From NCBI GenBank assembly GCA_951812955.1, contig OX638340.1, positions 3,328,001 through 3,392,000 of the forward strand: 64,000 bases of DNA, written 5' to 3'. This DNA comes from an uncultured Gemmatimonadota bacterium. Its GTDB lineage: Bacteria > JAAXHH01. Below, piece after piece: positions 1 through 64,000 of the stretch. A model generated the notes under the pieces. That model did not search any database. It saw nothing but the letters and a program-made list of their open reading frames with translations, and was not told the DNA's origin. Positions within the stretch are counted from its first letter, which is position 1. Every line of letters begins with the position of its first letter. The position numbers and the translations under genes are program-made.

Positions 1-692
1 CGACCACCTCGGGCGAGGAACTCATGGTGGACAACCCGGCCGACATGCCCGACGCATCGCTCATCGACAGCGTGGAGGAGCCGTTTATCCAGGCCCAGAT
101 CGTGGTACCGCAGGACTATATCGGCAACATCATGAAACTGACCCGTGACCGCCGGGGTGTATACAAGGCCATGGAATACCTCGACCCGACCCGGGTCGCC
201 CTGCAGTACGAACTGCCGCTGTCGGAGATCGTATTCGATTTCTACGACCGGCTGAAATCGATCAGTCGCGGGTATGCTTCCTTCGACTACGACTTCCTCG
301 AATACCGCGCCTCCCCGCTGGTCAGACTGAACCTGCTGCTCAACGGGGACCTGGTGGACGCCCTGTCGATCATCATCCACAAGGACAAGGCCTATGAATG
401 GGGCCGTGAGCTTTGCCAGCGGCTGCGCAAGATCATACCGCGGCAGATGTTCGAGGTCGCCGTCCAGGCCGCCATCGGAGGCAGGGTCATCGCTCGGGAG
501 TCGATCCGTCCCCTGCGCAAGAACGTCACGGCCAAGTGTTACGGCGGCGACGTCACCCGTAAGCGCAAACTGCTGGAGAGACAGAAGGAAGGCAAACGGC
601 GCATGAAGCAGGTCGGAAACGTCGAGCTGCCGCAGGAAGCCTTCCTGGCCGTGCTCGATATCCGGGGCGAAGGTGCGGCGGTAGGTGGCTGA
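1..692 (+). CDS. lepA: Elongation factor 4 (LepA), C-terminal portion; 5' end lies outside the window
   Basis: The reading frame is open to the window edge. The C-terminal sequence ...[39 protein letters not shown] is the conserved LepA tail. It is followed by lepB, matching the classical lepA-lepB operon. Confidence 0.9.
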
Positions 693-747
693 CACCCGGT
701 ACCGCGCATCATTCAGGTTTAATCTTAACGCAAGAGGATAGGGAATC

Positions 748-1455
748 TTGGCGAAAGAAAAGTCCCTGCTTAGAGAGTACCTGGAAATTGTGCTGTTCAC
801 GGTGCTCCTCTTTCTCTTCATCAGGGCGGAGGTCGTCCAGGCCTTTCGAATCCCGTCGGAGTCCATGGAAGCCACCCTGCAGGTGGGAGATTTCCTGTTG
901 GTCAACAAGTTCATCTACGGACCCGGCGTTCCATTCACCGATTTACGCATGCCCGCCTGGCGCGATCCGGAACCCGGCGATATCCTGGTATTTCCCTATC
1001 CCCGCAACCCGGCGCAGATGTTCATCAAGCGGTGTATCGCCGTCGCCGGCCAGAAGGTCGAGATCCGGGACAAGCAGGTATACGTGGACGACGCGCTGGT
1101 GGAGAATCCGCCGCACGTCAAGTTCGATGACCCGTCGGTCAGGGCGGCGACCCGCAGCACGCGGGACAACTGGGGACCCAAGATCGTACCCGCGGGATCC
1201 CTGTTCGTCATGGGCGACAACCGGGACTACAGCTCGGACAGCCGGTACTGGGGTTTCGTGGAAATGAAGGACGTCGTCGGAAACGCCTTCATCATCTACT
1301 GGTCCTGGGAACGTCACCGGGAAGACCCCGAACTGGTCTGGCAGTCGTCCAGACCCCTGGAGAGCGTTGCCTCCATAGTCTACGTACTGGGTTACAACAT
1401 CGTGCATGTCCCCTGGCGCGTGCGCTGGAATCGCGTCGGAAGATTCGTCATGTAG
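748..1455 (+). CDS. lepB: Signal peptidase I
   Basis: N-terminal transmembrane helix, then the SESMEATL catalytic-Ser box, and GDNRDYSSDSRYWGF (box D/E). It lies immediately downstream of lepA. A TTG start is likely. Confidence 0.88.
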   Translation: MAKEKSLLREYLEIVLFTVLLFLFIRAEVVQAFRIPSESMEATLQVGDFLLVNKFIYGPGVPFTDLRMPAWRDPEPGDILVFPYPRNPAQMFIKRCIAVAGQKVEIRDKQVYVDDALVENPPHVKFDDPSVRAATRSTRDNWGPKIVPAGSLFVMGDNRDYSSDSRYWGFVEMKDVVGNAFIIYWSWERHREDPELVWQSSRPLESVASIVYVLGYNIVHVPWRVRWNRVGRFVM

Positions 1456-1472
1456 ATCGGGACTCAAACACT

Positions 1473-2606
1473 TTGGCCGGTCTTTACATCCACATCCCCT
1501 TCTGTACCCGCGCCTGTCCATATTGCGATTTTTCCTTCGAGCTGCTGAAAGACGGACGGGTGGACGGTTTGCTGGCGGCCGTGGAGAAAGAAGCCGGGCG
1601 CCGTGGCCGGGAAGCGCCCTGGTCCGACCACGTCATCAACACGATCTTCCTGGGCGGAGGCACCCCCACCTGCCTTACGGATCCTCAGTTGGAACGGGTC
1701 TTCGGGATGATCCACGATCGTTTTCGCATCGATCCCGACGCCGAAATCACCGTAGAAGCCAATCCCGAAACCATCAGAGTCTCCAAGCTGCAGCGGCTTC
1801 GAGGTCTGGGTGTCAACAGGATCAGCATCGGCGTCCAGTCCTTCTCCGATGAAATCCTGCGACGTCTCGGACGAAGTCACACGGCGGACCAGGCCGCCCG
1901 CGCGATCGCCCATGCCCGTGAAACCGGTTTTGATCATATCAACATCGATCTCATGTTCGGCGCGCCTGGACAAATGCCGTCGGAATGGGCGGAAACGCTG
2001 GATCACGCGGTGGACCACGATCCGGATCACGTGTCGATCTACGGGTTGACGATAGAGCCGGGAACGGAATTCGCCCGGCTGGAGGAAGAGGGCCTGCTCG
2101 ACCTGCCGGACGATGACCGGCACGTCGGTTGTTATTTCCAGGCCCTGGACCGGCTGACCGGTGCGGGTTACCGGCATTACGAAGTTTCCAACCTGTCTAA
2201 ACCCGGCGCCGAATGCAGGCATAACGTATCTTGCTGGAACGGCGGCGACTACCTGGGACTGGGTCCGTCGGCCCATACACACTCGGGTGGAAGGAGAACG
2301 GCCAACACCCGCGACCTCGCCGGATACCTGACGGCCATGGAGGAACGGGGGGAGGCCGTTGACATGGATGAAACGCTCTCGGTGGATGAGCGTATACACG
2401 AGTATATCCTGCTGAGCCTGCGCTCCATCGAGGGCATGGACACCCTGGCCTTCCGCGACCGCTATGGCGACGATGCCATGGGGAGGCGGGAACCGGCGAT
2501 TCGAACGCTCGCCGCCGAGGGGTTGCTGTCGGAGCGCGGATCGCGGCTGTGCCTGACTCGAAAAGGGCTGGCCCTGGCGGACAGCGTCTGCGCATATCTC
2601 ATGTAG
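1473..2606 (+). CDS. hemW: Radical SAM heme chaperone HemW (HemN-like, oxygen-independent coproporphyrinogen III oxidase family)
   Basis: The YIHIPFCTRACPYCDF motif gives the CxxxCxxC radical SAM cluster. About 377 aa with a HemN C-terminal-like domain. Conserved position after lepAB. Confidence 0.85.
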   Translation: MAGLYIHIPFCTRACPYCDFSFELLKDGRVDGLLAAVEKEAGRRGREAPWSDHVINTIFLGGGTPTCLTDPQLERVFGMIHDRFRIDPDAEITVEANPETIRVSKLQRLRGLGVNRISIGVQSFSDEILRRLGRSHTADQAARAIAHARETGFDHINIDLMFGAPGQMPSEWAETLDHAVDHDPDHVSIYGLTIEPGTEFARLEEEGLLDLPDDDRHVGCYFQALDRLTGAGYRHYEVSNLSKPGAECRHNVSCWNGGDYLGLGPSAHTHSGGRRTANTRDLAGYLTAMEERGEAVDMDETLSVDERIHEYILLSLRSIEGMDTLAFRDRYGDDAMGRREPAIRTLAAEGLLSERGSRLCLTRKGLALADSVCAYLM

Positions 2607-2648
2607 CGTGATGGCAAGATCGAAATGGAGACAGAAAGTGAAGACGCC

Positions 2649-3737
2649 ATGAAGAAGATCAGGGTAGGGATACTGTGCGGAGGCAGGTCTGCGGAACACC
2701 AGGTCTCGCTCCAGTCGGCACGCAACATCGTGGACGCTATCGACCGGAATCGCTACGAGGTAGTCCTGATCGGAATCGACCGCGCCGGTCAGTGGCACCT
2801 GGGCGATACGGCGGAATTCCTCCTCAACGCCCACGATCCGAAACTGATCGCCTTGAATCGCCTGAGCGAGACCGTGGCCCTGGCTCCGGGCGCGGACAGC
2901 GATCAGGTGACGACGAGGACGTCCAATCGTCCTGCCGGAAACATCGACGTCATATTCCCCGTTCTCCATGGACCGTTCGGCGAGGACGGCACGGTACAGG
3001 GACTGCTCAAACTGGCCAATCTGCCCTTTGTCGGATCGGGCGTCCTGGGTTCGGCGGTAGCCATGGACAAGGACGTGATGAAGCGTCTGCTTCGCGATGC
3101 CGGCATCGCCACACCCCGTTTTCTGACCTTTACGTTATCCGGCAGGGACCGGATCGATTTCGAAGCCGTGCGAGACCGGCTGGGCATCCCGTGTTTCATA
3201 AAACCCGCCAACCTGGGTTCATCCGTCGGCATCACCAAGGCGCACGATGCCGGAGAATTCGAAGCAGGCGTCCGGGAAGCCTTTCGGTACGACCGGAAAA
3301 TCCTGGTAGAGGAGTATGTGCGCGGCCGCGAGATCGAATGCGCGGTGCTGGGGAATGACCATCCCGAAGCTTCCGGCCTGGGTGAAGTCCGGTCCAACCA
3401 CGCATTCTATTCCTACGAGGCGAAGTACATCGACGAGCACGGCGCCGAGCTCGTTATACCTGCCGCGCTGCCGCCAGAACTGACGGAGAAAATCCGCGCG
3501 ACCGCCGTGGAAGCCCACCAGGTCGTGGCCTGCGAGGGCATGTCCCGGGTCGATTTCTTCCTGAGGGAAGACGGCGAGATCCTGGTCAACGAGCTCAACA
3601 CGATACCGGGTTTTACCCGGATCAGCATGTTCCCCAAGCTCTGGGAGGTCGCCGGGATCTCATACGGCGACCTGGTCGACCGGTTGATTCAGCTCGCGTT
3701 GGAACGGTTCGATGAAGAGAAATCGCTTGAAACATGA
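2649..3737 (+). CDS. ddl: D-alanine--D-alanine ligase
   Basis: MKKIRVGILCGGRSAEHQVSLQSA N-terminus and ATP-grasp motifs (ELNTIPGFT, MSRVDFF). The ORF-track start at 2625 is probably an upstream extension; the ATG at 2649 fits ddl N-termini. Confidence 0.9.
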   Translation: MKKIRVGILCGGRSAEHQVSLQSARNIVDAIDRNRYEVVLIGIDRAGQWHLGDTAEFLLNAHDPKLIALNRLSETVALAPGADSDQVTTRTSNRPAGNIDVIFPVLHGPFGEDGTVQGLLKLANLPFVGSGVLGSAVAMDKDVMKRLLRDAGIATPRFLTFTLSGRDRIDFEAVRDRLGIPCFIKPANLGSSVGITKAHDAGEFEAGVREAFRYDRKILVEEYVRGREIECAVLGNDHPEASGLGEVRSNHAFYSYEAKYIDEHGAELVIPAALPPELTEKIRATAVEAHQVVACEGMSRVDFFLREDGEILVNELNTIPGFTRISMFPKLWEVAGISYGDLVDRLIQLALERFDEEKSLET

Positions 3738-3850
3738 CCGGAGCAGGTGACGGCATGACTGGAGCAGGTGGCGGTCTGACCGAAGCAGGTGGCGGTTTGA
3801 CCGGGAGCGCGGGTTACGGAGCAGGTGACGTCCTGACCGGAAGCGAAGGG
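3734..3850. repeat. Imperfect ~21-bp tandem direct repeat array (about 5 units, TGACCGGAGCAGGTGRCGG-like), beginning at the ddl stop codon
   Basis: Read directly from the sequence: tgaccggagcaggtgacggca / tgactggagcaggtggcggtc / tgaccgaagcaggtggcggtt / tgaccgggagcgcgggttacggagcaggtgacgtcc / tgaccggaagcgaaggg. Confidence 0.7.
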
Positions 3851-3873
3851 TCGCGGGCCGGACCCTATTTCGC

Positions 3874-3903
3874 TTGACAGGACGCGGTGCGTCTGGTTAG
3901 AAT
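3874..3903 (+). promoter_or_regulatory. sigma70-type promoter for tRNA-Gly (TTGACA - 18 bp - TAGAAT)
   Basis: TTGACA at 3874-3879 and TAGAAT at 3898-3903, about 37 bp upstream of the tRNA 5' end. Confidence 0.55.
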
Positions 3904-3939
3904 CAGACGGGCAGTGGCCATTATAGACCGAGCCCACCC

Positions 3940-4012
3940 GCGGGAATAGCTCAGTTGGTAGAGCATCAGCTTCCCAAGCTGAGGGTCGCGGGTTCGAGCC
4001 CCGTTTCCCGCC
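3940..4012 (+). tRNA. tRNA-Gly (anticodon CCC)
   Basis: Cloverleaf readable by eye. Acceptor GCGGGAA pairs with TTCCCGC. D-arm AGCTCAGTTGGTAGAGC, anticodon loop TTCCCAA (CCC), T-arm GGTTCGAGCCC. 73 nt; no encoded CCA. Confidence 0.9.
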
Positions 4013-4052
4013 TGTCCGCCCTGTGGTCCGTCCATTCGCAGGGCCTTTTCAT

Positions 4053-4682
4053 ATGAGGGAGGTACCCGTGCGCCGATCGGCGGTCTGTCTGGGTCTGGTC
4101 ATCGCGGCACTGGTGTTCGCCCGATGCGGGGTGAGCACCATGCAGTATTCCGATTCGCTCGATACGCCCGAGGCCGAGTATGCGAAGGCGCTGAGTCTGT
4201 TGGAATCCGGCGCCCTTGACGAGGCGGAAGCGGCTTTGCGCAGGACGATGCAGCTCGATGACGGCTTCGCGCCGGCCTACGTGGGGATGAGCCGCCTGTT
4301 CTTCGAACGGGGCGACGTGAAGGAGGCCATCCGGTACGTGCACATGGCCAGGGTTCGGGACGTCGATTACGTGCCCTGCTGGCTGATGGCCGCCCGCCTG
4401 TACGATGCCGCCGGCCGGTACGAAGCGGCGGTGGTCGAATACCGGGAAGCGATTTCCAGGGACCGGAACCGGCTATGGGCGGTCGAGAGCTATTTCGATC
4501 TGGGCCGAACCCTGGAGAAGCTGGATAGACTGGAAGAAGCCCACGACGCCTACATGGAGACGATCGCCCTCGACCCCCTTCATCTGGAAGCCCGGTCCTC
4601 GGTCACGCGAATCTGGAAGACGCTCGGTCCCGAATTCCTGATGCGGCTGCGATACGAGAACCGGGATATCATTCTGCCTTGA
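4053..4682 (+). CDS. TPR-repeat protein, probable lipoprotein (start ambiguous; GTG at 4068 after the AGGGAGG RBS is an alternative)
   Basis: Signal-peptide-like RRSAVCLGLVIAALVFARCG, then TPR-like repeats (AEYAKALSLLESGALDEAEAALRRTMQLD...). GC3-rich codon usage. Confidence 0.6.
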   Translation: MREVPVRRSAVCLGLVIAALVFARCGVSTMQYSDSLDTPEAEYAKALSLLESGALDEAEAALRRTMQLDDGFAPAYVGMSRLFFERGDVKEAIRYVHMARVRDVDYVPCWLMAARLYDAAGRYEAAVVEYREAISRDRNRLWAVESYFDLGRTLEKLDRLEEAHDAYMETIALDPLHLEARSSVTRIWKTLGPEFLMRLRYENRDIILP

Positions 4683-4686
4683 CGGG

Positions 4687-5502
4687 TCAGTATAATTCCC
4701 CAATCATGCCCTGGATGAACTTCACCGACCACGTCAGGGCCTCGCGTCTCTCCGTTTCGTCGTCCCCCGTGATACCGCATTCATAGGCCAGGTACCCGTC
4801 GAAACCGATGTCCTTGAGGGCCGAAAGCCCCGCCCTCCAGTCGATGTCCCCCGAACCCGGCTCCTGGCGCGTATTGTCGGCCATGTGAACGTGGCCCACG
4901 TACCGCCGTCCCGCTCTTCGCAGCGTGGCGGGCGTGTCCGTCTCCTCGATGTGCATGTGGAAGAAGTCGCACAGCAGGCTGGCCGACGGCGGATCGCCGG
5001 CCCGCTTGATGATCTCGATACCCCGCTCCTGCTGCCTGAGCAGGTGCTCCTCATAGCGGTTCAACGGTTCCAGCAGCACTTTCGTGTTCTGCTCCTCGGC
5101 GCATTCCGCCAGATCCCGGACGATCTCCGTCAATAGCTGCATTTCCAGGGTGATGGCGTCGGCCAGCGGCGTGAGGTCCGGGAGTCGAGGCGGTCCGAAT
5201 ATGGGCGGCAGGATCAGGCCCACGGCGCCGAAATGCCCGCACACCCGCAGATTTTCCTTCGCCTCGGCGATGCTGTGGTTCCGCTTGTCGATGTCTGGAT
5301 CCAGGAAGTCGAAAGTGCCCTGGCCGCACAGCGAGACCAGCCGTATGCCGCGATTGCGGAGCGCGGACTCGAGTTCATCGATCCGCCGGGCCGGACCTCG
5401 TCCGGAGATCTCGAGGCCCTCGACGTTCAGGGACTCGGCGAAATCGAGTTTTTCGTCCAGCGTGCCGCCCGGTAGCAGGCCTTCCTGCAGCGCGATTTTC
5501 AT
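4687..5502 (-). CDS. Sugar phosphate isomerase/epimerase (xylose isomerase-like TIM barrel) family protein
   Basis: MKIALQEG start preceded by a GGAGA RBS. The HVHMAD and FDGYLAYE motifs are typical of AP-endonuclease 2 / xylose-isomerase-like TIM barrels. The ORF-track N-terminal extension to 5619 was rejected. Confidence 0.7.
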   Translation of the reverse strand: MKIALQEGLLPGGTLDEKLDFAESLNVEGLEISGRGPARRIDELESALRNRGIRLVSLCGQGTFDFLDPDIDKRNHSIAEAKENLRVCGHFGAVGLILPPIFGPPRLPDLTPLADAITLEMQLLTEIVRDLAECAEEQNTKVLLEPLNRYEEHLLRQQERGIEIIKRAGDPPSASLLCDFFHMHIEETDTPATLRRAGRRYVGHVHMADNTRQEPGSGDIDWRAGLSALKDIGFDGYLAYECGITGDDETERREALTWSVKFIQGMIGELY

Positions 5503-5521
5503 TTCGTCTCCTTGGTATGGA

Positions 5522-6202
5522 TCAGACAGCGTCGGCAATCCGTTTCGAAGTCGCCCAGACCGTCGATGAATCGGGCACATCCGCGTTTCGGTAGGTGGGG
5601 ATGAAGGACCAGCGTTCACGGCCGGACCGGTTCGGATGGGAACTGTGCAGCAGCCTGTCGTGAAATACCAACGCGTCCCCGCGTTGCATTACCACGTCCA
5701 TCATCTGTTCGTCCCCCAGATCATCGTCCGAGATGCGGTTATTGAATCCCCGGGCGTCCCGCACGGACGCATGGTCCCACTTCCGGAGGTGGGAGCCGGG
5801 AATGACTCGCAGGCACCCGTTCTCCGGCGTTGCGTCTTCGAGCGCGATCCACGCGGACATCTTGGTCGCGCCGCCCCAGTAGGCCTCGTCCTGGTGCCAG
5901 GGCGAGGCAAAGTGGACCCTGGGAGACTTGTAAACGGGCTTTGCACTGAGGAACTCGATGCGGGAACCGATCAGCGGCCGGAGGATGTCCGCCATCCGGG
6001 GATCGCAGGAAATCGATTCGAAAAGGGGCGGGATAGTGTCGCACATCCAGACATGTACGCCCGACGACCCCGATGTGTTTTCGACCAGCTCTTTTGCCGC
6101 GGCCTTGCAGGCCATCATTTCTTCCGCAGTGAAAACGGCTTCGGCCATGAGGAAGCCGTTCTTTGCAAAAGATGATCGGGCTTTGTCCGTTACTTTCTGC
6201 AT
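5522..6202 (-). CDS. Phytanoyl-CoA dioxygenase (PhyH) family Fe(II)/2-oxoglutarate oxygenase
   Basis: PhyH-like motifs (WHQDEAYW with an HxD pattern, distal His in LHSSHPN). Start chosen at MQKV, which has a GGGAGA RBS. Confidence 0.65.
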   Translation of the reverse strand: MQKVTDKARSSFAKNGFLMAEAVFTAEEMMACKAAAKELVENTSGSSGVHVWMCDTIPPLFESISCDPRMADILRPLIGSRIEFLSAKPVYKSPRVHFASPWHQDEAYWGGATKMSAWIALEDATPENGCLRVIPGSHLRKWDHASVRDARGFNNRISDDDLGDEQMMDVVMQRGDALVFHDRLLHSSHPNRSGRERWSFIPTYRNADVPDSSTVWATSKRIADAV

Positions 6203-6218
6203 TTCAGTCTCCCAGGAT

Positions 6219-7934
6219 CTAGTGCGAGTCTCTCGCCACCGGGGCGCCACTTCCGCCGACCAGGAAATCGAAGTCCACGCCCCGGTCGGCCTGGAGCACG
6301 TGGTCCACGTATAATCGGCAGTACCCCCGGTCCGTTGCCGGTTCGGGCGGTGACCAGCGGGTCCTCCTCCGGGTCAGTTCATTCTCGGGCACATCGAGCT
6401 CAAGACGACGTTCGCCCACGTCAAGCTCGATGATGTCGTCGTCCTGCACGAGGGCCAGCGTGCCGCCCGCCGCGGCTTCAGGCGCCGTGTGGAGCACGAC
6501 CGTGCCGAAGGCCGTGCCGCTCATGCGCGCGTCGGAGATGCGGACCATGTCCGTGACGCCCTGTTGAAGCAGTTTCGACGGCAGGGGCATGTTTCCCACC
6601 TCGGCCATGCCGGGATAGCCCTTCGGTCCGCAATTTTTGAGCACCAGGACGCTGCCGGCCTCCACGTCCAGATCCGGGTCGTCGATGCGGTCGTGAAGGT
6701 CTTCAATGTTCTCGAAAACCACGGCGCGGCCGCGGTGCTTCATCAGCTCGGGCGACGCTGCCGAGGGTTTGATGATGGCGCCGTCGGGACACAGGTTGCC
6801 TTTCAGCACGGCGAGTCCGCCGGTCGGGGTCAACGGCGTGGACAGCGTCCGGATCACGTCCCTGTCGTGGCAGGGCGCGTCGGCCGTGTTTTCGCCGATG
6901 GTCTTGCCGTTCACGGTCAGGGCGTCGCGATGGATCACACTGCCCAGTTCCCGGATCACGGCAGGCAACCCGCCCGCGTAGTAGAAATCCTCCATCAGGT
7001 ACCGACCCGACGGCATCAGGTTCACAATACACGGGATGTCGCAACCCAGGCGGTCCCAGTCCTGCAGGGAAAGATCGACACCGAGCCTGCCGGCGATGGC
7101 CAGCAGGTGCACGACCGAGTTGGTGGAGCCCCCGATGGCGCCGACTACCCGTATGGCGTTTTCGAGGGCCTTGCGCGTGACGATATGGGACATGCGCAGG
7201 TCCTCCCGGACCATCTCCACCACCCGCCGGCCCGCCTCGTGAGCCAGCTTCATCCGCCGTGCATCGGCCGCGGGAATAGCGGCGTTGCCGGGCATGCCCA
7301 GGCCCAGCGCTTCCACGACGCTGGCCATGGTGGAGGCCGTACCCATGGTCATACAGTGACCCGTGGACCGGTTCATGCACGATTCCGCTTCGAGGAAATC
7401 CTCCTCGCTCATCGTGCCGGCGCGCACCTCGTCGCTGAACTTGTAGACGTCCGTCCCGGACCCGATATCCCTGCCCCTGAACCGTCCGTTTAGCATGGGG
7501 CCGCCCGAGATCGCCAGGGTAGGCAGATCGCAGCTCGCAGCGCCCATGAGCAGGGCCGGGGTCGTCTTGTCGCAACCGACGAGCAATATGACTCCGTCGA
7601 GGGGATTGGCCCGGATGGTCTCCTCCACATCCATGCTGACCAGGTTCCGGAAGAGCATGGTGGTGGGCCGCATCAGGGGCTCGCCCAGGGACATGACGGG
7701 AAACTCGACCGGGAATCCCCCCGCTTCGTAAACCCCGCGGCGAACCCGCTCCGCGATGATCCGGAAATGGGCGTTGCACGGCGTCAGATCCGACCAGGTG
7801 TTGCAGATGCCGATGACTGGCCGGCCGTCGAAGACGTGATCCGGATGCCCCTGGTTCTTCATCCAGCTTCGGTGAATGAATCCCACTTTGTCTTTGGGAC
7901 CGAACCAGCGGGTGCTGCGAAGGGGTGATGACAT
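6219..7934 (-). CDS. IlvD/EDD family dehydratase (dihydroxy-acid or sugar-acid dehydratase)
   Basis: 571 aa. Includes CDKTTPA (Fe-S cysteine region), MGTASTMA and the GGSTNSVVHLLAIA motif diagnostic of the IlvD/EDD family. Its neighbours point to a sugar-acid dehydratase role rather than ilvD. Confidence 0.8.
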   Translation of the reverse strand: MSSPLRSTRWFGPKDKVGFIHRSWMKNQGHPDHVFDGRPVIGICNTWSDLTPCNAHFRIIAERVRRGVYEAGGFPVEFPVMSLGEPLMRPTTMLFRNLVSMDVEETIRANPLDGVILLVGCDKTTPALLMGAASCDLPTLAISGGPMLNGRFRGRDIGSGTDVYKFSDEVRAGTMSEEDFLEAESCMNRSTGHCMTMGTASTMASVVEALGLGMPGNAAIPAADARRMKLAHEAGRRVVEMVREDLRMSHIVTRKALENAIRVVGAIGGSTNSVVHLLAIAGRLGVDLSLQDWDRLGCDIPCIVNLMPSGRYLMEDFYYAGGLPAVIRELGSVIHRDALTVNGKTIGENTADAPCHDRDVIRTLSTPLTPTGGLAVLKGNLCPDGAIIKPSAASPELMKHRGRAVVFENIEDLHDRIDDPDLDVEAGSVLVLKNCGPKGYPGMAEVGNMPLPSKLLQQGVTDMVRISDARMSGTAFGTVVLHTAPEAAAGGTLALVQDDDIIELDVGERRLELDVPENELTRRRTRWSPPEPATDRGYCRLYVDHVLQADRGVDFDFLVGGSGAPVARDSH

Positions 7935-7998
7935 GTAGGCTCCTGACTTGATTCGAAAACGGCACGGCCGCGGCCTGAGACTTATCGCGACTTACGGC

Positions 7999-8640
7999 CT
8001 ACCCGGTCCGCCTGGACGCCGCCCAGGCCGCGCGAAGCGTGGAGGGAGATAGGACGAACCTGGCAGCGGGCAGAAACAGGGAAAAGGGGATTATACGGAT
8101 CTCGCCCCGTCCATCCAACTCGAATACGGCCTCGTTAAATTCGGGTTCGACTTGAAACCTCACGCGTTTCGAACCATGAAGGAACCCCACGAACGCGCAA
8201 ATGCTTCCCCAGAGGCGGCCGGTGTCACAGGGATCGTCCAGTCCGATGCGGCCCGCGACGTGCAGAGATACGATACGCACGCATCCTGTCAGGCCACGCA
8301 GCAACTTCAGCACGCCCCGCACGAATCCCCGGCTTTTCAGCAACCGGGTGAAGCGTTTCGCCGTGGAACGCGGTGCCTTAGGGGACGCTTTGCGGGGCGC
8401 CTCCTCCGTTTCGGTCCGTGGACTGTCCGGACGCCTTCGCTTCTTCCGGTCATCGCGGCGCCCGGTGACTGAAGGGGTAAAACGCAGCAGTCCGTACAAC
8501 CACCCGATGGTGATCGTGGCCGAGCATGATTCCCTTCGAACGATCGAGAAGGAAATCGTCACGGGGATGAGGAGAATAAACAGGACCGCGAGCAGTACCG
8601 CGGCGGGTACAAGTAAAACCGGTTCGAAGATCGGGGCCAC
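7999..8640 (-). CDS. DUF2953-like membrane protein (YtfI-like)
   Basis: N-terminal hydrophobic helix and basic linker. Lies directly downstream (4-bp gap) of a GerW/YtfJ-like gene, the architecture seen in the Bacillus ytfI-ytfJ pair. Assignment from memory of the family, not a search. Confidence 0.45.
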   Translation of the reverse strand: MAPIFEPVLLVPAAVLLAVLFILLIPVTISFSIVRRESCSATITIGWLYGLLRFTPSVTGRRDDRKKRRRPDSPRTETEEAPRKASPKAPRSTAKRFTRLLKSRGFVRGVLKLLRGLTGCVRIVSLHVAGRIGLDDPCDTGRLWGSICAFVGFLHGSKRVRFQVEPEFNEAVFELDGRGEIRIIPFSLFLPAARFVLSPSTLRAAWAASRRTG

Positions 8641-8643
8641 GGC

Positions 8644-9000
8644 TCAGCTTTCTTTTTCCGGCCTGGATTTCCTCCACCGGTCCAGCGCCGACTTCACGAG
8701 ATCCACCACCGTGTGCGTGGCCGAGGAGAACCCGGACTGGCCCGACATGCGCTCCAGCCGGACTTCGCCGTCCCTGACCACCAGCACGGCGACCGGTTGC
8801 ACGCCTCCGCCGCCGCCGGTGCCGCCGCGTTCCCCATCTTTTCCCGATGTGCCACCCCCGCCGAAGCCGAATCCGAGTTTGACCAGGGGGATGACCGTCG
8901 TCTTCCCGACTTCGACGGGATCGCCTACGACGGACTGTGCCTTCGCCACTTCCCTGAGTTCGCCCAGCGTGGTCTTGACAAGATTCTCCAGATCAGCCAT
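8644..9000 (-). CDS. GerW/YtfJ family protein
   Basis: About 118 aa with a conserved Gly-rich loop (LVKLGFGFGGGGTSG...GGTGGGGGV) flanked by beta-strand-like segments, as in GerW/YtfJ. Confidence 0.5.
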   Translation of the reverse strand: MADLENLVKTTLGELREVAKAQSVVGDPVEVGKTTVIPLVKLGFGFGGGGTSGKDGERGGTGGGGGVQPVAVLVVRDGEVRLERMSGQSGFSSATHTVVDLVKSALDRWRKSRPEKES

Positions 9001-9065
9001 GCAAATTCTCCATTTTGGTTATCGGACCGTAATTCCGGTTGCCGAACGAGTTACGAAATACCCGG

Positions 9066-9746
9066 TCAGTCGCCCCACAGTTCTTCCAGGCGTCGGTCCC
9101 GGCCGCAATTGTACCGGTAGAACTTGTACCGAAGCGGATTCTTGATGTAGTAATCCTGGTGGTATTCTTCGGCCCGGTAGAATCTCGAAGCCGGCGTGAT
9201 TTCGGTCACCACGCGATCGAAACGTCCGGAATCGACGATTTTCCGCTTGGAAGCCTCGGCCAGCGCTTTCTGTTCGGCGTTGTGGTAGAAAACACCCGCG
9301 CGGTACTGGCTGCCCTTGTCGCAGAACTGGCGGTCGTCCACCGTGGGATCTATGTTTACCCAGAATACGTCCAGCAGTTCCTGGTAGGTGATTTTCGACG
9401 GGTCGTAACGGATTTCCATGGCTTCCGTGTGTCCCGTACTGCCGGTGGATACCTCGCCGTAAGTGGGATTGCGCCGAGTTCCGCCGATGTATCCCGCTAT
9501 CGTGGAAATGACGCCGTCCAGTTCATCATAGGGCGGTTCCATGCACCAGAAGCACCCGCCCGCGAAGGTCGCCAGCGCAAACTCGCTGGTCTGCCCGGAC
9601 TGCCCGGATTGCCCGGACTGCCCGGTCTGCATGATCTCGCCGGATCGAGGAGCCGGTTCGCCCCCTGGCCTGGCCACGGTGTACACGGTAAACGCGAACA
9701 GTCCCGCTATGAGCGCGACCGGCAGGGTGTATTTTGAACGAAACAT
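9066..9746 (-). CDS. msrA: Peptide methionine sulfoxide reductase MsrA (secreted/periplasmic, with a low-complexity QSG-repeat linker)
   Basis: GCFWCME catalytic motif, plus HTEAMEI and YHQDYY. N-terminal signal/anchor helix followed by a QTGQSGQSGQSGQT linker. Confidence 0.9.
   Translation of the reverse strand: MFRSKYTLPVALIAGLFAFTVYTVARPGGEPAPRSGEIMQTGQSGQSGQSGQTSEFALATFAGGCFWCMEPPYDELDGVISTIAGYIGGTRRNPTYGEVSTGSTGHTEAMEIRYDPSKITYQELLDVFWVNIDPTVDDRQFCDKGSQYRAGVFYHNAEQKALAEASKRKIVDSGRFDRVVTEITPASRFYRAEEYHQDYYIKNPLRYKFYRYNCGRDRRLEELWGD
9591..9630. repeat. 9-bp tandem repeat (ctgcccgga x4) inside msrA, encoding the (QSG)n linker
   Basis: Read directly: ctgcccgga ctgcccgga ttgcccgga ctgcccggt. 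Confidence 0.8.
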
Positions 9747-9798
9747 GGGGGTCTCCTTTCTCGATGGACGGCCCGCCCCTCCTGCTCGGGGAGCGGTT

Positions 9799-12700
9799 CT
9801 ATCCGAACAGACTCAGCTGATTCGACGGCTTCGATTTAGCCCTTCTCCGCCGGCGCCGGTCCGGTCCTTGCGGCCGGTCGTACTGCTTCAACTGTTCTTC
9901 TATGTCGGTCAGGTAGGGCGACGGCCGGGTCGAACGCATCTCGCCGAAGAGCATGCGCTTGCTGGATCGTACCATGTAAAGCCGTTCCCTTGCACGGGTC
10001 ATGGCTACGTAAAACAGGCGGCGTTCCTCTTCCACGTCCGACGCCTCTCCGCCGTGTTGCAGGGGCACCAGGCCGTCTTCACAGCCCACGACGAAAACGA
10101 CAGGGAATTCCAGCCCCTTGGACGCGTGTAGTGTCATGAGATGCACATGTTCCGCCGCTTCGCCGTAAGCGTCGTATTCCTGGCTGAGCAGCAGCTTGTC
10201 GAGCAGGACCGGCAAATCCGTTTCGATTCGGGCGTACCGGGTCAATTCGCGCAGGCTTTCGTCCGCCTTGGGATAGCGCCACTTCAACTTGTCCCAGATG
10301 GAGGTGTGCGCCAGGTTTTGCAAAATGTGGACCGCCGTCCGATTCTCCAGGTCTGTATTGATCGTCTTCAGGTCGCTCATCAGGGCTTCGACGCCATTCC
10401 TGGATCGCTTCATGAGCAAGCGCGGGTGATCCATCAGTTCCCGTACGTGGTCGATCGTGACCTGCGTGCGCTGCTTCCACCGGTCTTCGATGAGTTCCAC
10501 TGTCCGGTCTCCCAGCCCGTCAATCGTCGACGACAGGCACCGCAGCGCCGAACCGGTGGTGACGGTCCGTCCGTCACCCAGTTGAAGCAGGGTCACCATC
10601 TCCTGCACCCCCGGCCTGTTGATGAGGGAAGTGTCCCCTGCGACCTGGTAGGGTATACCGCTGCGTTCGAAAGCTTCCACCAGGACGGACTGCTGGCTGT
10701 TCATCCGGTACAGCACGGCGAAGTCTCCGAAGGATCGTTCCTTGCCGGAATCCACTCCACCATCCAGCCGCCCCGAATCCTGGGAGAAATGGCTGGTTCC
10801 ACCCACCGCGCGTTCGATCTGGTGCACGACGTATTCGGCTTCGGCCCGGTCCGACGGGGTTTCCCGAATGACCAGGCCTCCCTGTATGTAGAGCGCGGCG
10901 ACCAGCGGCGGCGCCGATGCAGCGCCGGAAGCACGCATGACCTGGGACGAAGCGTCGAGCAGGTCGGCCGCGGAACGGTAGTTCTCCCGCAGGTACTGTA
11001 CCTTCGCACCTGGGAAATCGTCCACGAAGGAGTGAAAGTAACGGGTGTCCGCTCCGCGAAAGCCATAAATGGCCTGGTTGGGATCGCCGATGGCGGTTAT
11101 CCGGGCGCCGCCTTCCACCAGGATCTTCAGCAGGACGTGCTGGGCCGGATTGATGTCCTGGTACTCGTCCACGAAAACGAAATGGAACCGCTCGTGAACG
11201 CTCTGCCTGAACCGCTCGTCCGACCTCAGGAGCTTGGCGGTTTCCAGGATAACGTCGTCGAAATCCAGGAGCCCATGCCGCCGCAGGAGTCGGGTATAGG
11301 CCGAAACCGCTTCCGGGATTTCACCGCCGCGGCCCGACGCCTTCCATCGGGCGACCTCCTCCAGCCTCCTCCTCCGTTGCGCGGTGCTGTCCTGTGGCCA
11401 CTGCGCGCGTGCCAGCCGCTCCTGGTCGTCGGGCGTCGCCACGCTCAGGCTGAACGGGATGCTCGCATGGCGGGACCACTGGCGCATCAGGGCGAGACAG
11501 ATCCCGTGGAACGTACCGACCATGACATCCTGCGACCGGCCGTCGAGCAGCTCCTCCAATCGCGACTTCAGCTCACCGGCGGCCTTGTTGGTAAAGGTCA
11601 CGGCCAGCATATGGCCGGGCATGGTTTCATGACGCGCAAGGTAGGCCATGCGGTGGGTCAGGGTGTGGGTCTTTCCGGTGCCGGGTCCCGCCACGATCAG
11701 CAGATGCCCCTCGCGGTGTATTACGGCCTTCTGTTGATCTTCACTGAGGGGACCGTTCATCAGCGCTTCGTCGACCGGTGTCTCAAGCATTTCGAGCACG
11801 GTCACGGAAGGTTCCGAAGGCGCGGGTCCATGAGGGTCCGGCGAAGTATCCGCGACATCGGGTCCCGCGGACGCCGCCACACCCGGCCCTGTGGACGCCG
11901 CTATCTCAGGCCCCGTGGGTTCCGCCGTCTCCGGTACGGCTGGCAGTGGATCCGTTTCTTCGAACATCCCGTTGGTGTCCCCCGGAATCTCTTCCTCTGT
12001 CTCCGGACTGTCGTCCGACGCGGGATCCTTTCGCAACGGCTTCTTCACCTTCGCCGGAAATTCCTCCAGCAGGGCGATCTGCGTATCGCCGCCGAGGCGG
12101 TCTTCCGGGTTGAACAACTTGATCACCCCGTAATCTCCATCATACCCCGGGAGTATATCCACCTCTCCGACACGCATGCGGCGTATGCCCTCGGCGATCA
12201 GGGAACCGCCGACCTGCGCGATGTCGTCTTCCGGGATATCGAGGAGTATGTCGAGTTCGCTGCCGAGACGCGAGACCATGGCCTGGAAAATCGTATCCAC
12301 AGTTTTGGTTCCGGGCCCGACCTGTTTGGCCTCTCCGATGATCTCGGGCAGGGGTATCACACTGTAGAAGTGGCGCGCGCGGGGGGACTTTTCCCCCTCT
12401 TCGCGGTCCGAGAGTTCCTCCACGCGGGCCATGACCCCCACGGTCACAGTCTTGCCGCAATCCGGACACAGGCCCCCGGCGGCGATCGTTTCCCCGGGGT
12501 GCATCCTTCTCCCGCACTTCCTGTGCCCGTCATAGTGGTACTTGCCCTCTTCGGGATAGAACTCCACCGTCCCGGTCAGCCCTTCGTCTTCCGGATCGGA
12601 AAGGGCGCTGTAGATCGCGGGATAGCTGCAGGAAGTGTCGAACAGGGTGGTTTCCCGGCCGAGCTTTCCGGGAGAATGGGCATCGGAGTTGGAGACCAGC

Positions 12701-13350
12701 ACGTAGTCGTCGAGCTGTTGCAGCCGCCAGTTCATGAGCGGGTCGGACGAAAGGCCGGTTTCGACGGCGAAGATATGCTCCGTGAGGTCGCCGTAACAGT
12801 CCGATATGAGGTCGAAACCTCCCCTGGACCCCAGGGCCGAGAACCAGGGCGTCCAGATGTGGGCGGGGATGAGGCTGGCCATCGGGTCTGATTCGAGGGT
12901 GATCTCCAGCAGATCCCGGGAGTCCAGACCCAGGATGGGCCTGCCGTCCGACCGGATATTGCCGATGGCCCCCAACCGGGCCTGGATGGATTTGGCGGCC
13001 TCGAATCCGGGGGCAAGAATGATGTTATGAACTTTGCGCACGCGGCCGAGCCGTTTGTAGATGTTGGAGATCTCGACCGTCAGCATGAAACGCACCGGCG
13101 CCCGGCAGGCGGCCGGTACCTGATCCTGCATCACCCTTTCGTGCTCGGGTTTCAGGCGGAACAAACCCTCTTCGGCCGGCTGCAGTTTCTCTTCCAGCTC
13201 ATCCATCCATCCCGGATGAACGAAATCCCCGGTACCCACCACCCGGATACCCTTCAACTGGGCCCACTTGTAGAGGTGCTCCAGGTTCAGGTTCTTGCTG
13301 GTCGCCCTCGAGTAATGGGAGTGGAGATGCAGATCGGCGTGGAAGGGCAA
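9799..13350 (-). CDS. Fusion protein: N-terminal PHP-domain nuclease (Endonuclease Q / TIGR00375-like) + zinc ribbon + disordered linker + C-terminal UvrD/PcrA-like SF1 DNA helicase
   Basis: N-terminus MPFHADLHLHSHYSRATS...VVGTGDFVHPGW...NSDAHSPGKLGRE (PHP His/Asp metal-binding motifs), then CGRRMHPGE...CPDCGK (zinc ribbon). A Pro/Ala/Thr/Gly/Glu-rich linker with TGPEIAAS/TGPGVAAS repeats follows. The helicase part starts at LSEDQQKAV with Walker A GPGTGKT, then TFTNKAA (motif Ia), DEYQD (Walker B/motif II), YRS and VAMTRARERL (motif VI). 1183 codons with no internal stop; probable TTG start. Confidence 0.8.
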   Translation of the reverse strand: MPFHADLHLHSHYSRATSKNLNLEHLYKWAQLKGIRVVGTGDFVHPGWMDELEEKLQPAEEGLFRLKPEHERVMQDQVPAACRAPVRFMLTVEISNIYKRLGRVRKVHNIILAPGFEAAKSIQARLGAIGNIRSDGRPILGLDSRDLLEITLESDPMASLIPAHIWTPWFSALGSRGGFDLISDCYGDLTEHIFAVETGLSSDPLMNWRLQQLDDYVLVSNSDAHSPGKLGRETTLFDTSCSYPAIYSALSDPEDEGLTGTVEFYPEEGKYHYDGHRKCGRRMHPGETIAAGGLCPDCGKTVTVGVMARVEELSDREEGEKSPRARHFYSVIPLPEIIGEAKQVGPGTKTVDTIFQAMVSRLGSELDILLDIPEDDIAQVGGSLIAEGIRRMRVGEVDILPGYDGDYGVIKLFNPEDRLGGDTQIALLEEFPAKVKKPLRKDPASDDSPETEEEIPGDTNGMFEETDPLPAVPETAEPTGPEIAASTGPGVAASAGPDVADTSPDPHGPAPSEPSVTVLEMLETPVDEALMNGPLSEDQQKAVIHREGHLLIVAGPGTGKTHTLTHRMAYLARHETMPGHMLAVTFTNKAAGELKSRLEELLDGRSQDVMVGTFHGICLALMRQWSRHASIPFSLSVATPDDQERLARAQWPQDSTAQRRRRLEEVARWKASGRGGEIPEAVSAYTRLLRRHGLLDFDDVILETAKLLRSDERFRQSVHERFHFVFVDEYQDINPAQHVLLKILVEGGARITAIGDPNQAIYGFRGADTRYFHSFVDDFPGAKVQYLRENYRSAADLLDASSQVMRASGAASAPPLVAALYIQGGLVIRETPSDRAEAEYVVHQIERAVGGTSHFSQDSGRLDGGVDSGKERSFGDFAVLYRMNSQQSVLVEAFERSGIPYQVAGDTSLINRPGVQEMVTLLQLGDGRTVTTGSALRCLSSTIDGLGDRTVELIEDRWKQRTQVTIDHVRELMDHPRLLMKRSRNGVEALMSDLKTINTDLENRTAVHILQNLAHTSIWDKLKWRYPKADESLRELTRYARIETDLPVLLDKLLLSQEYDAYGEAAEHVHLMTLHASKGLEFPVVFVVGCEDGLVPLQHGGEASDVEEERRLFYVAMTRARERLYMVRSSKRMLFGEMRSTRPSPYLTDIEEQLKQYDRPQGPDRRRRRRAKSKPSNQLSLFG

Positions 13351-13496
13351 GGAGGCCCCCTATTCGTTGACCCATCGCGGATTCCGTCCCTCGGAAGCAC
13401 CTCGTTCCAGGTCCTTCCGGCGTGCTAAGCACCTGTTGGAAAGATGGGGGAATTCACGGGTACGGGCAAGGAGTTTGTAAGGCTCGGGACATGCAG

Positions 13497-16400
13497 TCAG
13501 GAAGCCGGAGTCTCGACCGCCTCGGCGGATTCCAGCACCTGTCCTCTCAGCCTGTTCCGGGCGCGGGCCACGAAGGCGAGGCCGTCCTCGAGGATGTAGT
13601 AACAGATGGGTACGAGAATCAGCGTGATGGCCGTGGCGAAGAGCACCCCGAATCCCAGGGAGATGGCCATCGGTATGAGGAACTGCGCCTGGAGGCTTTT
13701 CTCCAGCAGGATGGGCGTGAGTCCCGCGAAGGTCGTGAGCGAGGTAAGCAGTACGGGCCGGAATCGGGCTACGCCCGCGTTGCGGATGATCTCGTGCAGA
13801 TCCGCGCCCTCGCCTGCCCGTTCGCGCCCGCGGTTGATGAAGTCCACCAGCACCAGGCTGTCGTTCACCACGACGCCCGACAGCGCGACGATGCCGAACA
13901 GGGAAAGCAGCGAAATGGCGAATCCCATGATCAGGTGCCCCATTACGGCCCCCACGATGCCGAAGGGAATGACGCTCATGATGATCATGGGCTGCACGTA
14001 GGACTTGAACGGGATGGCCAGCAGTCCGTAGATCACGAGCAGTGCGACCAGGAAGCCGAAACTCAGGCTTTCGATGGACTCCTGCTGATTGCGCTGCTGT
14101 CCTTCGAGCGTGTAGGTCAGGTTGGGGTATTTCGCCATCAGTGAGGGCAGGTATGAAGAGGTGAGATCGGTCAGTATATCATTGGAGCTCGCGACGGCGT
14201 CGTCCACATCGGCGGTGATGGTGACGACGCGCTTCCGGTCCGTTCGCCGTATATTGGAATAGCCTCTGCCCATCTCTGCACGGGCGGCGAGCGAGAAGGG
14301 CACTTCGATTCCCGCCGGCGTACGGATCCGCATGTTCTCCATGTCCCCCAGGGACCGTCTGTCCGATTCGGGATAGCGCACCATGACGCGGACGTCGTCC
14401 CGGCCCCGTTGGATCCTTTGCGCTTCCTCGCCATAAAAGGCCTGCCGGACCTGCCGGGACAGACCCGCCATGGTGATGCCGAGGGCCTCGCCTTCGGGCG
14501 TGACGTGCAGTCTGATTTCCTGCTTGCCGGGCCGGAAATCGTCGGCGACGTCCATGACGCCGTCGTAATTGGCCACCGTCCGCTTCAACTCGGCGGTCGC
14601 CTGCTGCAGGTCATCCGGATTGGGGCTGGACAGCTCGATGTTGATCGCCTCGCCCGCGTTAAATAGCGAGGAGGTGAAAGAGAGTTCCACCACATCGGGA
14701 ATCGGTCCGATCAGTTCCCGCCAGTGGTTCACGATTTCTTCGCCGCTTATATTTCTGGTCTCTGATGGCGACAGGCCCAATACGACTTCCCCGATGTGGG
14801 ACGACGTAGCGGAGCCGGTGAGACTTCCGGCGTTCTGTTGCGCCCGGGCGGCATTCGGTTGTTCGCCGATGGCCGCCATGATGTTTCGTATCACGTGCGT
14901 ATCGCCCCCGGCATCGTCGCCGGGCATCTCGCCGCCAAGTTGTTTCTGCAGTTGAACGGCGCTGTCCTCGATCAGCGAAATGTACCGGTCGGTGACTACC
15001 ACGGGGGTCCCCTCGGCCAGGGTGAGGTGCGCCGATACGAACTCGTTCTCTACTGGGGGGAAAAACACGAAACGGAGGATGCCGCCGGCCACGAGTCCGA
15101 TGGTCAGGATGATCGCTCCCACCCCGATGGAAAGCGTGACGTACCGCCAGGCGAGCGCGTTCTTCAACAGGGGAACATATACGCCTTCCACGAAGCGCCG
15201 GAGCAGGCGGGACACGTTGTCCTGGAGTTCATGAAGCCACTTGTCGGCGTAGAAAAGCGTAAGGTAAAAGGGCCTGACCAGGACGAAAACATGGGGCAGC
15301 GGACTTTCCTTGCGCTCCGGCTGTCCGTGGCGGAGGTGAGTCGGCAGAATGAGCAGCGATTCGACCAGGGAAAAGAGCAGCATGAGGATGATTACGATGG
15401 GGAAAACCTCGAAGAACTTCCCCATGAGCCCATCTACGAAAAACATGGGCGAGAAGGCGACGATGGTCGTCAGGATCGCGAAGGTAATGGGCTTCGCGAT
15501 TTCCTGCACACCCATCCGTGCGGCCGTGCCCGGCTCCACACCCCTTTCCTGGTGCGCGTAGATGTTCTCCCCCGCTATGATGGCGTCGTCCACCACGATA
15601 CCCAGCACCATGATGAAGGCGAAAAGCGAAAGCATGTTGATTGAAGCGCCCAGCAGCGGCATCATCCAGAAGGTGCCCAGGAAGCAGATGACGATACCCA
15701 TGGCTACCCAGAACGCCAGCCGTATGCGCAGGAACAGCGCCAGGCAGAGAAAGACGAGCAGAAAGCCCAACTGGCCGTTGTTGACCATCAGATCGAGCCG
15801 GCTTTCGAGGAGACGGGACTGGTCCTGCCAGGAGATCAGCTCGATGCCGTCGGGCAGTTCCGACTGCTTCGCGGCCACGTAGCTGTGCACGGCGCCGGAG
15901 ACGTCCAGGATGTTCTCGTTGCCTACGCGGAATACCTTCACCAGGGCGGCCGGTTTACCGTCGAAACGGGAGAACACGTCCGTTTCGGCGAAGCCATCGA
16001 CGACCCGGGCCACGTGGCTGAGCAGGAGGCGGGTGCCGTCGGACCGGGACCGGAGCACGATCCGGTCGAACTCGGATCCGACCAGGGCCTGCCCCTTCGA
16101 CCGAAGCAGGATCTCGCCGCCGGGTGTCTTCACCGACCCTCCCGGCAGGTCGAGCGAGGAACTGCGCACGGCGCTGACGACTTCGGAGAACGTCAATCCA
16201 TAACGGCGAAGCGCGGCTTCCGACACCTCTATGGATATTTCGTACGGTCGTACGCTCGCAAGCTGCACCTGGCTGATTTCCGGCAGGTCCAGCAGGTCTT
16301 CCCGGATATCTTCGGCGAGCCGTTTCATGGAGGACTCGTCCAGGTTCCCGGCCACGGCGACGTCGATGACCTGGCGCCTGAAGATGATCTCCTGGATCAC

Positions 16401-16778
16401 CGGTTTTTCGGTTTCCTCGGGAAAAGTGTCGATGGCATCCACGCGGGACTTCAGGTCATGGAGCAGGGTGCGGGCGTCGGCGCCGGGGTCCACTTCGACC
16501 TGGATCCTGCCGACCCCTTCCGACGCGGTGGAGCTCAGTTTCTTGATGCCGTCCAGGTCCTGGATGGCTTCTTCCACCCGGACACAGACCGCTTCTTCCA
16601 CTTCGGCCGGCGCCGCGCCCAGGTACGGGACCGTGATGATGACGATATCGGTCTCGAACTCAGGGAAGATCTCGACCTTGATCCTGGAGATCATCAGCAG
16701 GCCGCCCACGATGATCGTCATCATGAGCAGGTTGGCCGCCACGTTGTTCCGGGCGAACCAGGCGAGCACGTAGTTCAT
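13497..16778 (-). CDS. RND efflux transporter, inner-membrane pump (AcrB/HAE1 family)
   Basis: 1093 aa, 12-TM architecture with two large periplasmic loops. Starts with the conserved N-terminal helix IFPEFETDIVIITVPYLGAAPAEVE. Confidence 0.9.
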   Translation of the reverse strand: MNYVLAWFARNNVAANLLMMTIIVGGLLMISRIKVEIFPEFETDIVIITVPYLGAAPAEVEEAVCVRVEEAIQDLDGIKKLSSTASEGVGRIQVEVDPGADARTLLHDLKSRVDAIDTFPEETEKPVIQEIIFRRQVIDVAVAGNLDESSMKRLAEDIREDLLDLPEISQVQLASVRPYEISIEVSEAALRRYGLTFSEVVSAVRSSSLDLPGGSVKTPGGEILLRSKGQALVGSEFDRIVLRSRSDGTRLLLSHVARVVDGFAETDVFSRFDGKPAALVKVFRVGNENILDVSGAVHSYVAAKQSELPDGIELISWQDQSRLLESRLDLMVNNGQLGFLLVFLCLALFLRIRLAFWVAMGIVICFLGTFWMMPLLGASINMLSLFAFIMVLGIVVDDAIIAGENIYAHQERGVEPGTAARMGVQEIAKPITFAILTTIVAFSPMFFVDGLMGKFFEVFPIVIILMLLFSLVESLLILPTHLRHGQPERKESPLPHVFVLVRPFYLTLFYADKWLHELQDNVSRLLRRFVEGVYVPLLKNALAWRYVTLSIGVGAIILTIGLVAGGILRFVFFPPVENEFVSAHLTLAEGTPVVVTDRYISLIEDSAVQLQKQLGGEMPGDDAGGDTHVIRNIMAAIGEQPNAARAQQNAGSLTGSATSSHIGEVVLGLSPSETRNISGEEIVNHWRELIGPIPDVVELSFTSSLFNAGEAINIELSSPNPDDLQQATAELKRTVANYDGVMDVADDFRPGKQEIRLHVTPEGEALGITMAGLSRQVRQAFYGEEAQRIQRGRDDVRVMVRYPESDRRSLGDMENMRIRTPAGIEVPFSLAARAEMGRGYSNIRRTDRKRVVTITADVDDAVASSNDILTDLTSSYLPSLMAKYPNLTYTLEGQQRNQQESIESLSFGFLVALLVIYGLLAIPFKSYVQPMIIMSVIPFGIVGAVMGHLIMGFAISLLSLFGIVALSGVVVNDSLVLVDFINRGRERAGEGADLHEIIRNAGVARFRPVLLTSLTTFAGLTPILLEKSLQAQFLIPMAISLGFGVLFATAITLILVPICYYILEDGLAFVARARNRLRGQVLESAEAVETPAS

Positions 16779-17983
16779 CTGCCTGTACCTTCCTCTTCCT
16801 GTACGACGGCTTCGGCGGATTCCGTTTCAAGTACCCGTACTTCCATACCTTCCACCTGGGTTTCGAGGGCGGACAGGCAGATACGTTCTCCTTCCTGGAT
16901 CCCGCTGCGGATGAGGACCTGGTCGTTAACTATCCGGAGGACGTCGACGTTCCGGAACCTCAGCCGGTTTTCATCATCGATAACGGCCACCCGGTTCTCG
17001 CCATGCATGGCCGTTCGGGGCAAGACCGTCACGTCCGGGTAACTTTTCCCCAGGATCTCGGCCTCGATGAACAGGCCGATCCCCAGGGGCGGCCGGTCCG
17101 GATCCGTCCCGCGGCCGTAGGGGTTCTGGACCCTGGCCACCGCGTAGACCATCCGGCTCAAGGGGTCGATCTCGCCTTCCATGCGGACCACCCTCCCATC
17201 CCACCGGTGTCGCCGGCCCGCGAACTCGGCGCTGATCACGACCGGAGGGCCCTCCGACCTGGCCGTCTCACCGCGGAATTGCATGGGGGTGTCGAAGTAA
17301 GCCAGTTCCTCATCGGGAATAGGCAGCCGTATCTCGGCATAGTCGATCGCGTAGATGGTCGCCAGCGCATCGCCCCGCCGGAGGAACTGGCCCACGTCCA
17401 CGTTCTTCTTTCGCAACCTGCCGGCGTAAGGCGCGCGGATTTCCGTCCGTTCCAGGTTAAGCTTCGCCTGCTCCAGTGCCGCGACGGACGCTTCCAAATT
17501 GGCGCGGGCCTGGGCAAGTTGCGGTTCCCTAAGGACCAGCGGCATAGGCGCACCCGAACCCAGTTGGCGCCACTCGTCCTGCGCCAGGCGGGCTTCCTCC
17601 GCTTCGATCTGCAGCGCGGTGGCAAACCGGGCCGTATCCGCCGCTGCCCGGGTGACCGCCAGTTCCGCGTCGCGCGGGTCGAGTCGCACCAGCAGCTCCT
17701 CACTTTCAAAGAACCCGCCGGGCGCGAAGGACGGCGAAACGTAGACGATCAGACCGTCCGTCTCCGCCGAAAGCGCGCTCTCGGTCCTCGGGATCACGGC
17801 GCCCTGGGACCGCACCGTGAGCCGGACCGTGTCCAGGGTCGCGGTGGTTGTGCGCACAATCGGAGGCGGGACGACCGGCGGCTTGCTTTCCACCACGGGT
17901 CTGCTGCGTACCAGGAATACGAGGACCAGCACCGATCCCGCGACGATGGCGAGCGGCAGGAATGTCTTGACCCATCTGTTCAT
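16775..17983 (-). CDS. RND efflux periplasmic adaptor (membrane fusion protein, HlyD/AcrA family)
   Basis: N-terminal anchor, coiled-coil alpha-hairpin (LQIEAEEARLAQDEWRQ...LEQAKLNLERTEIRAPYAG), lipoyl and beta-barrel regions. 4-bp overlap with the pump gene. Confidence 0.85.
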   Translation of the reverse strand: MNRWVKTFLPLAIVAGSVLVLVFLVRSRPVVESKPPVVPPPIVRTTTATLDTVRLTVRSQGAVIPRTESALSAETDGLIVYVSPSFAPGGFFESEELLVRLDPRDAELAVTRAAADTARFATALQIEAEEARLAQDEWRQLGSGAPMPLVLREPQLAQARANLEASVAALEQAKLNLERTEIRAPYAGRLRKKNVDVGQFLRRGDALATIYAIDYAEIRLPIPDEELAYFDTPMQFRGETARSEGPPVVISAEFAGRRHRWDGRVVRMEGEIDPLSRMVYAVARVQNPYGRGTDPDRPPLGIGLFIEAEILGKSYPDVTVLPRTAMHGENRVAVIDDENRLRFRNVDVLRIVNDQVLIRSGIQEGERICLSALETQVEGMEVRVLETESAEAVVQEEEGTGR

Positions 17984-17986
17984 CCG

Positions 17987-19417
17987 TTACTCCTGTATTT
18001 CCCCTGTTTCCGTTATCCTGCGTTCGAATCCACCGCCGAGGGCCAGATAGAGATCCACCCGGGCGTCCAGCCGTTGACGCCGCACGGCCAGGTATTGACC
18101 CTCGGAATCGAAGGCGCGCCGCTGGGCGTCCAGCATGGTAATCACGTCGCTCAGTCCGCCATGGTAACGCGACTCAGCCAGTTCGCGGGCGGCCGCGGCC
18201 TGCGTCGAGGCTTCCAGTAGCGCGGCTTCCCGCTGTTTCAGCAACCCGTCCGCCACCAGGGCGGATTCCACCTCACCGTAGGCGCGAAGGGCCTGGCCCG
18301 CGAAGTTTGCGAGGACCTGGTCCCGGCTGGCCTCGGCAAGGTCCACGCCCGCGCTCAGGCGTCCGCCCTGGAACAAGGGCTGCAGCAGGCTGGATACGAG
18401 GCTCCAGACGATGAAATCGCCATCGAGCAGGTCGGTCAGCGACGCCGTGGACGATCCTCCCGAACCGGTCAGGCGTACGGCCGGATACCGCGCTTTCTTC
18501 GCGACGCCGATACGGGCTCCGGCCGCCGCGAGTTGCCGCTCGGCCAGCATCAGGTCCGGCCGCCGCGCGATGAGATCGGCGGGCAGTCCCGCGGGTACGG
18601 CGTCGGGTACCGGGGGCAGGTCGGATGCAACCGTCAATTCAGCCGATGGATACCTGCCAAGGAGTATTTCCAGCTGGCGAACCGCGCTGTCATACTGCTG
18701 CATGCGCTGCAGGACCACCGCTTCCGCCGTGGCCACGTTGGACCGCGAAAGGCGCAGGTCGAGGGACGGCCTGAGTCCTCTCGCGTACCGGTTTTCGATC
18801 CGTTCATTCACTACCTGGAAATTGTCCCTGGTGGCCCGTGCAAGCTCCAGCTGCCTGTGGGCTTCTATGGCGGCGAACCACGCCTTAGCGGTTTGCCCGG
18901 CAACGGACGACCGGGCTCCGTACAGGTCGGCCTGCGAACCCTGCAGATCCGCCAGCGCGGCTGCTTTGTCGTCGCTCAGCCGCCCCCACAAATCGATTTC
19001 CCAGTTGATGTTGGTCGACACGCCGTAATTTGTCGTTGTCGTATTCAAAACACCGCCGTTGCCGCCGGGAATGGGAAACCCGATGAAGTTTCGGCGCGTT
19101 CTGGTACGGCTGAAGTCCAGACTCGCCTGGGGGAGCAGGGGGGCGCCGACTATCCGTGCCTGGGCCCGGGCGGCCCGCATCCGGCCAGTGACAGTCTTGA
19201 GTTCGAAATTGCGTGAAAGGGCTTCATCGATGAGGGCATCCAGCCTGGTGTCGCTGAAGCCGGTCCACCAGCCGGACCCGACCGGATCGCCGACAGGCGC
19301 CGAGGCGGTCCATCGGGCAGGGAGGTCGGTATCAAGTGTGGGATGCTGTAACTTCGGAGCCGAAGCGCAACTCAAAACCAGCGCCGCGGTCGCGAGCAAG
19401 GTACCTGCCGATCGCAA
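17987..19417 (-). CDS. Outer membrane efflux factor (TolC/NodT family lipoprotein)
   Basis: Lipoprotein signal (LVLSCAS), duplicated TolC-like helical/beta repeat structure. First gene of the three-gene efflux operon. Confidence 0.8.
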   Translation of the reverse strand: MRSAGTLLATAALVLSCASAPKLQHPTLDTDLPARWTASAPVGDPVGSGWWTGFSDTRLDALIDEALSRNFELKTVTGRMRAARAQARIVGAPLLPQASLDFSRTRTRRNFIGFPIPGGNGGVLNTTTTNYGVSTNINWEIDLWGRLSDDKAAALADLQGSQADLYGARSSVAGQTAKAWFAAIEAHRQLELARATRDNFQVVNERIENRYARGLRPSLDLRLSRSNVATAEAVVLQRMQQYDSAVRQLEILLGRYPSAELTVASDLPPVPDAVPAGLPADLIARRPDLMLAERQLAAAGARIGVAKKARYPAVRLTGSGGSSTASLTDLLDGDFIVWSLVSSLLQPLFQGGRLSAGVDLAEASRDQVLANFAGQALRAYGEVESALVADGLLKQREAALLEASTQAAAARELAESRYHGGLSDVITMLDAQRRAFDSEGQYLAVRRQRLDARVDLYLALGGGFERRITETGEIQE

Positions 19418-19670
19418 GATACACCCCTGTTTGACGGTGGAAACGGTACTCCGTACTTGCCGAACCGGACATACAGTGAACTACAAAGGGAAACTCCAGA
19501 TAACCCGGGTCTCAGTCAAGGCATTTAGTAGTTGGAACACCCGTCGGACCAAACCATGCGGATCAATTTATATATCAGTTGCAATTCGTCGGAAGATCCC
19601 TAATATGGTATGCGCTGAAACGGGATGGGGATCGATTGCGGCTGGAACCGGAAAATGAAGGCGTCGGACT

Positions 19671-20207
19671 ATGGCTGGCGGACCGCGCGAGGCGCAAGGA
19701 CCATTCGTACTCTGGCTCACCGGTCTGTCGGGATCGGGAAAGAGTACCATCGCGGACCGGATCTACACGAGACTTAAAGAAAAAGGCATCAAGGCGGAGC
19801 GGCTGGATGGCGACGAAATCCGGGCCGTTTTCCCCGACACGGGTTTCGACAGAGCGGGACGCATGGCCCATATCGCCCGCGTGGGTTATCTGGCGTCGGT
19901 CCTTGAGCGGAACGGCATCTGTACGATCGTGTCCCTCATTTCACCTTACAGGGAAGCCAGGGACGAAGTCAGGCAACGCTGCGACCGGTTCATCGAAGTG
20001 CACGTTTCCACTCCCCTGGAAGTGTGCGAGGAACGGGACGTTAAGGGACTGTACGCAAAATCGAGACGGGGCGAAATCATTGGTTTTACCGGAATAGACG
20101 ATCCCTACGAAGAACCGGTAGAGCCGGAACTGCATATCGACACCTCGCGGCTGACGGTCGCGGATGCCGAGGCGGCGGTCATGAACCACATTGCGTCCTA
20201 TCTGTAG
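19671..20207 (+). CDS. cysC: Adenylyl-sulfate (APS) kinase
   Basis: Walker A LTGLSGSGKSTIA, about 178 aa, typical APS kinase. Confidence 0.88.
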   Translation: MAGGPREAQGPFVLWLTGLSGSGKSTIADRIYTRLKEKGIKAERLDGDEIRAVFPDTGFDRAGRMAHIARVGYLASVLERNGICTIVSLISPYREARDEVRQRCDRFIEVHVSTPLEVCEERDVKGLYAKSRRGEIIGFTGIDDPYEEPVEPELHIDTSRLTVADAEAAVMNHIASYL

Positions 20208-20263
20208 ACGCATGTTTTTAAGGTGCACCGCGTTTCCGGCGAGAAGATTACTTGTGGAAGACA

Positions 20264-20323
20264 TGAAGAAAGCGCTGGGGAAAAGGCGCTAGGGAAGAAA
20301 ACGCTAAAGAAGAAGGCACTGAG
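20264..20323. repeat. Imperfect ~14-bp tandem repeat x4 (AAGRCGCTRGGG-like) in the cysC-cysD intergenic leader
   Basis: gaaagcgctgggg / aaaaggcgctaggg / aagaaaacgctaaag / aagaaggcactgag, read directly. Confidence 0.6.
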
Positions 20324-20370
20324 TTTCAAAAACTACCCGTTCATTCTGTCAGCCGGTTACTGATCCGTCC

Positions 20371-21276
20371 ATGCCCAAGTATTCCATTTCCCACCTGATG
20401 CAGCTCGAAGCCGAGAGCATCCACGTCATGCGCGAAGTCGTCGCCGAATTCGAACGCCCGGTGATGCTGTATTCGGTCGGGAAGGATTCCTCGGTCATGC
20501 TGCACCTCGCGCGCAAAGCCTTCCATCCGGAGAAACTGCCCTTCCCGCTCATGCACGTGGATACGGGGTACAAGTTCGAGGAGATGTACGACTTTCGAAG
20601 GCGCATGGCCGAGGAATACGACGCGGACCTGATCGTCTACCGCAACGAGGAAGCCATCTCCGACGGCGCCAATCCCTACGACCTGGGCACGCAGCGTTGC
20701 TGCGGCCTGTTGAAGACGCAGGCCCTGCTGGATGGGCTTCGGGCGGGACGTTTCGACGCCGCGCTGGGCGGCGCACGGCGAGAAGAGGAGAAGTCGCGAG
20801 CCAAGGAGCGGTTTTTCTCTTTCAGGGACCGTTTCGGCCAGTGGGACCCGAAAAACCAGCGGCCCGAACTGTGGAACCTGTACAACTGCCGCATCGGCCA
20901 GGAGGAGTCCATCCGGGTGTTTCCGCTCTCCAACTGGACCGAACTGGACATCTGGATGTACATTCACCGGGAAAACATCCCCGTCGTTCCCCTGTATTTT
21001 GCCAGGGAGCGCCCGGTCGTGATCCGCGGGGACCAACTGATACCCGTGGAGGGACAGGCCCGCATCCTTCCCGGCGAGACGCCGCGGTCCATGGTCTGCC
21101 GTTTCCGCACGCTGGGCTGCTCACCCTGCACGGGCGCCGTCAAGTCCACCGCATCTTCCGTCGAAGAGATCATCGAGGAAATGATGGTGGAACGCATTTC
21201 CGAACGTTCCACGCGCATCATCGATCACGACCAGGAAGGATCGATGGAACTGAAGAAGCGGGAAGGCTATTTCTAA
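20371..21276 (+). CDS. cysD: Sulfate adenylyltransferase subunit 2
   Basis: PAPS-reductase-like fold with the [10 protein letters not shown]-loop. 301 aa; directly upstream of cysN. Confidence 0.9.
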
Positions 21277-21323
21277 AGGCGATCCGATCGCCGGCCCCGA
21301 TCCGAACGCCGGCCCATGGTGAA

Positions 21324-23237
21324 ATGACCGACATTCAGACATTCCTCGCGCAGAACGAAGAAAAGGAATTGCTCCGCTTCAGTACGGCGGGTAGCGTGGA
21401 CGACGGCAAATCCACGCTGATCGGCCGGCTGCTGGCCGACTCGAAGAACATCTACGAGGACCACCTCGCCTCGCTCAAGAAGATGGTCCGCCAGGACGAG
21501 GCGCCCGATCTGGCCATGTTGCTGGACGGTCTCAAGGCCGAACGGGAGCAGGGCATCACCATCGACGTGGCCTACCGGTATTTTTCGACGCCACGGCGGA
21601 AGTTCATCATCGCCGACACGCCGGGCCACGAACAATACACCCGAAACATGGCGACCGGCGCGTCCAGCGCCAACCTGGCCATCGTGCTGGTCGACGCGCG
21701 ACACGGGATCCTGACGCAGACCCGGCGCCACGCTTTCATCACCTCTCTGCTGGGCATTCATCACCTCGTGGTAGCCGTGAACAAAATGGACATGGTGGAT
21801 TTCGACGAACAGATCTTCGACGACATCCGCCGGGCGTTCCTGGATTACGCCGCCAAGTTAAACGTGAGCGACATCCGCATCGTGCCGGTCAGCGCGCTCC
21901 TCGGCGACAACGTGGTGGAAAGGAGCAGCCGCACGCCATGGTATCACGGACAGACCGTGCTGGACATCCTGGAGGACGTGCAGTTCCTGACCGACCGCAA
22001 CCTGGTCGACCTGCGCTTTCCGGTGCAGTACATCATTCGACCCCGCCAGAAGGAGCGATACTACGCGGGATCGGTGTTGTCCGGCGTGGTGCGACCGGGA
22101 GACGAGGTGCTGGTTCTCCCGGGCCAGAACCGCACCCGGGTGAAGTCCGTCTCCAGCTACGACGGCGACCTGGACGAGGCCTACCCGCCCATGTCCGTTT
22201 CGCTTCAGTTGGAAGACGAAGTGGATGTAAGCCGGGGTGACATGATCGTTCATCCGAAGAACCTGCCCCACGTGGATCGGCGGTTCGAGGCGATGTTGGT
22301 CTGGATGGACGAGACCCCCATGGATCCTTCCCGTCACTACCTGATCAAGCAAACCACCCAGACCGCCCGCGCGAGCATCGACCACGTCGACTACCGCATC
22401 GACGTGGATACCCTGCACAAAGTCGGCGTTCCCCACCTTTCGCTCAATGAGATCGGCCGGGTCGCGCTGACTTCCAACCGGGCACTCTTCCACGACGCGT
22501 ACCAGAACAACCGGCTGACCGGCAGTTTCATCCTGGTGGATTATCTTTCCAACAACACCGTTGCCGCGGGCATGATCATCGATCGGCTGCCGGAAGACCG
22601 CGTGCCCATGGACGTTGACGCCGATTCCGAACCCAGGGCCTCGACTGCGCGCAGATCCAGCCTGGTGGATCCGGATCACCGTACGGAACGGTATGGGCAG
22701 AAACCGTGTACGATCTGGATCACGGGCCTGGTGGGCTCGGGAAAATCTTCCGTCACTTACGGCCTGGAGAAAGTACTGTACGAGGAAGGTTATTCGGTGG
22801 TCGTGCTGGACAGTTCGGTCGTTCGCAGCGGCCTCAGCCGCGACCTCGGCTTTTCGGCGGCGGACCAGGCGGAGAACCTCCGGCGGGTATCCGAAACCGC
22901 GCGCATGCTCAACGACACGGGACTCATCGTCCTCGCCTCTTTCATCTCTCCGAGCGAAGACGGCCGCCGCCAGGTAGCTGAACGCATTGGAACGGACCGG
23001 TACGTGGAGGTCTTCGTCGACGCGCCTATGGCCTGGTGCCGAAAGCATGACGCCACGGGGTGTTACGAGCAGTCCGACCGCGGCCTGCTGCGCAATCTCG
23101 CGGGTGTGGACTATCCCTACGAAAAGCCCCGCGATCCGGCGGTGACCGTCTCGTCTGAGACCGATCCGGTTGACCGGTCGGTCGATCGCATCGTTGCTTT
23201 GATGAAAGAAAAAGGTTACCTGCTGCCCGGGCGGTAG
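21324..23237 (+). CDS. cysN: Bifunctional sulfate adenylyltransferase subunit 1 / APS kinase (CysN-CysC fusion)
   Basis: GTPase motifs [18 protein letters not shown] in the N-terminal two-thirds. The C-terminal ~200 aa has a second APS-kinase Walker A ([11 protein letters not shown]). Start taken at ATG 21324 (MTDIQTF); the ORF-track extension back to 20697 overlaps cysD and was rejected. Confidence 0.88.
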
Positions 23238-23362
23238 TGCCTGGACCCAGTCCCCCGCCTACCCTTGTCAGACCTCGAATCCCGATCTTAGGCCGCGCTC
23301 CTGACCTCAGGCCGTGCGCCTGAAACCGTCAGGAGTCGCCCGCCTGCCGGCAGAAGTCTCCG

Positions 23363-24781
23363 TCACCACCCCGCCAGTCCCATGATCCAGTAGGCCGTCT
23401 GGGCGACGATGAAGAGCAGGATGAAGGCGATGGCCAGAGGCATAAGACCGCTGACGACGGTCCACTTCACGCTCTTGGTTTCGCGGTAGACCGTCCACAT
23501 GGTCGTGGAACACGGATTGTGCAACAGGGAAAAGAGCATGAGGCAGACGGCGGTGAGGAGCGTCCATCCCTCCTGGACCACCAGGAGTTGCCGCAGTTCC
23601 GCCATCGTATCCAGTTCAATCATCATCCCGGCGCCCGTATAGGCCATGATGATGGTCGGGACCACGATTTCGTTGGCCGGGATGGCGATGATGTAGGCCA
23701 GCAGGATCACGCCGTCCAGACCGATGGCCCGTCCCACGGGTTCCAGCCACTGTGAAACCCACACCGTCAGGCTCTGACCCCCGGCGTAAATGTTACTCAG
23801 CAGCCAGATCGCGCCGCCCGCCGGCACGGCCATGACCACCGCGCGCCAGAGGACGAATATCGTCCGGTCTATGAGCGAGGTGTACAGCACGCGAAGAATA
23901 CTGGGACGCCGGTAGGGCGGAAGTTCCAGCGTGAAACTGCTGGCTTCGCCCCGCAGGAAGGACCGGGACAGGATGGCCGACACTAGCAGGGTCGTCGCGG
24001 CGCCGATCAGGACGATCAGAACCAGGGACCCGGCCGCGGCCATGGCCGCGAAGGCCGGCGGGAAGGCAGCCGCCACGAAGAGGGTGGCCAGTATGATCAG
24101 CGTGGGCCACCTGCCGTTGCAGGGCATGAAATTATTGGTGAGGATGGCGATCAGCCGCTCACGGGGCGAATCGATGACCCGGCAGGCCACGACCCCGGCC
24201 GCGTTGCAACCCAGGCCCATACTCATGGTGAGGGCCTGCTTGCCGTGGGCGCCGGCTTTCTTGAACAGCGCGTCGACGTTGAACGCCACGCGGGGAAGGT
24301 ACCCCAGGTCCTCCAGTATGGTGAAAATGGGGAAGAATATGGCCATGGGAGGAAGCATAACGGCGATCACCCAGGCCAGTCCCCTGTAGACGCCGTGCCA
24401 GATGAACCCGGTGACCCACCAGGGCATGCCCAGGGCTTCGAACAATGCGACGCCCTGCGCGCCCAGCCAGAAAAGCCCTTCGGCCAGCATGGCGGAGGGC
24501 ACGTTCGCCCCCGAAATCGTGATCCAGAAGACGACGGCCAGGAGCAGGGCCATGAAGGGCAGTCCCCAGATCCTCGAGGTAACGATGCGGTCCAGCTTCT
24601 GGTCCCAGGGATAAGAAGCCGTTTCGCCGGTTTGAACCACCTTCCGGGTGATGGCCTCGGCGTCCTGGTAGATGGCCTCCACGATTTCGTCGCGATACGA
24701 TCCGTCCAGGTCCCTCTGCATTTCTTCCACCCGGCCCAGGATGTCCTCGCCGGTGGAAGGTGTTGCCGTCGTTTTGCTCAT
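23363..24781 (-). CDS. feoB: Ferrous iron transporter FeoB, membrane (permease) portion - a split feoB
   Basis: Polytopic membrane protein with FeoB gate-region motifs. It starts with ATG overlapping the TGA of the upstream G-domain gene (ATGA), so the split is genuine rather than a frameshift. Confidence 0.8.
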   Translation of the reverse strand: MSKTTATPSTGEDILGRVEEMQRDLDGSYRDEIVEAIYQDAEAITRKVVQTGETASYPWDQKLDRIVTSRIWGLPFMALLLAVVFWITISGANVPSAMLAEGLFWLGAQGVALFEALGMPWWVTGFIWHGVYRGLAWVIAVMLPPMAIFFPIFTILEDLGYLPRVAFNVDALFKKAGAHGKQALTMSMGLGCNAAGVVACRVIDSPRERLIAILTNNFMPCNGRWPTLIILATLFVAAAFPPAFAAMAAAGSLVLIVLIGAATTLLVSAILSRSFLRGEASSFTLELPPYRRPSILRVLYTSLIDRTIFVLWRAVVMAVPAGGAIWLLSNIYAGGQSLTVWVSQWLEPVGRAIGLDGVILLAYIIAIPANEIVVPTIIMAYTGAGMMIELDTMAELRQLLVVQEGWTLLTAVCLMLFSLLHNPCSTTMWTVYRETKSVKWTVVSGLMPLAIAFILLFIVAQTAYWIMGLAGW

Positions 24782-25587
24782 GTCGTTTGATCCCCGGCGG
24801 GTAGTTCCGCCTGGACGCCCATCCGGCTGAATTCGCCCTGTTCAAGAGCCTGGCGCACCCGGTAGTCGCCGTCGAGCAGCCTGAAGGCGATCCAGCGGGG
24901 GTTCGGAAGGTCAGGGTAGGATGCGTGCAGCATGCCCGTGATCGTATCCACGGTCCGGTCTAGTTCGTCGTTGCCCGTTATGCGCCGGGGCGCGTTCTTG
25001 ATCGTACCCTGGATCACGTCGGCGACGGTGCGCATCAACAGGCCCAGCCCCTCCTTCTTCCTGGCCGAAACCGGCACGACCGGCACGCCCAGTTCCCGTG
25101 ACAGGGCGCGGTGATCCACTGAGATCCCCTTGCGTTCGGCTTCGTCCATCAGATTCAGGCAGACTACCGTTTTTTCCGTGATCTCCAGCACCTGGAGCAC
25201 CAGGTTGAGATTGCGCTCGAGCATGGTGGCATCGACGACGGCCAACGTGCAGTCAGGCCTGCCGAAGAGGATGAAGTCCCTGGCGATCTCCTCGTCGATG
25301 GACGCCGAGAGCAGGGAGTAGGTCCCGGGCAGGTCGATCATCTTGAACCTTCTGCCGTTGAACTCGAATCCTCCCTCGGCCCGGTTCACCGTCTTTCCGG
25401 GCCAGTTCCCCGTATGCTGCTTCAGTCCGGTCAACGCGTTGAAGACCGTGCTCTTGCCCACGTTCGGGTTCCCTGCCAGGGCGATGACATAGTCCCACCG
25501 GTCCAGCGTAATACCCATCTGTACCAGGTTCTCCTGCAGCGCGCACGACGCGCAGTCGTGTCCGGGCGGTGCGGAATCGATGCTCAT
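24778..25587 (-). CDS. feoB: Ferrous iron transporter FeoB, N-terminal GTPase (G-domain + GDI-like) portion
   Basis: G1 GNPNVGKST, G3 DLPG, G4 NLMD; about 269 aa. Confidence 0.85.
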   Translation of the reverse strand: MSIDSAPPGHDCASCALQENLVQMGITLDRWDYVIALAGNPNVGKSTVFNALTGLKQHTGNWPGKTVNRAEGGFEFNGRRFKMIDLPGTYSLLSASIDEEIARDFILFGRPDCTLAVVDATMLERNLNLVLQVLEITEKTVVCLNLMDEAERKGISVDHRALSRELGVPVVPVSARKKEGLGLLMRTVADVIQGTIKNAPRRITGNDELDRTVDTITGMLHASYPDLPNPRWIAFRLLDGDYRVRQALEQGEFSRMGVQAELPAGDQTT

Positions 25588-26600
25588 ACGGTGATCTCCC
25601 GTTCCTGCCGCGTTCCTTGGTCAATTAAGATCAGGTCGGACTGTTCCCGGCGCAGCGCGATCATCGTACCGCGCACCCGGTAAGCCGTGGGATCGCTGAA
25701 GGCGCTTTGCATGACGCGCTCGACACGGACGCCGGGCGTGAGGCCCAGGTCCAGGAACCTTCGGCGGGTCAAGCCCTGGCAGGCCGGTGACAGCGCGACG
25801 ACCCGGCCCTGCTCGCCGTGTTTCAGCGCCGTGAGCGGCACGCCTGACGGTTCGACCCGGTCAATGGGCGCCTCCCGCACGGATATGTTTGCCGCGACGA
25901 CCGGAGCCAGCACGTGCTCGTTTTCCGGTGTGCCTATGACCACCCGTACGGATGAGATGTCCAGGATCGTGATCACCATGCCGGGATGGAGATCCTCGGC
26001 GATGATCTGGGCGTACACTTCCGGTGGTTCGTCCTCGATATGCACGATCTGCGCCGGAACGCCCGCCGGCCATTCGACGAGTTTCTGGCTCTTGATCTCC
26101 TTCATGTCGCCCGCGGCGTTCGGGATCGGATCTCCCTGGGGATCGAAGGCGGGGTGGCCCATGTCGGCGTCCATCTTGTCGACCTGCGCCTCGCTCACCG
26201 TGTGTTCCAACTGGTGGGCATGGGCATGTATTTTCTCCCGGGGCACGGAGGTCTCGTCGGCCAGGTACCGCTCGAACAGGCGATGCGCCCTGACGATCTG
26301 GAGCGCCCAGCGATGGCCGGCGGCCGTGAGGCGCATCCCCTGGCCCGTCACGGCTACCAGATCCATCTGCGCCATTCGGTCGACCAGGATCAGCGTGTGA
26401 CCGGTCGAAGTGCCCAGGGTATTGGAAAGGGATTCCACGGACGCCGGCCGTCCGTCGTGCTGGAACTGGTGCAGATGGGCCAGGGCGTCCTCGACGGCCT
26501 GGCGGGATTGCACCCACCTCCTGCGCCGGTAGCGCCAGTACAGTCCGTATTGGGGCAGGAAGAGCACCCCGAGGGCAATCAGCACGATGATACCGGTCAT
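25584..26600 (-). CDS. DtxR/MntR-family metalloregulator paralog with an N-terminal transmembrane helix and two C-terminal FeoA/SH3-like domains
   Basis: Starts with a hydrophobic helix (MTGIIVLIALGVLFLPQYGLYW RYRRRRW). A winged-helix/DtxR-like region follows (LILVDRMAQMDLV...RLTAAGHRWALQIVRAHRLFERYL), with metal-site residues in HAHAHQLEH. Two FeoA-like segments follow (...VITILDISSVRVV... and ...GEQGRVVAL...LGLTPGVRVERV...). Overlapping stop/start (ATGA) with the flanking genes. Confidence 0.6.
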   Translation of the reverse strand: MTGIIVLIALGVLFLPQYGLYWRYRRRRWVQSRQAVEDALAHLHQFQHDGRPASVESLSNTLGTSTGHTLILVDRMAQMDLVAVTGQGMRLTAAGHRWALQIVRAHRLFERYLADETSVPREKIHAHAHQLEHTVSEAQVDKMDADMGHPAFDPQGDPIPNAAGDMKEIKSQKLVEWPAGVPAQIVHIEDEPPEVYAQIIAEDLHPGMVITILDISSVRVVIGTPENEHVLAPVVAANISVREAPIDRVEPSGVPLTALKHGEQGRVVALSPACQGLTRRRFLDLGLTPGVRVERVMQSAFSDPTAYRVRGTMIALRREQSDLILIDQGTRQEREITV

Positions 26601-27334
26601 GAACCTGCCCGCCCATCGTTTTTCGTTTCCTCGGCCGGTACGCTTTCGACCAGGACGCTGCGGGCGACCTGGTGCCCGACGTGTTGTTCCTCACCGCCAA
26701 CACGCAGAAACATGGGTCCATCGAAGGGCTCTTTGCTCAGTACTTCCACGACGTTTTCCGGCCGGAGGCCGAGTTTCGCAAGATAACGGAGCAGGGCCGG
26801 ATCCGTGTCTTTCACGCGGCGAACAATCACAGTGCGACCGGGTTCCATGTCGGACAGCCTGTCGTGGTTGGTACTGGCAATGGATAGATCTTTCGCCGGT
26901 ATGGGCGAGCCGTGAGGGTCCGTGGTCGGGTGCCCCAGCATGGCATCGATCTTGTCCTCGAATTCTTCGGAGATCACGTGTTCGAGACGCTCCGCTTCCG
27001 CGTCCACCTGGTCCCACGTAAATCCAAGCGCTTCAGCCATGTACACCTCCAGCAACCGGTGATGGCGAATGATCTCGAGCGCGATCTTTCTTCCGGCGTC
27101 GGTCAGCCTGATCGCCTGGTAGGGCCGGTGTTCGACCAGGCCCGACTCCGACAGCCTCTTCATCATGTTGGTGACGGAGGCGGCCGATACGCCCATCCGG
27201 TCCGCTATGGCATTGGTCGACGCGGCTACTGCGTTCTCCTGCAACTTGTAGATGGCCTTCAGGTAATCTTCCGTGGCGGGCGTGGGCATGAGTATATCCG
27301 AAAACCGGTCTCGACTTTGCATGGAGTGTGCCAT
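26597..27334 (-). CDS. DtxR/IdeR-family iron/manganese-dependent transcriptional repressor with a C-terminal FeoA/SH3-like domain
   Basis: EDYLKAIYKL, the HTH region (IADRMGVSAASVTNMMKRL) and the dimerisation/metal-site region (RHHRLLEVYM...DAEAERLEHV) match DtxR/IdeR. The real start may be the internal Met (MPTPATEDYLK, about 27289). Confidence 0.8.
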   Translation of the reverse strand: MAHSMQSRDRFSDILMPTPATEDYLKAIYKLQENAVAASTNAIADRMGVSAASVTNMMKRLSESGLVEHRPYQAIRLTDAGRKIALEIIRHHRLLEVYMAEALGFTWDQVDAEAERLEHVISEEFEDKIDAMLGHPTTDPHGSPIPAKDLSIASTNHDRLSDMEPGRTVIVRRVKDTDPALLRYLAKLGLRPENVVEVLSKEPFDGPMFLRVGGEEQHVGHQVARSVLVESVPAEETKNDGRAGS

Positions 27335-27341
27335 CGATTTT

Positions 27342-27360
27342 TTAGTTGAGACTAAATATA
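27342..27360. promoter_or_regulatory. Candidate DtxR/IdeR-type operator (AT-rich imperfect palindrome TTAGTTGAGACTAAATATA) upstream of the dtxR-feoB operon
   Basis: Lies in the AT-rich region 27335-27500, just upstream of the first gene of the minus-strand operon. About 11/19 match to TTAGGTTAGCCTAACCTAA; the half-sites TTAGT and ACTAA are inverted. Confidence 0.3.
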
Positions 27361-27546
27361 TAGTTAAATAATATATGTGTCAATAATTAGATTTGAAAAA
27401 AGTCTAAGCCGGTCCGGTCGGCGCATGGCAAATCCATCCGCGGAACATGCGTCGAGCCGAAACAATACCCTTGTTTCAGGTGGAATACCGCCCTTATATT
27501 CGGATTGCCGAAGCGCAATAAACCGATTTTATGCGACCCTGGAGCC

Positions 27547-27933
27547 ATGATGGCCGGCCATATCGTCCTCGTCGTGGTGGACGACCTGTTTTTCTCTTCG
27601 AAGATCGGTGAGACCATACGTCAACTGGGCGGCGAACCACGTTTCGCGGCGGAAGCGGGCGAGATCCCGGATGATCCCGAATGCGGTCCGCCGTCCGCGA
27701 TCATCGTGGACCTCGATCTCACGCGGACCGACGCCGTGGACCTGGTATCTCTCCTGAAAGACCGTGAAGCGACCAGGGATATACCGATGATGGCGTACGG
27801 CCGGCATACGCGGCCCGAAGCCTTCGTGCGCGCCCGGGAGGCGGGCTGCGAACGGGCCGTGCCGAGGTCGGAGTTCGTAAAGAGGCTGCCGGAATTCATC
27901 GAATCCTGTTGGCGGCATGGCCGCGACGCATGA
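27547..27933 (+). CDS. Single-domain response regulator receiver (CheY-like) protein, possibly atypical
   Basis: The VLVVVDD acidic pocket and the IIVDLDL phospho-acceptor region are present, but the conserved Lys is not obvious. Start assumed at MMAGH. Confidence 0.55.
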   Translation: MMAGHIVLVVVDDLFFSSKIGETIRQLGGEPRFAAEAGEIPDDPECGPPSAIIVDLDLTRTDAVDLVSLLKDREATRDIPMMAYGRHTRPEAFVRAREAGCERAVPRSEFVKRLPEFIESCWRHGRDA

Positions 27934-27961
27934 AGAACGAGCGCCGGTACGGAAACCAGAT

Positions 27962-29683
27962 ATGACCAACAAACAGATCGGCAAAGTCCTCAGCCAGATT
28001 GGATCGCTACTGATCCTTCAGGGCGAGAATACCTTCAAGACTCGTGCCTACGCGAATGCCGCGCGCCGGGTGGAAACCCTCTCCGAGCCGGTGGAGGACA
28101 TGGTGCATGAAGATCGGCTGGGCAAGGTTCCCGGCCTGGGCGCGTCCATGGTTCGTCACATCACGGAACTCGTCCGGGACGGGCAGTCGAGCTATCACCA
28201 GTCCCTCGTGAATACGGTGCCGGCCGGGTTCCAGGAAATGCTTACCATATCGGGACTCGGCGCGAAGAAAATCAGAACGATTCACGACCATCTCGGCATC
28301 GATACCGTGGGGGAACTGGAATACGCCTGCATGGAAAACAGGCTGGTCAAGCTGAACGGGTTCGGCGCCAAGACACAGGAGCGCGTGCTGAAGGGGATCG
28401 ATCTGATTAAGCGGTCGCGCGGATTCCATCGCCTGGACCGGGCATTGAAGGAGGCGAAATCCCTGGCGGACGACCTGCTGCGCCACCCCGACGTCTGGCG
28501 GGTCGAGATAGCGGGAGATGTCAGACGCAGGATGGAAGTCATCAGCGAGATCGACCTGGTCGTCAGTCATCCTGACCGGGACAGGATCAGGCCCATCCTG
28601 GATCGTTTCGGCCAGGTGCAGGCGGAGGACGGCCAGGACTTGACCGTCATCGGCCCAACCGGACTGCCCGTGCGGGTCCACTGCGTACCGGATGAGACTT
28701 TTGCCGTAACGCTGTATCACTGGACGGGCAGCGATGGTCACCGAACACGGATCGCCCGGCACGCCGACGACCGGGGGATCACCATTACCGACCGGCACGT
28801 CATTCACGACCGCACCGTGATTCCCTGTCCCGACGAATCCGCGATCTATGACCTGCTCGGTCTTCAATTCGTTCCCCCGGAACTGCGCGAAGGGGGTGAA
28901 GAGGTCGCCAGGGCCGCGGAAAACACGCTGCCGAAACTGCCGGTCAGGTCGGATATCCAAGGTGTGATCCACAACCACACGTCCTACAGTGACGGGATGC
29001 ACAGCCTCCGCGAAATGGCCGAGGGCGCACGGGCCAGGGGATTCGGTTATATCGCGGTCTGCGATCACAGCCGGACCGCCGCTTATGCCCATGGACTGAG
29101 CATTGAACGGGTATTGGAACAGCAGGAGGAAATCGATGCCCTGAATGCCCAATTCGACGATTTCCGCATCCTCAAGGGCATCGAGTCCGACATCCTGCCC
29201 GACGGAAGCCTGGATTATCCCGACGAGGTCCTGGCCTCCTTCGACCTGGTCGTGGCATCCGTGCACTCCATGTTCAATATGTCCGAAGCGGATATGACCG
29301 AACGCATGGTCAAGGCGATACGGAATCCGCACACGACCATACTCGGACATCCCACGGGCCGGCTGCTGCTGGCCCGGGACGGCTATCCGGTGGACGTGGT
29401 ACGCCTCATCGACGAAGCGGTCGCAAATGACGTCGCCATCGAGGTCAACGCCAATCCCCACCGCCTCGACCTGGACTGGCGGCATCTCGAGTATGGCATG
29501 AACAGGGGCGCCCGGTTCAGCATCGGACCCGACGCCCATCACGTGGATGAATTGGATTACGTGGACTATGGACTTTACATGGTCCGCAAGGGCGGAGTAA
29601 CGCCGGATCGGCTCCTGAACACACTGACTGCGGAAGAACTGATCCGGATGAAGACCGGGAGTCTCAGCACGGCGGCGAGTTGA
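27962..29683 (+). CDS. DNA polymerase X family protein with C-terminal PHP phosphoesterase domain
   Basis: N-terminal helix-hairpin-helix/8-kDa motifs (GENTFKTRAYANAA, ISGLGAKKIRTIHDHLGIDT). Pol beta-like nucleotidyltransferase core (LVVSHPDRD). C-terminal PHP (IHNHTSYSDG, AVCDHS, GIESDI, VNANPHR). Confidence 0.85.
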   Translation: MTNKQIGKVLSQIGSLLILQGENTFKTRAYANAARRVETLSEPVEDMVHEDRLGKVPGLGASMVRHITELVRDGQSSYHQSLVNTVPAGFQEMLTISGLGAKKIRTIHDHLGIDTVGELEYACMENRLVKLNGFGAKTQERVLKGIDLIKRSRGFHRLDRALKEAKSLADDLLRHPDVWRVEIAGDVRRRMEVISEIDLVVSHPDRDRIRPILDRFGQVQAEDGQDLTVIGPTGLPVRVHCVPDETFAVTLYHWTGSDGHRTRIARHADDRGITITDRHVIHDRTVIPCPDESAIYDLLGLQFVPPELREGGEEVARAAENTLPKLPVRSDIQGVIHNHTSYSDGMHSLREMAEGARARGFGYIAVCDHSRTAAYAHGLSIERVLEQQEEIDALNAQFDDFRILKGIESDILPDGSLDYPDEVLASFDLVVASVHSMFNMSEADMTERMVKAIRNPHTTILGHPTGRLLLARDGYPVDVVRLIDEAVANDVAIEVNANPHRLDLDWRHLEYGMNRGARFSIGPDAHHVDELDYVDYGLYMVRKGGVTPDRLLNTLTAEELIRMKTGSLSTAAS

Positions 29684-29746
29684 CCGGTCGGCGGCGAGTT
29701 GACCGGTCGGCGGCGAGATGACCGTTTGGCGGCGGACGCTGATCCG
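29670..29746. repeat. ~19-bp tandem direct repeat x4 (CGGCGGCGAGTTGACCGGT-like) spanning the PolX stop codon
   Basis: cggcggcgagttgaccggt x2, cggcggcgagatgaccgtt, tggcggcggacgctgatcc, read directly. Confidence 0.7.
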
Positions 29747-29828
29747 AGTTACCGTCCCTGCCGGATTCCGCCGCGTTTGCAGAACGGCAATCGCCCGGCA
29801 CGGACCGGTCCCCAGGAGCAACTGACAG

Positions 29829-30467
29829 ATGCCGAGCAGGAAAGCCCAGCAGGAACGCATGGGTGAAGCGCTGGACCGCCTGAAGAAGACCTACCCCGCC
29901 GTTGCCCCCGCATTGAACTTCACCACGCCGTTCGAACTGCTGGTCGCGACCATCCTGTCGGCGCAGTGCACGGACAAACAGATAAACGTGGTCACGGAAC
30001 CACTCTTCAGGAAGTATCCATCCCCCGGACACTTTCTGGATGCCGCGCCGGAAGAACTTGAAGCGGATATCTTCACGACAGGCTTCTACCGCAACAAGGC
30101 GGCCAATATCCGGAAATGCTGCCAGGCGTTGATCGATCTCCACGGCGGTGAGGTCCCCACTGGCATGGAGGAACTAACGAACCTGGCCGGTGTGGGGCGT
30201 AAGACGGCCAACGTCGTGCGGGGTAACGCCTTCGGTATACCGGGGATCGCCGTGGACACCCACGTAAAGCGACTGTCCGCTCTGCTCGGTTTTACGAAAC
30301 ACACCGACCCCGACCGGATCGAGTCAGACCTGATGCAAATCGTGCCGGAGTCCGACTGGACCGGCCTGGGACACCTCCTGGCGGCCCACGGCAGGAAGAC
30401 CTGCGTCGCCAGGCGGCCGAAATGCGACGAATGCGTCCTGAGCGACCTGTGTCCATCGGCCAAGTAG
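29829..30467 (+). CDS. nth: Endonuclease III (DNA glycosylase/AP lyase)
   Basis: HhH-GPD motif LAGVGRKTANVV and the C-terminal 4Fe-4S cluster loop CVARRPKCDECVLSDLC. Confidence 0.9.
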   Translation: MPSRKAQQERMGEALDRLKKTYPAVAPALNFTTPFELLVATILSAQCTDKQINVVTEPLFRKYPSPGHFLDAAPEELEADIFTTGFYRNKAANIRKCCQALIDLHGGEVPTGMEELTNLAGVGRKTANVVRGNAFGIPGIAVDTHVKRLSALLGFTKHTDPDRIESDLMQIVPESDWTGLGHLLAAHGRKTCVARRPKCDECVLSDLCPSAK

Positions 30468-30532
30468 GCGTCAGTAGCCGTCCCGGACGCTGTTTTGTAT
30501 TTTCAACAGGTCCCTCGCCGGGTATATTTCCT

Positions 30533-30568
30533 GTACCTGGTTACTGTACCTGGTTCAGGTACCTGGTG
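30533..30568. repeat. Three tandem 13-bp direct repeats GTACCTGGTT(nnn) immediately upstream of phoB
   Basis: ctGTACCTGGTTactGTACCTGGTTcagGTACCTGGTgg, about 85 bp upstream of the phoB ATG. Confidence 0.7.
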
Positions 30569-30653
30569 GAGATCCACCCGCGCATGCGGCGTTTTTTTGC
30601 TTTTTTGCCCGGCGAATGGGTAAAGACCCGATAGGGAACCGAGGGGATCGAAA

Positions 30654-31331
30654 ATGCGCCATACGATACTGGTCGTAGACGACGAACCGGATATCGTGGA
30701 AATTATCCAGTATAACCTGGAGAAATCGGGCTTCGACGTCACCGTTGCGGCGGACGGACCCACCGCCGTTGAAAAAGCCCGCGACGAGACCCCCGATCTC
30801 ATCGTGCTCGACCTCATGCTGCCCGGGCTTGAAGGCACCGATGTATGCCGGATTCTGAAACAGGACGACCGCACGAGATCCATTCCCATCCTGATGCTCA
30901 CCGCGAAAAGCGAGGAAATCGACCGGATCATCGGCCTCGAACTGGGGGCGGACGACTATGTGGTCAAACCCTTCAGCCCCCGGGAGATCGCGCTGCGCAT
31001 CCGAAACATCCTGCGCCGTCGCTCCGCGCCGGATTCCCCGGGCCCGGTCCGGGCGGGTCCCCTGGTCATTGACGTGGAAGGCCATCACGTGTCCGTATCG
31101 AACCGTACCGTATCCCTGACGGCCACCGAGTTCAAATTACTGGCCATTCTATATCAGCGCCGCGGCAGGGTGCAGACGAGAGAGGAACTGCTCGACGTGG
31201 TGTGGGGATATGATTACATGGGGTACGGCCGTACCGTAGACGCCCACATCAAGCGCCTCAGAGAGAAACTCGGCGAGGCCAGCGGCATGGTGGAAACGGT
31301 GCGCGGGGTGGGTTACCGCTTCACCAGGTAG
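30654..31331 (+). CDS. phoB: OmpR/PhoB-family response regulator (probable phosphate regulon regulator)
   Basis: Receiver domain (ILVVDDEPDI, LIVLDLMLPG, T and K present) plus winged-helix trans_reg_C (LTATEFKLLAIL...YRFT). Context: adjacent phoR-like kinase, pstCAB-phoU and ppk within 15 kb. Confidence 0.75.
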   Translation: MRHTILVVDDEPDIVEIIQYNLEKSGFDVTVAADGPTAVEKARDETPDLIVLDLMLPGLEGTDVCRILKQDDRTRSIPILMLTAKSEEIDRIIGLELGADDYVVKPFSPREIALRIRNILRRRSAPDSPGPVRAGPLVIDVEGHHVSVSNRTVSLTATEFKLLAILYQRRGRVQTREELLDVVWGYDYMGYGRTVDAHIKRLREKLGEASGMVETVRGVGYRFTR

Positions 31332-31339
31332 ACCGTGTC

Positions 31340-33202
31340 ATGCGATTTTCGCTCCAGACAAAGATATTGGTAGGCTACGTCGCCTTCACCCTGGTGGTGG
31401 CGGCCGCGGTGTACATCTACCTGAACACTTCCCTGCGCGCGGATGTCAGCGGCCATACCCGGCAGCAGTTGCTCAACGACGCGCGCCTGATCCAGTCCTA
31501 CCTCGAAAACACGCCTCTCCAGTCGCTTGCCCCCGGGACGATCGATCCGATCGCCGACCGGCTGGGCGAGCAGTGCGGCGCCCGGGTCACCGTGGTGAAG
31601 GACGACGGCGTCGTGGCCGGTGATTCGTCCATCCCCCTTTCCTCCGTTCCCCTCATGGAGAACCATGGCGACCGGCCGGAAATCCTGGAAGCCGTCGCGT
31701 CGGGCATCGGAAATAGCATTCGCTACAGCAATACGCTGGAAACCGACATGGCCTACGTGGCCGTCCCCTTCCGGACCGAACGGGCAAGAGGCGTCGTACG
31801 CGTCGCCCTGCCGCTACAGCAGTTCCAGTGGATCGAGTCCCACATATGGAAGATCGTGCTCGCGGCCCTTGGCATCGGCCTCGTGTTGAGCGTTGTGTTG
31901 AGCTGGGGCACGGAAAGACTGGTATCCCGTCCGATCGAACGCATGACGGAGGTCGCTCGGCGCCAGGCTGCCGGCGATCTCACGGTCACGGCTTCCGCGC
32001 CAACGCACGTCGAACTGTCCTCCCTGGCGGCCGCCCTGAACGAAATGGCCGCGCAATCAAAGGAAAGGCTTTCGCAGATCCGGGAAGAAAACGCCCAGCT
32101 CGAAGCGGTGCTGTCCGGCATGGCGGAAGGCGTAATGGTGACCTCCGCGGAAGGGCGTATCCTGATGGTCAACCCGGCTTTCAAGCGCATGATGGACGTG
32201 GACGCATGGTGCCTGAACAAGCGGCCCATCGAGGTAGTCCGCAACCACGACCTGCAAAGCGTTGTGGAGGCCGCGATCGATTCGGCGCCCTCCCTGCACG
32301 AGGATGCCGTGATCGACCTGACGCTGGAGTGGAGCCAGCGCATCTTCCAGGTGCATCTGACCCCTATACGCATCGGCGAGCGGCTTCATGGCGTGGTTGC
32401 CGTGTTTCACGACATGACCGAACTGCGCCACCTGGAGCAGGTTCGGAAAGACTTCGTGGCCAACGTGTCCCACGAACTGCGGACGCCCCTGACCTCCATC
32501 AAAGGCTATGTCGAAACGTTGCTGGACGGCGCCATGGAGGATTCCGACGCGCTGCGCCGATTTATGACGTCCATCCAGCACCATGCCGACCGGCTGCAGG
32601 CGCTGGTCGAGGACCTTCTGCAACTGTCCAGAATAGAGTCGGGCCGGTACGAGGTCGAATTCACGGCCTGCCACCTGGACCGGGTTTCGGAGCGGGTCGC
32701 CGAGATCTTCGCGAAGCAGATCGACCGCAAGCAGCTTGTTTTCTCGTTGCGGTTCGAAACGGACAACCCGGCGCGCGGAGACCCCGAACTCATGGAACGG
32801 GCCCTGTCCAACCTGGTGGACAACGCCGTGAAATACACGGAGAAAGGCGGATCGATCGCCATCCGCACCGTGGAAAGGGACGACGAAATCATCCTGTCGG
32901 TCGCCGATACGGGACCGGGCATACCGTCCGATGCGCTCCCACGTATTTTCGAACGCTTTTTCCGGGTGGACCGGGCACGGTCCAGGGCGCTGGGCGGAAC
33001 AGGCCTGGGTCTCGCGATCGTCCGGCACACCATGGAATTGCTCGGTGGCAAGGCATGGGTCGAGAGCAGGCTCGGCGAAGGCGCGACCTTCTACCTTTCC
33101 CTGCCCGTGTGGGCGGAGGATGAGCAAGCCGGCGATTCGAACCGTGCGCTTCGGACGGCGCGGGAAGAAAACCCCGAAACCCCAACGGGCAGTCAGGCTT
33201 AA
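31340..33202 (+). CDS. phoR: Sensor histidine kinase (PhoR-like; TM-periplasmic-TM, HAMP, PAS, HisKA, HATPase_c)
   Basis: H-box VANVSHELRTPLTSIKGY, N-box LSNLVDNAVKYT, G-boxes DTGPGIP and GGTGLGLAIV. PAS region LEAVLSGMAEGVMVTSAEGRILMVNPAF. Confidence 0.75.
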   Translation: MRFSLQTKILVGYVAFTLVVAAAVYIYLNTSLRADVSGHTRQQLLNDARLIQSYLENTPLQSLAPGTIDPIADRLGEQCGARVTVVKDDGVVAGDSSIPLSSVPLMENHGDRPEILEAVASGIGNSIRYSNTLETDMAYVAVPFRTERARGVVRVALPLQQFQWIESHIWKIVLAALGIGLVLSVVLSWGTERLVSRPIERMTEVARRQAAGDLTVTASAPTHVELSSLAAALNEMAAQSKERLSQIREENAQLEAVLSGMAEGVMVTSAEGRILMVNPAFKRMMDVDAWCLNKRPIEVVRNHDLQSVVEAAIDSAPSLHEDAVIDLTLEWSQRIFQVHLTPIRIGERLHGVVAVFHDMTELRHLEQVRKDFVANVSHELRTPLTSIKGYVETLLDGAMEDSDALRRFMTSIQHHADRLQALVEDLLQLSRIESGRYEVEFTACHLDRVSERVAEIFAKQIDRKQLVFSLRFETDNPARGDPELMERALSNLVDNAVKYTEKGGSIAIRTVERDDEIILSVADTGPGIPSDALPRIFERFFRVDRARSRALGGTGLGLAIVRHTMELLGGKAWVESRLGEGATFYLSLPVWAEDEQAGDSNRALRTAREENPETPTGSQA

Positions 33203-33337
33203 AAGAACCATCCCCCCTGATCTCTGCGCCTGGTTGGACCGGGGACGGTCCAGCCGAAGCCGCAGGTACCGCGGTCTGTTCATCAGAAAAACACCATCGG
33301 ATCACGGGTGTTTTCAGGGCAAAACACACATTAGCCC

Positions 33338-33368
33338 TTGACAGTCCCAACCCTCCGGCATTTATTAG
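33338..33368 (+). promoter_or_regulatory. Putative sigma70-like promoter (TTGACA ... TTTATTAGGT) for the tandem small membrane protein genes
   Basis: TTGACA at 33338-33343 with an AT-rich -10-like hexamer 17-19 bp downstream. A 5' leader of about 240 nt lies before the ATG at 33616. Confidence 0.35.
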
Positions 33369-33615
33369 GTACATAATCCAAAAAACGCAATAGAACAATC
33401 GGGAATCAGGCCCGATTTCGCAGGACTCCGACCAGGCTTCTGAAGGCAGTCATGACGCGCGGACGCGTGCGCTTGACTGAACCGGTTTGAAGGAAGTTAG
33501 CGACCGGTGCGGCTTACTGTGCGTACCCGACGCAAGTTCGTCTCGCCGTCGTTTCACGTCATCGGTGCGCGAATGCGGATGCGGTGGCATAACCATTCTC
33601 CTCCAGGAGGTAGGT

Positions 33616-33945
33616 ATGGCAACCAGAGTTATTGTGGGACTGATCGCCCTTCTGTCCATCGTGCAGGGTTTGGCAGGCGGCATGATGGCAGATGGCGGTA
33701 TCGTGATGCTCGTGATCGTGCTCCTGGGCATCATTTACGGTTTCATGGGGGTGGACGCGGAGGACGCGACGGACTATCTCGTCGTGACAATTGCGGTCGG
33801 CGCGGCGGCGAGCGCAAATGCACTGAGCGGAATACCGGGCATTGGGATGCACTTGGACAATATACTCGATCCCGCGAGCATGGCCCTCTACGCCAGCGTA
33901 GCTTCCATTCTGATCATGCGTACGGTCAACCGGATGAAGGGTTGA
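33616..33945 (+). CDS. Small multi-pass membrane protein, unrecognised family (paralog 1 of 2)
   Basis: 110 aa. Strong RBS (caGGAGGtaggtATG). Three or four hydrophobic helices. Central acidic motif GVDAEDATDYLVVTIAVGAAAS shared with the downstream paralog (about 50% identity). Confidence 0.6.
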   Translation: MATRVIVGLIALLSIVQGLAGGMMADGGIVMLVIVLLGIIYGFMGVDAEDATDYLVVTIAVGAAASANALSGIPGIGMHLDNILDPASMALYASVASILIMRTVNRMKG

Positions 33946-34039
33946 CGATCGCGCCCGTGGATCCCTGGAACCAGTCCGGGCGATTCACCTGGAACGGTCG
34001 CATTTAGGATTCGCAATCCCCGTTTAGGAGGTTAGGTCT

Positions 34040-34369
34040 ATGGCAACACGAATTATCGTTGGACTTTCGCTTCTGCTGGCGGTGGTAGAAACACTGGCGC
34101 CCGGCGCCCTGTTATCATCAATGATCGTGATGATGGCGCTGGCGATCCTTGGCCTGCTCTATGGGCATATGGCGATCGATGCGGAAGATGCGACGGGCTA
34201 CCTGGCGGTCACGATAGCCGTAGGTGCGGCGTCGGGCATGGACGTGCTAGGTAATATCCCGGCAGTCGGCAGCTACCTCGACGGCATCATGGACATGGTC
34301 ACCGTCGTCCTATACGCCGGCGTCGCATCCATACTCGTCAAGCGGGTGAAAGCCCGCATCGGGTGGTAG
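34040..34369 (+). CDS. Small multi-pass membrane protein, unrecognised family (paralog 2 of 2)
   Basis: 109 aa. RBS (ttAGGAGGttaggtctATG). Same helix/motif layout (AIDAEDATGYLAVTIAVGAASG). Confidence 0.6.
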   Translation: MATRIIVGLSLLLAVVETLAPGALLSSMIVMMALAILGLLYGHMAIDAEDATGYLAVTIAVGAASGMDVLGNIPAVGSYLDGIMDMVTVVLYAGVASILVKRVKARIGW

Positions 34370-34401
34370 TGTCGTAAAAAAGAAGCAGACGTAGAAAAAA
34401 A

Positions 34402-34450
34402 CAGGCGGATCGGGGAGTCCTTGAACTTCCCTGGTCCGCCTGTTTCGATA
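34402..34450. terminator. Probable bidirectional intrinsic terminator (hairpin CAGGCGGA...TCCGCCTG followed by TTTCG) between the small membrane protein pair and convergent ppk
   Basis: 8-bp perfect stem with a ~25-nt loop and a T-run on the plus strand. Located between convergent genes. Confidence 0.4.
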
Positions 34451-34504
34451 ATACCAAACTTAAAAAGGGTCCTGGCCGGCCCTTATAAGGATCCTTTCTC
34501 CCCT

Positions 34505-36772
34505 TCAGGCTTCCGTCCTGCCCTTCAAAGGAGCCGTCCTCCCCTTCAGGCTTCCGGCCCCACGCGTACGAGCGCGTTTCGAGCCGTTGTTGACCCTGAC
34601 CGTTTCACAGGCCTGTTCGTATAATTCCCTCTGAGACTGTAAACGACTACCCGCCTTCTTCACGTACCGGTACGTTCCATCCGACTGCAATTCCCGCGCC
34701 TTCACGTTGTCCTTCAACTGGATTTTCAAATACGCCCACAGTTCCGCCTGGAGCGCACGGTCGACGACCGGGAAGGAAACTTCAACGCGCCGGTTGAGAT
34801 TCCGGTCCATCCAGTCCGCGCTGGAAAAGTAATACTCCGGGTCTCCGTCGTTGTAGAAATAGAAGAGGCGGACGTGTTCGAGAAACCGGTCGACGATGCT
34901 GATGACGCTGATGTTCTCGCTCAGACCCGGAACACCTGGTCTCAGGCAGCATATGCCCCGAATGATCAGCTGAATCTGCACGCCGGCCTGTGACGCCTGG
35001 TACAGCTCGACGATCATGTCCGGGTCGACGAGCGAATTGATCTTGGCGATTATGAGGGCCGGCTGGCCGTTTCGGGCCCGCTCGCTTTCCCTCCGCAGCC
35101 TTTTAACCATGTCCTCCCGCATCGACGTGGGAGAAAGGATGAGGTGGTGAAAGTGCTTGGGCAGCGCGTAACCCGTCAGCAGGTTGAACAACTGCGTTAC
35201 GTCCTCGCCGAATTCCTCCTTGTCCGTGAACAGGCCGAAATCGGCGTATATCCGTGCCGTCTTGTCGTTGTAATTCCCCGTGCCCAGGTGACAGTAGCGG
35301 TGAATTGCGTCGCCTTCGCGGCGCACCACCAGGCAGGCCTTGCAATGGACCTTTATGCCTGGTATGCCGTAGATGACGTGGGCCCCCGCTTCCTCGAGCT
35401 GCCTTGCCCACTGGATGTTCGCCGCCTCGTCGAACCGGGCCTTCAATTCCAGCAGCACCGATACTTCCTTGCCGTTTTCCGCCGCCCGGGTCAGCGCCCG
35501 TGTAATCGGCGAGTTTGCGCTCACTCGGTACAGCGTCATCTTGATGGCGAGCACGCTGGGGTCTTCCGCCGCTTCCGAAACGAAACGGACTACCGCGTTG
35601 AACTGATGGAAGGGGTGGTGCAGCAGGATGTCTTCCTTCTTGATGGCGTCCCATATGGAAGGGGCTCCCTCGAAGGACATCGCCGGCTGGGGCGGGAAGG
35701 GTTCGTCCATGAGATCCGGCCGGTCGATGGCATCGTAGAACTCGATGAGATCGGAAAAGGCGGTGAAACCCTCCGTGGGGTAAAGGTCCTCCTGCTCCAG
35801 TTCCAGTTCGTCCACCAGGATGTCCAGGACGCGGGTGGATAACTCCGGATCGTACTGCAGCCGGACGGCAGCCCCGTTTCGCCGGTTTCTTATGCCCTCC
35901 TCGATGACCGTCAGCAGGTCCTCCGCGCCTTCCTCCTCGTAGTCCACGTCGGCGTCCCGCGTCACGCGGATCGACGCGCAGTTCAGCACCTCGTAGCCGT
36001 TGTAGAACAGGTCGAGGTTCATGAGGATGACGTCCTCCAGCATGAAGAACGCCTGCCGGCCGTTCTCGGACGGTAGTTCGAGGAATCGCGGCATGACGGA
36101 TGTGGGCAGGTGGATGACTGAAAGGTTTGTGTGGGGAAAGACGGACCGCTGGATCTTCCGGATTTCAGCCACCAGGCAGAGCGTGCCGTTGGCCAGGTAG
36201 GGAAAGGGATGTCCCGGGTCTACCGCCAGCGGGGTCACCACGGGCAGTATGGTCTTCCGGAAGTACTCGTCCAGGTAGGCCTTCTGCGAAGGGCTGAGCT
36301 GTTCGGGCTTGAGTATGTCGATGCCCTGCTCGGTGAGCTGCGGGAAGATCTCGTTGATGAACAAGCCGTGCTGCTTGTTGACCAGTTCGTGCATCCTGGC
36401 CGAAAGGGCGGTCATCACCTCTCTGGGACTCAGGCCGTCCGCGGTCCGCGTGGATTGGATCTGCGCATCGATCTGTCTTTTGACGCCGGCGACGCGGATC
36501 ATGAAGAATTCGTCCAGATTGGTACTGAATATGGCCAGGAACTTCACTCGTTCCAGCAGGGGCACCGACGGATCGAGCGCTTCCTCGAGCACCCGCGCGT
36601 TGAACTCCATCCAGCTGAGTTCCCGGTTGAAGAAGTGCTCCGGGCGCCAGTAGTTCGTCACCAGCGGTGCCGTGGACGGCCGGGGCTTTCGGGTGAAGCG
36701 CCGGCCGGCTCGCTTAGAGGCGATGGTTCGAACCGTTGCGGTCCTGGCGTTGTTTCTTTTTGCAGTTGGCAT
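34505..36772 (-). CDS. ppk: Polyphosphate kinase 1
   Basis: The N-terminal FFNRELSWMEFNARVLEEA motif is diagnostic of PPK1, and the two PLD-like C-terminal domains follow. Start chosen at MPTAKRNN (the ORF-track start at 36802 is also possible). Confidence 0.9.
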   Translation of the reverse strand: MPTAKRNNARTATVRTIASKRAGRRFTRKPRPSTAPLVTNYWRPEHFFNRELSWMEFNARVLEEALDPSVPLLERVKFLAIFSTNLDEFFMIRVAGVKRQIDAQIQSTRTADGLSPREVMTALSARMHELVNKQHGLFINEIFPQLTEQGIDILKPEQLSPSQKAYLDEYFRKTILPVVTPLAVDPGHPFPYLANGTLCLVAEIRKIQRSVFPHTNLSVIHLPTSVMPRFLELPSENGRQAFFMLEDVILMNLDLFYNGYEVLNCASIRVTRDADVDYEEEGAEDLLTVIEEGIRNRRNGAAVRLQYDPELSTRVLDILVDELELEQEDLYPTEGFTAFSDLIEFYDAIDRPDLMDEPFPPQPAMSFEGAPSIWDAIKKEDILLHHPFHQFNAVVRFVSEAAEDPSVLAIKMTLYRVSANSPITRALTRAAENGKEVSVLLELKARFDEAANIQWARQLEEAGAHVIYGIPGIKVHCKACLVVRREGDAIHRYCHLGTGNYNDKTARIYADFGLFTDKEEFGEDVTQLFNLLTGYALPKHFHHLILSPTSMREDMVKRLRRESERARNGQPALIIAKINSLVDPDMIVELYQASQAGVQIQLIIRGICCLRPGVPGLSENISVISIVDRFLEHVRLFYFYNDGDPEYYFSSADWMDRNLNRRVEVSFPVVDRALQAELWAYLKIQLKDNVKARELQSDGTYRYVKKAGSRLQSQRELYEQACETVRVNNGSKRARTRGAGSLKGRTAPLKGRTEA

Positions 36773-37067
36773 TACCAGGTCACCAGAGATGATTGCGGAC
36801 ATGCGGCGCGTGACGGTCTCGCGCGCACTACCGCATCACGAATGCTGTTCAGATGTCAGCGGACCGGACGGGACCGGATTGGGCCAGACCGGGCCGGATC
36901 AATATGAATTGCGCCCCGGTCCGAGTAACAATAAAGCGGGACGCAAGGCGATGTTGTCAAGCCGTCTTTACCCTGTCGATCGTGTCTAACAAGAAAAATG
37001 CACATTAGTCATATCGTCATTGCGCCGTCATGGTTTTGTCATTCGACATCGTTATAATAAGCCGTGA

Positions 37068-37613
37068 ATGAACGAAGAACTGACAAAGAATCGTGGAGAA
37101 GTCATGCAAAAGAGTCGTGGCGAAGTCATGAAAATGAATGAAGTGTTGGATGTACTTAAAGGAAGCCTGGCCAAGGTAGACGGCATGAAGTTCTTGCTGG
37201 ACTACGAGGATCTCATCTGGCGCATGGCGCCGAACGCCCAATCCGTACAGGCGTTGCTGGAAGATATGGTCGACGCGGAACAGCAACTCTGGTCCGCCCT
37301 GCTGCCAGGGTGCCTGGAATCCCGGCAACGCCGCATCTTTCAAGATCGTCTCCGCGAACGGAATCGATTCTGGCAAAAGAACGACAACCGCCTCGGCATT
37401 TTCAACCAGTTTCTCAGCAACCGGCGCATTACGCTGCTTCTGCTCGAAGATTTAGCGGGAAATGACTGGAACAGGAATGCCCCCGACGGAATGGATGAAG
37501 GATCCGTCGTCGACCAGGTCGATCGCCTGATCGAGCGCCAGAACCAGTGCCTTACCATGATCCAGGGGATACTGAACGAGCGGTTCGAAGCAATGAAGAA
37601 AAGCGCCGTATGA
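37068..37613 (+). CDS. Hypothetical protein, no recognisable family; lies in a lower-GC patch (start uncertain, possibly MKMNEV at 37129)
   Basis: 181-aa ORF, predicted largely helical. The N-terminus carries a duplicated RGEVM from a 21-bp direct repeat. Codon usage is less GC3-biased than the neighbours. Confidence 0.4.
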   Translation: MNEELTKNRGEVMQKSRGEVMKMNEVLDVLKGSLAKVDGMKFLLDYEDLIWRMAPNAQSVQALLEDMVDAEQQLWSALLPGCLESRQRRIFQDRLRERNRFWQKNDNRLGIFNQFLSNRRITLLLLEDLAGNDWNRNAPDGMDEGSVVDQVDRLIERQNQCLTMIQGILNERFEAMKKSAV

Positions 37614-37664
37614 GGAACCTGGTGTCTACCACCCGATCTCCGGGAATCACGCCATCAATAAACT

Positions 37665-37726
37665 CTGTCCTTGTCATGGCCTTGTATGCTGTTCGTCACA
37701 GAATCGTCAAACAACCTCTTTATAAT
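37665..37726 (+). promoter_or_regulatory. Candidate Pho box: four TGTCA-like half-sites phased exactly 11 bp apart, ending 9 bp upstream of a perfect TATAAT -10
   Basis: TGTCA at 37672, TGTAT at 37683, CGTCA at 37694, CGTCA at 37705 (plus CTGTCC at 37665). TATAAT at 37721-37726. There is no -35 hexamer, as expected for PhoB-activated promoters. Confidence 0.5.
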
Positions 37727-37816
37727 GCCCGTGTCAATCATGTCTATCATACCAGACTCTCGCATAAAACACGCCTGCAATCGGGTTCATAGAACACAAA
37801 CAGAGGGAGATGCCGC

Positions 37817-40759
37817 ATGACGAATGTCTACCTGTTCTGCAATAACCGGATCTCGAAAACCGGGCCGGGCCGTGTGGCCAGGTCGATGCTCGTCGCAGTG
37901 ATCGCCGTCGCGGTCCTGGTGGGCGCGGCCGCGGAGGCCGGCGCACAGCAGTCCGTGGGCCGCATATCCGGAACGATAGTCGACGCGGAGACCGGCGATT
38001 CCCTGATCGGCGCGACGGTGATGGTGGTGGGACTCGAACTTGGCGCGATGGCCGATCTTGAAGGCGCCTTTCTCATCCGAAACGTCCCCGCCGGCCGGCA
38101 CACCATCCTGGTATCCATGATCGGGTACGGGCAGAAGCGGGTCACCGAGATCCAGGTCGACCCCGGACAGGTGAGTCGAATAGACATCGCCGTCGAGCAG
38201 GAACTTCTCGTGGCGGACGTGGTTGAGGTGACGGCCCGGGCCCTGGAAAACACGGAAGCGGCGCTTCTGAAGCGCCGTCAAAACGCCCTTTCCATCAGTG
38301 ACGCCATCAGCGCGGAGGATATCTCGCGGGGCGCACAGGGCGACGTGGCCGCGGCCATGACCCGCGTCACCGGCGCGTCGGTGGTGGACGGCAAGTACGT
38401 CTACATTCGAGGTCTGGGCGAACGGTACAGCACCGCGCAGTTGAACGGCACGACCTTGCCGAGTACCGATCCCAACAGCCAGTCGGTGCAGATGGATATC
38501 TTCGCGACGAACCTGCTGGACAACATCACCACGGAGAAGTCCTTTACGCCGGACAAACCGGGCAACTTCACCGGCGGCAGCGTCAACGTCAAGACCAAGT
38601 CGCTTCCCGAGTCCTTCACCATGTCTTTCTCCACGTCCACGAAATACAACTCCCAGTCTTCCTTCAAGGACATGTTGAGTTACGACGGCGGTGAATACGA
38701 TTTCCTGGGCTTCGACGACGGCACCCGGGATATACCCCTGCCCCTTCAGAATCCCGAGTTGGATATACCCAGCATTACCAGTGCGTTCCGGGACCCGGAA
38801 GCCGCCCAGTTGCTGGATCTCTATTCCAAGTCGTTCGCAGATAAGTCGATGACGCCGACCACAATAAAAGGCGGACTCGGTCAGAGCTACTCATTTTCGA
38901 TGGGAAACCAGACGACGGTTTTCGACCGCCCGTTCGGGATGTTGGGAAGCGTGAGTTACAATCGAAACATTTCGGCGTACGAGAACGGCGTTTCCGGTAT
39001 ATGGAAACGCGTGTCCAGGGAATCCGAGGGGCTGAACAGAGAGCGGTTCGCCACGGACATGAGCGGTTCCGAGGAGGTGCTCTGGGGCGGACTGTTAAAC
39101 GCCACCTACCAACCGAGCATCACGCACGAAATCGGCGCCAACGTGCTATACAATCGCAGCGGTGAGAAGCTGTCCAGGTTTCAAACCGGCGCCTGGCCTT
39201 CCTCCCTGCCCGGCGACAACGTTCGGTACGAGACCCGCGTGCTGTCCTTCATCGAGCGTGAAATGCGTTCCCTGCAGTTCCGCGGCAAACATGTCCTTCC
39301 GTCCGTATCCAACATGGAAATCGAGTGGACCGGCGCTTTCATCAGGTCTACGCAGGACGAACCGGACCTGCGCTACTTCACCAACGAGTTCCGGACGGTC
39401 GACGCGGCCGGCGAAGGAACTCCGGAAGTGGACAGCTATACAATCGCGCTCTCGAACTACGCGGCACCGACGCGATACTTCAGGAATCTGGAAGAATCGA
39501 ACAGGGACTTCAGGCTGGACCTGACGCTGCCTTTCTCCCAGTGGTCCGGACAAACCGCCCGCCTCAAGGTAGGCGGCGCATACCTGGACAAGGACCACAC
39601 CTTCCGCGAGAGACGCTTTTCCTTCTTCCAGGACGACTTGCAGTACAGGAACGATCCATCAGTCTTCTTTTCCTCCGATCGCACCGGGATACTGCCGGCC
39701 GAGCTCCAAACCACCCCCGGCTTTACCCGGTTCGGGAATTTCGTGTCCGAGGATTCCAAACTCAGAAACAATTACGACGGTGATCAGCAAATCGGCGCCG
39801 GTTACCTGATGCTGGACCTGCCGCTCAGCAGGCAACTCAAGGTCGTTGGCGGCGTCCGCTACGAGTCCACCCTGCTGGACGTGGTCAGCCACGACGATTT
39901 GCTTTCGCCAGGCAGCATGGACGAGAAGGACTGGCTACCGTCGATGAACGTGGTGTACCAGGTCGTGGACGACATGAATGTACGAGGCGCTTTCAGCCGT
40001 ACCCTGGCCAGACCTTCGTTCCGCGAACTTGCGCCGTTCGCTTCCTTCCTCTTCGTCGGCGACTACACTTTCGTCGGCAACAGCGAGTTGAAGCGAACCC
40101 TTATCGAGAATTACGATCTCCGCTGGGAGTGGTTTTCACGGCCCGGCGAGATATACGCCCTCAGCTATTTTTACAAGAAGTTCGAAAACCCGATCGAGCG
40201 CGTGATTGTAACCACGAACGGCGAAATCCAGTTTCAGAATGTCGACAATGCATATGTTACGGGCGTGGAAATGGAATTCCGGAAGCAGCTCGACCAGGTC
40301 CATCCGTTTTTGAGCAACTTCCAGATCGGCGGAAATCTCTCCCTGGTCAGGTCCCAGGTGGATATCGCGCAGTCGGAACTCGCCATTATTCGAGCTCTCG
40401 ATCCAACCGCCGGGGACTCCCGAAAATTGCAGGGCCAGTCACCCTACGTGGTAAATATCGATGCCATGTACGACAACCTCGATACCGGGACCCTGGTCAG
40501 CGTTCATTACAACGTGTTCGGCGAAAGACTTGCCGAGGTCAGCACGGGCGGAACGCCGAACGCCTTCGAGCAGCCCGCGGGCATGCTCGATTTCACGGGC
40601 TCGCAGCGGCTCGGAGACCGGGTGACGCTGAAGTTTTCGGCCAAGAACCTCCTCGATCCCGACATCAAGAAAGTCCATCCCTTCAACAACGCGGAGTTCA
40701 TCCGCAGCCTCTACAAGCGGGGAAGAACGTTTACCCTGGGTCTCTCATACGGGATATAG
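37817..40759 (+). CDS. TonB-dependent outer membrane receptor (SusC/RagA-like) with N-terminal carboxypeptidase-regulatory-like domain
   Basis: Signal peptide, then a CarbopepD_reg-like beta-sandwich (GRISGTIVDAETGDSLIGATVMVVG...AGRHTILVSMIGY). Plug region (ISDAISAEDISRG...TRVTGAS...YIRGLGERYS). 980 aa total, consistent with a 22-strand barrel. Confidence 0.85.
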   Translation: MTNVYLFCNNRISKTGPGRVARSMLVAVIAVAVLVGAAAEAGAQQSVGRISGTIVDAETGDSLIGATVMVVGLELGAMADLEGAFLIRNVPAGRHTILVSMIGYGQKRVTEIQVDPGQVSRIDIAVEQELLVADVVEVTARALENTEAALLKRRQNALSISDAISAEDISRGAQGDVAAAMTRVTGASVVDGKYVYIRGLGERYSTAQLNGTTLPSTDPNSQSVQMDIFATNLLDNITTEKSFTPDKPGNFTGGSVNVKTKSLPESFTMSFSTSTKYNSQSSFKDMLSYDGGEYDFLGFDDGTRDIPLPLQNPELDIPSITSAFRDPEAAQLLDLYSKSFADKSMTPTTIKGGLGQSYSFSMGNQTTVFDRPFGMLGSVSYNRNISAYENGVSGIWKRVSRESEGLNRERFATDMSGSEEVLWGGLLNATYQPSITHEIGANVLYNRSGEKLSRFQTGAWPSSLPGDNVRYETRVLSFIEREMRSLQFRGKHVLPSVSNMEIEWTGAFIRSTQDEPDLRYFTNEFRTVDAAGEGTPEVDSYTIALSNYAAPTRYFRNLEESNRDFRLDLTLPFSQWSGQTARLKVGGAYLDKDHTFRERRFSFFQDDLQYRNDPSVFFSSDRTGILPAELQTTPGFTRFGNFVSEDSKLRNNYDGDQQIGAGYLMLDLPLSRQLKVVGGVRYESTLLDVVSHDDLLSPGSMDEKDWLPSMNVVYQVVDDMNVRGAFSRTLARPSFRELAPFASFLFVGDYTFVGNSELKRTLIENYDLRWEWFSRPGEIYALSYFYKKFENPIERVIVTTNGEIQFQNVDNAYVTGVEMEFRKQLDQVHPFLSNFQIGGNLSLVRSQVDIAQSELAIIRALDPTAGDSRKLQGQSPYVVNIDAMYDNLDTGTLVSVHYNVFGERLAEVSTGGTPNAFEQPAGMLDFTGSQRLGDRVTLKFSAKNLLDPDIKKVHPFNNAEFIRSLYKRGRTFTLGLSYGI

Positions 40760-40831
40760 CGCAGAATGACGACTTGCGGGGACGCTCGACCTTTTCAATC
40801 TCAACTGCCAGCTCAATTAAGGAGGAGTAGT

Positions 40832-43800
40832 ATGTTTCGGCGGAATGCCATCGCTGCAATTTTGGTATCGTTGTTTTTACCAGTCCTCGCAGAAGCACAA
40901 TCCAACCCGGTCGTTTCAGTCACAGACTCGGACATCGTGGGTAACGTGACCTTCACGTCGAACAACACGTACCTGCTCTCGGGCCTGGTGTTCGTGGAGG
41001 ATGGCGAGACGCTTACGATCGAACCCGGCACGGTGATCAAGGCGCGTCCGGCGGACGCCGACGGTGTGGTCTCGGCATTGATTGTAGCGCGCGGCGGGAA
41101 GATCTTTGCTGACGGTACGGCGATGGATCCCATCATCTTCACGGCCGAGGCCGACAATGTGGACGATCCGGACGACATCCTGCTCACCTCGGAAGCGGCC
41201 TCGCGGGGGTTGTGGGGCGGCGTGATCATCCTGGGCAGGGCATCGATCAACGCGGCCACGGGCATGAACAACATAGAAGGCATAGACACGACTGAGCCGC
41301 GGGGCATCTACGGCGGCGGCTCGTTCCCCGACGATAACGACAACTCGGGCGTGTTTCGCTACGTGTCGATCCGCCACGGCGGCGCGCGGATCGGAGCGGA
41401 CAACGAGATCAATGGGCTGACGATGGGCGGCGTGGGGCGTGGCACGACGATAGAGCACGTGGAGGTGTTCTACAACCAGGACGACGGGTTCGAGTGGTTC
41501 GGGGGCACGGTGAATACGCGTTACCTGGTGGCGGCCTTTGCCGGCGACGACAGCTTCGACTACGACGAGGGCTTCCGCGGTGAGCACCAGTTCTGGTTCT
41601 CTATCCAGGATCCGGCCGTAGGCGACCACGCCGGCGAGCACGACGGCGGCACCAAGCCGGAGGATGGCAGGCCGTACGCCAGTCCCACGATCCTGAACGC
41701 CACGTACATTGGGCGGGGCGCTTCCTCGATGGGGGGCAAGGCGAATAACGCCCTGATCTTCCGCGACAACGCGGGGGGCATGTATTTCAACAGCATCTTC
41801 ACCGAGTTCCAGGGCCGGATGCTGTCGATCGAGGACCTCGAGGGCAATGCGGGCACGGACAGCCGCGCGCGTCTTGAGGCCGGCGACCTTGCGTTCCAAA
41901 ACAACATCCTGGGTGCCTTCGGCGCGGGCAACACGCCATCGCAACTCGCCGCCGAGTCCGAGGATCACACGGCCATGGTGCTTTCAGATCCCGGGAACAT
42001 GATCCGAATCGTAGATCCACAATTGCAGGGCATCAACTGGAACCGCAACCGGGGGCTGGACCCACGACCCGGTACCAACAGTCCTGCCTGGGATGCGAGC
42101 CAGCTCAAGGAAGAACCCCGGAACACCGGGTTCTTTACGGACGTCGATTACGCAGGGGCATTCGGTACGGAAAACTGGGCGGCGGACTGGTCGGCCCTCG
42201 CGGACCTGGGCTATTTCAGCACCGCACCTCCACCCGAGCCGCCGGAGCCCGGGGTTGTTACTGTCACAGACTCGGACATCGTGGGTAACGTGACCTTCAC
42301 GTCGAACAACACGTACCTGCTCTCGGGCCTGGTGTTCGTGGAGGATGGCGAGACGCTTACGATCGAACCCGGCACGGTGATCAAGGCGCGTCCGGCGGAC
42401 GCCGACGGCGTGGTCTCGGCATTGATTGTAGCGCGCGGCGGGAAGATCTTTGCCGACGGTACGGCGATGGATCCCATCATCTTCACGGCCGAGGCCGACA
42501 ATGTGGACGATCCGGACGACATCCTGCTCACCTCGGAAGCGGCCTCGCGGGGGTTGTGGGGCGGCGTGATCATCCTGGGCAGGGCATCGATCAACGCGGC
42601 CACGGGCATGAACAACATAGAAGGCATAGACACGACTGAGCCGCGGGGCATCTACGGCGGCGGCTCGTTCCCCGACGATAACGACAACTCGGGCGTGTTT
42701 CGCTACGTGTCGATCCGCCACGGCGGCGCGCGGATCGGAGCGGACAACGAGATCAATGGGCTGACGATGGGCGGCGTGGGGCGTGGCACGACGATAGAGC
42801 ACGTGGAGGTGTTCTACAACCAGGACGACGGGTTCGAGTGGTTCGGGGGCACGGTGAATACGCGTTACCTGGTGGCGGCCTTTGCCGGCGACGACAGCTT
42901 CGACTACGACGAGGGCTTCCGCGGTGAGCACCAGTTCTGGTTCTCTATCCAGGATCCGGCCGTAGGCGACCACGCCGGCGAGCACGACGGCGGCACCAAG
43001 CCGGAGGATGGCAGGCCGTACGCCAGTCCCACGATCCTGAACGCCACGTACATTGGGCGGGGCGCTTCCTCGATGGGGGGCAAGGCGAATAACGCCCTGA
43101 TCTTCCGCGACAACGCGGGGGGCATGTATTTCAACAGCATCTTCACCGAGTTCCAGGGCCGGATGCTGTCGATCGAGGACCTCGAGGGCAATGCGGGCAC
43201 GGACAGCCGCGCGCGTCTTGAGGCCGGCGACCTTGCGTTCCAAAACAACATCCTGGGTGCCTTCGGCGCGGGCAACACGCCATCGCAACTCGCCGCCGAG
43301 TCCGAGGATCACACGGCCATGGTGCTTTCAGATCCCGGGAACATGATCCGAATCGTAGATCCACAATTGCAGGGCATCAACTGGAACCGCAACCGGGGGC
43401 TGGACCCACGACCCGGTACCAACAGTCCTGCCTGGGATGCGAGCCAGCTCAAGGAAGAACCCCGGAACACCGGGTTCTTTACGGACGTCGATTACGCAGG
43501 GGCATTCGGTACGGAAAACTGGGCGGCGGACTGGTCGGCCCTCGCGGACCTGGGCTATTTCAGCACCGCACCTCCACCCGAGCCGCCGGAGCCCGGGGAA
43601 CCGGAAGAAGAAGCGCCGGACGCGTTCAGCCTGTCGCAGAACAGTCCGAACCCCTTCGGCATGACCACGAATATAGAGTACGCAGTATCTTCGACGAGCC
43701 ACATACTGATCGAGGTGTACAACATTCGGGGCCAGCGGGTAGCCATGGTCGTTAACGATATCAGGCTTCCGGGGCAGTACTCGGAGATATGGGACGCTCA

Positions 43801-43897
43801 GCACCTTTCAAGCGGCGTATATTTCTACCGCTTCGAGGCTACGGCGGATGGGCGGACCGCCCACGTTTTTAACAGGAAGATGACGCTTCTGAAGTGA
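40832..43897 (+). CDS. Large secreted cell-surface protein with two near-identical 448-aa repeats (beta-helix-like) and a C-terminal T9SS type A sorting domain
   Basis: AAGGAGG RBS and a signal peptide (MFRRNAIAAILVSLFLPVLAEAQ). The repeat body is rich in GxxGG/DDGFEWFGG/GDDSFDYDEGF beta-solenoid-like motifs. The C-terminus (SPNPFGMTTNIEY...GVYFYRFEATADG...KMTLLK) is a por secretion CTD. Probably co-transcribed with the upstream TonB receptor (72-bp gap). Confidence 0.75.
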   Translation: MFRRNAIAAILVSLFLPVLAEAQSNPVVSVTDSDIVGNVTFTSNNTYLLSGLVFVEDGETLTIEPGTVIKARPADADGVVSALIVARGGKIFADGTAMDPIIFTAEADNVDDPDDILLTSEAASRGLWGGVIILGRASINAATGMNNIEGIDTTEPRGIYGGGSFPDDNDNSGVFRYVSIRHGGARIGADNEINGLTMGGVGRGTTIEHVEVFYNQDDGFEWFGGTVNTRYLVAAFAGDDSFDYDEGFRGEHQFWFSIQDPAVGDHAGEHDGGTKPEDGRPYASPTILNATYIGRGASSMGGKANNALIFRDNAGGMYFNSIFTEFQGRMLSIEDLEGNAGTDSRARLEAGDLAFQNNILGAFGAGNTPSQLAAESEDHTAMVLSDPGNMIRIVDPQLQGINWNRNRGLDPRPGTNSPAWDASQLKEEPRNTGFFTDVDYAGAFGTENWAADWSALADLGYFSTAPPPEPPEPGVVTVTDSDIVGNVTFTSNNTYLLSGLVFVEDGETLTIEPGTVIKARPADADGVVSALIVARGGKIFADGTAMDPIIFTAEADNVDDPDDILLTSEAASRGLWGGVIILGRASINAATGMNNIEGIDTTEPRGIYGGGSFPDDNDNSGVFRYVSIRHGGARIGADNEINGLTMGGVGRGTTIEHVEVFYNQDDGFEWFGGTVNTRYLVAAFAGDDSFDYDEGFRGEHQFWFSIQDPAVGDHAGEHDGGTKPEDGRPYASPTILNATYIGRGASSMGGKANNALIFRDNAGGMYFNSIFTEFQGRMLSIEDLEGNAGTDSRARLEAGDLAFQNNILGAFGAGNTPSQLAAESEDHTAMVLSDPGNMIRIVDPQLQGINWNRNRGLDPRPGTNSPAWDASQLKEEPRNTGFFTDVDYAGAFGTENWAADWSALADLGYFSTAPPPEPPEPGEPEEEAPDAFSLSQNSPNPFGMTTNIEYAVSSTSHILIEVYNIRGQRVAMVVNDIRLPGQYSEIWDAQHLSSGVYFYRFEATADGRTAHVFNRKMTLLK
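40919..43606 (+). repeat. Intragenic tandem duplication, 2 x 1344 bp, near 100% identical (a few SNPs)
   Basis: Identical text from gtcacagactcggacatcgtgggtaacgtgacc at 40919 and again at 42263; both copies end at ...gagccgccggagcccgggg. The antisense ORF-track entries are duplicated accordingly (for example the 124-aa and 73-aa ORFs recur exactly 1344 bp apart). Confidence 0.95.
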
Positions 43898-44099
43898 TCC
43901 TGAAGCCGGCATAGTGGGCCGCAACCGGTATACTTCACCGATGCGGACCGTTCAGAGAGTCGATTGGGGCCTCGCGTATGTACTTATGCGGGGCCCTGTT
44001 GTTTTATACGGCGTTCCGCCGGGGTTGACGCGGTACGGGGCCACATCTATTTTTAACACGTTGCCCCCATTGTATCAATCCACTATCCAGGACTATCGG

Positions 44100-45230
44100 A
44101 TGACTGATCGCGCCCGGGGACGCCGGATTGACCGGCGCCGTCTGCTGGACTTACTGTTCGGTCGCCTGGCCGCACTGGGCGGTATTGCGCTGATACTGAC
44201 CATACTGGCGGTCTTTGCCGTGATACTGTGGGTCATTTACCCCTTGTTCCTGTCGCCCGCGGAATACCGCTGGGATACCCCCGGTCCCGATGGAATCGAG
44301 TCCGGATACGGCATCCTGCCCCTGATCTTCGGGACCCTGAAAGGCGCGGTGTACACCCTGCTTTTTGCGGTGCCCGTTTCGGTGCTCGCCGCGCTCTACG
44401 CGTCGCAGTTTCTGCCACGGTCGCTGAAGGAAAACCTGAAACCGCTGGTGGAAATCATGGCCGCGGTGCCGAGCGTCGTGCTCGGATTTATCGGCGGCAT
44501 ATGGCTCGCACCGTTCCTGGCGTCCCACGTTTTCGCACTCTTCCTCGCGCCGGTATTTATCGCAGGCACCGTTTTGACCGCTTTTCTGGTCAGACACCAT
44601 GCCCCGGTCCGGTTTCTGGTATTTAATCATCCGGGCAGGGAATTCTGGCTGCTCCTGGCCGCCGTGTTGGCCGGGGGATGGCTGGCCCTGGAATGCGGGG
44701 CGTTGCTTGAGGCCGCCTATCTGCATGCGGGCTACGAAACGTGGCTTGAAGAATCCCTGGGACTGACCTACGAGGAACGAAACGCGATTGTCGTGGGTAT
44801 GGTCATGGGGCTGGCGGTGACCCCGATCATATTCACCATATCCGAGGAAGCGCTTTCCGCTGTGCCCCGTTCGTTTTCTGAAGGATCCATGTCGCTGGGG
44901 GCCTCACGCTGGCAGACCGCCATACGCATCGTCCTTCCCGCCGCGGGCGCCGGGATCCTGTCCGCCGTCCTGCTGGGATTCAGCAGGGCGATCGGGGAGA
45001 CCATGATCGTGCTGTTTGTTTCGGGCAATGTCCCGGCCATGGACTGGTCCGCTTTCTCCGGGTTCAGGGCGCTGTCCGCCAACGTAGCGCTCGAATTGCC
45101 GAACGCTGCGCGGGACGACAGCCTCTACCGGGTCCTGTTTTTCGCCGCCTTTCTCCTCCTCGTTTCGACTTTTGCGATTAACATCGTGGCCGAACTGGTT
45201 CGACGACGACTGAGACGGCGGTATGCCTAA
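44100..45230 (+). CDS. pstC: Phosphate ABC transporter permease PstC (long form)
   Basis: 6+ TM helices and an EAA-like loop (GASRWQTAIRIVLPAA). Order pstC-pstA-pstB-phoU. Start taken at MTDRARG; the ORF track extends to 43914. Confidence 0.8.
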   Translation: MTDRARGRRIDRRRLLDLLFGRLAALGGIALILTILAVFAVILWVIYPLFLSPAEYRWDTPGPDGIESGYGILPLIFGTLKGAVYTLLFAVPVSVLAALYASQFLPRSLKENLKPLVEIMAAVPSVVLGFIGGIWLAPFLASHVFALFLAPVFIAGTVLTAFLVRHHAPVRFLVFNHPGREFWLLLAAVLAGGWLALECGALLEAAYLHAGYETWLEESLGLTYEERNAIVVGMVMGLAVTPIIFTISEEALSAVPRSFSEGSMSLGASRWQTAIRIVLPAAGAGILSAVLLGFSRAIGETMIVLFVSGNVPAMDWSAFSGFRALSANVALELPNAARDDSLYRVLFFAAFLLLVSTFAINIVAELVRRRLRRRYA

Positions 45231-45265
45231 GCGCCGGGCGGTCCGCCCGCACGCAAGGAGATACG

Positions 45266-46693
45266 ATGGGTTCGAAGTGGTCAAAGGATGACGCCTTGAT
45301 CTGGTTGTCCGGGGGGGGTCTGGTCCTCGGCTGCCTGATGGTGGCGGGACTGTTCCTGGTGATCGTCGTACATGGACTGGACCGGTTCTGGCCCCAGGAC
45401 CTGACACGGTACACGCTGCACGACGGCGGGGTTGTCCTGGGCCACGAGGCGTCCCGTGAGGACGTACTTACAACCAACGCCAGGGGTGAGCGTTCTGTGG
45501 CATACCGTTTGAGGATCCGGACCGGTGACCGGGACCGGTATCCGGACGACTACGTCTGGCTGGAGGAAGGCCGCGTCACTTGGCGGGATGTCCCACGCGA
45601 GGCCGTGGTGGTGGAACAGGTTCGGGGCGGGGACTTATTCGGATTCCTGGATTCCTTCGTGGACGATGGCACGGTCGTCGCCCTGGGTTACGATGACGTC
45701 TGGGCACTTTACCAGGAGGGGTACCCGGAACTGGAACGGCTGCGCCGGCAGAGGTCGCTTTCTATCGTCCTGTCTTCGGCGGATGGCCGGCCGAGCACCA
45801 TTTCACTTGCTGACGTCCAGCGGATCTATACGCCAAATGCGATGACGGCGTGGACAAGGATCCGCCACTATATGGCCAGTGCGTGGTCCTACCTGTGGGC
45901 GCCCCCGCGGGACGAAAACCGCCAGGGCGGGGTCTTTCCTGCTGTCTTCGGCACGGCGGCGATGGTCATCCTCATGTCGGTCGTTGTCATGCCCTTCGGC
46001 GTGCTCGCGGCCTTCTACCTGAGAGAATACGGAAAACCGGGTCCGTTCCTGAACGCGGTACGTATCGCCGTAAACAGCCTGGCCGGAGTGCCGTCCATCG
46101 TCTTCGGGGTTTTCGGGCTCGGTTTCTTCGTGTATTTTGTGGGAGGCATCCTGGACCGTCAGTTCTTCCCGGAGGCACTTCCGGGACCGACATTCGGCCG
46201 GGGCGGCATCCTCTGGTGCTCACTGACCCTGGCCTTGCTCACATTGCCCGTGGTCATCGTGGCCGTGGAGGAAGGCCTGGCCGCCGTGCCATCGGGACTC
46301 CGCGAAGCGTCCCATGCCCTGGGTGCGACGCGGTTCGAGACGCTTTGGCGCGTCGTCGTACCCGTGGTGCTGCCATCCATTCTCACGGGTCTGATCCTGT
46401 CCGTGGCGCGGGCGGCCGGTACCGTGGCGCCGCTCATGATCGCCGGGGTCGTCGCCTTTTCTGCCGATTTGCCCGTGGACGGCGAATGGCCGTTCGTGCA
46501 CCTGGATCGCGAGTTCATGCACCTGGGATTTCATATCTTCGACACCGGTTTCAGGCCCGGCGAAGGAGATGCGGCGCTATCCATGGCCTACACTTCCACC
46601 CTGTTGCTGCTGGCCATCGTGGTCGCACTGAACGCGGCGGCGATCGGGCTCAGAAGCCGGTTGAGGAGACACTATTCGCTGGCCGCGCCATAG
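45266..46693 (+). CDS. pstA: Phosphate ABC transporter permease PstA (long form)
   Basis: EAA loop ([15 protein letters not shown]); position between pstC and pstB. Confidence 0.8.
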
Positions 46694-46766
46694 GCGTACC
46701 CGGTCCGCGTACGATCCCGATCCGCGGCATACGAGATCCCGGTCCGCTTACAAGAGGTATAATCGC

Positions 46767-47564
46767 ATGACGATGGAAAATGCGCCGTTCACGCCGAAGA
46801 TCATGCGCGAAGAAACAATCATCGATGTCGAGAACGTGTCCTTCTGGTACGGGGACAGGGCCGCGCTGAGGAACGTTTCCATGGCGATCGATCGCCATGT
46901 CATCACGGCCTTCATCGGACCGTCAGGCTGCGGCAAGACGACATTGCTGCGGCTGTTCAACCGCATGAACGACCTGGTTCCCCAGACCCGCATGACGGGA
47001 TCGATCCGGATGAACGGAGCAGACATCTACGGCCCGGATACCGACGTCACGCGTCTGCGCCGGCGCGTGGGCATGGTCTTCCAGCAACCGAATCCCTTTC
47101 CCAAGTCGATCTATGAGAACGTAGCCTATGGCCCCCGAATCCATGGGGTGAAGTCCGGGGAATTTCTCGACGAGATCGTGGAACGGTGCCTGCGAAGGAC
47201 GGTGCTGTGGGACGAGGTTCAGGATCGGCTCGAAGAAAGCGCGCTCAAACTCTCCGCCGGACAACAGCAACGGCTTTGTATCGCGCGGGCGGTCGCCGTC
47301 GAACCGGAAGTCCTGCTCATGGACGAGCCGTGCTCGTCACTGGACCCGGTCGCCACGTCCAGGATCGAGGAATTAATGCTTGATCTGAAGGATGATTACA
47401 CCATTGTTATCGTGACACACAATATGCAGCAGGCAGCGCGTGTGTCGGAATACACCGGGTTCATGCTCAAGGGCGAACTGGTGGAAATGGGTGTGACCGA
47501 CGTGATGTTCACCACGCCGGGGGACCGGCGCACGGAGGATTACATTACGGGTCGTGCGGGATAG
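46767..47564 (+). CDS. pstB: Phosphate ABC transporter ATP-binding protein
   Basis: Walker [10 protein letters not shown], signature LSAGQQQRL, Walker B LLMDEP; about 265 aa as in PstB. Confidence 0.9.
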
Positions 47565-47595
47565 CGACCCGTGATACTGACCGAATAAGGCGACC

Positions 47596-48300
47596 ATGGA
47601 GACCCACCTTCAGCAACAACTGGAAGACCTGAAATCCGCCCTGCTGAGGATGGCGGCGCTGGTCGAGGAACAGATCGCGCGGTCGATTACCGCTATGATG
47701 GAGCGGGACGTGGAATTGTGCGACCAGGTCATCCGCGGAGATCAGCCCATTGACGCCATGGAACTGGAGATCGACGATCAGTGTATCAGGTTGCTTGCTC
47801 TCCAGCATCCCATCGCGCGGGACCTTCGCTTCGTTGCGGCCAGCATGAAGATTACGATCGACCTGGAACGGTTGGGCGACATCGCAGTCAACATCGCCAA
47901 GAAAACGAAACGGCTCGTGGGGATGCCCCTCCTGAAACCGATCGTCGACATTCCGCGCATGGCCGAAATGTCCCAGTCCATGGTGAAGGACAGCCTCAAC
48001 GCCTTCGTCCGCGGAGACGAGCAACTGGCCGTGGACGTCTGCGTAAGGGACGAAGCGGTAAATCAACTGCAGGACCAGGTCTTCCAGGATCTGGTGACTG
48101 CCATGGTGGAAGATTCGGCGACGGTGCCCCAGGCGCTCCAGTTGATCTTCATATCCCGCCACGTCGAACGGCTCGCAGATCACGCCACGAACATCGCCGA
48201 AGGGGTGGTGTATTTCTCAGAAGGCCGCGTGATCAAGCATCATGGGAATGACGATCCGAATCAGCCACCCAATCGTCCAGTATCCGGTGGGCCTGCGTGA
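47596..48300 (+). CDS. phoU: Phosphate signalling complex protein PhoU
   Basis: Two PhoU repeats (E/DxxxD metal-binding motifs: DQVIRGD, ELEIDDQ and VCVRDEAVNQ). Follows pstB. Confidence 0.85.
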   Translation: METHLQQQLEDLKSALLRMAALVEEQIARSITAMMERDVELCDQVIRGDQPIDAMELEIDDQCIRLLALQHPIARDLRFVAASMKITIDLERLGDIAVNIAKKTKRLVGMPLLKPIVDIPRMAEMSQSMVKDSLNAFVRGDEQLAVDVCVRDEAVNQLQDQVFQDLVTAMVEDSATVPQALQLIFISRHVERLADHATNIAEGVVYFSEGRVIKHHGNDDPNQPPNRPVSGGPA

Positions 48301-49240
48301 CCGTATCCACCTGGACGAGGCTGGTCCGCAGGTGAGACGCGTTGGGAAAGCCCTTGAAGTAGGAAGCGAAGAACTTGCGCATTTCCATCACGCCGACCTT
48401 TTCCCCCTTGTACTCCACCATCATGCCCAGGTGATCCCGCGCGAGACGGACCCGCTCGGAGAATGTGGGGGTCACGTCGCCGGAGAAGATGTAGGGGTTG
48501 TCCCGCGCGGCCCGGGCGATCATCACGCCGGCGCATCCGGTCTCATCCACCATGCGCACCGCGTCCTGGTAGGTGAACACGTCGCCGTTCCCGAAGATCG
48601 GCACAGGGGAGACTTCCGCGGCGCGCGCGATCCATGACCAGTCCGCGGTCCCGTTGAACTTCTGGGCTACGGTCCGGGCGTGCACCGCCACGGCGTGGGC
48701 GCCGGAATCCGCGGCGCGTTTAACCACCTCCAGAATGCTGATGTTGTCGTGGTCCCAGCCCAGCCGCGTCTTGATGATCACCGGGATCGAGACCGCGTCG
48801 GCCACGCTGCGCACCGCGTTCATCATCCGGTCGATGTCCTTGAGGAAGGCGGCGCCGGAGTCTGATCGCAGGATCTTGGGCACGGAGCATCCGAAGTTGA
48901 TGTCCATGATCTGCGCGCCTTTATCCTCCAACACCCGGGCCCCTTCCACCATGCGGCCGATGTCGTTCCCGTAGATCTGCGCCGCGAGCAGCGACATCCC
49001 GGTATCGCGGTAGATGTCGGCGTCGCAGAAGTTCATCATCTGAAGCGTCTTCGGGTTCTCGTGGAGAATGGCGTTGCAGTTGATGAATTCCACGCCGACC
49101 ATCTGTGCACCCATTTTCGCGCAGATCAGCCGGAACGGCCAATTGCTGATGCCCGCCATGGGCGCCAGCGTGAGGACCGGCATGCCCGGTCTGAGCGACT
49201 TTATGCGATGAGGGCCTATGGTTATTTCGTGAGCCATGGT
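48233..49240 (-). CDS. tRNA-dihydrouridine synthase (DusB-like)
   Basis: LAPMAGISNWPFR FMN-binding N-terminus, catalytic Cys in DINFGCSVPK, and a C-terminal helical tRNA-binding domain. Its 3' end overlaps convergent phoU by about 68 bp. Confidence 0.85.
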   Translation of the reverse strand, partial: TMAHEITIGPHRIKSLRPGMPVLTLAPMAGISNWPFRLICAKMGAQMVGVEFINCNAILHENPKTLQMMNFCDADIYRDTGMSLLAAQIYGNDIGRMVEGARVLEDKGAQIMDINFGCSVPKILRSDSGAAFLKDIDRMMNAVRSVADAVSIPVIIKTRLGWDHDNISILEVVKRAADSGAHAVAVHARTVAQKFNGTADWSWIARAAEVSPVPIFGNGDVFTYQDAVRMVDETGCAGVMIARAARDNPYIFSGDVTPTFSERVRLARDHLGMMVEYKGEKVGVMEMRKFFASYFKGFPNASHLRTSLVQVDTVTQAHRILDDWVADSDRHSHDA

Positions 49241-49446
49241 TTCGTGTCGGTTTTGCGTGTTCGCCTTTGACGTTGACAACGACTAACCGTGCAGATAGAT
49301 TGCGTCACGACTGACTGTCCGCGTTGAAGTTAAGCCGAATTCCCGTTTAGTCGCAAGCTGTTTGTCCTCTACACGGGACTTATCGATCCCGTACCCGGCG
49401 TTCCGTATCTTCGCGGGACGCCGAGACATCATGGGAGCGTGTCATT

Positions 49447-49764
49447 ATGGCAGTTGCCTACGTACCGGATCGGAAGCGTTTTTCGGAAGAGAAGTTTCAG
49501 AAGGTAAATCTCTTCGATACCGAACGCATGTTCTGCGATATCTACTGTTTCGAGCCGGGACAGGAACAGAAGGCTCACAGCCACGCCGAAAACGACAAGA
49601 TCTACTACGTGCTGGAGGGCGCCGGTGATTTCACGGTCGGTGAGGATACTGTAAAGGGCGTTCCCGGTACGGCGGTACTGTGTCCCCCGGGCGTGGACCA
49701 CGGCGTGTGCAACACGGGTGGTGAACGTCTGGTCGTGCTGGTGTTTATGGCGCCCCATCCATGA
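49447..49764 (+). CDS. Cupin-domain protein
   Basis: 105 aa; the cupin motif HSHAENDKIYYVLEGAGDF ... PPGVDHGVCNTG supplies two His plus Glu then a His ligand set. Confidence 0.7.
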   Translation: MAVAYVPDRKRFSEEKFQKVNLFDTERMFCDIYCFEPGQEQKAHSHAENDKIYYVLEGAGDFTVGEDTVKGVPGTAVLCPPGVDHGVCNTGGERLVVLVFMAPHP

Positions 49765-50053
49765 ACGGATCGGTTCGGCCGATTGCGGATGTATTCGACG
49801 TTCCGACCGGCGCCGGACACGATGCGTGCAGTATCCGAGCCGTCCTTTACGATCTCCGACCCGGACACGGCCCGTTCCCAACCCGCCGCCCCGGGAACGC
49901 GCTAAGGCATCGGTCCGCGTAAGCCGGCCGCTGGCCGTCATCTGGGTGTCCCTTCAGAATTTTCTATATCTAATCATTGACACGTGTATATTATAACTAT
50001 ATATTTAGCCTAGTCTAAAAATAGAGAGGTTATTGCACCGGTTATAAACACAA

Positions 50054-51223
50054 ATGAATCGATACGACAGAATACTTCTCTCGATAGCCGTTGCGCTCCT
50101 GGCGGCCATCCGGGTGGATCCAGCCGCGGCGCAGGACGCGTCAGTTGAAGCAGAGCCGGGTCTTATTCCCGGTCACATCGAAGTCGGCGGCGTGGTGCAA
50201 CTTTCGGCATCCCACGAACAGTCGTACGGAGGCGGAAGCACCACGTCCACCGCCGCCGAGCAACTGGAACTCGGGATCGGGATCGAACTGCACGAGTGGG
50301 TTGGAACCGAGGTCATCTGGATCCACGAACATGAAGACGAGGAAGCCGGCGACGAGCATGGACACGACCTGGGATTCTTGACGGCCACGGTCATTGTCGG
50401 TCCCCACGAAGGCTCCTGGTGGCTAAAGGGCGGGGTGCAATTCCTGCCCTTCACCCTATTCGAACTCGCCAGTGTGCACGCCGTACACGACGCGACCATT
50501 GGACCCTTCGAGTCGGCCGCGATCGTCGACCCGTTGTCCTTCGAGTACGGAGAAAAGCTGGAGAAATCGTTGCAGCTGGGGGTTTCGGTGGGTCAATTCG
50601 AAGGAAGTCTCTTCGGTTTCTACGGTGACGACCCACGGTCGTCCGGCAACAGGGCTGGATACGGTGCTGCGATCGGGTACAAGGATGCCCTGGACAGTGG
50701 TCCCGAATTCGCGGTAAACGTTTCTTTCATCGATGATCTCGGCGGACTGGATCTTTTCGCGGAGGAGCTATTCGATGAATCAGGGGCGGCAGATGGAGCG
50801 CACCAACGCACCGACGCGAACGAAGATGACCGTGTTCCCGGCTGGGCGGCGGCCACGCAGCTTGCGTTTCAGTACCTGACGGTTACGGGTGAATTCATGA
50901 TTGCCCAGGACCGGTTCAGTCCCTCGGTACTAACATTCGGTGACCGGGGGGCCCGGCCTTCGGTATGGGTACTCGAGGCTGGTTTCGCCTTCGAGTTGGC
51001 GGGTAGATCGGGAGAAGTCGTAGTGGCAAGCCACGGGACCTCGGAAGCGGCCGGCCTGGCCCTGCCCGCGACGCGATTCGTGGCGGCTCTCAACGTCGAC
51101 CTGTGGAACGAGAGGCTGATCGGCACCGTCGAATGGGTACGTGACAGCGACTACGGGACGTCGCACGACGGCACCGGTGGAGTCTTGAATACATACACCG
51201 CTCAATTGGGCATGGAATTCTAA
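50054..51223 (+). CDS. Putative outer-membrane beta-barrel protein/porin with an acidic His/Glu-rich N-terminal segment
   Basis: Signal peptide (LLSIAVALLAAIRVDPAAAQ), alternating amphipathic strands, and a C-terminal aromatic residue (…AQLGMEF) typical of BAM substrates. HEHEDEEAGDEHGHD motif near the N-terminus. Confidence 0.55.
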   Translation: MNRYDRILLSIAVALLAAIRVDPAAAQDASVEAEPGLIPGHIEVGGVVQLSASHEQSYGGGSTTSTAAEQLELGIGIELHEWVGTEVIWIHEHEDEEAGDEHGHDLGFLTATVIVGPHEGSWWLKGGVQFLPFTLFELASVHAVHDATIGPFESAAIVDPLSFEYGEKLEKSLQLGVSVGQFEGSLFGFYGDDPRSSGNRAGYGAAIGYKDALDSGPEFAVNVSFIDDLGGLDLFAEELFDESGAADGAHQRTDANEDDRVPGWAAATQLAFQYLTVTGEFMIAQDRFSPSVLTFGDRGARPSVWVLEAGFAFELAGRSGEVVVASHGTSEAAGLALPATRFVAALNVDLWNERLIGTVEWVRDSDYGTSHDGTGGVLNTYTAQLGMEF

Positions 51224-51254
51224 TGGAACCCGGATCCACCCTGTCCGGCCAGCG

Positions 51255-51509
51255 TCAACGCCCGACACCCCGGTCGCCGAAGGGCGTGGTCGGAATGTGA
51301 CGCTCGTTCAGGGCGAGTCCCAACCGGGACAGGCCTTCGGGATCTCCCCAGGCCAGGACCGATTTTCCGGCACGTGTCTGGTCGAGCACGCGGCTGATGC
51401 ACCGGTTAAAGAACGGTTTCGCCGGAAACATCACGGTAACCCGGTCCGATTTCCCCCGGCTCCACTTGAACACCTTATTGCCTTCGAATCCGCGGTAAAT
51501 GATTACCAT
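51255..51509 (-). CDS. Hypothetical small protein (84 aa)
   Basis: Open frame between the porin-like gene and the kynurenine operon; no recognisable motif. May be spurious. Confidence 0.3.
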   Translation of the reverse strand: MVIIYRGFEGNKVFKWSRGKSDRVTVMFPAKPFFNRCISRVLDQTRAGKSVLAWGDPEGLSRLGLALNERHIPTTPFGDRGVGR

Positions 51510-51787
51510 ACTCTACCCCTTTCCGAAAGCATCCCAGAATTACTAAACATAAGATAAGCATAAACTGGTAAGTTGTCAACTTTTTACCGGTTTTTTTAGT
51601 TTAGCAATCGGCCAAGCATCGCGTTCTGGCAAAGATCCGGCTTTCCACACGGAAACATCCCGCGTATGGAGTCCGGGGTACGCTGAAACGCGCTGCTTGA
51701 TGCTTATATTCAATCTTTCAGTCGGAAAAGGGCTCGAAAATCCGTGAAAAACGTAGAGATCCGGCTTCGCGCCGCGTTATTTCCTGG

Positions 51788-52312
51788 TCACCCGCCTTCC
51801 GGTTTCGGCATGACGGCGCCGCAAATCTTGCAGGTCCGGTTCTCCTCGCTGCTGAAGAACCGGTTCATGACGGGCGGCAACTGGCTGACGATGTCTTCCA
51901 GTTCGAAACGTTCCTCGTAGAGTTTTTTCCCGCAGCTTTCGCAGTACCACATGAAACCGTCGATCTCACCGCTTCTGCGCCTGGTCTCCATTACCAGGCC
52001 TACGGTATCGGCCGGCCTCTGGGGCGAGTGCGGCACGCCGGCGGGCAGCAGGAAGATCTCGCCTTCCCGGATCGGGACGTCCACCGGTTTCCCGTCCTCG
52101 ATGATCTTCAGTATGATGTCCCCCTCCACCTGATAGAAAAACTCCTCGCCCTCGTTGTAGTGGTAGTCCTTTCGGGCGTTCGGTCCGCCGACTACCATGA
52201 CGATGAAGTCTTCCGCCTCCGTGTAAACGCACTGGTTGCCGACCGGGGGTTTGAGGAGGTGCCTGTGTTCGTCTATCCAGGCCTTGAAGTTGAAAGGAGC
52301 CGTTACCGGCAT
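51788..52312 (-). CDS. nbaC: 3-hydroxyanthranilate 3,4-dioxygenase
   Basis: Cupin with 3-hydroxyanthranilate 3,4-dioxygenase (3-HAO) motifs (HYNEGEEFFYQ, GEIFLLPAGVPHSPQR) and the C-terminal rubredoxin-like CESCG...CKICG site. Confidence 0.88.
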   Translation of the reverse strand: MPVTAPFNFKAWIDEHRHLLKPPVGNQCVYTEAEDFIVMVVGGPNARKDYHYNEGEEFFYQVEGDIILKIIEDGKPVDVPIREGEIFLLPAGVPHSPQRPADTVGLVMETRRRSGEIDGFMWYCESCGKKLYEERFELEDIVSQLPPVMNRFFSSEENRTCKICGAVMPKPEGG

Positions 52313-52328
52313 GATCGAACCTCCTTTT

Positions 52329-52742
52329 TCAGATGGTGGCGATGCACTTCAGTTCGATGGCGATTTTGGTCGGCAGGCGCGAAACGCCGACCGTGGTGCG
52401 GCAGGGCTGGTTGTTCTTGAAATACTCGCGGTAGACCCGGTTGAACACGGCGAAGTCCGCCTCCATGTCGGTGAGGTACACGGTAATGTCCACGAGGTGC
52501 TCCCAGTCACTGCCCGCGTCTTCGAGGATACTGCGGACATTGCGGAACACGGAGTGGCACTGCGCCTCGATATCGTAGGACTCGACCTCTCCGTCCGGCC
52601 CCAGCGTCACGCCCGGGATATCCTGCCGGCCCCTGGCCCGGGGCCCGATACCCGAAAGAAACAGCAGGTTCCCCACCCGGCGGGCATGGGGGTAGGGTCC
52701 GACAGGTTCGGGCGCGCGGTCGGAATCATAATGCGGATGCAA
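52329..52742 (-). CDS. RidA/YjgF family deaminase (probable 2-aminomuconate deaminase)
   Basis: RidA fold motifs (PVGPYPHARRVGNLLFLSG...TTVGVSRLP); its position in the 2-aminomuconate branch operon supports the assignment. Confidence 0.75.
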   Translation of the reverse strand: MHPHYDSDRAPEPVGPYPHARRVGNLLFLSGIGPRARGRQDIPGVTLGPDGEVESYDIEAQCHSVFRNVRSILEDAGSDWEHLVDITVYLTDMEADFAVFNRVYREYFKNNQPCRTTVGVSRLPTKIAIELKCIATI

Positions 52743-52790
52743 AGATAGCCTCCAATTCGACCTGCAATGCCTGGTTCCGCATAAAATCTC

Positions 52791-54230
52791 CTACATCTTG
52801 ATACACACGTTCTTGGGTTCCGTGAAGAAACGCAGGGCCTCGATTCCTCCCTCCCGGCCGACCCCCGACTGTTTCATGCCACCGAATGGCGTACGGAGGT
52901 CCCGCAACATCCAGCAGTTGATCCAGATGATGCCGGCGTGCAGACGTTCGGCGACGCGATGGGCCCGGCCCAGGTTTTCGGTCCACAGCATGGCGGCCAG
53001 GCCGTATGGCGTACCGTTGGCCTGGGCGATCACGTCCTCCTCGGTATCGAAAGGCAGGAGCGAAACGACGGGACCGAAGATTTCCTCCTGGTTGGTCCGG
53101 CAGTCCGGTGGCAGGCCTTCGATCACCGTAGGCGCTACGAACCAACCGTCCCGACAGCGCCCGTTTACCCGAACCCGTTGGCCGCCGCAGAGGACCCGCC
53201 CGCCTTCGTCACCGGCCAGTTCGATGTAGGCGAGGATCTTGTCCATGTGGTCCGCGGAAACGACGGCGCCGAGCCGGTTGCCCGCAGACCTTGGATCGCC
53301 GACGGTCAGTTGCCGGGTCCGTTCGACGAAATCGTCCCGAAAGGTGTCGTAGAGCGGCCTTTCGATGAAGATGCGCGGACCGCACAGGCAGATCTCGCCC
53401 TGGTTGGAGAACGAGGAAAGCAGGGCGGTCTGTAATGCATCCTCATAGGGACAGTCCGCGAAGACGATATTCGGGTTTTTCCCGCCCAGTTCGAGGGAAA
53501 TCCGCTTGAATAGGGGCGCGGCCGCGGCCGCGATCTTCCTGCCCGTGTCCGTTCCTCCGGTGAAGGATACTGCGTGAACCCGGGGATGTTCCACCACGGC
53601 CGCTCCCGCCTTGTGGCCGTAGCCGTGCACGATGTTCAGCACACCCGCCGGCAATCCCGCTTCCCTGCAGATCCCGGAGAGCAGGAACGCGGTGGTGGGG
53701 GTAAGTTCGGACGGTTTGCCGATCACGCAGTTTCCGGCGGCCAGCGCCGGCGCGATCTTCCACGTCAGCAGGTAGAGGGGCAGGTTCCAGGGCGATATGC
53801 ACCCGGCGATACCGATGGGGCCGCGCAGGGTATAGTTGAGGGCGCCTTTACCCATGGCGTGGGATTCGCTGGAAAAGTGCTCGATGGCCGTGGCGTAGAA
53901 CCGGAAGTTGCTCGCGGCGCGGGGGATATCCACCGATTCCGCCAGGGCAACGGGTTTGCCCGTATCGTCCGATTCCGCGAGGGCCAATTCATCTCGCCTC
54001 TCCTCGATCAGGTCGGCAATGCGGTGGAGATACCCTGACCGATCCTGGACGGACAGGGATGACCAGTCCGGAAAGGCGTTTTCCGCCGCGTTCACCGCTT
54101 CTTCCACATCCCGGCCGTCCGAGTCGGGAATCCCGCCCAGTACGGTGGCCGTGGCGGGATCGACATTGTCCAGGTAGCCGCCGCCGACCGGTTCGCGCAA
54201 TTCGCCGCCGATGTAATTGAGTATGTGCAT
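52791..54230 (-). CDS. 2-aminomuconate-6-semialdehyde dehydrogenase (NAD-dependent aldehyde dehydrogenase)
   Basis: Aldehyde dehydrogenase (ALDH) catalytic Cys (EICLCGPRIF) and Glu (LELGGKNP) motifs. Context between kynurenine 3-monooxygenase and the RidA deaminase. Start at MHILNYIGG (the ORF-track extension to 54329 was rejected). Confidence 0.8.
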   Translation of the reverse strand: MHILNYIGGELREPVGGGYLDNVDPATATVLGGIPDSDGRDVEEAVNAAENAFPDWSSLSVQDRSGYLHRIADLIEERRDELALAESDDTGKPVALAESVDIPRAASNFRFYATAIEHFSSESHAMGKGALNYTLRGPIGIAGCISPWNLPLYLLTWKIAPALAAGNCVIGKPSELTPTTAFLLSGICREAGLPAGVLNIVHGYGHKAGAAVVEHPRVHAVSFTGGTDTGRKIAAAAAPLFKRISLELGGKNPNIVFADCPYEDALQTALLSSFSNQGEICLCGPRIFIERPLYDTFRDDFVERTRQLTVGDPRSAGNRLGAVVSADHMDKILAYIELAGDEGGRVLCGGQRVRVNGRCRDGWFVAPTVIEGLPPDCRTNQEEIFGPVVSLLPFDTEEDVIAQANGTPYGLAAMLWTENLGRAHRVAERLHAGIIWINCWMLRDLRTPFGGMKQSGVGREGGIEALRFFTEPKNVCIKM

Positions 54231-54337
54231 TTGCAGAGAGAACCGTCGGGAATGCTGTGTCAGAGACGTCAGGTACGAGCCGCCTCGCAGGGTAACCGGT
54301 AATGTAGACCTGGCCGGACGGCCTGTCAAGCCGGGGG

Positions 54338-54460
54338 CCGCCGCTCACCAAAGCCTCTCCGCGGCCGTTGCCATGCTGTTTCGTGGCCGCTGCTCACCAG
54401 GGCCTCTTCGCGGCCATTGCCCTGCTTCTTCGTGGTCGCCGCTCACCAGGGCCATGCTTC
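54338..54460. repeat. ~48-bp tandem direct repeat x2.5 in the kmo-ALDH intergenic region of the kynurenine operon
   Basis: gccgccgctcaccaaagcctctccgcggccgttgccatgctgtttcgtg / gccgctgctcaccagggcctcttcgcggccattgccctgcttcttcgtg / gtcgccgctcaccagggccatgcttc. Confidence 0.75.
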
Positions 54461-54497
54461 AAAACCACGCACGCCGTGTTTCACGTGCCTGCCGTCA

Positions 54498-55874
54498 TCA
54501 GGTTCCGAGCCGCTCGCTGACCAGCCGTTCCGCCAGGTCCCAGTCCACCTGCTCTTCCGCGGATATGGAATCGCAGATTTCCCGTAAAATGCCGTCCTGG
54601 ATTTCACCGCTGCGCAGCGCCTCGCTATAGGGAAACCGGTGGAATGACACCATGGAATAACGGGGGATATACAGGTCGGGAAACTTCCGTTCCAGCAGGA
54701 AACCCACCTTCTGCCTGAGTTGAAACCCCGGGTCGCTCACCTGGTCGCGCATCTCGACGTAATTGGCCAGCGCCATGTCGGCGATGGCATCCGTGTCTTC
54801 CTTCCTGCGGCGCCCGAAGGACTCGAATACCGTTTCCCAGTCCGGCCAGTATGCCTCGATACATTCGTCGAGGACGGTGCAGTCCTCGAAAGCGCAGTTC
54901 ATCCCCTGGCCGAAGAAAGGCACGATGGCGTGCGCGGCGTCGCCCAGAAGGAGGACCCGGTCACGATAGTGCCAGGGAAAACACTTGAGCGTGACCAGCG
55001 ATCCCGTGGGATTGTCGAGGTACAGCGTGGTCAGATCGGGCATCAGCGCCGCGGCATCTGGGAACTGCGACTTGAAAAAGTCCAGTATCTGCCGCGGGTC
55101 CAGGAGGCTGGCGAAACTGTAATCGCCTTCGTGGGGGAAGAAGAGGGTGCAGGTAAAGCTGCCGTCCAGATTCGGCAGCGCGATCAGCATGTACAGGCCC
55201 CGCGGCCAGATGTGGAGGGCATTGGGCTCCATCCTGTACGCACCGTTCGTCCCCGCTGGAATGGTCAGTTCCTTGTATCCGTGGGTCAGGTACTGCTGGG
55301 AGAGGTCGAACCGGCCCACGTTCATCATGGCGGTTCGTATGGCCGAAGCGGAGCCGTCCACCCCGATGATCCGCTTCGGGCGGAGCGAGTGGACGTGATT
55401 GGTCGCGTCGTCGCGGACATACAGCACACCGGTACGGAACTCCACCCCCGTGCACCGGGCGTTGAAATGCAGCCGTACGCCGTCCTGCCGTTCCGCGGCG
55501 CTGAGCAGGACCCGGTTCAGTTCGCCGCGGGATACGGAGTAGATGACCTCTTCGTCCCGCTGGCCGTAAGGCTGGAGGACCCGTTCGCCTTTCACGGGAT
55601 GAATCAGCCGTCCCGCCATGGGTATCGCCATGCCCAGGACTTCGTCTTTGAGACCGACCTGCTGTAGCGCATGGAGTCCACGGGCGGACATGGCCAGGTT
55701 GATCGACCGGCCGGCTTTACCGGCGCCAGTCGAAACCCGACGGATATCGGGCCGCTTTTCGTATACTTCGACCCTGAAACCCCGGCGGGCGAGAAAAACC
55801 GCCAGCAGGGATCCTGCGAGACCCGCGCCTACCAGGGTTATGGTCTCCCGTTTGACACCCATGGGTACCCACAT
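54498..55874 (-). CDS. kmo: Kynurenine 3-monooxygenase
   Basis: FAD-binding ITLVGAGLAGSLLAVFLARRGFRVEVYEKRPD, plus DGSASAIR and GDAAHAIVPFFGQGMN fingerprints of group A flavin monooxygenases. Start at MWVPMGVK or MGVK (55874/55862); the ORF-track extension to 55955 overlaps kynU. Confidence 0.88.
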   Translation of the reverse strand: MWVPMGVKRETITLVGAGLAGSLLAVFLARRGFRVEVYEKRPDIRRVSTGAGKAGRSINLAMSARGLHALQQVGLKDEVLGMAIPMAGRLIHPVKGERVLQPYGQRDEEVIYSVSRGELNRVLLSAAERQDGVRLHFNARCTGVEFRTGVLYVRDDATNHVHSLRPKRIIGVDGSASAIRTAMMNVGRFDLSQQYLTHGYKELTIPAGTNGAYRMEPNALHIWPRGLYMLIALPNLDGSFTCTLFFPHEGDYSFASLLDPRQILDFFKSQFPDAAALMPDLTTLYLDNPTGSLVTLKCFPWHYRDRVLLLGDAAHAIVPFFGQGMNCAFEDCTVLDECIEAYWPDWETVFESFGRRRKEDTDAIADMALANYVEMRDQVSDPGFQLRQKVGFLLERKFPDLYIPRYSMVSFHRFPYSEALRSGEIQDGILREICDSISAEEQVDWDLAERLVSERLGT

Positions 55875-55902
55875 TCGGTTCGAAACCGGAATGAAAACCA
55901 GG

Positions 55903-57195
55903 TCAGCCGACCGAGCCCAACTCCCCCGCCATGACCTCCACGAAACGATGGACATCCGTGTAGCGGTTGTAGAGCGGAACGGGGGCGACGCGGATCACGT
56001 CGGGTTCCCGCCAGTCGCACCGGATGCCGTGCTCCGACAGAATCCCGTGTACGCGGCGTCCTGCCGGCCCCGTCCTGATCGAAAGCTGGCATCCGCGCTG
56101 TACCGGGTCCGGCGGCGAGATGATGGACAGCTCTTCCGGCAGGCGGGTCCGGAGCAGGTGTTCCATGTACCCGGTCAACCGCATGCTCTTGTTTCGCAGC
56201 CGGTCCATGCCCGCCTCGTCGAAGAGTTCCAGCGAGGCGCGCAGGGCCGCAAGGGGCAGGATCGGCGGATTGCTCAGCTGCCAGCCTTCCGCCCCCGGGA
56301 TCGCCTCGAAAGCCGGTGGCATCCGGAACCGGGTGGACTTGTCATGTCCCCACCAACCGGCGAACCGGGGGAGATCGTCCCTTCGGCCATGCCGTTCGTG
56401 GACGAAGCACCCGCCGACGCAGCCGGGTCCCCCGTTCAGGTACTTATAGGAACACCAGGCGGCGAAGTCGACGTCCCAGTCGTGGAGCCGCAGGGCCAGG
56501 TTGCCCATGGCGTGGGCGAGGTCGAATCCCACGACGCACCCTTGCCGGTGACCCGCCCGGGTGATCCGTTCCATGTCGAAGGCCTGTCCGGTCAGGTAGT
56601 TCACCCCACCCAGGAAGACCAGGGCGATGGTCTCGCCTTCCCGTTCGATCAGGTCCTCGATGTCGGACGTGCGGATCGTGTCCTCCCCTTCCCGGGGCCG
56701 CAGCTCGATCACGCTTTCGGCAGGGTCGTATCCATGCCAGGCGGCCTGCGAAGCCACGGCGTACCGGTCCGAGGGGAATGCGGAGCCTTCGATGAGGATC
56801 CGGTTTCTCCCCGGCGTGGGGCGGTAGAAAGAGACCATCATCAGGTGCAGATTCACCGTGAGGGTGTTCATGGCCACGACCTCTCCGGGCCCGGCGCCTG
56901 CGAGACGGGCCAGCGGGTCCGTGAGCGCTTCGTGGTAGGACATCCAGGGGTTATCTCCCTCGAAATGTCCTTCGACGCCCAGCCTTCGCCAGTCTTCGAG
57001 TTCCCGGTCCACGTAGTCCCGGGCGGCTACCGGCTGGAGTCCCAGCGAATGGCCCACCAGGTAGACCGCATCCCCCCCGTTTTCAGCGCGGGGAAAATGA
57101 AAGCGGGACCGGAAGGCCGAAAGGTCATCGGCGGCGTCCAGTTCTGCGGCGTCGGTTTCTGTGGCGTTCATTGGGAAATCGATTCGATCATTCAT
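55903..57195 (-). CDS. kynU: Kynureninase
   Basis: PLP fold-type I; WCSYKYLNGGPG with the Lys carrier and about 430 aa, typical of bacterial KynU. Confidence 0.88.
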   Translation of the reverse strand: MNDRIDFPMNATETDAAELDAADDLSAFRSRFHFPRAENGGDAVYLVGHSLGLQPVAARDYVDRELEDWRRLGVEGHFEGDNPWMSYHEALTDPLARLAGAGPGEVVAMNTLTVNLHLMMVSFYRPTPGRNRILIEGSAFPSDRYAVASQAAWHGYDPAESVIELRPREGEDTIRTSDIEDLIEREGETIALVFLGGVNYLTGQAFDMERITRAGHRQGCVVGFDLAHAMGNLALRLHDWDVDFAAWCSYKYLNGGPGCVGGCFVHERHGRRDDLPRFAGWWGHDKSTRFRMPPAFEAIPGAEGWQLSNPPILPLAALRASLELFDEAGMDRLRNKSMRLTGYMEHLLRTRLPEELSIISPPDPVQRGCQLSIRTGPAGRRVHGILSEHGIRCDWREPDVIRVAPVPLYNRYTDVHRFVEVMAGELGSVG

Positions 57196-57198
57196 GGG

Positions 57199-58251
57199 CT
57201 AAACGGTTTCTCCAAAATACCGGTCGGCTTCCAGGTTCAGCCAGGCCAGGGCGGAGCGGTACAGCAGCCTGGACTTGACGTCATCGTCCAGGTGGTCCAT
57301 GGATTCGATCATCCTGCCGGGCACCGCTTCGCCGAGGGGGAACGGGTAGTCGGAGCCCAGGGCGATGTGGTCCGGGCCGATAAGGTGGATCAGGTAGTCC
57401 AGGATGCGGCTGTCATGGACGAGGGAATCCAGGTAGAATCTGCCCAGGTAGGCACTGGGAAGCACGTCGTTGTCCACCGCGCACAGATCGGGGCGTGTCT
57501 TAAAACCGGAATCGATGCGCCCGATGGTCGCGGGAAAAGAACCACCGCCGTGGGCGAATGCCACGCGCAGCTTCGGCAGGCGCTCGAATACACCGCCGAA
57601 GATCATGGAACAGATCGCCCGGGAAGTCTCGGCCGGCATGCCCACCAGCCAGGGCAGCCAGTACTTCTCCATGGTCTCCTGTCCCATGATGTCCCAGGGA
57701 TGAATGAACACTGCCGCGCCCAGTTCAGCCGCCGCTTCGAACACCGGGAACAGGTGGGGTTCGCTCAGGTTGTTCCCATTGATGTGGGTACCGATCTCAA
57801 TCCCTGAAAGCCCCAGTTCCCGGACGCAACGCTCCATTTCCCGGATGGCCATGTCGGGCGCCTGCATGGGTACGGTGCCCAGGCCGATGAACCTCCGGGG
57901 CCAGGTGTGGATCACTTCGGCAATGTGGTCGTTCAGCATGCGGGACAGGTCCAGCGCGTCCGCCGGCTGGGCCCAGTAGCTAAACATGACCGGGACAGTG
58001 GAAAGGACCTGTACGTGCACGCCCGCTGTTTCGCATTCGCCGAGCCGGGTCAGCGGGTCCCAGGAATTGGCCTGGATTTCGCGGAACCGCCTGCCGTCGA
58101 TCATCATGCGCGCGCAGCCAGGATGGTAATGTTCCAGTTCGACGAATCCGCCGTACCCGTACCGTTTGCGCAGGTCAGGCCAGTTTTCCGGCAGGATATG
58201 GGTGTGGATGTCGATCTTGGGTATGGGCCTGGGGCCGGTGTAGTCGCACAT
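57199..58251 (-). CDS. 2-amino-3-carboxymuconate-6-semialdehyde decarboxylase (amidohydrolase-2 family)
   Basis: IDIHTHILP metal-binding HxH, FIHPWD and GSDYPFP motifs of ACMSD. First gene of the operon, 3 bp upstream of kynU. Confidence 0.85.
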   Translation of the reverse strand: MCDYTGPRPIPKIDIHTHILPENWPDLRKRYGYGGFVELEHYHPGCARMMIDGRRFREIQANSWDPLTRLGECETAGVHVQVLSTVPVMFSYWAQPADALDLSRMLNDHIAEVIHTWPRRFIGLGTVPMQAPDMAIREMERCVRELGLSGIEIGTHINGNNLSEPHLFPVFEAAAELGAAVFIHPWDIMGQETMEKYWLPWLVGMPAETSRAICSMIFGGVFERLPKLRVAFAHGGGSFPATIGRIDSGFKTRPDLCAVDNDVLPSAYLGRFYLDSLVHDSRILDYLIHLIGPDHIALGSDYPFPLGEAVPGRMIESMDHLDDDVKSRLLYRSALAWLNLEADRYFGETV

Positions 58252-58492
58252 GGTTCTAGGCGGGGTTATGGGCGGCGGGACGTGGGGACCGCCTGCCGAT
58301 GAGCTCGATGACGGCGCGTTCCAATACCCGGCCGGGGACCGGTAAATGCAGAATCAGGATAACGGGTAACGCGCCCTGTTGTCAAGGGTATTGCGGGAGG
58401 TCATATCCGTGCTGCCCGGGCGGGAATTTCGGCCCCCGCGACCACTCCGGCGGCGTTATCGCCTCTTTGGACCGTGCCCCCAGAGGCCGCGC

Positions 58493-59464
58493 TCAGGGTA
58501 ACGCTTCACGATAGGGGGACAGATCGATCCCCGGGAAGGCATGCTCCAGCAGTCCGAGGGTCTGTGCCGTGTAGTAGGGATGACCGGGCTCGGGCCAGCC
58601 GAACAGCGACCGCACCCGAGGCGTCGTCCGCGTGATGAATGGCAGCATGTATTCCCGCTCTCCGTAGATGAAGGGATTCGAGAACCGGGTCCACCGGTCG
58701 GCGTCGCATCGGCACATGGACAGCGTCCACAAAGCCCGCTGTTTCTTCCGATTCTCAAAGGGTTGCGCCGAATGGAGCAGGTAGGAGGAATAGAAGAGCG
58801 CGCTTCCCCGCTTGCCCACGGCTGGGATCGGATCTTCCAGGCCGGCCTTGCGGATGTCCCGGACGTGACTTACGCCCGCCATGTTGCCGGATTCCCAACC
58901 ATCGGCGAATACCCCGGCCGCCCGCGTGTGCGAACCGGGAACGAGCAGCATGGGCGCACCGTCGTCGTCGACGTCATGGAGGTACACGCCGGAATTGACG
59001 TAAGAAAACCGTCCGGCGTCATCGGACGGCGGAAGTACGCAATTGGTGTTGTGATCGACGTGGTACCCGCTCCAAGGTTCGTCCGGATACCGCTCGTCCA
59101 CCGGCCCCGTGCGCATGAAGAGATGGGCGTTGCAGTAACTGGGCCTGTCGCCCAGGAACAATTCAAAAAGATCGAGATAACGGTCGTTCTCGATGAGCCG
59201 GTCCAGGCGCGGATCTCCCACGGGAAACTGGGACCGTCCCGCCACCTCGTCCTGCTTCGTGGTGAACCCGTCTCCCACGGATCCATGTTCGCCGCGTTCG
59301 AAGTCATCGAGCCAGGATGCGTACGACTTGCCGTAGAGATTCCCCTCCATGGCATCCAGTGCGGCGTCCATTTCCACGTCGCTGAAGACGTCCGGAACCA
59401 GGATGTAACCATCGCGTTGAAACTGTTCCAACATGGCGCTCCTCCGGGTGTCGTTGACGACCAT
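58493..59464 (-). CDS. Phytanoyl-CoA dioxygenase (PhyH) family Fe(II)/2-oxoglutarate oxygenase (second copy in the window)
   Basis: YHVDHN facial triad and a later LHSAQP His region; 323 aa. Confidence 0.65.
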   Translation of the reverse strand: MVVNDTRRSAMLEQFQRDGYILVPDVFSDVEMDAALDAMEGNLYGKSYASWLDDFERGEHGSVGDGFTTKQDEVAGRSQFPVGDPRLDRLIENDRYLDLFELFLGDRPSYCNAHLFMRTGPVDERYPDEPWSGYHVDHNTNCVLPPSDDAGRFSYVNSGVYLHDVDDDGAPMLLVPGSHTRAAGVFADGWESGNMAGVSHVRDIRKAGLEDPIPAVGKRGSALFYSSYLLHSAQPFENRKKQRALWTLSMCRCDADRWTRFSNPFIYGEREYMLPFITRTTPRVRSLFGWPEPGHPYYTAQTLGLLEHAFPGIDLSPYREALP

Positions 59465-59469
59465 CGAGA

Positions 59470-60879
59470 TCAGTCGTTGCGTATCAGGTCATTCCACGGC
59501 GGCGAGATACCGTCCCGCCTGCGACGGGATACGTTCATTACGGGTCCGTCGGGGCGGACGCCATGACGCATGATCACGTCGAAATAGGGTTCCCGCGTGG
59601 CTTCCAGCAGTTTCAGCAGGCGCGTCCGCATGTCTCGCACTACATCAGGATGCGACTGGACCAGGCTGCGCATTTCATAGGGGTCTTCCCACAGGTCGAA
59701 GAGCAGTTCGTGCCCGGTCTCGTAGTAGGCGTACTTCCAGCGGTCCGTGGCCAGGCCGCGCCAGTCGGCATAGTCGAAATGCACCCGCGGCGCCCCCACC
59801 ATTTCGAGCAGGACCTCCCGAGGTCCGTCTAATTCCTCCCCCCTGCAGGCAGGGGAGAAATCGGTCCCCTGCATGTGTTCGGGTACGGGTACACCGGCCA
59901 GCCCCAGGGTCGTGGGTGCCATGTCGACCAGGCTGAAGAGGTCCGTTCGCCCGCCCTGGGCCTGCAGCAATCCGGGACCATGGAAGATCGCGGGAACCCG
60001 GGTGGACTCTTCATGGGGATGACCCTTGTCCTCCATCTGGTCGTGGCTTCCCATGAAGTCGCCGTGGTCGGAGAAATAAACGGTGACCGTGTTGTCCTGG
60101 AATCCGCCGATGCCCTCCACGGCGGCTAGCAGGCGGCCGATGTTCCAGTCCAGGTTCTCGACCATGGCGTAGTATGCCGCAAGCCGCTCGCGGAAATCGG
60201 GTTTGCCGCCGAAATTGGGGCGGGTCCGCAGGGACGCGGGATCGAACCGCATGTATGCATCCGGCGCTTCCAGTGGCCAGTGGGGCGGCTCCACGCTGAG
60301 GACGAGAAAGAGCGGGTGCTCCCTGTCGTATTCGGTCAGGTACCCGATGGCCATGTCGGTCAGCGCGTCGGTCTGGTAGCCCGGCATGCGCGTGGGATCG
60401 ATATCGTTTTCGCGGTAGTAGAATCCCTTGAAAGGCGCGTTGTTCATCTCGAAGCCGTACCAGTCCTGGAATCCGCCCCGGTGGAACTCCGGCGTGCGCG
60501 GCGCCGCTTCCACGCTGTAGTAGTCCGGATCGCGCCGCACTTCAGGGGGAATCTGGTCGCGGACCGTCCCGCAGTGCCACTTGCCGAAATAGGCGGTATG
60601 GTAGCCGCCCTCGCGAAGGATGGTGGCGGTACTCGGCGCAGCCGGCTTGTACACGTCGTGGAATCCCTGCACCGGTCCGGCGTGGGCGTGTCTGCCTGAG
60701 AATATGGTGCCACGGGAGGGTGTGCAGACCGGACAGTTTGCCCGGGCGCGTACAAAACTCATGCCTTCCACGGCCATGCGGTCCATGTTGGGGGTCCGCA
60801 GGTTTGGATCCCCGGCGTGACCCATGGCCTGTCCCGCGTGTTCGTCAGACAGGATGTAGAGTATATGCGGTCGGGGCAT
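59470..60879 (-). CDS. Sulfatase (formylglycine-dependent arylsulfatase family)
   Basis: The N-terminal YILSDEH motif and the CTPSRGTIFSGR sequence (C-x-P-x-R formylglycine signature) are diagnostic. Also GKWH. Confidence 0.85.
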   Translation of the reverse strand: MPRPHILYILSDEHAGQAMGHAGDPNLRTPNMDRMAVEGMSFVRARANCPVCTPSRGTIFSGRHAHAGPVQGFHDVYKPAAPSTATILREGGYHTAYFGKWHCGTVRDQIPPEVRRDPDYYSVEAAPRTPEFHRGGFQDWYGFEMNNAPFKGFYYRENDIDPTRMPGYQTDALTDMAIGYLTEYDREHPLFLVLSVEPPHWPLEAPDAYMRFDPASLRTRPNFGGKPDFRERLAAYYAMVENLDWNIGRLLAAVEGIGGFQDNTVTVYFSDHGDFMGSHDQMEDKGHPHEESTRVPAIFHGPGLLQAQGGRTDLFSLVDMAPTTLGLAGVPVPEHMQGTDFSPACRGEELDGPREVLLEMVGAPRVHFDYADWRGLATDRWKYAYYETGHELLFDLWEDPYEMRSLVQSHPDVVRDMRTRLLKLLEATREPYFDVIMRHGVRPDGPVMNVSRRRRDGISPPWNDLIRND

Positions 60880-60888
60880 GGTTCCGTT

Positions 60889-62277
60889 TCATTTCACGAC
60901 AGGCGAGTCGGCCGACTGGCGTTTTTTCCAGTAAAAATAGAAGGGCAGGCCCACGGCCAGGATCGCGAGTCCAAGCAGCGGCCGCGTAAAATCTGTAATG
61001 AGGGAGTTGGCCAGGACCCCGACGGCGATCAGGAGGAACAGGATCGGTGTTACCGGATACCCCCATACCCGGTATGGCCGGTGCAGGTCCGGTTCCTTCT
61101 TGCGTAAGATCATGAGACCGATCACAGCCAGTGTCAGGAACACGTAGGTGTAGAACATGGCGAAACTGACAATCTCGACGAAAGTGCCGGTCAGTGCGAA
61201 GACCGAAGCCCACAGTCCCTGCATTACAATGGATGCCACCGGGGTCCGGAACCGGGGATGGACGTACTGGCAGACCTTGAAGAAGATCTCGTGGTTGGCC
61301 ATGGCGTGGTAGACCCTGGGAGCTACCATCAACTGGGCGTTGACCGTACCGAATGTGGTCAGCATGATCGCCGCCGAAATGGCCATCGCCCCGGTGGGTC
61401 CTACCAGGGCCTGAAGCGTATCTGCGGCCGGCCGGCGGGACATTTGCAGTTCCTCGAAAGACAGGACGGTCAGGTACACGACATTGGCAAGGATATAGAC
61501 CGTGGCCACGATCGCCAGCGCGGCAAAAATCGCCCGGGGTATGCTCCGTGCCGGGTCCTTGATTTCGGTCGCGATGAACGTCACAAAAAACCACCCGTTG
61601 TAGGCGAACAGCGCCCCCAGGATCGCCAGGCTCAGACCGCCCAGGAGCGCGGTCCCGGTCTCTTCCTGAACAAGCGGGGTCCAGGAGACCTCCGTACCCG
61701 ATGCCAGGGTGAACCCGAGCAGGATGACGGCCAGGACGGCGCCGACCTTGATGAAGGCGAACACGTTTTGAACCGACCCGCCGATCTTGACGCCCAGGCA
61801 GTTGACCACCGTCAGGAAGAGGATGCATCCCACGGCCAGCAACCGTTCAGTCCAGAGGTCTTCGATGGCGAAGAGGCCGCCGGCGTACCGGGCGAAGACG
61901 GTGGCCACCGCGCCCATTGCGCCGGTAATGATGATGAAGAGAAAGGCCCACCCGAAGAGAAAGGCGATCAGGTCCGTGTTGTACGCCCGCCTGAGGAAGG
62001 CGTAGGTTCCCCCGCTCCTCGGTATGGCCGCGCCGAGTTCCGCGTAGCATAGCGCGCCTGCCAGGGCGAGCATGCCGCCGATAATCCACACGAACAGACT
62101 GAGCGAGGGCGAGCCGACCTGGGAGGCCACCGTGCTCGGTACCATGAAGATGCCCGAGCCGATAATCGCTCCGATGATCACCGCCGTACCCGTTTTCGCC
62201 GTCAACACGCGAAGCAGTCTGGGTTGACCAGCCGGCAATATCTCCTCTACGAGTTCGTCGTCATGGGTATGTGACAT
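60889..62277 (-). CDS. Amino acid/polyamine permease (APC superfamily)
   Basis: 12-TM APC topology with the consensus IIGAIIGSGIFMVP N-terminal motif. Confidence 0.85.
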   Translation of the reverse strand: MSHTHDDELVEEILPAGQPRLLRVLTAKTGTAVIIGAIIGSGIFMVPSTVASQVGSPSLSLFVWIIGGMLALAGALCYAELGAAIPRSGGTYAFLRRAYNTDLIAFLFGWAFLFIIITGAMGAVATVFARYAGGLFAIEDLWTERLLAVGCILFLTVVNCLGVKIGGSVQNVFAFIKVGAVLAVILLGFTLASGTEVSWTPLVQEETGTALLGGLSLAILGALFAYNGWFFVTFIATEIKDPARSIPRAIFAALAIVATVYILANVVYLTVLSFEELQMSRRPAADTLQALVGPTGAMAISAAIMLTTFGTVNAQLMVAPRVYHAMANHEIFFKVCQYVHPRFRTPVASIVMQGLWASVFALTGTFVEIVSFAMFYTYVFLTLAVIGLMILRKKEPDLHRPYRVWGYPVTPILFLLIAVGVLANSLITDFTRPLLGLAILAVGLPFYFYWKKRQSADSPVVK

Positions 62278-62340
62278 GAGGGCTCCTGTTGGTATGCAAT
62301 CTGGACGTTCTACAACCGGTCTGGATGTTCATCAACCGGT

Positions 62341-63336
62341 TCATTCCGGCGCGATGACCGGTGCGGCTTCCAGCTGTGAAGGAACGGGTTCGACTCCGTG
62401 AAAACGGGTGCCGTGCTCGAACCAGGACCGGGGGGCGGCCTGTCCCCACAGGGTCTGCCGCCGGGTGTCCTTCAGGTCCCATATCCGCGCGGGATGATCC
62501 GGGTCGACGGTGACGTAGTCTCCCGTGAACAGTTCGATCCGGTGTCCGTCCCGGTCGAAGAGGTACAGGAAGAAGGCGTTCGAGATGCCGTGGCGTCCCG
62601 GTCCCCGTTCGAAGGCGTCGCGGTGCTCCGAACTGGCCAGGCGGTCGCAGAAGTGGATGATGTCCATGGCCGTGGGCACGTAGACCCCGATGTGGTGCAG
62701 GCGGGGTCCGATGCCGTTCGTAAAGGCGATGTCGTGAACGCCGCCCCGGCGGTGCAGCCAGGTGGCCCACAGGTCCGAGTCCTCGTCCCCGATGTCCGCC
62801 ACCGTCACTTCAGTCGGCCGGAATCCCAGCGACTCAGCGTAGAAGGCCGTCATCCCGTTAACGTCATGGGAAAACAGGTTGAAATGGTCGATGCGCTGGA
62901 TGTGTGCGCCCCGGTATCGGCTGTACGCCTGCAGCAGGAGCTCCCGCCGTTCCATTTCGTGGTAGAACTCCAACGGAATGCCGTAGGGATCCTCCACGTG
63001 CAGCGTCCGGCCCTGGGCGTACCGTTCGACGAAAGCCGTCCGGCATCCGGCCGAGCCGTAGAATGCCTCCGCCCGGTCCAGGTCGGCTTCGCAGGCGACC
63101 TTGAAGGCGATGCGGTACACGACCGGTTCATCCGCCTTCGTCAGGATCAGCGAATGGTGGTTCCGTTCCTCCATGCCGCGGAGGTAGAGCGCGTCGCCCG
63201 TATCGTCCTCGCAGACATAACCCAGCAGGTCGACATAGAAGTCTCGCGCGTAGTCCAGGTCCGTTACGCCCCACTCCGCGTGGCTGGCGCGGATGATGTT
63301 GAAGGGCGGGGAATGATTCGCATTCGGAACGGCCAT
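62341..63336 (-). CDS. Type I extradiol ring-cleavage dioxygenase (VOC superfamily; catechol/3,4-dihydroxyphenylacetate 2,3-dioxygenase-like)
   Basis: Two-module VOC fold. The His ligands lie in HHSLIL, HDIAF and HHIGV. Followed by a hydroxymuconic-semialdehyde-type ALDH. Confidence 0.75.
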   Translation of the reverse strand: MAVPNANHSPPFNIIRASHAEWGVTDLDYARDFYVDLLGYVCEDDTGDALYLRGMEERNHHSLILTKADEPVVYRIAFKVACEADLDRAEAFYGSAGCRTAFVERYAQGRTLHVEDPYGIPLEFYHEMERRELLLQAYSRYRGAHIQRIDHFNLFSHDVNGMTAFYAESLGFRPTEVTVADIGDEDSDLWATWLHRRGGVHDIAFTNGIGPRLHHIGVYVPTAMDIIHFCDRLASSEHRDAFERGPGRHGISNAFFLYLFDRDGHRIELFTGDYVTVDPDHPARIWDLKDTRRQTLWGQAAPRSWFEHGTRFHGVEPVPSQLEAAPVIAPE

Positions 63337-63384
63337 GGCCGACCTCTCGCTCGGATCTAACGCGGTATGGGATTCATGCGCGTG

Positions 63385-64000
63385 TCATCCCTTGCCTAGC
63401 TTCGGTACCGGGTGGCGCGCAAGGGCGATGTCGATATTCTTCGTTTCCATGTAGAAATCAAAACTGTAGTCGCCCCCGTCCCGCCCGATCCCGCTCGACT
63501 TCATGCCGCCGAAGGGCGTGGGGAGATGGCGCACGTTTTCGGAGTTCACCCAGACCATGCCGGCTTCGAGCCGCCGGGCAAAGTCATGGGCGCGGGTGAC
63601 GTCGCTCGTCCACAGGTAGGCGGCCAGGCCGTAATCGACGTCGTTGGCGATGTCCAGCGCTTCCGCTTCCGTGTCGAAGGGGATGGCGGTGAGAAAGGGC
63701 CCGAAAACCTCTTCACGGGCGATGCGCATGGACCGCTCGGCGTCACCGAAGAGCGTGGCCTCGAAATAGTTCCCGGAGCCGGCGTTCTCCGGGCATCCTC
63801 CACCGGCGATCAGCGTTGCGCCTTCTTCCTTTCCAGCGGACACGTAGCCTAGGACCTTCTCGAGGTGCAACGGGTGGATCAGGGGACCCAGTTCGGTGGC
63901 CGGGTCGAAGGGGTTTCCCAGGCGGATGCGCTTCACGCGCTCCGCGAGCCGGCCGGCGAAATCATCGTAGACCGTCCGCTCCACCAGCACGCGGCTGCCC
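63385..64000 (-). CDS. NAD-dependent aldehyde dehydrogenase (meta-cleavage semialdehyde dehydrogenase-like), C-terminal part; 5' end outside the window
   Basis: ALDH C-terminal motifs (EEVFGPF, PFGGMKSSGIGRDGG). The reading frame is open to the window edge. Confidence 0.8.
   Translation of the reverse strand, partial: GSRVLVERTVYDDFAGRLAERVKRIRLGNPFDPATELGPLIHPLHLEKVLGYVSAGKEEGATLIAGGGCPENAGSGNYFEATLFGDAERSMRIAREEVFGPFLTAIPFDTEAEALDIANDVDYGLAAYLWTSDVTRAHDFARRLEAGMVWVNSENVRHLPTPFGGMKSSGIGRDGGDYSFDFYMETKNIDIALARHPVPKLGKG

Follow-up and report, generated by a model that had tools for sequence, protein, structure and literature searches.

Characterised endonuclease Q (EndoQ) enzymes include the archaeal proteins of Pyrococcus furiosus (PfuEndoQ) and Thermococcus kodakarensis (5ZB8, 7K30), which have a three-domain fold and end in a PIP box that binds PCNA (KD 55 nM), whereby cleavage is stimulated (PMC4858679). 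Among bacteria, only the enzymes of Bacillus pumilus and B. subtilis (YqxK) have been characterised; as cited in PMC5961232, they incise DNA 5' of dU, dI and AP sites. A helicase step downstream of EndoQ was proposed in the original EndoQ paper (PMC4357722). SF1A helicases, in turn, require an activating partner when they act as monomers, such as RepD, MutL or PriC (PMC13238157), and in the RepD-PcrA and MutH/MutL-UvrD systems a site-specific nick serves as the loading point for such a partner-activated 3'-5' motor, the nickase and the helicase being separate and unrelated proteins. UvrD-like motors are also combined with nucleases in the helicase-nuclease fusions AddA, RecB and AdnB, of which AddA and RecB work on DNA ends and have their PD-(D/E)XK nuclease at the C-terminus, and in the Gabija defence pair GajA-GajB, where an OLD-family partner is needed.

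The stretch of DNA analysed here (the window, 64 kb) contains, in its ORF list, a gene at 9799..13350 on the minus strand (stop codon 9799-9801) that encodes a 1183-aa protein, in which an EndoQ module is joined through a linker to an SF1A helicase; the features described below lie on the same strand. As the initial annotation stated, this is a single intact ORF, and it has a TTG start with an in-frame TAG four codons 5' of it. All of the motifs quoted there were found: HADLHLHSHYS (aa 4-14), GDFVHPGW (41-48), NSDAHSP (221-227) and CPDC (295-298) in the nuclease half, the octapeptides TGPEIAAS/TGPGVAAS (479-494) in the linker, and GPGTGKT (555-561), TFTNKAA (585-591), DEYQD (728-732) and VAMTRARERL (1115-1124) in the helicase half. 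The architecture read from them agrees with profile searches and with the structure model: a PHP nuclease of the EndoQ kind that includes a zinc domain is followed by a disordered linker and an SF1 helicase of the UvrD/PcrA type. The protein is probably a clamp-tethered nick-and-unwind enzyme for deaminated and abasic bases, the fused form of a unit made of EndoQ and an SF1A helicase.

Endonuclease Q module

The EndoQ module (aa 1-418; 12097..13350) comprises the PHP catalytic, zinc-binding and C-terminal helical domains and was delimited by TIGR00375, PfuEndoQ and Foldseek. The whole NCBIfam profile TIGR00375 matched aa 5-410 (E = 1.8e-52), PfuEndoQ (5zb8) aligned end to end with aa 4-412 (E = 5.9e-48), and the predicted structure of the module matched 5zb8 and the DNA complex 7k30 with Foldseek TM-scores of 0.72-0.87 (rmsd 3.1 A at 0.87). 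The match to PfuEndoQ extends over all three subdomains, whereas generic PHP esterases reached only TM ~0.3. The proposed EndoQ identity of the N-terminal half is thus upheld against a PHP esterase of another type, the outcome that had been named as refuting it.

All metal ligands and lesion-pocket residues published for EndoQ (PMC5961232) are kept in the fusion and are the same as in the P. furiosus and T. kodakarensis enzymes, including the His, Gly and Ser that exclude T and A. In an alignment of 146 sequences (the query and 145 diverse fusions, representatives of distinct 50%-identity clusters), residues H8, H10, E93, H108, H164, T167, E197, G199, L200, S201, D223 and H225 are conserved in at least 145, and the part of the lesion pocket that keeps out normal T and A is invariant. 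The zinc-binding site, located by alignment to PfuEndoQ, consists of H276, C279, C295 and C298 (aa 275-298; 12457..12528), with His in 144/146 and the three Cys in 146/146 sequences. The zinc ribbon had been recognised correctly, but its ligands follow the pattern H276-x2-C279...C295-x2-C298 and not CxxxxH...CPDC. The site is His-Cys3, with His in place of the Cys that comes first in the archaeal C4 site.

The fusion is bacterial, its closest relatives being labelled Gemmatimonadota, and differs from archaeal EndoQ (~30% identity) in its covalently joined SF1A helicase and in carrying at the end of the module a QxxLF motif of the bacterial beta-clamp type instead of a PIP box. The Bacillus enzymes have a homologous module, although they belong to a different clade. 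One Bacillales-type example that was examined, from Brevibacillus, is a 393-aa standalone gene flanked by a NUDIX gene on one side and spoIIM/fur/xerD on the other, and no helicase lies in its vicinity; its product is 31% identical to the fusion over aa 160-410, has a Cys4 zinc site and lacks a C-terminal QxxLF.

Helicase half, linker and clamp-binding-type motifs

The SF1A (UvrD/PcrA/Rep-type) helicase core (aa 533-1160; 9871..11754) includes subdomains 1A, 1B, 2A and 2B, as determined with Pfam, PcrA (1pjr) and Foldseek. UvrD-helicase was matched by aa 535-780 (E = 6.8e-62), UvrD_C by aa 787-1129 (E = 9.6e-42) and residues 11-648 of the 1pjr chain with E = 4.7e-81, and the model fits UvrD, PcrA and Rep with a Foldseek TM of 0.80. 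The catalytic residues of motifs I, II, III, IV, V and VI are invariant or near-invariant in the 146 sequences. Judged by their sequences, both halves of the fusion should be catalytically competent, and the (near-)invariance of the catalytic residues of both across the 145 cluster representatives points to selection on both activities; lesion specificity, helicase polarity and clamp binding are predicted from homology and motifs.

The fold and the best NCBIfam matches of this half (PcrA, UvrD and Rep) would also suit a general-purpose UvrD/PcrA, serving in nucleotide excision repair, mismatch repair and replication-transcription conflicts, which has gained an extra domain. Such an origin is highly improbable in view of the PcrA score (376 bits against a curated equivalog cut-off of 911, the UvrD model also scoring below its cut-off), of the absence of the C-terminal Tudor domain, the part that contacts RNA polymerase or UvrB (only 64 aa follow motif VI), and of the closest unfused relatives, which are EndoQ-adjacent helicases (~48% identical) sharing its specific C-terminal tail. 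A canonical uvrD was not found within the window. The description of this half as a complete UvrD/PcrA-type helicase is accordingly correct for the motifs and the four subdomains, but not in the sense of a UvrD or PcrA orthologue. Since TIGR00375 also scores below its equivalog cut-off (179 bits against 326.6), the fusion belongs to a separate clade, which could have another specificity; its helicase groups in one clade with the EndoQ-adjacent helicases.

The region of the 2B regulatory subdomain (aa ~905-1053; 10192..10638) aligns to 2B of PcrA and coincides with a gap in the BLAST alignments to the operon helicases. Several of the unfused partners have a reduced 2B or none, and motifs IV and V are separated by 282 aa in the fusion versus 79-142 aa in three of these helicases (L002, L003 and L005).

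The ~100-aa spacer between the two halves is, as had been proposed, disordered (aa 422-527; 11770..12087; pLDDT about 30 in the AlphaFold model). It is acidic and rich in Pro, Ala, Glu and Thr, with 18 Pro, 24 Asp+Glu and 5 Lys+Arg in 106 aa, and across the family the spacing varies from 48 to 208 aa (median 86) with no conservation of sequence. The repeats reported in it do exist, but there are merely two or three of them, the imperfect octapeptides TGPEIAAS, TGPGVAAS and AGPDVADT (aa 479-502; 11845..11916), TRF detected no tandem repeat at the DNA level in the linker, and the relative L001 has other local duplications at this position.

The protein ends in a basic disordered tail (aa 1160-1183; 9802..9873; pLDDT below 50; 8 Lys+Arg and 1 Asp+Glu in 24 aa) with the clamp-binding-type motif QLSLF (aa 1178-1182; 9805..9819), which fits the published clamp consensus QL[S/D]LF and is identical to the C-terminus of PolC (PMC12309361). 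The strict motif lies within the last 12 aa of 218/265 fused proteins and of 105 of the 145 diverse representatives, against 0.41 expected from shuffling, and forms the last five residues in 70. A second, internal motif, QIALL (aa 424-428; 12067..12081), was located from the column consensus G-Q-x-S-L-F, from which it deviates at the final position, and stands where standalone EndoQ proteins end in QLxLF. In these columns Q, L and F are found in 114, 113 and 119 of the 146 sequences, respectively; the relaxed motif occurs in 102/146 (6.1 expected from shuffling) and the strict one in 25/146. The relaxed motif is present in 108/115 tails of standalone EndoQ proteins, and Q[LM]xLF is the ending of every partner helicase that was examined. 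The weaker internal copy of the fusions is as expected if tethering made one motif partly redundant. From these sequence patterns we infer that the two QxxLF-type motifs dock the enzyme on the beta sliding clamp, which would be a bacterial counterpart of the stimulation of archaeal EndoQ by PCNA through its PIP box.

Fused and split forms and their genomic context

The protein corresponds to a conserved pair of bacterial genes, EndoQ and, after it, a dedicated SF1A helicase, in fused form. All of the best 150 representatives of 50%-identity clusters are fused, as are 68 of 78 informative loci from different species (60 intact, 6 running off a contig end and 2 fused and then broken), and in 6 more the helicase gene lies directly downstream of EndoQ at 32-271 nt. 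Thus, 74/78 loci have a fusion or an adjacent pair, a linkage of 95% that refers to the 80 loci most similar to the clade of the fusion rather than to EndoQ homologues in general. Split forms are intermingled with the fused ones, and three further EndoQ-helicase operons occur in unrelated neighbourhoods. The statement that EndoQ and UvrD are normally separate proteins applies, therefore, to the characterised archaeal and Bacillales enzymes but not to this bacterial clade, and the survey of homologues that had been recommended showed the fusion to be conserved.

The existence of unfused adjacent pairs in some lineages, and of one relative whose assembly splits the gene, might suggest that two adjacent genes were merged by a frameshift or misassembly. 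That split, however, falls inside the helicase and not at the junction, and the neighbouring AcrB gene is split too, which points to assembly errors. Intact fusions are present in the genomes of 60 or more species, among them cultured bacteria with finished chromosomes; together with the 150/150 representatives, they in effect refute such an artefact. An identical 1183-aa protein is present in NCBI/ENA (P0271) on a 3.8-Mb contig, and relatives that are 80-96% identical have the full length (1164-1258 aa), their linker indels keeping the frame, so the junction is in frame in independent assemblies. Even in the error-prone L001, one ORF spans the EndoQ domain, the linker and the start of the helicase.

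The gene is part of a block, OEP-RND-AcrB-[fusion]-MsrA-YtfJ-DUF2953-IlvD, that is syntenic with a relative. The neighbourhoods of the query and of 8 other inspected loci are of the housekeeping type, no cas or defence genes being seen around them, and unbiased clustering over 87 loci revealed no neighbour conserved across phyla; the only recurrent neighbours reflect stable synteny within Micromonosporaceae. This context bears on a possible role as an anti-phage or anti-plasmid effector, in which EndoQ would attack uracil-containing, deaminated or unusual foreign DNA and the helicase would feed or process it, as in nuclease-helicase defence proteins or in the reported system 'Wukong', a single protein of ~1026 aa with an N-terminal PHP nuclease and a C-terminal ATPase. 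The helicase half matches many GajB models of PADLOC (best E = 1.6e-87), the layout and length of Wukong are superficially similar and both of its active sites are required for immunity (bioRxiv 10.1101/2024.12.27.630466), and a review mentions that an antiviral role has been suggested for Bacillus EndoQ, an enzyme that the phage protein Ugi does not inhibit (PMC8307549). However, the GajB matches represent generic UvrD similarity with no GajA/OLD partner nearby, and the N-terminal half with the linker has no PADLOC match even at E <= 10. Wukong, compared by description only, is an 'exonuclease plus ATPase' that degrades many DNA forms and lies within type I-C cas operons between cas3 and cas5c, a setting absent here. 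The domain was found in none of 50,697 phage genomes, in no contig of the viral scan and on 1 of 72,556 plasmids, the lesion pocket excluding normal T and A is invariant, and motifs for clamp binding are a typical feature of proteins that act in replication and repair. A defence function is thus quite unlikely, and repair and defence, initially presented as equal options, are not so, repair being favoured. AddA and RecB, too, are distinct, and their PD-(D/E)XK nuclease domain was not found in the fusion.

Possible repair mechanism

In the proposed nick-and-unwind mechanism, the EndoQ module would flip out a nucleotide that is deaminated or has lost its base (dU, dI, dX or an AP site) and nick the strand immediately 5' of it, like the archaeal and Bacillus enzymes. 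The helicase, kept within reach of the nick by the flexible ~100-aa linker, would load there, move 3'-to-5' on the intact strand and peel off the lesion-bearing 5' end, after which a polymerase might extend the 3'-OH and a 5' nuclease remove the flap. The nickase domain might also serve as activating partner of the SF1A monomer by relieving its autoinhibition through 2B. By analogy, the geometry would be that of RepD-PcrA and MutH/MutL-UvrD, except that the nickase is lesion-specific and covalently tethered. In most bacteria, nick translation by Pol I could remove the 5' lesion without a helicase, and the characterised bacterial clade (Bacillales) has no adjacent helicase, indicating that one is not intrinsically required for EndoQ repair.

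The motor may instead power ATP-dependent scanning for lesions, possibly travelling with the clamp in front of the fork or in its wake, or strip the tightly bound EndoQ domain off its nicked product and so enable turnover, much like the release of UvrC and the excised oligonucleotide by UvrD. Either role is considered unlikely, although both draw on the same conserved residues, linkage and clamp motifs, and the sequence data do not separate them from strand displacement. SF1A monomers are processive ssDNA translocases and poor helicases unless activated (PMC13238157), and EndoQ accepts ssDNA as well as dsDNA and has PCNA as an interaction partner, from which the authors of a review suggested a replication-associated role (PMC8307549). 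On the other hand, the loss of 2B in several unfused partners would, by analogy with the 2B deletion of Rep, make them active helicases and not mere translocases.

Fused sequences are present in public databases in thousands under generic names, and no paper describing an EndoQ-SF1A helicase fusion was found in the literature that could be searched, consistent, within its limits, with the initial view that this architecture is not that of a described enzyme. The pairing of EndoQ with a UvrD-type helicase is widespread but unstudied in bacteria, and it suggests a route by which a poorly understood repair pathway may be completed.

The fused gene and its two modules

The EndoQ-helicase fusion is encoded by one unbroken ORF of 1183 aa on the minus strand (window 9799-13350, from the ORF listing of the window). 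The start codon is TTG, and the N-terminus is essentially fixed, since an in-frame TAG lies four codons upstream and the alignment with archaeal EndoQ starts at residue 4. All the motifs quoted in the initial annotation were found at the expected places in the protein sequence, and its division into an EndoQ-like and a UvrD-like half was backed by NCBIfam and Pfam profile searches. In an AlphaFold2 model made from 73 fused homologues two confident modules (aa 1-421 and 533-1160) are joined by a segment with pLDDT around 30 (aa 422-527), and the tail (aa 1160-1183) is modelled with low confidence. The linker is acidic and proline-rich, with 18 Pro, 24 Asp+Glu and 5 Lys+Arg among its 106 residues. 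The repeats reported earlier for this linker are present as three octapeptides, but they are imperfect and are not repeated at the DNA level, as Tandem Repeats Finder detected no tandem repeat in the linker DNA. A promoter and terminator scan of window 8900-13700 gave nothing above shuffled expectation, and no second UvrD-like or EndoQ-like gene was found within the 64-kb window. A 916-aa antisense ORF (window 10141-12891, plus strand) was taken to be a shadow ORF of high-GC DNA, since antisense ORFs like it occur in dozens of related loci wherever the sense gene is conserved; in high-GC DNA the conservation of a shadow ORF is no evidence of coding.

Judging by sequence and modelled fold, the N-terminal half is a genuine EndoQ module, which is predicted to have nicking activity. 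It matches NCBIfam TIGR00375 over the whole profile length (aa 5-410, E = 1.8e-52) and the sequence of the PfuEndoQ crystal structure (5ZB8) end to end (E = 5.9e-48), and a precomputed PF27218 (MJ0043_C) match is recorded for the identical database protein, P0271, and for all of its listed relatives. The metal ligands of PfuEndoQ (H8, H10, E76, H84, H139, D193 and H195; PMC5961232) correspond to H8, H10, E93, H108, H164, D223 and H225, each kept in at least 145 of 146 aligned sequences, that is, this protein and 145 fused representatives, each from a different cluster at 50% identity. The lesion pocket and wedge of the archaeal enzyme (H139, T142, W144, E167, L168, G169, L170, S171, N191 and D193; PMC5961232, PMC8307549) are likewise present as H164, T167, W169, E197, G199, L200, S201, N221 and D223, the sole departure being T198 in place of L168. 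Across the fusions the pocket residues T, E, G, L, S and D do not vary, and W and N are each kept in 128 of the 146 sequences. At the wedge Trp, predicted to flip the base (Pfu W144; aa 169, nt 12844-12846), 18 of 146 fused sequences have His instead, and N221 gives way to His, Ser or Cys in at least 17, which suggests sub-clades with altered lesion handling. The zinc site (H276-x2-C279...C295-x2-C298) differs from that of PfuEndoQ in having His instead of the first Cys.

The three-domain fold, including the zinc-binding and the C-terminal helical domains, was recovered by Foldseek against 5zb8 and 7k30 (TM 0.72-0.87 over ~415-425 columns). For a model of the N-terminal half only (shallow alignment, pTM 0.79), PfuEndoQ was the top match (E = 3.5e-29, TM 0.72/0.75), whereas generic PHP phosphoesterases reached TM ~0.3 and E ~1e-3; the deeper full-length model superposed on PfuEndoQ, including the EndoQ-DNA complex 7K30, with TM 0.87 and rmsd 3.1 Å. 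Thus, the module is not the PHP esterase of non-EndoQ type that had been considered as an alternative. Its TIGR00375 score of 179 bits lies below the curated hypothetical-equivalog cut-off of 326.6, so that it belongs to a separate clade of EndoQ homologues, which does not have equivalog status to the characterised enzymes.

The C-terminal half is, by its sequence, an SF1A helicase other than the housekeeping UvrD or PcrA, and its translocation and unwinding are predicted from family membership only. It carries the Pfam domains UvrD-helicase (aa 535-780) and UvrD_C (aa 787-1129), and the SF1A motifs I, Ia, II, III, IV, V and VI (GPGTGKT, TFTNKAA, DEYQD, GDPNQAIYGFRGA, ENYRS, TLHASKGLEF and VAMTRARERL) are invariant or nearly so over the 146 aligned sequences. 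Residues 11-648 of PcrA are aligned with it at E = 4.7e-81, and a structural match of the model to UvrD, PcrA and Rep at TM 0.80, extending across some 650 columns, indicates that all four subdomains (1A, 1B, 2A and 2B) are present. The earlier description of this half as a complete UvrD/PcrA-type helicase therefore holds for the motifs and subdomains, but the equivalog scores reach only about a third of their cut-offs (376 against 911 bits for PcrA, 319 against 1144 for UvrD and 326 against 951 for Rep), and with only 64 residues beyond motif VI there is no Tudor/RNA-polymerase-interaction domain. These residues form a basic tail, modelled as disordered, which ends in ...RRRRRRAKSKPSNQLSLFG. 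AddA and RecB match the helicase only partly, in their motor domains, and their C-terminal PD-(D/E)XK nuclease is absent from the fusion.

Spread of the fusion, its split form and clamp-binding-type motifs

A frameshift or misassembly as the origin of the fusion was ruled out by several independent lines. P0271 was deposited in NCBI and ENA on a 3.8-Mb contig, and relatives of 80-96% identity, labelled as Gemmatimonadota MAG proteins ('AAA family ATPase', 'UvrD-helicase domain-containing protein'), are full-length (1164-1258 aa), with in-frame indels in the linker. In a syntenic relative of 92% identity (L001, ENA contig ctg522382l), the AcrB gene and the EndoQ-helicase gene each appear as two overlapping ORFs (L001 6565-9845 and 10001-13691). 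These splits are probably assembly errors, since the break falls within the helicase and the adjoining AcrB gene is split as well, while the EndoQ-helicase junction is in frame; they are typical of long-read indel errors rather than of true pseudogenes. Among 1.84 billion cluster representatives searched with HMMER, the 150 best matches were all fused (850-1370 aa). The single polypeptide described in the initial annotation was thus upheld by independent intact relatives.

A species scan (one genome per GTDB species) revealed at least 600 EndoQ-like loci, the best 80 of which were classified: 60 carry intact fusions, 6 carry fusions running off the contig end and 2 are fused but subsequently broken, 6 have a helicase gene 32-271 nt downstream, 4 have no helicase, and 2 were undecidable at a contig end. 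The resulting 95% linkage of EndoQ and helicase refers to these 80 loci, which are closest to the clade of the present protein. The hosts of the fusion belong to many phyla and include cultured Micromonospora, Streptomyces, Actinoallomurus, Streptomonospora, Plantactinospora, Dactylosporangium, Sorangium and Desulfonema magnum. In the 145 fused cluster representatives all EndoQ metal ligands, nearly all pocket residues and the catalytic residues of helicase motifs I, II, III, IV, V and VI are invariant or almost so, suggesting that both activities are under selection. Three of the four helicase-less EndoQ loci (L026, L063 and L074, match 6001-~7320 each) have also lost the C-terminal QxxLF, the tails of their ORFs being unrelated and either basic or hydrophobic; on account of this loss and these tails, they may be decayed remnants of fusions.

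No description of an EndoQ-helicase fusion or operon was found in open-access papers and bioRxiv, which agrees with the initial view of the architecture as an undescribed one; the family is nevertheless abundant in databases under generic names, and so it is not unseen, only uncharacterised. The fused proteins are publicly named 'AAA family ATPase', and standalone EndoQs of ~430 aa (e.g. P0011, P0030, P0036, P0037 and P0078) go under the names 'DNA helicase UvrD' or 'ATP-dependent DNA helicase PcrA' at NCBI or JGI. The helicase names on the standalone proteins are probably a systematic annotation error spread from fused relatives.

The nearest relatives of the EndoQ module beyond its own lineage (~70% identity) are such standalone proteins, of 428 aa. 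At three standalone-EndoQ loci with unrelated surroundings, a UvrD-type helicase gene lies directly downstream of the EndoQ gene on the same strand, an arrangement which indicates that the functions of EndoQ and helicase are linked independently of fusion. The partner helicases are ~48% identical to the helicase half of the fusion and share with it a tail of the form ...SPFLTDIEE.LK.Y...QxSLF. In several of them the spacing between motifs IV and V is 79-142 aa, compared with 282 aa in the fusion, so that most of 2B is missing. Such short helicases (426-533 aa) were seen in L003 (7287-8567), L002 (7247-8848), L005 (7690-9237), L010, L012, L016 and L020; the adjacent helicases of L049 and L069 (~620-670 aa) retain 2B, so that split genes do not always go with its loss. 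In L005 the EndoQ and helicase genes are separated by an ORF of 126 aa (7295-7675), hydrophobic at its N-terminus and without a Pfam match, which is also found in a related contig, L006. By nearest-neighbour identity, split forms are interleaved among fused forms, which implies repeated fusion or fission.

The bacterial beta-clamp-binding consensus is QL[S/D]LF, or more generally QxxLF, and is often terminal, as in PolC, which ends in QLSLF (PMC12309361). Two putative beta-clamp-binding motifs may be recognised in the fusion: QLSLF (aa 1178-1182), followed only by the terminal Gly within the low-pLDDT tail (...KPSNQLSLFG), and an internal QIALL (aa 424-428; ...GGDTQIALLEEF). The strict form of the motif occurs in the last 12 aa of 218 of 265 fused proteins, and the relaxed form in the last 15 aa of 247. 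Among the 145 diverse representatives the strict motif was found in the last 12 aa of 105 (shuffled expectation 0.41), in 70 of these as the final five residues. The relaxed motif is also present in the last 15 aa of 108 of 115 standalone EndoQs, and a similar terminal motif in all partner helicases examined.

The internal copy lies ~10 residues past the EndoQ module, at the position where standalone EndoQ ends, and its alignment columns have the consensus G-Q-x-S-L-F (Q in 114, L in 113 and F in 119 of 146 sequences). In its relaxed form it was found in 102 of the 146 aligned fusions (shuffled expectation 6.1) and in its strict form in 25; both motifs occur together in 90. The internal copy is looser than the terminal one, as would be expected if one of the two docking sites becomes partly dispensable once the halves are covalently tethered. 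The Thermococcales EndoQ ends in a PIP box, which binds PCNA with a KD of 55 nM, cleavage being stimulated, and beta-clamp-like motifs in bacterial EndoQ homologues have already been remarked upon (PMC4858679).

Genomic context and the question of defence

The fusion gene lies in a minus-strand block, syntenic with L001, which encodes an outer-membrane factor, an RND adaptor, AcrB, the fusion, MsrA, a YtfJ-like protein, DUF2953 and IlvD. The MsrA ORF downstream of the fusion (window 9066-9746, minus strand) carries a hydrophobic segment at the N-terminus and, after it, a repeat of the tripeptide QSG (QTGQSGQSGQSGQT), and these features suggest that the protein is anchored in the membrane or exported and has a short flexible spacer. 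Rfam and ARAGORN identified a tRNA-Gly with anticodon CCC (window 3940-4012, plus strand), far from the fusion gene, and no other structured RNA in the 64-kb window.

Fused homologues of other phyla have metabolic neighbours that are unrelated between loci. All-against-all ORF clustering of 87 loci revealed no neighbour conserved across phyla, whether flap nuclease, ligase, glycosylase or cas; what did recur were shadow ORFs of the EndoQ-helicase gene or synteny local to Micromonosporaceae, where a metallophosphoesterase, a fructosamine-kinase-like protein and an EamA transporter are stable neighbours.

Repair and defence had initially been treated as equal options. The possibility of a defence function is raised by PADLOC, in which the helicase half matches generic UvrD-like models (GajB/DRT helicase); no other models were matched, and the EndoQ half and linker gave no match at E <= 10, so that membership of a defence system was rejected on this test. 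In particular, GajB models match the helicase, but the OLD nuclease GajA, its partner in Gabija, is absent from the inspected loci, and the neighbours of the fusion are AcrB and MsrA. The overall layout resembles that reported for Wukong, a single protein of ~1026 aa with an N-terminal PHP nuclease and a C-terminal ATPase. Its gene is reported to lie between cas3 and cas5c of type I-C loci, and the protein to degrade DNA in many forms and to give protection from T-even phages (bioRxiv 10.1101/2024.12.27.630466). However, no cas genes were seen in the window region or in the inspected loci, and the preprint terms the C-terminal part of Wukong an ATPase while terming GajB a UvrD-like helicase.

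Association with mobile elements was also rejected. No relative of the EndoQ module was detected by tblastn in 50,697 phage genomes or in a viral contig scan, and of 72,556 plasmids searched by tblastn only one carries the module, a 733-kb Brevibacillus replicon. This 'plasmid' bears core chromosomal-type genes and may be a chromid or a mislabelled replicon. The endoQ gene of Brevibacillus laterosporus NZ_CP011075.1 (L090 5545-6726, 393 aa) lies between a NUDIX hydrolase gene and spoIIM/fur/xerD/deoB. It is of the Bacillales type and, in contrast to the fusion, encodes a Cys4 zinc site and has neither a terminal QxxLF nor a helicase; in this one example, therefore, the Bacillales clade is without the features of the present protein. 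To our knowledge, this clade includes the only bacterial EndoQs characterised biochemically. Taken together, the gene context and the near-absence from mobile DNA argue for housekeeping repair over defence, and we consider it quite unlikely that the fusion is a defence protein.

Possible role in the repair of deaminated and abasic bases

SF1A enzymes translocate 3'-to-5' on ssDNA. Their monomers are autoinhibited by subdomain 2B until dimerisation or the arrival of a partner, as in RepD-PcrA, MutL-UvrD and PriC-Rep, and are activated by deletion of 2B, as exemplified by Rep (PMC13238157). EndoQ nicks DNA immediately 5' of dU, dI, dX and AP sites to give 3'-OH and 5'-phosphate ends, and the pathway drawn in the first EndoQ paper includes 'removal by helicase activity' (PMC4357722). 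From the homology, fold, residue conservation, gene linkage, motifs and context observed for the fusion, we infer the following course of nicking and displacement. After incision, the tethered motor would engage the intact strand at the nick and run 3'-to-5' along it, displacing the lesion-bearing 5' end; the 3'-OH would then be extended by a clamp-bound polymerase and the flap removed by a 5' nuclease. The motor might have its activating partner in the EndoQ module itself. The two QxxLF motifs could dock the enzyme onto both clefts of the clamp dimer, and in the split form, with one motif per protein, both proteins could be held on one clamp. Within repair, the motor might instead serve lesion scanning or product release, and the sequence data are compatible with either of these as well as with strand displacement.

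A tentative reading, which we regard as possible though somewhat short of probable, is that the EndoQ-helicase is a self-contained, clamp-docked nick-and-peel machine, in which the nickase both loads and activates its own motor, and that this unit, found in Gemmatimonadota, Actinomycetota, Myxococcota, Desulfobacterota, Chloroflexota, Planctomycetota, Omnitrophota and other phyla, is the main bacterial form of EndoQ and serves a widespread pathway, so far unrecognised, which deals with deaminated and abasic bases independently of glycosylases.

The fusion belongs to a clade of EndoQ that has an SF1A helicase of its own, usually fused to it, and two motifs of the clamp type; it is not categorically new. 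The EndoQ literature describes mainly an archaeal enzyme occurring in few bacterial genera, and leaves the step after the nick open (PMC4357722, PMC4858679). The view of EndoQ as rare in bacteria is corrected by the number of species loci, which shows homologues to be common, and in the clade studied here EndoQ is almost always fused to, or located upstream of, a dedicated UvrD-type helicase, with beta-clamp-binding-type tails on all partners. This abundance, the helicase linkage and the clamp-type tails lead to a testable model in which the helicase removes the nicked strand while on a clamp platform. The family is also a natural system for studying activation of an SF1A monomer by a partner domain, and some of the genera with cultured orthologues, among them Micromonospora, Streptomyces, Sorangium and Desulfonema, have established genetic tools. 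With the fusion family, a step of EndoQ-initiated repair that has long been open can be tested directly, and the nick-and-peel reading, if true, would overturn the picture of EndoQ as an archaeal enzyme shared by few bacteria.

Follow-up and report, generated by a model that had tools for sequence, protein, structure and literature searches.

A membrane-anchored DtxR-family paralogue with a FeoA domain, encoded beside a split FeoB, as a candidate transporter subunit

What might a second DtxR-family protein do when it is encoded between a DtxR-family regulator and a FeoB transporter, and begins with a predicted transmembrane helix? A locus in the 64-kb window analysed here (the whole stretch of DNA, 64,000 nucleotides) raises this question. 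Four consecutive minus-strand open reading frames, g1-g2-g3-g4, encode proteins of 245, 338, 269 and 472 residues (Table 1). The first-pass annotation had described them as overlapping by ATGA; the frames lie where it placed them, and all three junctions read ATGA. The promoter upstream of g1 matches the consensus at 11 of 12 positions and is the top site of 23100-27600 in a promoter scan, which found no site comparable to TTGACA-17-TATATT inside the four genes. The best reading of the ATGA junctions and the one strong promoter is that g1 to g4 form a single operon transcribed from 27383-27355. The start of g1 is ambiguous, with candidates at 27334, 27322 and 27289, and alignment with most homologues begins at about residue 16.

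Table 1. Coordinates, within the window, of the features discussed in the text
Feature	Position	Strand	Basis
Promoter, sigma-70-type: TTGACA 27383-27378, 17-nt spacer, TATATT 27360-27355	27355..27383	-	promoter scan and sequence read
Operator candidate TTTAGTCTCAACTAAA (minus-strand spelling), pattern TTTAG-N6-CTAAA	27341..27356	.	pattern scan and related loci
g1, cytosolic three-domain DtxR-family metalloregulator (winged helix, dimerisation/metal-binding, SH3-like)	26597..27334	-	Pfam, NCBIfam, entropy
g2, membrane-anchored DtxR paralogue with extra FeoA domain	25584..26600	-	Pfam, model, conservation
g2 residues 3-22, N-terminal transmembrane anchor, then RYRRRR (residues 23-28)	26535..26594	-	hydrophobicity and homologues
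g2 residues 34-92, helix alpha-1 and degenerate winged helix-turn-helix	26325..26501	-	model, entropy
g2 residues 93-162, DtxR dimerisation/metal-binding domain and Pro-rich DP(Q/H)GDPIP linker	26115..26324	-	PF02742
g2 residues 179-245, first SH3-like barrel, the DtxR-family third domain	25866..26066	-	model strands, conservation
g2 residues 254-327, second SH3-like barrel, canonical FeoA domain, motif G-x-x-RRR-x-x-D-x-G	25620..25841	-	PF04023
g3, soluble FeoB part: G-domain and first half of helical domain	24778..25587	-	PF02421, PF17910, TIGR00437
g3 residues 1-33, subfamily-specific N-terminal extension with H10-D-C12-A-S-C15 (CxxC)	25489..25587	-	alignment
g4, membrane FeoB part: second helical-domain half (residues 1-70, 24572-24781) and permease	23363..24781	-	Pfam, TIGR00437
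Second promoter/operator copy: TTGACA, 17 nt, TATATT overlapping TTTAGCCTAGTCTAAA at 50004-50019	49977..50019	+	pattern scan
LbtU-family siderophore porin gene (outer membrane), downstream of second operator copy	50054..51223	+	NCBIfam NF033652

The first product, g1, had been called a canonical DtxR/IdeR repressor with an SH3/FeoA tail. It is indeed a DtxR-family protein with three Pfam domains: Fe_dep_repress (PF01325, 70.9 bits), Fe_dep_repr_C (PF02742, 107.8 bits) and FeoA (PF04023, 68.5 bits). The DtxR/IdeR assignment needs correction. Its top NCBIfam match is the Thermus-type MntR model (223 bits, under the 350-bit cut-off of that model) and the actinobacterial DtxR model gives 115.7 bits; neither g1 nor g2 reaches an NCBIfam equivalog cut-off. 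These matches place g1 closest to the MntR/DR2539 type, not IdeR. Like DR2539 and three-domain MntR (PDB 8pvt, 5zr4/5zr6), g1 has all three domains, the conserved motif DYLK and a recognition helix reading (A/P)ASVT(G/N)M, and like regulators of this type it has a palindromic operator candidate at its own promoter. The family consensus is near the DR2539 turn-helix VAPASVTGM (PDB alignment and preprint), and K26, conserved in 100% of the family, corresponds to a Lys that DR2539 has at the position of MntR Glu11. DR2539 is a repressor responsive to both Mn(II) and Fe(II) (PMC3327659). Conservation in g1 peaks at the recognition-helix positions that contact bases, where the mean entropy is 0.64 bits (63 sequences).

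An AT-rich palindrome upstream of the operon had been likened to a DtxR box, and this likeness gains weight from related loci. The palindrome, TTAGTTGAGACTAA at 27342-27355, is the core of the pattern TTTAG-N6-CTAAA, which extends over the last two positions of the -10 hexamer and across the expected transcription start. With at most one mismatch, the pattern occurs twice in 64 kb against 0.23 expected. Exact matches number 49 in 45 of 81 related loci, across phyla, and the exact pattern is absent from 36 of the 81. A -10-like sequence precedes these sites. In most loci the distance to the g1 match downstream ranges from a few to about 60 nt, and in loci whose g2 has no g1 ahead of it the sites precede g2 by 36-85 nt. 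The pattern and the conserved helix suggest that g1 is probably the repressor acting at this candidate operator.

The second product, g2, shares its fold and metal-ligand positions with DR2539, MntR and IdeR. It differs from DtxR, IdeR and MntR regulators in having a transmembrane helix and one SH3/FeoA domain more, in not matching the profile of the DNA-binding domain and in being unconstrained at the base-reading positions. About 335 clusters (50% identity) match it at E <= 1e-30. Its AlphaFold2 model (mean pLDDT 82.7) shows the N-terminal helix followed by a winged helix, the dimerisation domain and a pair of SH3-like barrels. In Foldseek the model best matches MntR and IdeR structures with three domains, at target-normalised TM-scores of up to 0.85. 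The N-terminal helix that the first-pass annotation predicted is well supported, as a hydrophobic N-terminus with a basic stretch behind it is conserved across phyla. The Kyte-Doolittle 19-residue mean is 1.96 in g2 and at least 1.6 in 95% of 111 homologues, whose median net charge is +3 after the hydrophobic segment and 0 before it. P16 and G19 hardly vary, and the model has a helix at residues 2-13. The predicted topology has the N-terminus outside and the C-terminus inside, leaving only about 2 residues in the periplasm.

Behind the anchor, after only about 10 residues, comes the winged helix. PF01325 gives no match to g2 even at E <= 10. The positions equivalent to base contacts (65-71) are as variable as linkers, with a mean entropy of 2.85 bits (82 sequences), and the median net charge of the winged helix is 0 in g2 versus +2 in g1. 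The domain is well folded in the model, and R75 as well as L91 and T92 in the wing are retained; DNA binding that is non-specific, or specific to a lineage, could therefore persist.

The metal-binding core is intact. Fe_dep_repr_C scores 75.3 bits over residues 92-161. Across 82 sequences E37, H106, E110, H125 and H133 never vary, E132 occurs in 81 and D38 in 94%. By our own mapping, H106, E110, H125, E132 and H133 presumably correspond to DtxR H79, E83, H98, E105 and H106. As for the two FeoA-like domains said to end the protein, one is what was claimed and the other is not. The second barrel is a canonical FeoA domain, scoring 71.8 bits against PF04023 (residues 254-326; cut-off 23 bits). 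Among its sequence matches in the PDB are stand-alone FeoA proteins and the FeoA domain of B. fragilis (7r7b), and G276, R279-R281, D284, G286, R310, L316, R317 and Q320 are invariant. The first barrel, at 18.1 bits, falls under the same cut-off and was rejected as a FeoA domain; it is the DtxR family's own SH3-like third domain. Its strands lie at residues 182-243 in the model, and in its motif I-V-H187-I-E189-D190-E191-P192 the five numbered residues are each conserved in 100% of 82 sequences. Mean entropies of the two g2 barrels are 1.35 and 1.26 bits, versus 2.00 bits for the single SH3 domain of g1.

The last two genes had been read as a FeoB split into a G-domain gene and a permease gene. 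There are two genes, but the cut falls in the middle of the cytosolic helical domain. FeoB_N (PF02421) matches g3 at 207.7 bits, and positions 3-46 of PF17910 (FeoB_Cyto) lie at its residues 207-250; the G-motifs GNPNVGKS, DLPG, NLMD and SAR can be read from the translation. PF17910 resumes in g4, with positions 48-90 at residues 8-50, together with Gate (95.3 bits) and FeoB_C (50 bits). The feoB model TIGR00437 is covered from 1 to 154 in g3 and from 210 to 594 in g4, and g4 lines up collinearly with the unsplit FeoB (730 aa) of locus L002. The gate motifs of g4, GLGCNAAG and HNPCST, contain Cys. The CxxC of the g3 extension recurs in nearly all of the 77 aligned g2-associated FeoB N-termini, split or whole; one (L056) is without the motif, and in another (L005) the chosen start codon removes the region.

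Conservation of the split feoB with a TM-DtxR-FeoA gene, a check that the first-pass annotation proposed, is borne out in relatives. The 77 related loci come from at least 7 phyla, among them Gemmatimonadota, Chloroflexota, Acidobacteriota and Armatimonadota. A g2 homologue lies directly upstream of FeoB in all 77, followed by the G-part and then the membrane part; 69 loci have a split FeoB and 8 a whole one. In 68 of the 69 split loci g3 has 264-293 residues (the single outlier has 243), and g4 has 462-497 residues in 61 of 62 complete frames (single outlier 321). These narrow lengths point to the same fission point throughout, and a split at one point in 69 loci is not an assembly error. The g3/g4 junction is 20 nt or less in 55 of the 69. 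Sequence matches indicate that several hundred uncultured bacteria share the arrangement. The listed homologues include no g2-FeoB fusion protein, and we found no description of a membrane-anchored DtxR-FeoA and split FeoB operon in the literature.

Neither the window nor the DNA within about 5 kb in the 77 related loci yielded a separate feoA gene when searched with a family-specific profile and with E. coli FeoA. This search covered local DNA and missed even the SH3 domain of g1 itself; a free feoA may lie elsewhere in the genome. Locus L065 has a canonical feoA-feoB pair, its feoB without the CxxC extension, next to a g2-type module lacking a small feoA. The proposal that a membrane-tethered regulator homologue carries the FeoA functions agrees with a C-terminal FeoA domain above the Pfam threshold and with the lack of a free feoA in the local search.

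We give a probability of about 0.6 to a reading in which g1 represses the operon, g2 is a repurposed metal-sensing FeoA-type transporter subunit, and g3 and g4 make up FeoB. The operon would then best be read as a metal-regulated Feo-type importer of ferrous iron, possibly manganese. Metal-loaded g1 would bind TTTAG-N6-CTAAA over the -10 hexamer and transcription start, shutting off its own operon and the gene of an LbtU-family outer-membrane porin. As feoB is cut inside the helical domain, the GTPase and permease pieces must reassemble, and g3 and g4 may do so by restoring that domain between them; synthesis of the two would stay coupled through the overlap of stop and start codons. Held at the inner membrane face by its N-terminal helix, g2 would have lost specific DNA reading, and its C-terminal FeoA domain would dock on the FeoB G-protein in place of free FeoA. 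Metal on the DtxR core would shift the SH3/FeoA domains, as in DtxR, and tune FeoB activity directly to cytosolic metal, most probably by feedback inhibition, although this direction is a guess. If so, the FeoA helper has been replaced by a membrane-anchored copy of the metal-sensing repressor. The first-pass observation is confirmed. Its interpretation, that the regulator paralogue was recruited as a transporter subunit or sensor, is supported in each part that could be tested, on a comparative rather than experimental basis, as the DNA-reading positions of g2 are unconstrained and its metal ligands and FeoA motif invariant.

Could g2 instead be a membrane-tethered transcription factor, ToxR/CadC-like or proteolytically released, that uses lineage-differing operators and regulates feo or other genes? 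Its complete DtxR fold, with a winged helix predicted at high confidence, its intact metal ligands and the annotation of the family in databases as a transcriptional regulator would fit. We consider this unlikely. The would-be base contacts are the least conserved part of g2, while the nearby operator is conserved across phyla and fits the conserved helix of g1. The missing PF01325 match, the drop in winged-helix charge and the closeness to the anchor also count against it, and the extra FeoA domain and strict FeoB adjacency are left unexplained. It is rather improbable, too, that g2 controls g1 and not FeoB. The two are 31% identical over 180 residues and have the dimerisation domain in common, through which a heterodimer could hold g1 at the membrane and let transporter status feed back on transcription; Mlc-PtsG and MalT-MalK are analogues of such sequestration. 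Although g1 and g2 are adjacent in most loci, and a g1-type gene lies within 5 kb of g2 in 62 of 81, the other 19 combine g2 and FeoB but lack a g1 at that distance; these include L002, L013 and L014 from Armatimonadota, where FeoB is whole. The conservation of the FeoA domain also exceeds what binding to g1 alone would need.

Several invariant His/Glu/Asp sites at the membrane beside a transporter might also suit a metal acceptor or chaperone, with the DtxR sites of g2 receiving Fe2+ or Mn2+ at the exit of the FeoB pore and passing it onward, and the CxxC extension of g3 could belong to such a relay. To our knowledge, DtxR-family metal sites are regulatory in every characterised member, and nothing here distinguishes a relay from a sensor; we think this role unlikely. 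An artefact or decay, with the FeoB split a frameshift or pseudogene and the g2 helix a mis-called start, is very improbable. A published survey (PMC8980893) did consider that NFeoB proteins lacking a transmembrane region might be sequencing errors, and g4 has an additional frameshift-like break in three loci (L001 and L006, one and the same record, and L027). Against this stand the same split in 69 of 77 independent loci of several phyla, with tight lengths and coupled start codons, and a g2 start at 26600 that is the first after the upstream in-frame stop and opens a conserved hydrophobic N-terminus. The comparative data effectively refute such an origin.

The transporter-subunit reading can be set beside known Feo systems. 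As in FeoAB(C) of E. coli and Vibrio cholerae, there is a FeoB G-domain, a helical domain and a Gate/FeoB_C permease, with a FeoA-type SH3-like domain encoded immediately upstream. FeoAB(C) expression is repressed at the promoter by a metal-dependent regulator, as we propose here. Unlike FeoAB(C), however, the repressor is of the DtxR type, not the Fur type, FeoB consists of two polypeptides separated within the helical domain, its G-protein has a CxxC extension, and no FeoC is present. Free FeoA has about 75 residues, whereas FeoA here forms the C-terminal domain of g2, a membrane-anchored DtxR paralogue of 338 residues. FeoC is a small winged-helix accessory of gammaproteobacterial Feo, about 80 residues long and often with a Cys-rich cluster site. 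Its winged helix works on FeoB, not DNA, and that of g2 could make comparable protein contacts. This likeness is one of analogy alone, and in g2 the winged helix belongs to a DtxR core. FeoC is discussed in PMC8749426. In Bacteroides, FeoA is naturally fused N-terminal to the FeoB G-domain and stabilises GTP-bound FeoB (PMC8980893). The order of FeoA domain and G-domain is the same here as in the B. fragilis and Porphyromonas gingivalis fusions (PMC8980893), and by analogy the FeoA domain of g2 may have the same role. Those fusions join FeoA to FeoB and have no sensor; here FeoA sits on a DtxR core with an anchor, separate from FeoB. The survey of FeoA-FeoB explicitly excluded DtxR-FeoA architectures from its data set (PMC8980893).

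Both regulators have Asp and Glu/His at the DtxR Met10 and Cys102 positions. This is the hard-ligand type of Mn sensors, so the cargo could be Mn2+. Beyond the operon, the porin gene product scores 140.4 bits against NF033652 (cut-off 90 bits), while Pfam and PDB sequence searches with it gave no match. Some sources label its homologues "LbtU family siderophore porin". With the second operator copy upstream, this gene is probably in the same regulon as the feo operon.

The iron module consists of four consecutive genes on the minus strand. The first encodes a DtxR-family regulator (g1) and the second a membrane-anchored DtxR paralogue with a FeoA domain (g2). The third and fourth encode the G-part (g3) and the membrane part (g4) of FeoB. 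At each of the three junctions from g1 to g4, the stop codon overlaps the next start as ATGA. ORF coordinates and sequence agree on this every time, as the first-pass annotation had read it. A scan of 23100-27600 returned TTGACA-17-TATATT, upstream of g1, as the sole strong sigma-70-type promoter and nothing comparable inside the four-gene block. Convergent cysD and cysN/C-like genes lie on one flank; on the other, divergent genes encode a receiver-like protein, a PolX/PHP polymerase and endonuclease III. Among public sequences the nearest relatives come from Gemmatimonadota MAGs, with g2 89% identical, and in a 3.9-Mb relative the neighbours of the block are the same. A divergent 142-aa protein (27505-27933, plus strand) has a weak receiver-domain match, at 19.5 bits and below the cut-off; at the same position the 3.9-Mb relative has a 128-aa gene for which no Pfam hit is recorded.

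Genes and promoters of the iron module and of the second promoter in the window
Feature	Position	Strand	Description
g1	26597-27334	minus	245 aa ORF
g2	25584-26600	minus	338 aa ORF
g3	24778-25587	minus	269 aa ORF
g4	23363-24781	minus	472 aa ORF
Operon promoter, sigma-70-type	27383-27355	minus	TTGACA-17-TATATT, 11/12 consensus matches
Second promoter and operator copy	49977-50019 (operator 50004-50019)	plus	TCTAAT-N2-TTGACA-17-TATATT, near-identical to feo promoter; operator TTTAGCCTAGTCTAAA

Pfam recognizes only part of g2. The protein matches PF02742 (75.3 bits, residues 92-161) and one FeoA domain, PF04023 (71.8 bits against a 23-bit cut-off, residues 254-326), and its winged helix has no match to the PF01325 profile, even at E ≤ 10. 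FeoA proteins are among the PDB sequence matches for the C-terminal domain. An AlphaFold2 model of g2 built from 21 sequences (mean pLDDT 82.7) contains, in order, an N-terminal helix, a helix over a basic stretch, helix alpha-1, a winged helix-turn-helix, dimerisation helices and two SH3-like barrels. Foldseek aligned this model with three-domain MntR, IdeR, SloR and ScaR, at a target-normalised TM-score of up to 0.85 (MntR 5zr6). The model and its Foldseek placement therefore argue that g2 is a complete DtxR fold preceded by an anchor and extended at its C-terminal end by an additional, canonical FeoA domain. The pair of FeoA-like domains previously proposed for g2 is thus reduced to one. 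The second domain is canonical, while the first barrel, which scores 18.1 bits on the FeoA profile, is the DtxR family's own third domain. Identity between g1 and g2 is 31% over 180 residues. Unlike the small, free cytosolic FeoA of about 75-85 aa, the FeoA domain here sits in an anchored protein of 338 aa.

The anchor is a hydrophobic segment at residues 3-22, with a 19-residue Kyte-Doolittle mean of 1.96, followed by RYRRRR. A segment above the 1.6 threshold is present in 95% of g2 homologues (n = 111), where the median net charge is 0 before the segment and +3 after it. Pro16 and Gly19 are nearly invariant. Since the segment and the positive charge behind it are kept in homologues, the N-terminal transmembrane helix predicted at first pass holds. 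The predicted topology fits an N-terminus outside and a C-terminus inside, with essentially no periplasmic part, so any sensing by g2 must be cytosolic.

FeoB is encoded in two pieces. The g3 product has a G-domain (PF02421, 207.7 bits) with intact GNPNVGKS, DLPG, NLMD and SAR motifs, and it also carries positions 3-46 of the 90-position helical-domain profile PF17910. The g4 product opens with positions 48-90 of that profile and continues with Gate (95.3 bits, in two stretches) and FeoB_C (50 bits by Pfam). It covers positions 210-594 of the NCBIfam model TIGR00437, whose cut-off of 315.65 bits neither g3 nor g4 attains. When aligned with an intact 730-aa homologue, g3 corresponds to residues 13-264 and g4 to residues 277-729. 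The two ORFs overlap by 4 nt, and the break falls between PF17910 positions 46 and 48. The divided PF17910 match and the alignment to the intact homologue place the cut within the helical domain and not at the border of G-domain and permease. The split described at first pass is therefore upheld as two ORFs that recur in other loci, and the boundary it had been given, between G-domain and permease, is moved into PF17910.

We compared 81 related loci with g2 homologues, of which 77 are non-redundant and have DNA extending far enough for FeoB synteny. In 77/77 the order is g2 homologue, FeoB G-part, membrane part; 69 of these loci have a split FeoB and 8 a whole one. Split feoB next to a membrane-anchored DtxR-FeoA protein, flagged earlier as an arrangement to look for in related genomes, is thus conserved there. 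In 62 of the 81 loci a g1-type gene is found no more than 5 kb away. The recurrence of the divided FeoB next to g2 indicates that the split is real and old and that g2 with FeoB is the conserved core. Homologues of g3 are 264-293 aa long in 68 of 69 loci (the outlier has 243), among 62 complete ORFs of g4 homologues 61 have 462-497 aa (the outlier has 321), and whole FeoBs in g2 loci have 726-781 aa. Such tight lengths argue that one and the same loop is cut in all split loci. Of the 69 split loci, 24 have g3 and g4 overlapping by 4 nt, and in 55 the junction does not exceed 20 nt. The eight whole-FeoB loci fall at four or more places in a rough neighbour-joining tree of g2, and the history is either one fission followed by re-fusions or repeated fission. 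In two cases, L001/L006 (OY843748.1, 7877-9318) and L027 (6932-8381), the FeoB membrane gene is broken again into two overlapping ORFs. Unlike the conserved g3/g4 split, these extra breaks are probably frameshift errors or recent pseudogenisation.

The g2 family is widespread. A word-indexed search found more than 100 full-length homologues at 47-97% identity, and in an exhaustive search at the 50% identity level the representatives of 335 clusters matched at E ≤ 1e-30, almost all with 300-370 aa. With each species represented by one genome, a genome scan yielded at least 551 encoded relatives. The best 80 of these come from Gemmatimonadota, Zixibacteria, Armatimonadota, Chloroflexota (mostly Anaerolineae), Acidobacteriota, Planctomycetota, Calditrichota and Verrucomicrobia, and the family spans at least 7 phyla.

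We also searched for a free feoA in six-frame ORFs, using an HMM of the g2 FeoA domain and the E. coli FeoA sequence. No further FeoA-like ORF was found in the 64-kb window, and in related loci there was none within about 5 kb besides g1- and g2-type genes. Both searches covered local DNA with limited sensitivity, as in the window the HMM missed the SH3 domain of g1 itself. One acidobacterial locus, L065, has a canonical 94-aa feoA and a feoB paralogue (1-2002, minus strand) 3 kb upstream of a g2-type module, which has no small feoA of its own. This coexistence argues that canonical Feo and g2-type Feo are distinct systems.

The FeoBs associated with g2 share an N-terminal extension. About 33 residues precede the P-loop of g3 (25489-25587, minus strand) and include H10-D-C12-A-S-C15. 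Among 77 aligned g2-associated FeoBs, split or whole, nearly all have the CxxC motif, with the consensus H-C-E-(S/T)-C-P-A-(F/Y/H). L056 lacks the motif, and in L005 the region is cut off by the start codon we chose. The canonical FeoB paralogue in L065 has no CxxC extension. We speculate that the CxxC may bind metal or may serve the SH3/FeoA domains as a docking peptide. Cys274 of g2 was considered as its ligand partner and dropped, as a cysteine occurs there in only 40% of sequences.

In g1, all three DtxR-family domains are present: the winged helix (PF01325, residues 18-74, 70.9 bits against a 26-bit cut-off), the dimerisation/metal domain (PF02742, 107.8 bits) and the third domain (PF04023, 68.5 bits). 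Its top NCBIfam match is the Thermus-type MntR, at 223 bits under a 350-bit cut-off, and it scores 115.7 bits against the actinobacterial DtxR model (cut-off 290), reaching neither equivalog cut-off. In our alignment, H92, E96, D111, E115, E118 and H119 stand at DtxR H79, E83, H98, C102, E105 and H106, with D23 at the Met10 position. The predicted ligand set is a hard-ligand variant. DR2539, a DtxR/MntR-family regulator of Deinococcus radiodurans, is a repressor responding to Mn(II) and Fe(II) and has a lysine at the MntR Glu11 position (PMC3327659). g1 is like it in having Lys26 of a DYLK motif, invariant in 63 relatives. The start of g1 is ambiguous, with in-frame ATGs at 27334, 27322 and 27289 (27289-27334, minus strand), and no Shine-Dalgarno sequence is evident at any of them. 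For most homologues the alignment begins only at residue 16, which would give a leader of roughly 55-60 nt, not about 13 nt.

Alignments of 82 g2-family and 63 g1-family sequences from the same loci reveal opposite patterns of constraint. The base-contact positions are the best-conserved part of g1 (mean entropy 0.64 bits). Their consensus, P-A-S-V-T-G-M, is close to the DNA-reading turn and helix of DR2539 as a preprint describes it. The equivalent g2 positions, 65-71, average 2.85 bits and are as variable as linkers. Conversely, the SH3 domain is the least conserved within g1 (2.00 bits), whereas both g2 barrels show conservation (1.35 and 1.26 bits). The winged helix carries a median net charge of +2 in g1 and of 0 in g2. 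E37, H106, E110, H125 and H133 of g2 are invariant and E132 is found in 81 of 82 sequences; these would correspond to the metal ligands of DtxR. The ancillary site of DtxR receives ligands from its SH3 domain. The first g2 barrel has an invariant H187-x-E189-D190-E191-P192 motif, and the FeoA domain an invariant G276-x-x-R279-R280-R281-x-x-D284-x-G286. Judged by this conservation, metal sensing and the SH3/FeoA surfaces persist in g2, and the reading of a specific DNA sequence no longer constrains it.

A candidate operator, TTTAGTCTCAACTAAA (27341-27356), overlaps the final two bases of the -10 hexamer. An AT-rich palindrome here had been read as a DtxR-type box that autoregulates the operon. 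The palindrome survives as the core of TTTAGTCTCAACTAAA, whose pattern recurs in other loci, and it would make the operon autoregulated. TTTAG-N6-CTAAA occurs twice in the window at ≤ 1 mismatch (expected 0.23), and 49 exact sites were found in 45 of the 81 loci (739 kb). These sites come after a -10-like sequence, and in most loci the distance to the g1 match downstream is between a few and about 60 nt; if there is no upstream g1, they precede the g2 start by 36-85 nt. In three loci two sites lie 21 bp apart. All three are from Anaerolineales (L039 1622-1658, L075 2769-2805 and L076 1104-1140), and the pair covers the -35/spacer and the position after the -10. The pairing suggests cooperative binding of two repressor dimers. 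A cross-phylum operator matches the conserved recognition helix predicted for g1, not the variable one of g2.

The second operator copy belongs to a promoter that drives a 389-aa signal-peptide protein; promoter and gene together span 49977-51223 (plus strand). This protein scores 140.4 bits against a 90-bit cut-off with the NCBIfam model for LbtU-family siderophore porins, and it has no Pfam or PDB sequence match. Its promoter makes it probable that the porin gene shares a regulon with the feo operon, which points to an iron-acquisition regulon. The inferred co-regulation favours Fe2+ as the cargo of g3 and g4. The hard-ligand signature of both regulators and known Mn-transporting FeoB homologues (PMC8749426) make Mn2+ possible as well. 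TCTAAT is found just upstream of the -35 in both window promoters (27384-27410, minus; 49960-49976, plus) and in the Gemmatimonadota loci L005-L009. An inverted repeat, TTAGA-N11-TCTAA, results from it at the feo promoter; the motif may serve a second regulator or act as an UP-like element.

On the boldest reading, a DtxR-family transcription factor would have been turned into a membrane-bound allosteric subunit of a transporter, and we give this reading a rough probability of 0.4. Metal-loaded g1 would, with good likelihood, repress the operon and the porin gene at the palindrome. It is similarly likely that g3 and g4 would reassemble into FeoB by completing the helical domain and that g2 would stand in for FeoA. 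Somewhat less securely, the DtxR core of g2 would sense cytosolic Fe2+ or Mn2+ through the repressor sites and signal through its FeoA domain to FeoB, probably as feedback inhibition. On the boldest reading, g2 would thereby switch the two-piece FeoB on or off within seconds, with the CxxC perhaps as a docking site or shared metal site. In natural FeoA-FeoB fusions, FeoA stabilises GTP-bound FeoB (PMC8980893), and the g2 and g3 genes have the same order, FeoA domain and then G-domain.

Other roles for g2 are conceivable. It could act at lineage-specific sites as a transcription factor bound to the membrane, sequester g1 as a binding partner, or relay metal. An artefact, either a frameshift or a mis-called start, is effectively excluded. 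The same FeoB split recurs across related loci, which rules out a frameshift. The g2 start at 26600 is the first start codon past an upstream in-frame stop, and the hydrophobic N-terminus is conserved.

Feo is the main ferrous-iron importer of bacteria. To our knowledge, the role of FeoA and the control of FeoB activity after synthesis are open in the field. g2 couples a FeoA domain to a full metal-sensor core pinned at the membrane beside FeoB, and it suggests the hypothesis that FeoA domains bring a metal-status signal to the G-protein. If the boldest reading is true, g2 would be the first DtxR-family member to act on protein instead of DNA. It would also be a natural experiment for FeoA as an adaptor carrying regulatory signals to FeoB. 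The family would represent a repressor paralogue that lost DNA reading and gained a role as transporter subunit. A natural two-piece FeoB could ease biochemistry and structures of G-domain-permease coupling, and TTTAG-N6-CTAAA could serve as a cross-phylum operator for regulon prediction in uncultured lineages.

We found no account of the g2 and split-FeoB architecture in the searchable literature, many subscription papers lying outside it. A study of Feo evolution makes no mention of DtxR, split or Chloroflexi (PMC8749426). The main survey of FeoA architectures dropped DtxR-FeoA proteins and suspected NFeoB proteins without a transmembrane region of being sequencing errors (PMC8980893). No NCBIfam model covers g2 homologues above its cut-off, and databases name them 'DtxR family Mn-dependent transcriptional regulator' or 'FeoA domain-containing protein'. 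Our reading of the family would correct the former annotation.

Elsewhere in the window, a tandem duplication with a 1344-bp period spans 40909-43596 (plus strand), with 99.4% identity over at least 892 nt; the 43596 end holds if both copies are full-length. The ORF around it (40766-43897, 1043 aa) closes with a T9SS Por_Secre_tail sorting domain and directly follows a TonB-dependent receptor gene (37817-40759). The repeat reflects either a recent duplication of a domain within the protein or an error of assembly.

Follow-up and report, generated by a model that had tools for sequence, protein, structure and literature searches.

A probable low-phosphate-activated pair of a TonB-dependent receptor and a tandem beta-helix surface protein beside a pst gene block

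Our analysis addresses the question of what a TonB-dependent receptor (TBDR) and a large secreted protein might do together in the midst of phosphate genes. The window, by which we mean the whole 64,000-nucleotide stretch of DNA that was analysed, presents the following layout around the pair.

30654–31331, + strand: PhoB/PhoP-family response regulator (Response_reg and Trans_reg_C domains)
31340–33202, + strand: PhoR/PnpS-type sensor histidine kinase (HAMP, PAS, HisKA, HATPase_c)
34505–36802, − strand: ppk1, polyphosphate kinase 1 (all four PPK domains, E 1e-40 to 1e-76)
37817–40759, + strand: TBDR (CarboxypepD_reg, Plug and a 22-strand-type barrel)
40832–43897, + strand: 1021-aa surface protein with a signal peptide, two copies of Beta_helix_4 and, at the C-terminus, a T9SS type A domain
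43965–43998, + strand: strong terminator-like hairpin separating the surface-protein gene from pstC (stem of 14 bp with 8 GC pairs, then a T-rich tail)
44025–44053, + strand: sigma-70-like promoter candidate before pstC (TTGACG-17-TATTTT, a weak consensus match only)
44100–48300, + strand: pst block without pstS (pstC 44100–45230, pstA 45266–46693, pstB 46767–47564, phoU 47596–48300)

Every gene named in the sequence-only reading (phoB, phoR, ppk1, the TBDR, the T9SS protein, pstC, pstA, pstB and phoU) was found. The best NCBIfam match of the response regulator is TIGR02154 PhoB (256.7 bits, under the cut-off of 296), and the kinase matches NF046044 PnpS at 405.9 bits against a cut-off of 400. 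In the pst block, for which the start of pstC was set from orthologues that begin MTDR..., TIGR02138 and TIGR00974 exceed their cut-offs and ABC_tran and PhoU also match. The TBDR and surface-protein genes look like one unit, as had been proposed, and are followed by the hairpin and a separate sigma-70-like promoter before pstC.

The lack of pstS was likewise borne out, as tblastn detected no pstS-like open reading frame in the 64 kb and an HMM built from eight PstS sequences found none in the six-frame translation of the window at E<=10. Weak PstS tblastn matches at 59.5–61.5 kb proved to be a sulfatase and an amino-acid permease. The significance that the absence had seemed to carry is not supported. 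In other lineages (L002, L018, L042, L043) the same pair adjoins a full pstSCAB operon, and two close relatives (L001 and L007) have even lost pstC and pstA at the same site; the pair thus does not stand in for PstS. The link to phosphate genes extends to distant loci, which often place the pair beside pst, phoU, phoB or ppk genes. Among 40 loci of at least 15 kb, 20 have pstS, pstCAB, phoU, ppk, PHO4, Na/Pi or OprO/P-like genes within 10 kb, a count that may include generic ABC ATPases.

The promoter of the pair has the following elements.

37672–37711, + strand: Pho-box array 2 (TGTCA 37672, TGTAT 37683, CGTCA 37694, CGTCA 37705)
37721–37726, + strand: TATAAT −10 element of promoter 2, without a −35 match and kept in relatives

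The four TGTCA-like half-sites described earlier are indeed spaced exactly 11 bp apart and are followed by TATAAT; the −35 position reads ACAGAA, and a sigma-70 scan calls no promoter there. With a score of 16/20, array 2 is the sole four-site, 11-bp-phased TGTCA array scoring at least 15/20 on either strand of the 64 kb, against a chance expectation of 0.02 per window in Markov-1 shuffles. It is kept in five relatives (L001, L004, L005, L006 and L087), within a conserved block of about 65 bp whose flanks diverge. This statistical rarity, combined with conservation amid diverging flanks, bears out the Pho-box reading of the TBDR promoter and supports a probable Pho-regulation of the TBDR and surface-protein pair.

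A second Pho-box promoter, at 37015–37058, had been overlooked. Its array lies 650 bp upstream of array 2, and ppk1 is oriented divergently from both promoters.

37015–37041, + strand: Pho-box array 1 (CGTCA 37015, CGTCA 37026, TGTCA 37037; 11-bp phasing)
37053–37058, + strand: TATAAT −10 element of promoter 1, read from the sequence
37104–37613, + strand: gene downstream of promoter 1, an orphan encoding a lineage-restricted helical protein of 169 aa (listed as ORF181 from 37068)

Array 1 alone among the three-site arrays of the window reaches 13/15 or more (0.055 expected), and it is kept in L087 and L007; its TATAAT follows the last 5-mer half-site by 11 nt, the same geometry as in promoter 2. 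In the E. coli Pho-box promoters of pstS and phoA, TGTCA-containing direct repeats with an 11-bp period replace the −35 element, with about 10 bp left between them and the −10. The window promoters share the 11-bp TGTCA repeats in place of the −35, but their half-sites read YGTCA without the AT-rich spacer consensus. As in a PhoB-type promoter, at least two TGTCA-core direct repeats with an 11-bp period thus replace the −35 about 10 bp before the −10. The regulator at 30654–31331 is the presumed activator of both promoters.

Repeats of this type also precede the pair far beyond the close relatives. Of 54 distant loci, 37 have four TTAAC-like repeats at 11 bp in front of whichever gene of the pair comes first; the motif for this count was picked by eye from the same loci prior to the test, and a crude caller that takes the longest ORF supplied the gene starts. 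With 9, 10, 12 or 13 bp as the control period, one to three cases were obtained among the 54, and a motif-free autocorrelation picked lag 11 in 23.5 of the 54 regions versus 4.5 in the coding control; both comparisons are independent of the choice of motif. Most other FCB lineages carry TTAAC(A)-type repeats that resemble the Bacillus PhoP box, unlike the YGTCA of the window, and two Opitutaceae loci show, by eye, GTGAC-like repeats at 11 bp instead. Four 11-bp-phased PhoB/PhoP-type repeats before this pair, as in these 37 loci, are apparently undescribed in the literature searched.

The TBDR matches PF13620, PF13715, PF07715, PF00593 and PF14905. Its nearest NCBIfam family is TIGR01782 TonB-Xanth-Caul (267 bits, under the cut-off of 310), a subfamily that includes carbohydrate importers. 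The SusC-type model TIGR04056 matches only its N-terminal domain, at 35.8 bits versus a cut-off of 368, and its beta-helix partner has no SusD Pfam match. An orthologous TBDR adjoins a Beta_helix_4 gene in 62 of 77 distant loci, and one also stands beside the Beta_helix_4 homologue in the Indioceanicola, Pseudoalteromonas and Parabacteroides records, the three contexts checked.

The surface protein starts at ATG 40832, behind an AAGGAGG ribosome-binding site. The earlier description of a secreted T9SS protein 72 bp past the TBDR stop was right in the gap and in the tail; the length is 1021 aa from this start, not 1022.

40909–42252, + strand: tandem DNA repeat copy 1 (module 1), 1344 bp
42253–43596, + strand: second copy of the tandem DNA repeat (module 2), with 5 of 1344 nt changed relative to copy 1
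43646–43897, + strand: T9SS type A C-terminal sorting domain (PF18962 at residues 961–1026 of the 1043-aa open reading frame)

The protein is very acidic (pI 4.3), has no cysteines, and joins its modules by Pro-rich linkers. Its N-terminus, MFRRNAIAAILVSLFLPVLAEAQ|S, reads as a plain signal peptide; it has no lipobox cysteine there and instead a T9SS domain at the extreme C-terminus (PF18962, 28.1 bits vs a cut-off of 27; TIGR04183, 28.9 vs 23), so that both the Por_Secre_tail and the N-terminal Sec signal peptide of a T9SS type A cargo are present. Anchoring varies by lineage between an N-terminal lipid and a C-terminal T9SS domain, with lipobox forms seen in Bacteroidales and Cytophagales homologues. 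T9SS anchoring in place of a lipid anchor appears to be undescribed in the literature searched.

The 448-aa repeat, which the sequence-only reading could not place in a family, is Pfam PF28492 Beta_helix_4. Its AF2 model (pLDDT 91.7, pTM 0.93) is a right-handed parallel beta-helix of about 450 aa with the pectin-lyase fold (IPR011050). Residues D196, D197, E200, D218, D219, D222, D224, E248 and D250 are invariant and lie in the motifs DDGFEWFGG, GDDxFDYDEG and GEHDGG. By fold, the solved structures that come nearest belong to polysaccharide lyases, epimerases and tailspikes. The module shares only 8–14% sequence identity with any solved beta-helix enzyme, however, and a Foldseek search with the model returned nothing at E<=1e-3; nor did a Pfam scan of the protein find a pectate-lyase, GH28 or other such beta-helix family at that threshold. 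The guess that the protein is a phosphatase, phytase or nuclease found no support.

Based on synteny, fold, weak homology to relatives and the literature, with ElpS, Fjoh_0546 and BT4056 compared by description only, the pair most probably belongs to the family of ElpS/CC0171, Fjoh_0546/0545 ('FII', PUSIV) and BT4056/BT4055. Homologues in Proteobacteria and Bacteroidales share 30–35% identity with the module (E 1e-30 to 1e-50), those of Parabacteroides, Phocaeicola and Bacteroides finegoldii 31–34%. The Indioceanicola homologue (E 1e-50) lies in the order lipoprotein, TBDR, T2SS genes, which matches elpS-cc0171-gsp of Caulobacter (PMC2996285). In Caulobacter crescentus, ElpS (CC0170/CCNA_00169) has a module of about 50 kDa, equal to one Beta_helix_4 unit, and CC0171 is the adjoining TBDR. 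Induction of elpS by phosphate starvation depends on PhoB (PMC2996285, PMC5172544); the protein is exposed at the outer membrane and released into the medium (PMC2996285). Two observations speak against a low-Pi uptake role: no phosphatase phenotype followed from deleting ElpS, and cc0171 was reported to be constitutively expressed in Caulobacter (PMC2996285). ElpS is an N-terminally lipidated lipoprotein whose release is aided by the T2SS, whereas in the window protein a plain signal peptide is combined with two modules and a T9SS domain.

In Flavobacterium johnsoniae, Fjoh_0545 and Fjoh_0546 rise by log2 8–10 on Pi depletion (Fjoh_0546 by log2 ~10), and Fjoh_0546, which has a pectin-lyase fold and is abundant in the exoproteome, is encoded in a phoBR-oprP cluster (PMC8115612). 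Like the window partner, it has this fold without an older Pfam assignment, and the Fjoh_0545 transporter has the same domain set as the window TBDR (pf07715, pf13715, pf14905). The two genes stand among phoB, phoR and an OprP-like porin, as do their counterparts in loci L046, L070 and L072. FII differs in being a single-module lipoprotein whose pair does not lie within a pst operon. BT4055/BT4056 of Bacteroides thetaiotaomicron, like the window family, form a conserved pair in Bacteroidota and Proteobacteria, and InterPro places BT4056 in the pectin-lyase superfamily (bioRxiv 10.1101/2023.03.17.533168). For BT4056 a lid role was proposed and no phosphate link was discussed; the window protein has two modules and a C-terminal anchor. 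The SusCD/PusCD complexes of Bacteroidota follow the same logic, in which a surface partner captures substrate for a TonB-dependent barrel, and PusCD complexes are Pho-regulated as well (PMC8115612). They combine a SusC-type transporter with a SusD-like TPR lipoprotein, unlike the non-SusC TBDR and beta-helix of the window.

Taken together, these data support a system-level reading as a low-Pi outer-membrane uptake pair. We give a probability of roughly 70% to a low-Pi-activated TBDR with a tethered beta-helix partner that captures a phosphorus-bearing ligand, of the ElpS/FII/BT4056 type. This reading draws on the anatomy, fold, transporter pairing, conserved Pho-type operators and pst/pho gene link described here, and on experiments with the named homologues for low-Pi induction, PhoB dependence and surface exposure; we infer family membership at the direct-sequence level, metal binding, the nature of the ligand and its hand-off. 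The earlier proposal, in which a partner tethered at the surface supplies a TonB-energised importer during Pi starvation, agrees with this most probable family (PMC8115612, PMC2996285, PMC5172544).

In the proposed mechanism, an activator of the PhoB/PhoP type, for which the regulator gene 6 kb upstream is the probable source, would bind the four 11-bp-phased YGTCA half-sites, which would stand in for the −35 element, and turn on the two-gene unit under phosphate limitation. The first gene would supply a TonB-dependent outer-membrane transporter and the second its cognate cell-surface partner, exported via Sec and the T9SS and presumably attached to the surface through its cleaved C-terminal domain. 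This partner would display two near-identical Beta_helix_4 modules of about 48 kDa on proline-rich linkers. The stacked invariant Asp/Glu cluster, on three consecutive rungs, may hold divalent or trivalent cations, and by means of these the modules would take hold of a phosphorus-bearing ligand outside the cell, perhaps cleave it, and hand it to the transporter; metal binding and ligand capture are here suggested by the conserved acidic residues. The transporter would then concentrate the ligand in the periplasm with TonB energy, and PstCAB would admit either Pi itself or a product that periplasmic enzymes have released.

A glycan substrate is equally compatible with the modules, because their nearest solved fold relatives are polysaccharide lyases, epimerases and tailspikes. 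A glycan-directed system, in which the beta-helix is a Ca-dependent polysaccharide lyase, hydrolase, epimerase-like enzyme or glycan binder, is possible but on balance doubtful. Its target would be an anionic or phosphorylated polymer (teichoic acid, phosphoglycan, or algal or plant wall polymer), and the transporter would import oligomers, with phosphorus gained only indirectly. The conserved Asp/Glu/Arg ladder of the module, which we take to resemble Ca-dependent lyase sites, and the proximity of the TBDR to the TonB-Xanth-Caul subfamily would fit, and Lidbury et al. already suggest an essentially glycan-directed role for FI and FII (PMC8115612). The low identity to solved beta-helix enzymes and the empty Foldseek and Pfam searches speak against it, however, as do the neighbourhoods, where phosphate genes recur and no CAZyme or sugar-catabolic genes do.

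Price and Arkin proposed a lid role for BT4056 (bioRxiv 10.1101/2023.03.17.533168), and we consider it unlikely that the beta-helix is such a SusD-/BtuG-like 1:1 cap, gating entry from the extracellular face of the barrel. The tight conservation of gene proximity, here in the 62 of 77 distant loci and for BT4055/BT4056 in 621 genera, favours a lid, and AlphaFold-Multimer put BT4056 on the outer face of BT4055, with few confident contacts (bioRxiv 10.1101/2023.03.17.533168). Proteins in the loci examined commonly have two to four modules in tandem, however, and at most one could cap; because the anchored end differs between lineages, the modules have no fixed geometry relative to the membrane; and ElpS is released into the medium (PMC2996285). 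Module number, anchor variation and ElpS release are more in keeping with a tethered protein that captures or processes a substrate than with a fixed lid.

An accessory factor, which would activate or scaffold an extracellular phosphatase and neither bind nor import substrate, with the transporter independent, is very improbable. Such a role was proposed for ElpS, whose overexpression raised alkaline phosphatase activity in the supernatant while the purified protein was inactive (PMC2996285); yet no phosphatase gene recurs beside the pair in the 83 loci examined, and the gene lies almost everywhere next to a TBDR of one particular lineage, which argues that the two act jointly.

It is conceivable, if distinctly unlikely, that Beta_helix_4, loaded with a metal (Ca or Fe), serves to capture inorganic or condensed phosphate and is not a glycan enzyme, with Pi, pyrophosphate, polyphosphate, metal-phytate and mineral-bound P as candidate ligands. 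If so, the transporter would represent TonB-powered, concentrative phosphate uptake across the outer membrane, distinct from the OprP/OprO porins, and such a route would be present in the 4,410 protein clusters (50% identity) that the module profile matches at E<=1e-30. Gene conversion would then keep tandem modules near-identical, since multivalent display makes capture more efficient.

The near-identity of the two modules had also been overlooked. The repeat is an in-frame 1344-bp tandem duplication in which all 5 differences fall within the first ~205 nt and the last 1142 bp are identical. That this is an assembly artefact, the real gene being single-module (~573 aa, as in L003), is highly unlikely, for although L003 (98% aa identity) and orthologues at 77–81% identity are single-module proteins of 571–577 aa and the identical 1142 bp would fit, the copies differ at 5 positions and have an in-frame junction with a Pro-rich linker, the 84%-identical relative L088 carries at least two modules, the relative contig L087 ends and L088 begins inside the surface-protein gene, and repeats of this kind are collapsed, not created, by short-read assembly. 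Tandem modules evolving in concert are, it appears, undescribed in the literature searched. Multi-module proteins are common family-wide, chromosome-level assemblies included, and an exhaustive search returned some proteins with more than four matched stretches.

The proposal that this locus encodes a Pho-driven surface partner working with a TonB importer is probably right in both its regulation and its type of system, as judged from conserved operators and from homologues that are induced at low phosphate. The genes named by the sequence-only reading (phoB, phoR, ppk1, a TonB-dependent receptor, a T9SS protein, pstC, pstA, pstB and phoU) were all found in the window, which has a G+C content of ~60%, and in the order it gave:

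30654-31331, PhoB-like response regulator
31340-33202, PhoR/PnpS-like kinase
34505-36802, minus strand, ppk1
37817-40759, TonB-dependent receptor (TBDR)
40832-43897, large T9SS-tailed open reading frame (ATG at 40832, 1021 aa) with an AAGGAGG ribosome-binding site, 72 bp past the TBDR stop
44100-48300, pstC (start placed by comparison with orthologues), pstA, pstB and phoU (end at 48300)

The 72-bp gap ahead of the surface protein stands as originally described, while the claimed length of 1022 aa becomes 1021 aa when counted from this ATG; its tail passes the curated thresholds for PF18962 and TIGR04183, in agreement with the T9SS C-terminal domain read from the sequence. A hairpin with a 14-bp stem and a T-rich tail (43965-43998) lies 3' of the surface-protein gene and a weak sigma-70-like match (44025-44053) lies 5' of pstC, so that the description of a two-gene module is fair; read-through from the pair into pst is possible. 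Since Rfam returned no RNA family between 30 and 49 kb of the window, the 5' UTRs are not explained by a riboswitch or leader. The 3' end of ppk1 carries a tandem repeat with units of 41 bp (and 21 bp; 34479-34556), which codes for a repeated C-terminal extension, ...LKGRTAPLKGRTEA.

Upstream of the receptor, four TGTCA-like half-sites at 11-bp phase (TGTCA at 37672, TGTAT at 37683, CGTCA at 37694 and CGTCA at 37705) precede TATAAT at 37721-37726, and no match was found at the -35 position, which confirms the promoter architecture first proposed. When both strands were scanned at each position for sets of four TGTCA-like 5-mers spaced by 11 bp, this array scored 16 of a maximum of 20 and was the sole site in the window to score at least 15, against 0.02 expected per window from Markov-1 shuffles. 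The block tGTCATGgcCTTGTaTGcTGTTCGTaACAGAATCGTCAAAc...TTATAAT is kept in four of the five relatives whose TBDR upstream regions were aligned with the window, although its flanks are not conserved, and a sixth relative (L087) also retains it. A second array in the ppk-proximal intergenic region (CGTCA at 37015 and 37026, TGTCA at 37037) is the top three-site array of the window (0.055 expected) and is separated from its TATAAT (37053-37058) by 11 nt, the same gap as in the receptor promoter. This second promoter would drive a helical protein of 169 aa (37104-37613), whose homologues number just six and come exclusively from close relatives. Between ppk and the Pho boxes lies a palindrome-like element, TTGTCAAGCCGTCTTTGAC (GTCAA...TTGAC; 36955-36975), which is conserved in the upstream regions of the related loci L004-L007 (columns ~120-140 of A2, the alignment of TBDR upstream regions) and whose right arm is degenerate in the window (TTTAC). 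A 13-bp tandem repeat, CTGTACCTGGTTA, present in 2.8 copies (30531-30567) ~90 bp 5' of the phoB-like gene, may be an operator of the regulator's own operon, though its period is 13 bp and not 11 bp.

Direct repeats about one helical turn apart are the targets of OmpR/PhoB-family regulators, with half-sites of TTAACA for Bacillus PhoP and CTGTCAT for E. coli PhoB. The TGTCA-type Pho box was not enriched in distant loci (2 of 54 at p<=0.05), and YGTCA half-sites were restricted to the window lineage among the loci compared; TTAAC-type repeats were therefore considered. Four TTAAC-like repeats at exact 11-bp phase occur upstream of the pair's first gene in 37 of 54 distant loci (p<=0.05), against 1-3 of 54 at the control periods of 9, 10, 12 and 13 bp. 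Because this motif had been chosen by eye, a motif-free test was added, in which the strongest local self-match fell at lag 11 for 23.5 of the 54 upstream regions, versus 4.5 in the coding control. GTGAC-like repeats at 11 bp were also seen, by eye, in two Opitutaceae loci. A Pho-type operator 5' of the pair is shared by the FCB phyla and Opitutaceae, which makes the pair a candidate core member of the Pho regulon far beyond Caulobacter and Flavobacterium.

The surroundings of the pair were compared by clustering neighbouring open reading frames and annotating the recurrent clusters. The comparison covered 80 loci of species-representative genomes along with several metagenomic contigs. With close relatives excluded, an orthologous TBDR directly adjoins the Beta_helix_4 gene, which encodes the surface protein, in 62 of 77 loci and in either order. 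The commonest further neighbours are a PhoB-like regulator, PhoR, PstS, PstC/A, PstB, PhoU and Ppk1, and a PHO4-type transporter, a Na/Pi cotransporter and an OprO/P-like porin also recur; among the 40 loci that span 15 kb or more, 20 have at least one such transporter, ppk or porin gene, an approximate figure in that the PstB cluster may include generic ABC ATPases. The order phoB-phoR-ppk(-)-TBDR-Beta_helix_4-pstCAB-phoU is conserved in the window lineage, and no pstS was found within 10 kb of the locus in these relatives. The gene is likewise absent from the 64 kb of the window, as first reported: tblastn with the PstS of L002 gave only weak matches to a sulfatase and a permease, and an HMM from eight PstS sequences gave zero. 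The weight placed on this absence was nevertheless overstated. The pair also stands beside complete pst operons, as in L002, where pstSCAB and a porin are divergent from TBDR-Beta_helix_4, and in one Opitutaceae locus, where it is followed by pstS, pstS, pstCAB, phoU and phoB; moreover, pstC and pstA have been lost at the locus in L001 (11734-12124) and L007 (11653-11719), both at 77-78% identity, between the Beta_helix_4 gene and a retained pstB-phoU. The link is thus to phosphate genes generally and not to a PstS-less Pst system.

ElpS (CC0170) of C. crescentus is a ~50-kDa outer-membrane lipoprotein, produced on phosphate starvation and released with the aid of the T2SS, whose gene adjoins the TBDR CC0171 and gsp genes (PMC2996285) and whose induction requires PhoB (PMC5172544). 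The phoBR-oprP cluster of Flavobacterium johnsoniae contains the TBDT Fjoh_0545 (pf07715, pf13715, pf14905) and the lipoprotein Fjoh_0546 ("FII"), with a pectin-lyase fold as its only assignment; both are up by log2 8-10 on Pi depletion, FII being a major exoprotein that the authors report to be 31-36% identical to ElpS across about half of its length (PMC8115612). Price and Arkin describe BT4055/BT4056 as a TBDT and putative lid, report that the pair is conserved across 621 genera and describe BT4056 as related to Fjoh_0546 and ElpS (bioRxiv 10.1101/2023.03.17.533168). The window module, one 448-aa unit of the surface protein, is 30-35% identical (E 1e-30 to 1e-50) to proteins of Parabacteroides, Phocaeicola, Bacteroides finegoldii, Pseudoalteromonas, Alteromonas, Marinobacter, Sphingomonas and Indioceanicola, and in the three contexts checked the homologue adjoins a TBDR each time, which shares 26-28% full-length identity with that of the window. 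The Indioceanicola order of lipoprotein, TBDR, gspN and gspD is the elpS arrangement. A further homology search that started from a Bacteroidaceae homologue gave metagenomic relatives only. Linked indirectly, through homologues, synteny and the published descriptions of the named proteins, the window system appears to belong to the ElpS/FII/BT4056 family, although the window protein has an ordinary signal peptide together with a T9SS tail whereas ElpS and FII are lipoproteins. The pair is a variant of a family already in the literature under other names, and we found no paper that identifies the substrate of an ElpS/FII-type pair. In both Caulobacter and Flavobacterium, such pairs rank among the outer-membrane systems with the strongest induction by phosphate limitation, and naming the substrate would close a gap in models of how bacteria scavenge phosphorus in soils and oceans.

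The repeat of the surface protein had been considered unplaceable in a known family, but its orthologues carry the recent Pfam family PF28492, Beta_helix_4. One module used as query matched >7,900 proteins; the typical orthologue, of 548-577 aa, is a single module with a T9SS tail, and among named genomes the nearest are MAGs that bear the label Latescibacterota or Gemmatimonadetes (77-81% identity). An exhaustive profile search yielded 4,410 cluster representatives at E<=1e-30, and the 329,914 matches at E<=1e-3 were set aside as a count inflated by the T9SS tail included in the profile. Neither Foldseek against the PDB (E<=1e-3) nor the family profile against PDB sequences gave a match, and thus the fold is known while a solved relative is absent. 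Nine acidic residues on three successive rungs are invariant in the alignment (D196, D197, E200, D218, D219, D222, D224, E248 and D250), and the surface protein overall has a pI of 4.3 and is cysteine-free. Such strong conservation of the acidic cluster suggests a ligand or metal site rather than a purely structural helix, and the cluster offers a concrete site for mutation and metal/ligand-binding tests. The fold is also compatible with a glycan-directed role. The phosphatase, phytase or nuclease identities suggested earlier are rejected on the beta-helix fold and on the biochemistry of ElpS, the overproduction of which raises supernatant phosphatase activity although purified ElpS is itself not a phosphatase (PMC2996285).

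The two modules of the window protein are an in-frame 1344-bp tandem duplication (40909-42252 and 42253-43596) that is 99.6% identical, a near-identity that had gone unremarked. An assembly artefact is unlikely because a relative at 84% identity also has at least two modules and relative contigs break inside the gene, one stopping and another starting within it, and because the window copies do differ, at five nucleotides, all within the first ~205 nt. Proteins with two, three or four modules in tandem occur commonly among the examined loci, two modules are also present in the proteobacterial homologues examined, and the top matches of the exhaustive HMM search mostly have 2-6 matched stretches, in up to 2403 aa. 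Across 83 related loci (e.g., L021, L062, L008, L037 and L063), modules within a protein, at 67-100% identity, are always more alike than those of different genomes, at 42-75%; the same holds in four Melioribacteraceae, all two-module, where positional orthology is at best faint. This pattern reads as the signature of concerted evolution or repeated independent duplication, and the window duplication is a further instance of it.

Anchoring also varies among the 83 loci: T9SS-tailed forms occur in the window lineage (where the window protein lacks a lipobox), Ignavibacteria, Rhodothermia and Saprospiraceae, lipobox forms in Bacteroidales, Cytophagales and others, and the Opitutaceae forms have neither. 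For its delivery the surface partner has at least two routes, one through a lipid anchor and one through the T9SS. A simple fixed lid is made less likely by the varying polarity of the anchor, by the arrays of modules and by the fact that ElpS is released, and the two delivery routes together with module multiplication argue for a tethered, multivalent function in capture or processing. We propose that low phosphate would lead a PhoB/PhoP-type regulator to turn on both promoters, and that the TBDR would then be produced with its partner, a two-module beta-helix protein anchored by way of the T9SS; for these two steps we rely on the sequence data above and on published experiments on the named homologues. 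Through a putatively cation-loaded acidic cluster the partner may capture, and possibly process, a phosphorus-bearing ligand at the surface; it could then hand this ligand to the TBDR, which would import it with TonB energy, with phosphate presumably reaching the cytoplasm via Pst.

Several other genes were observed around these loci. A small MORN-repeat (YwqK-type) protein directly adjoins the pair in Bacteroidales-type loci (L046, L058, L066, L067, L070, L075 and, in P. distasonis, L086 at 8372-8842). In Ignavibacteria-type loci (L016, L024, L030, L036 and L068), an M28-family peptidase-like gene (~550 aa) lies between the pair and pstS, and a T9SS-tailed PLD-like protein also recurs near these loci (L030, 1206-3545). 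Downstream in the window, 51788-63336 contains kynurenine/aromatic-catabolism-type genes (kynureninase, amidohydrolase_2) followed by genes for a PhyH dioxygenase, a sulfatase, an amino-acid permease and a glyoxalase-fold dioxygenase, which bear no relation to the phosphate finding; 3-HAO is present in the same downstream region of relatives.
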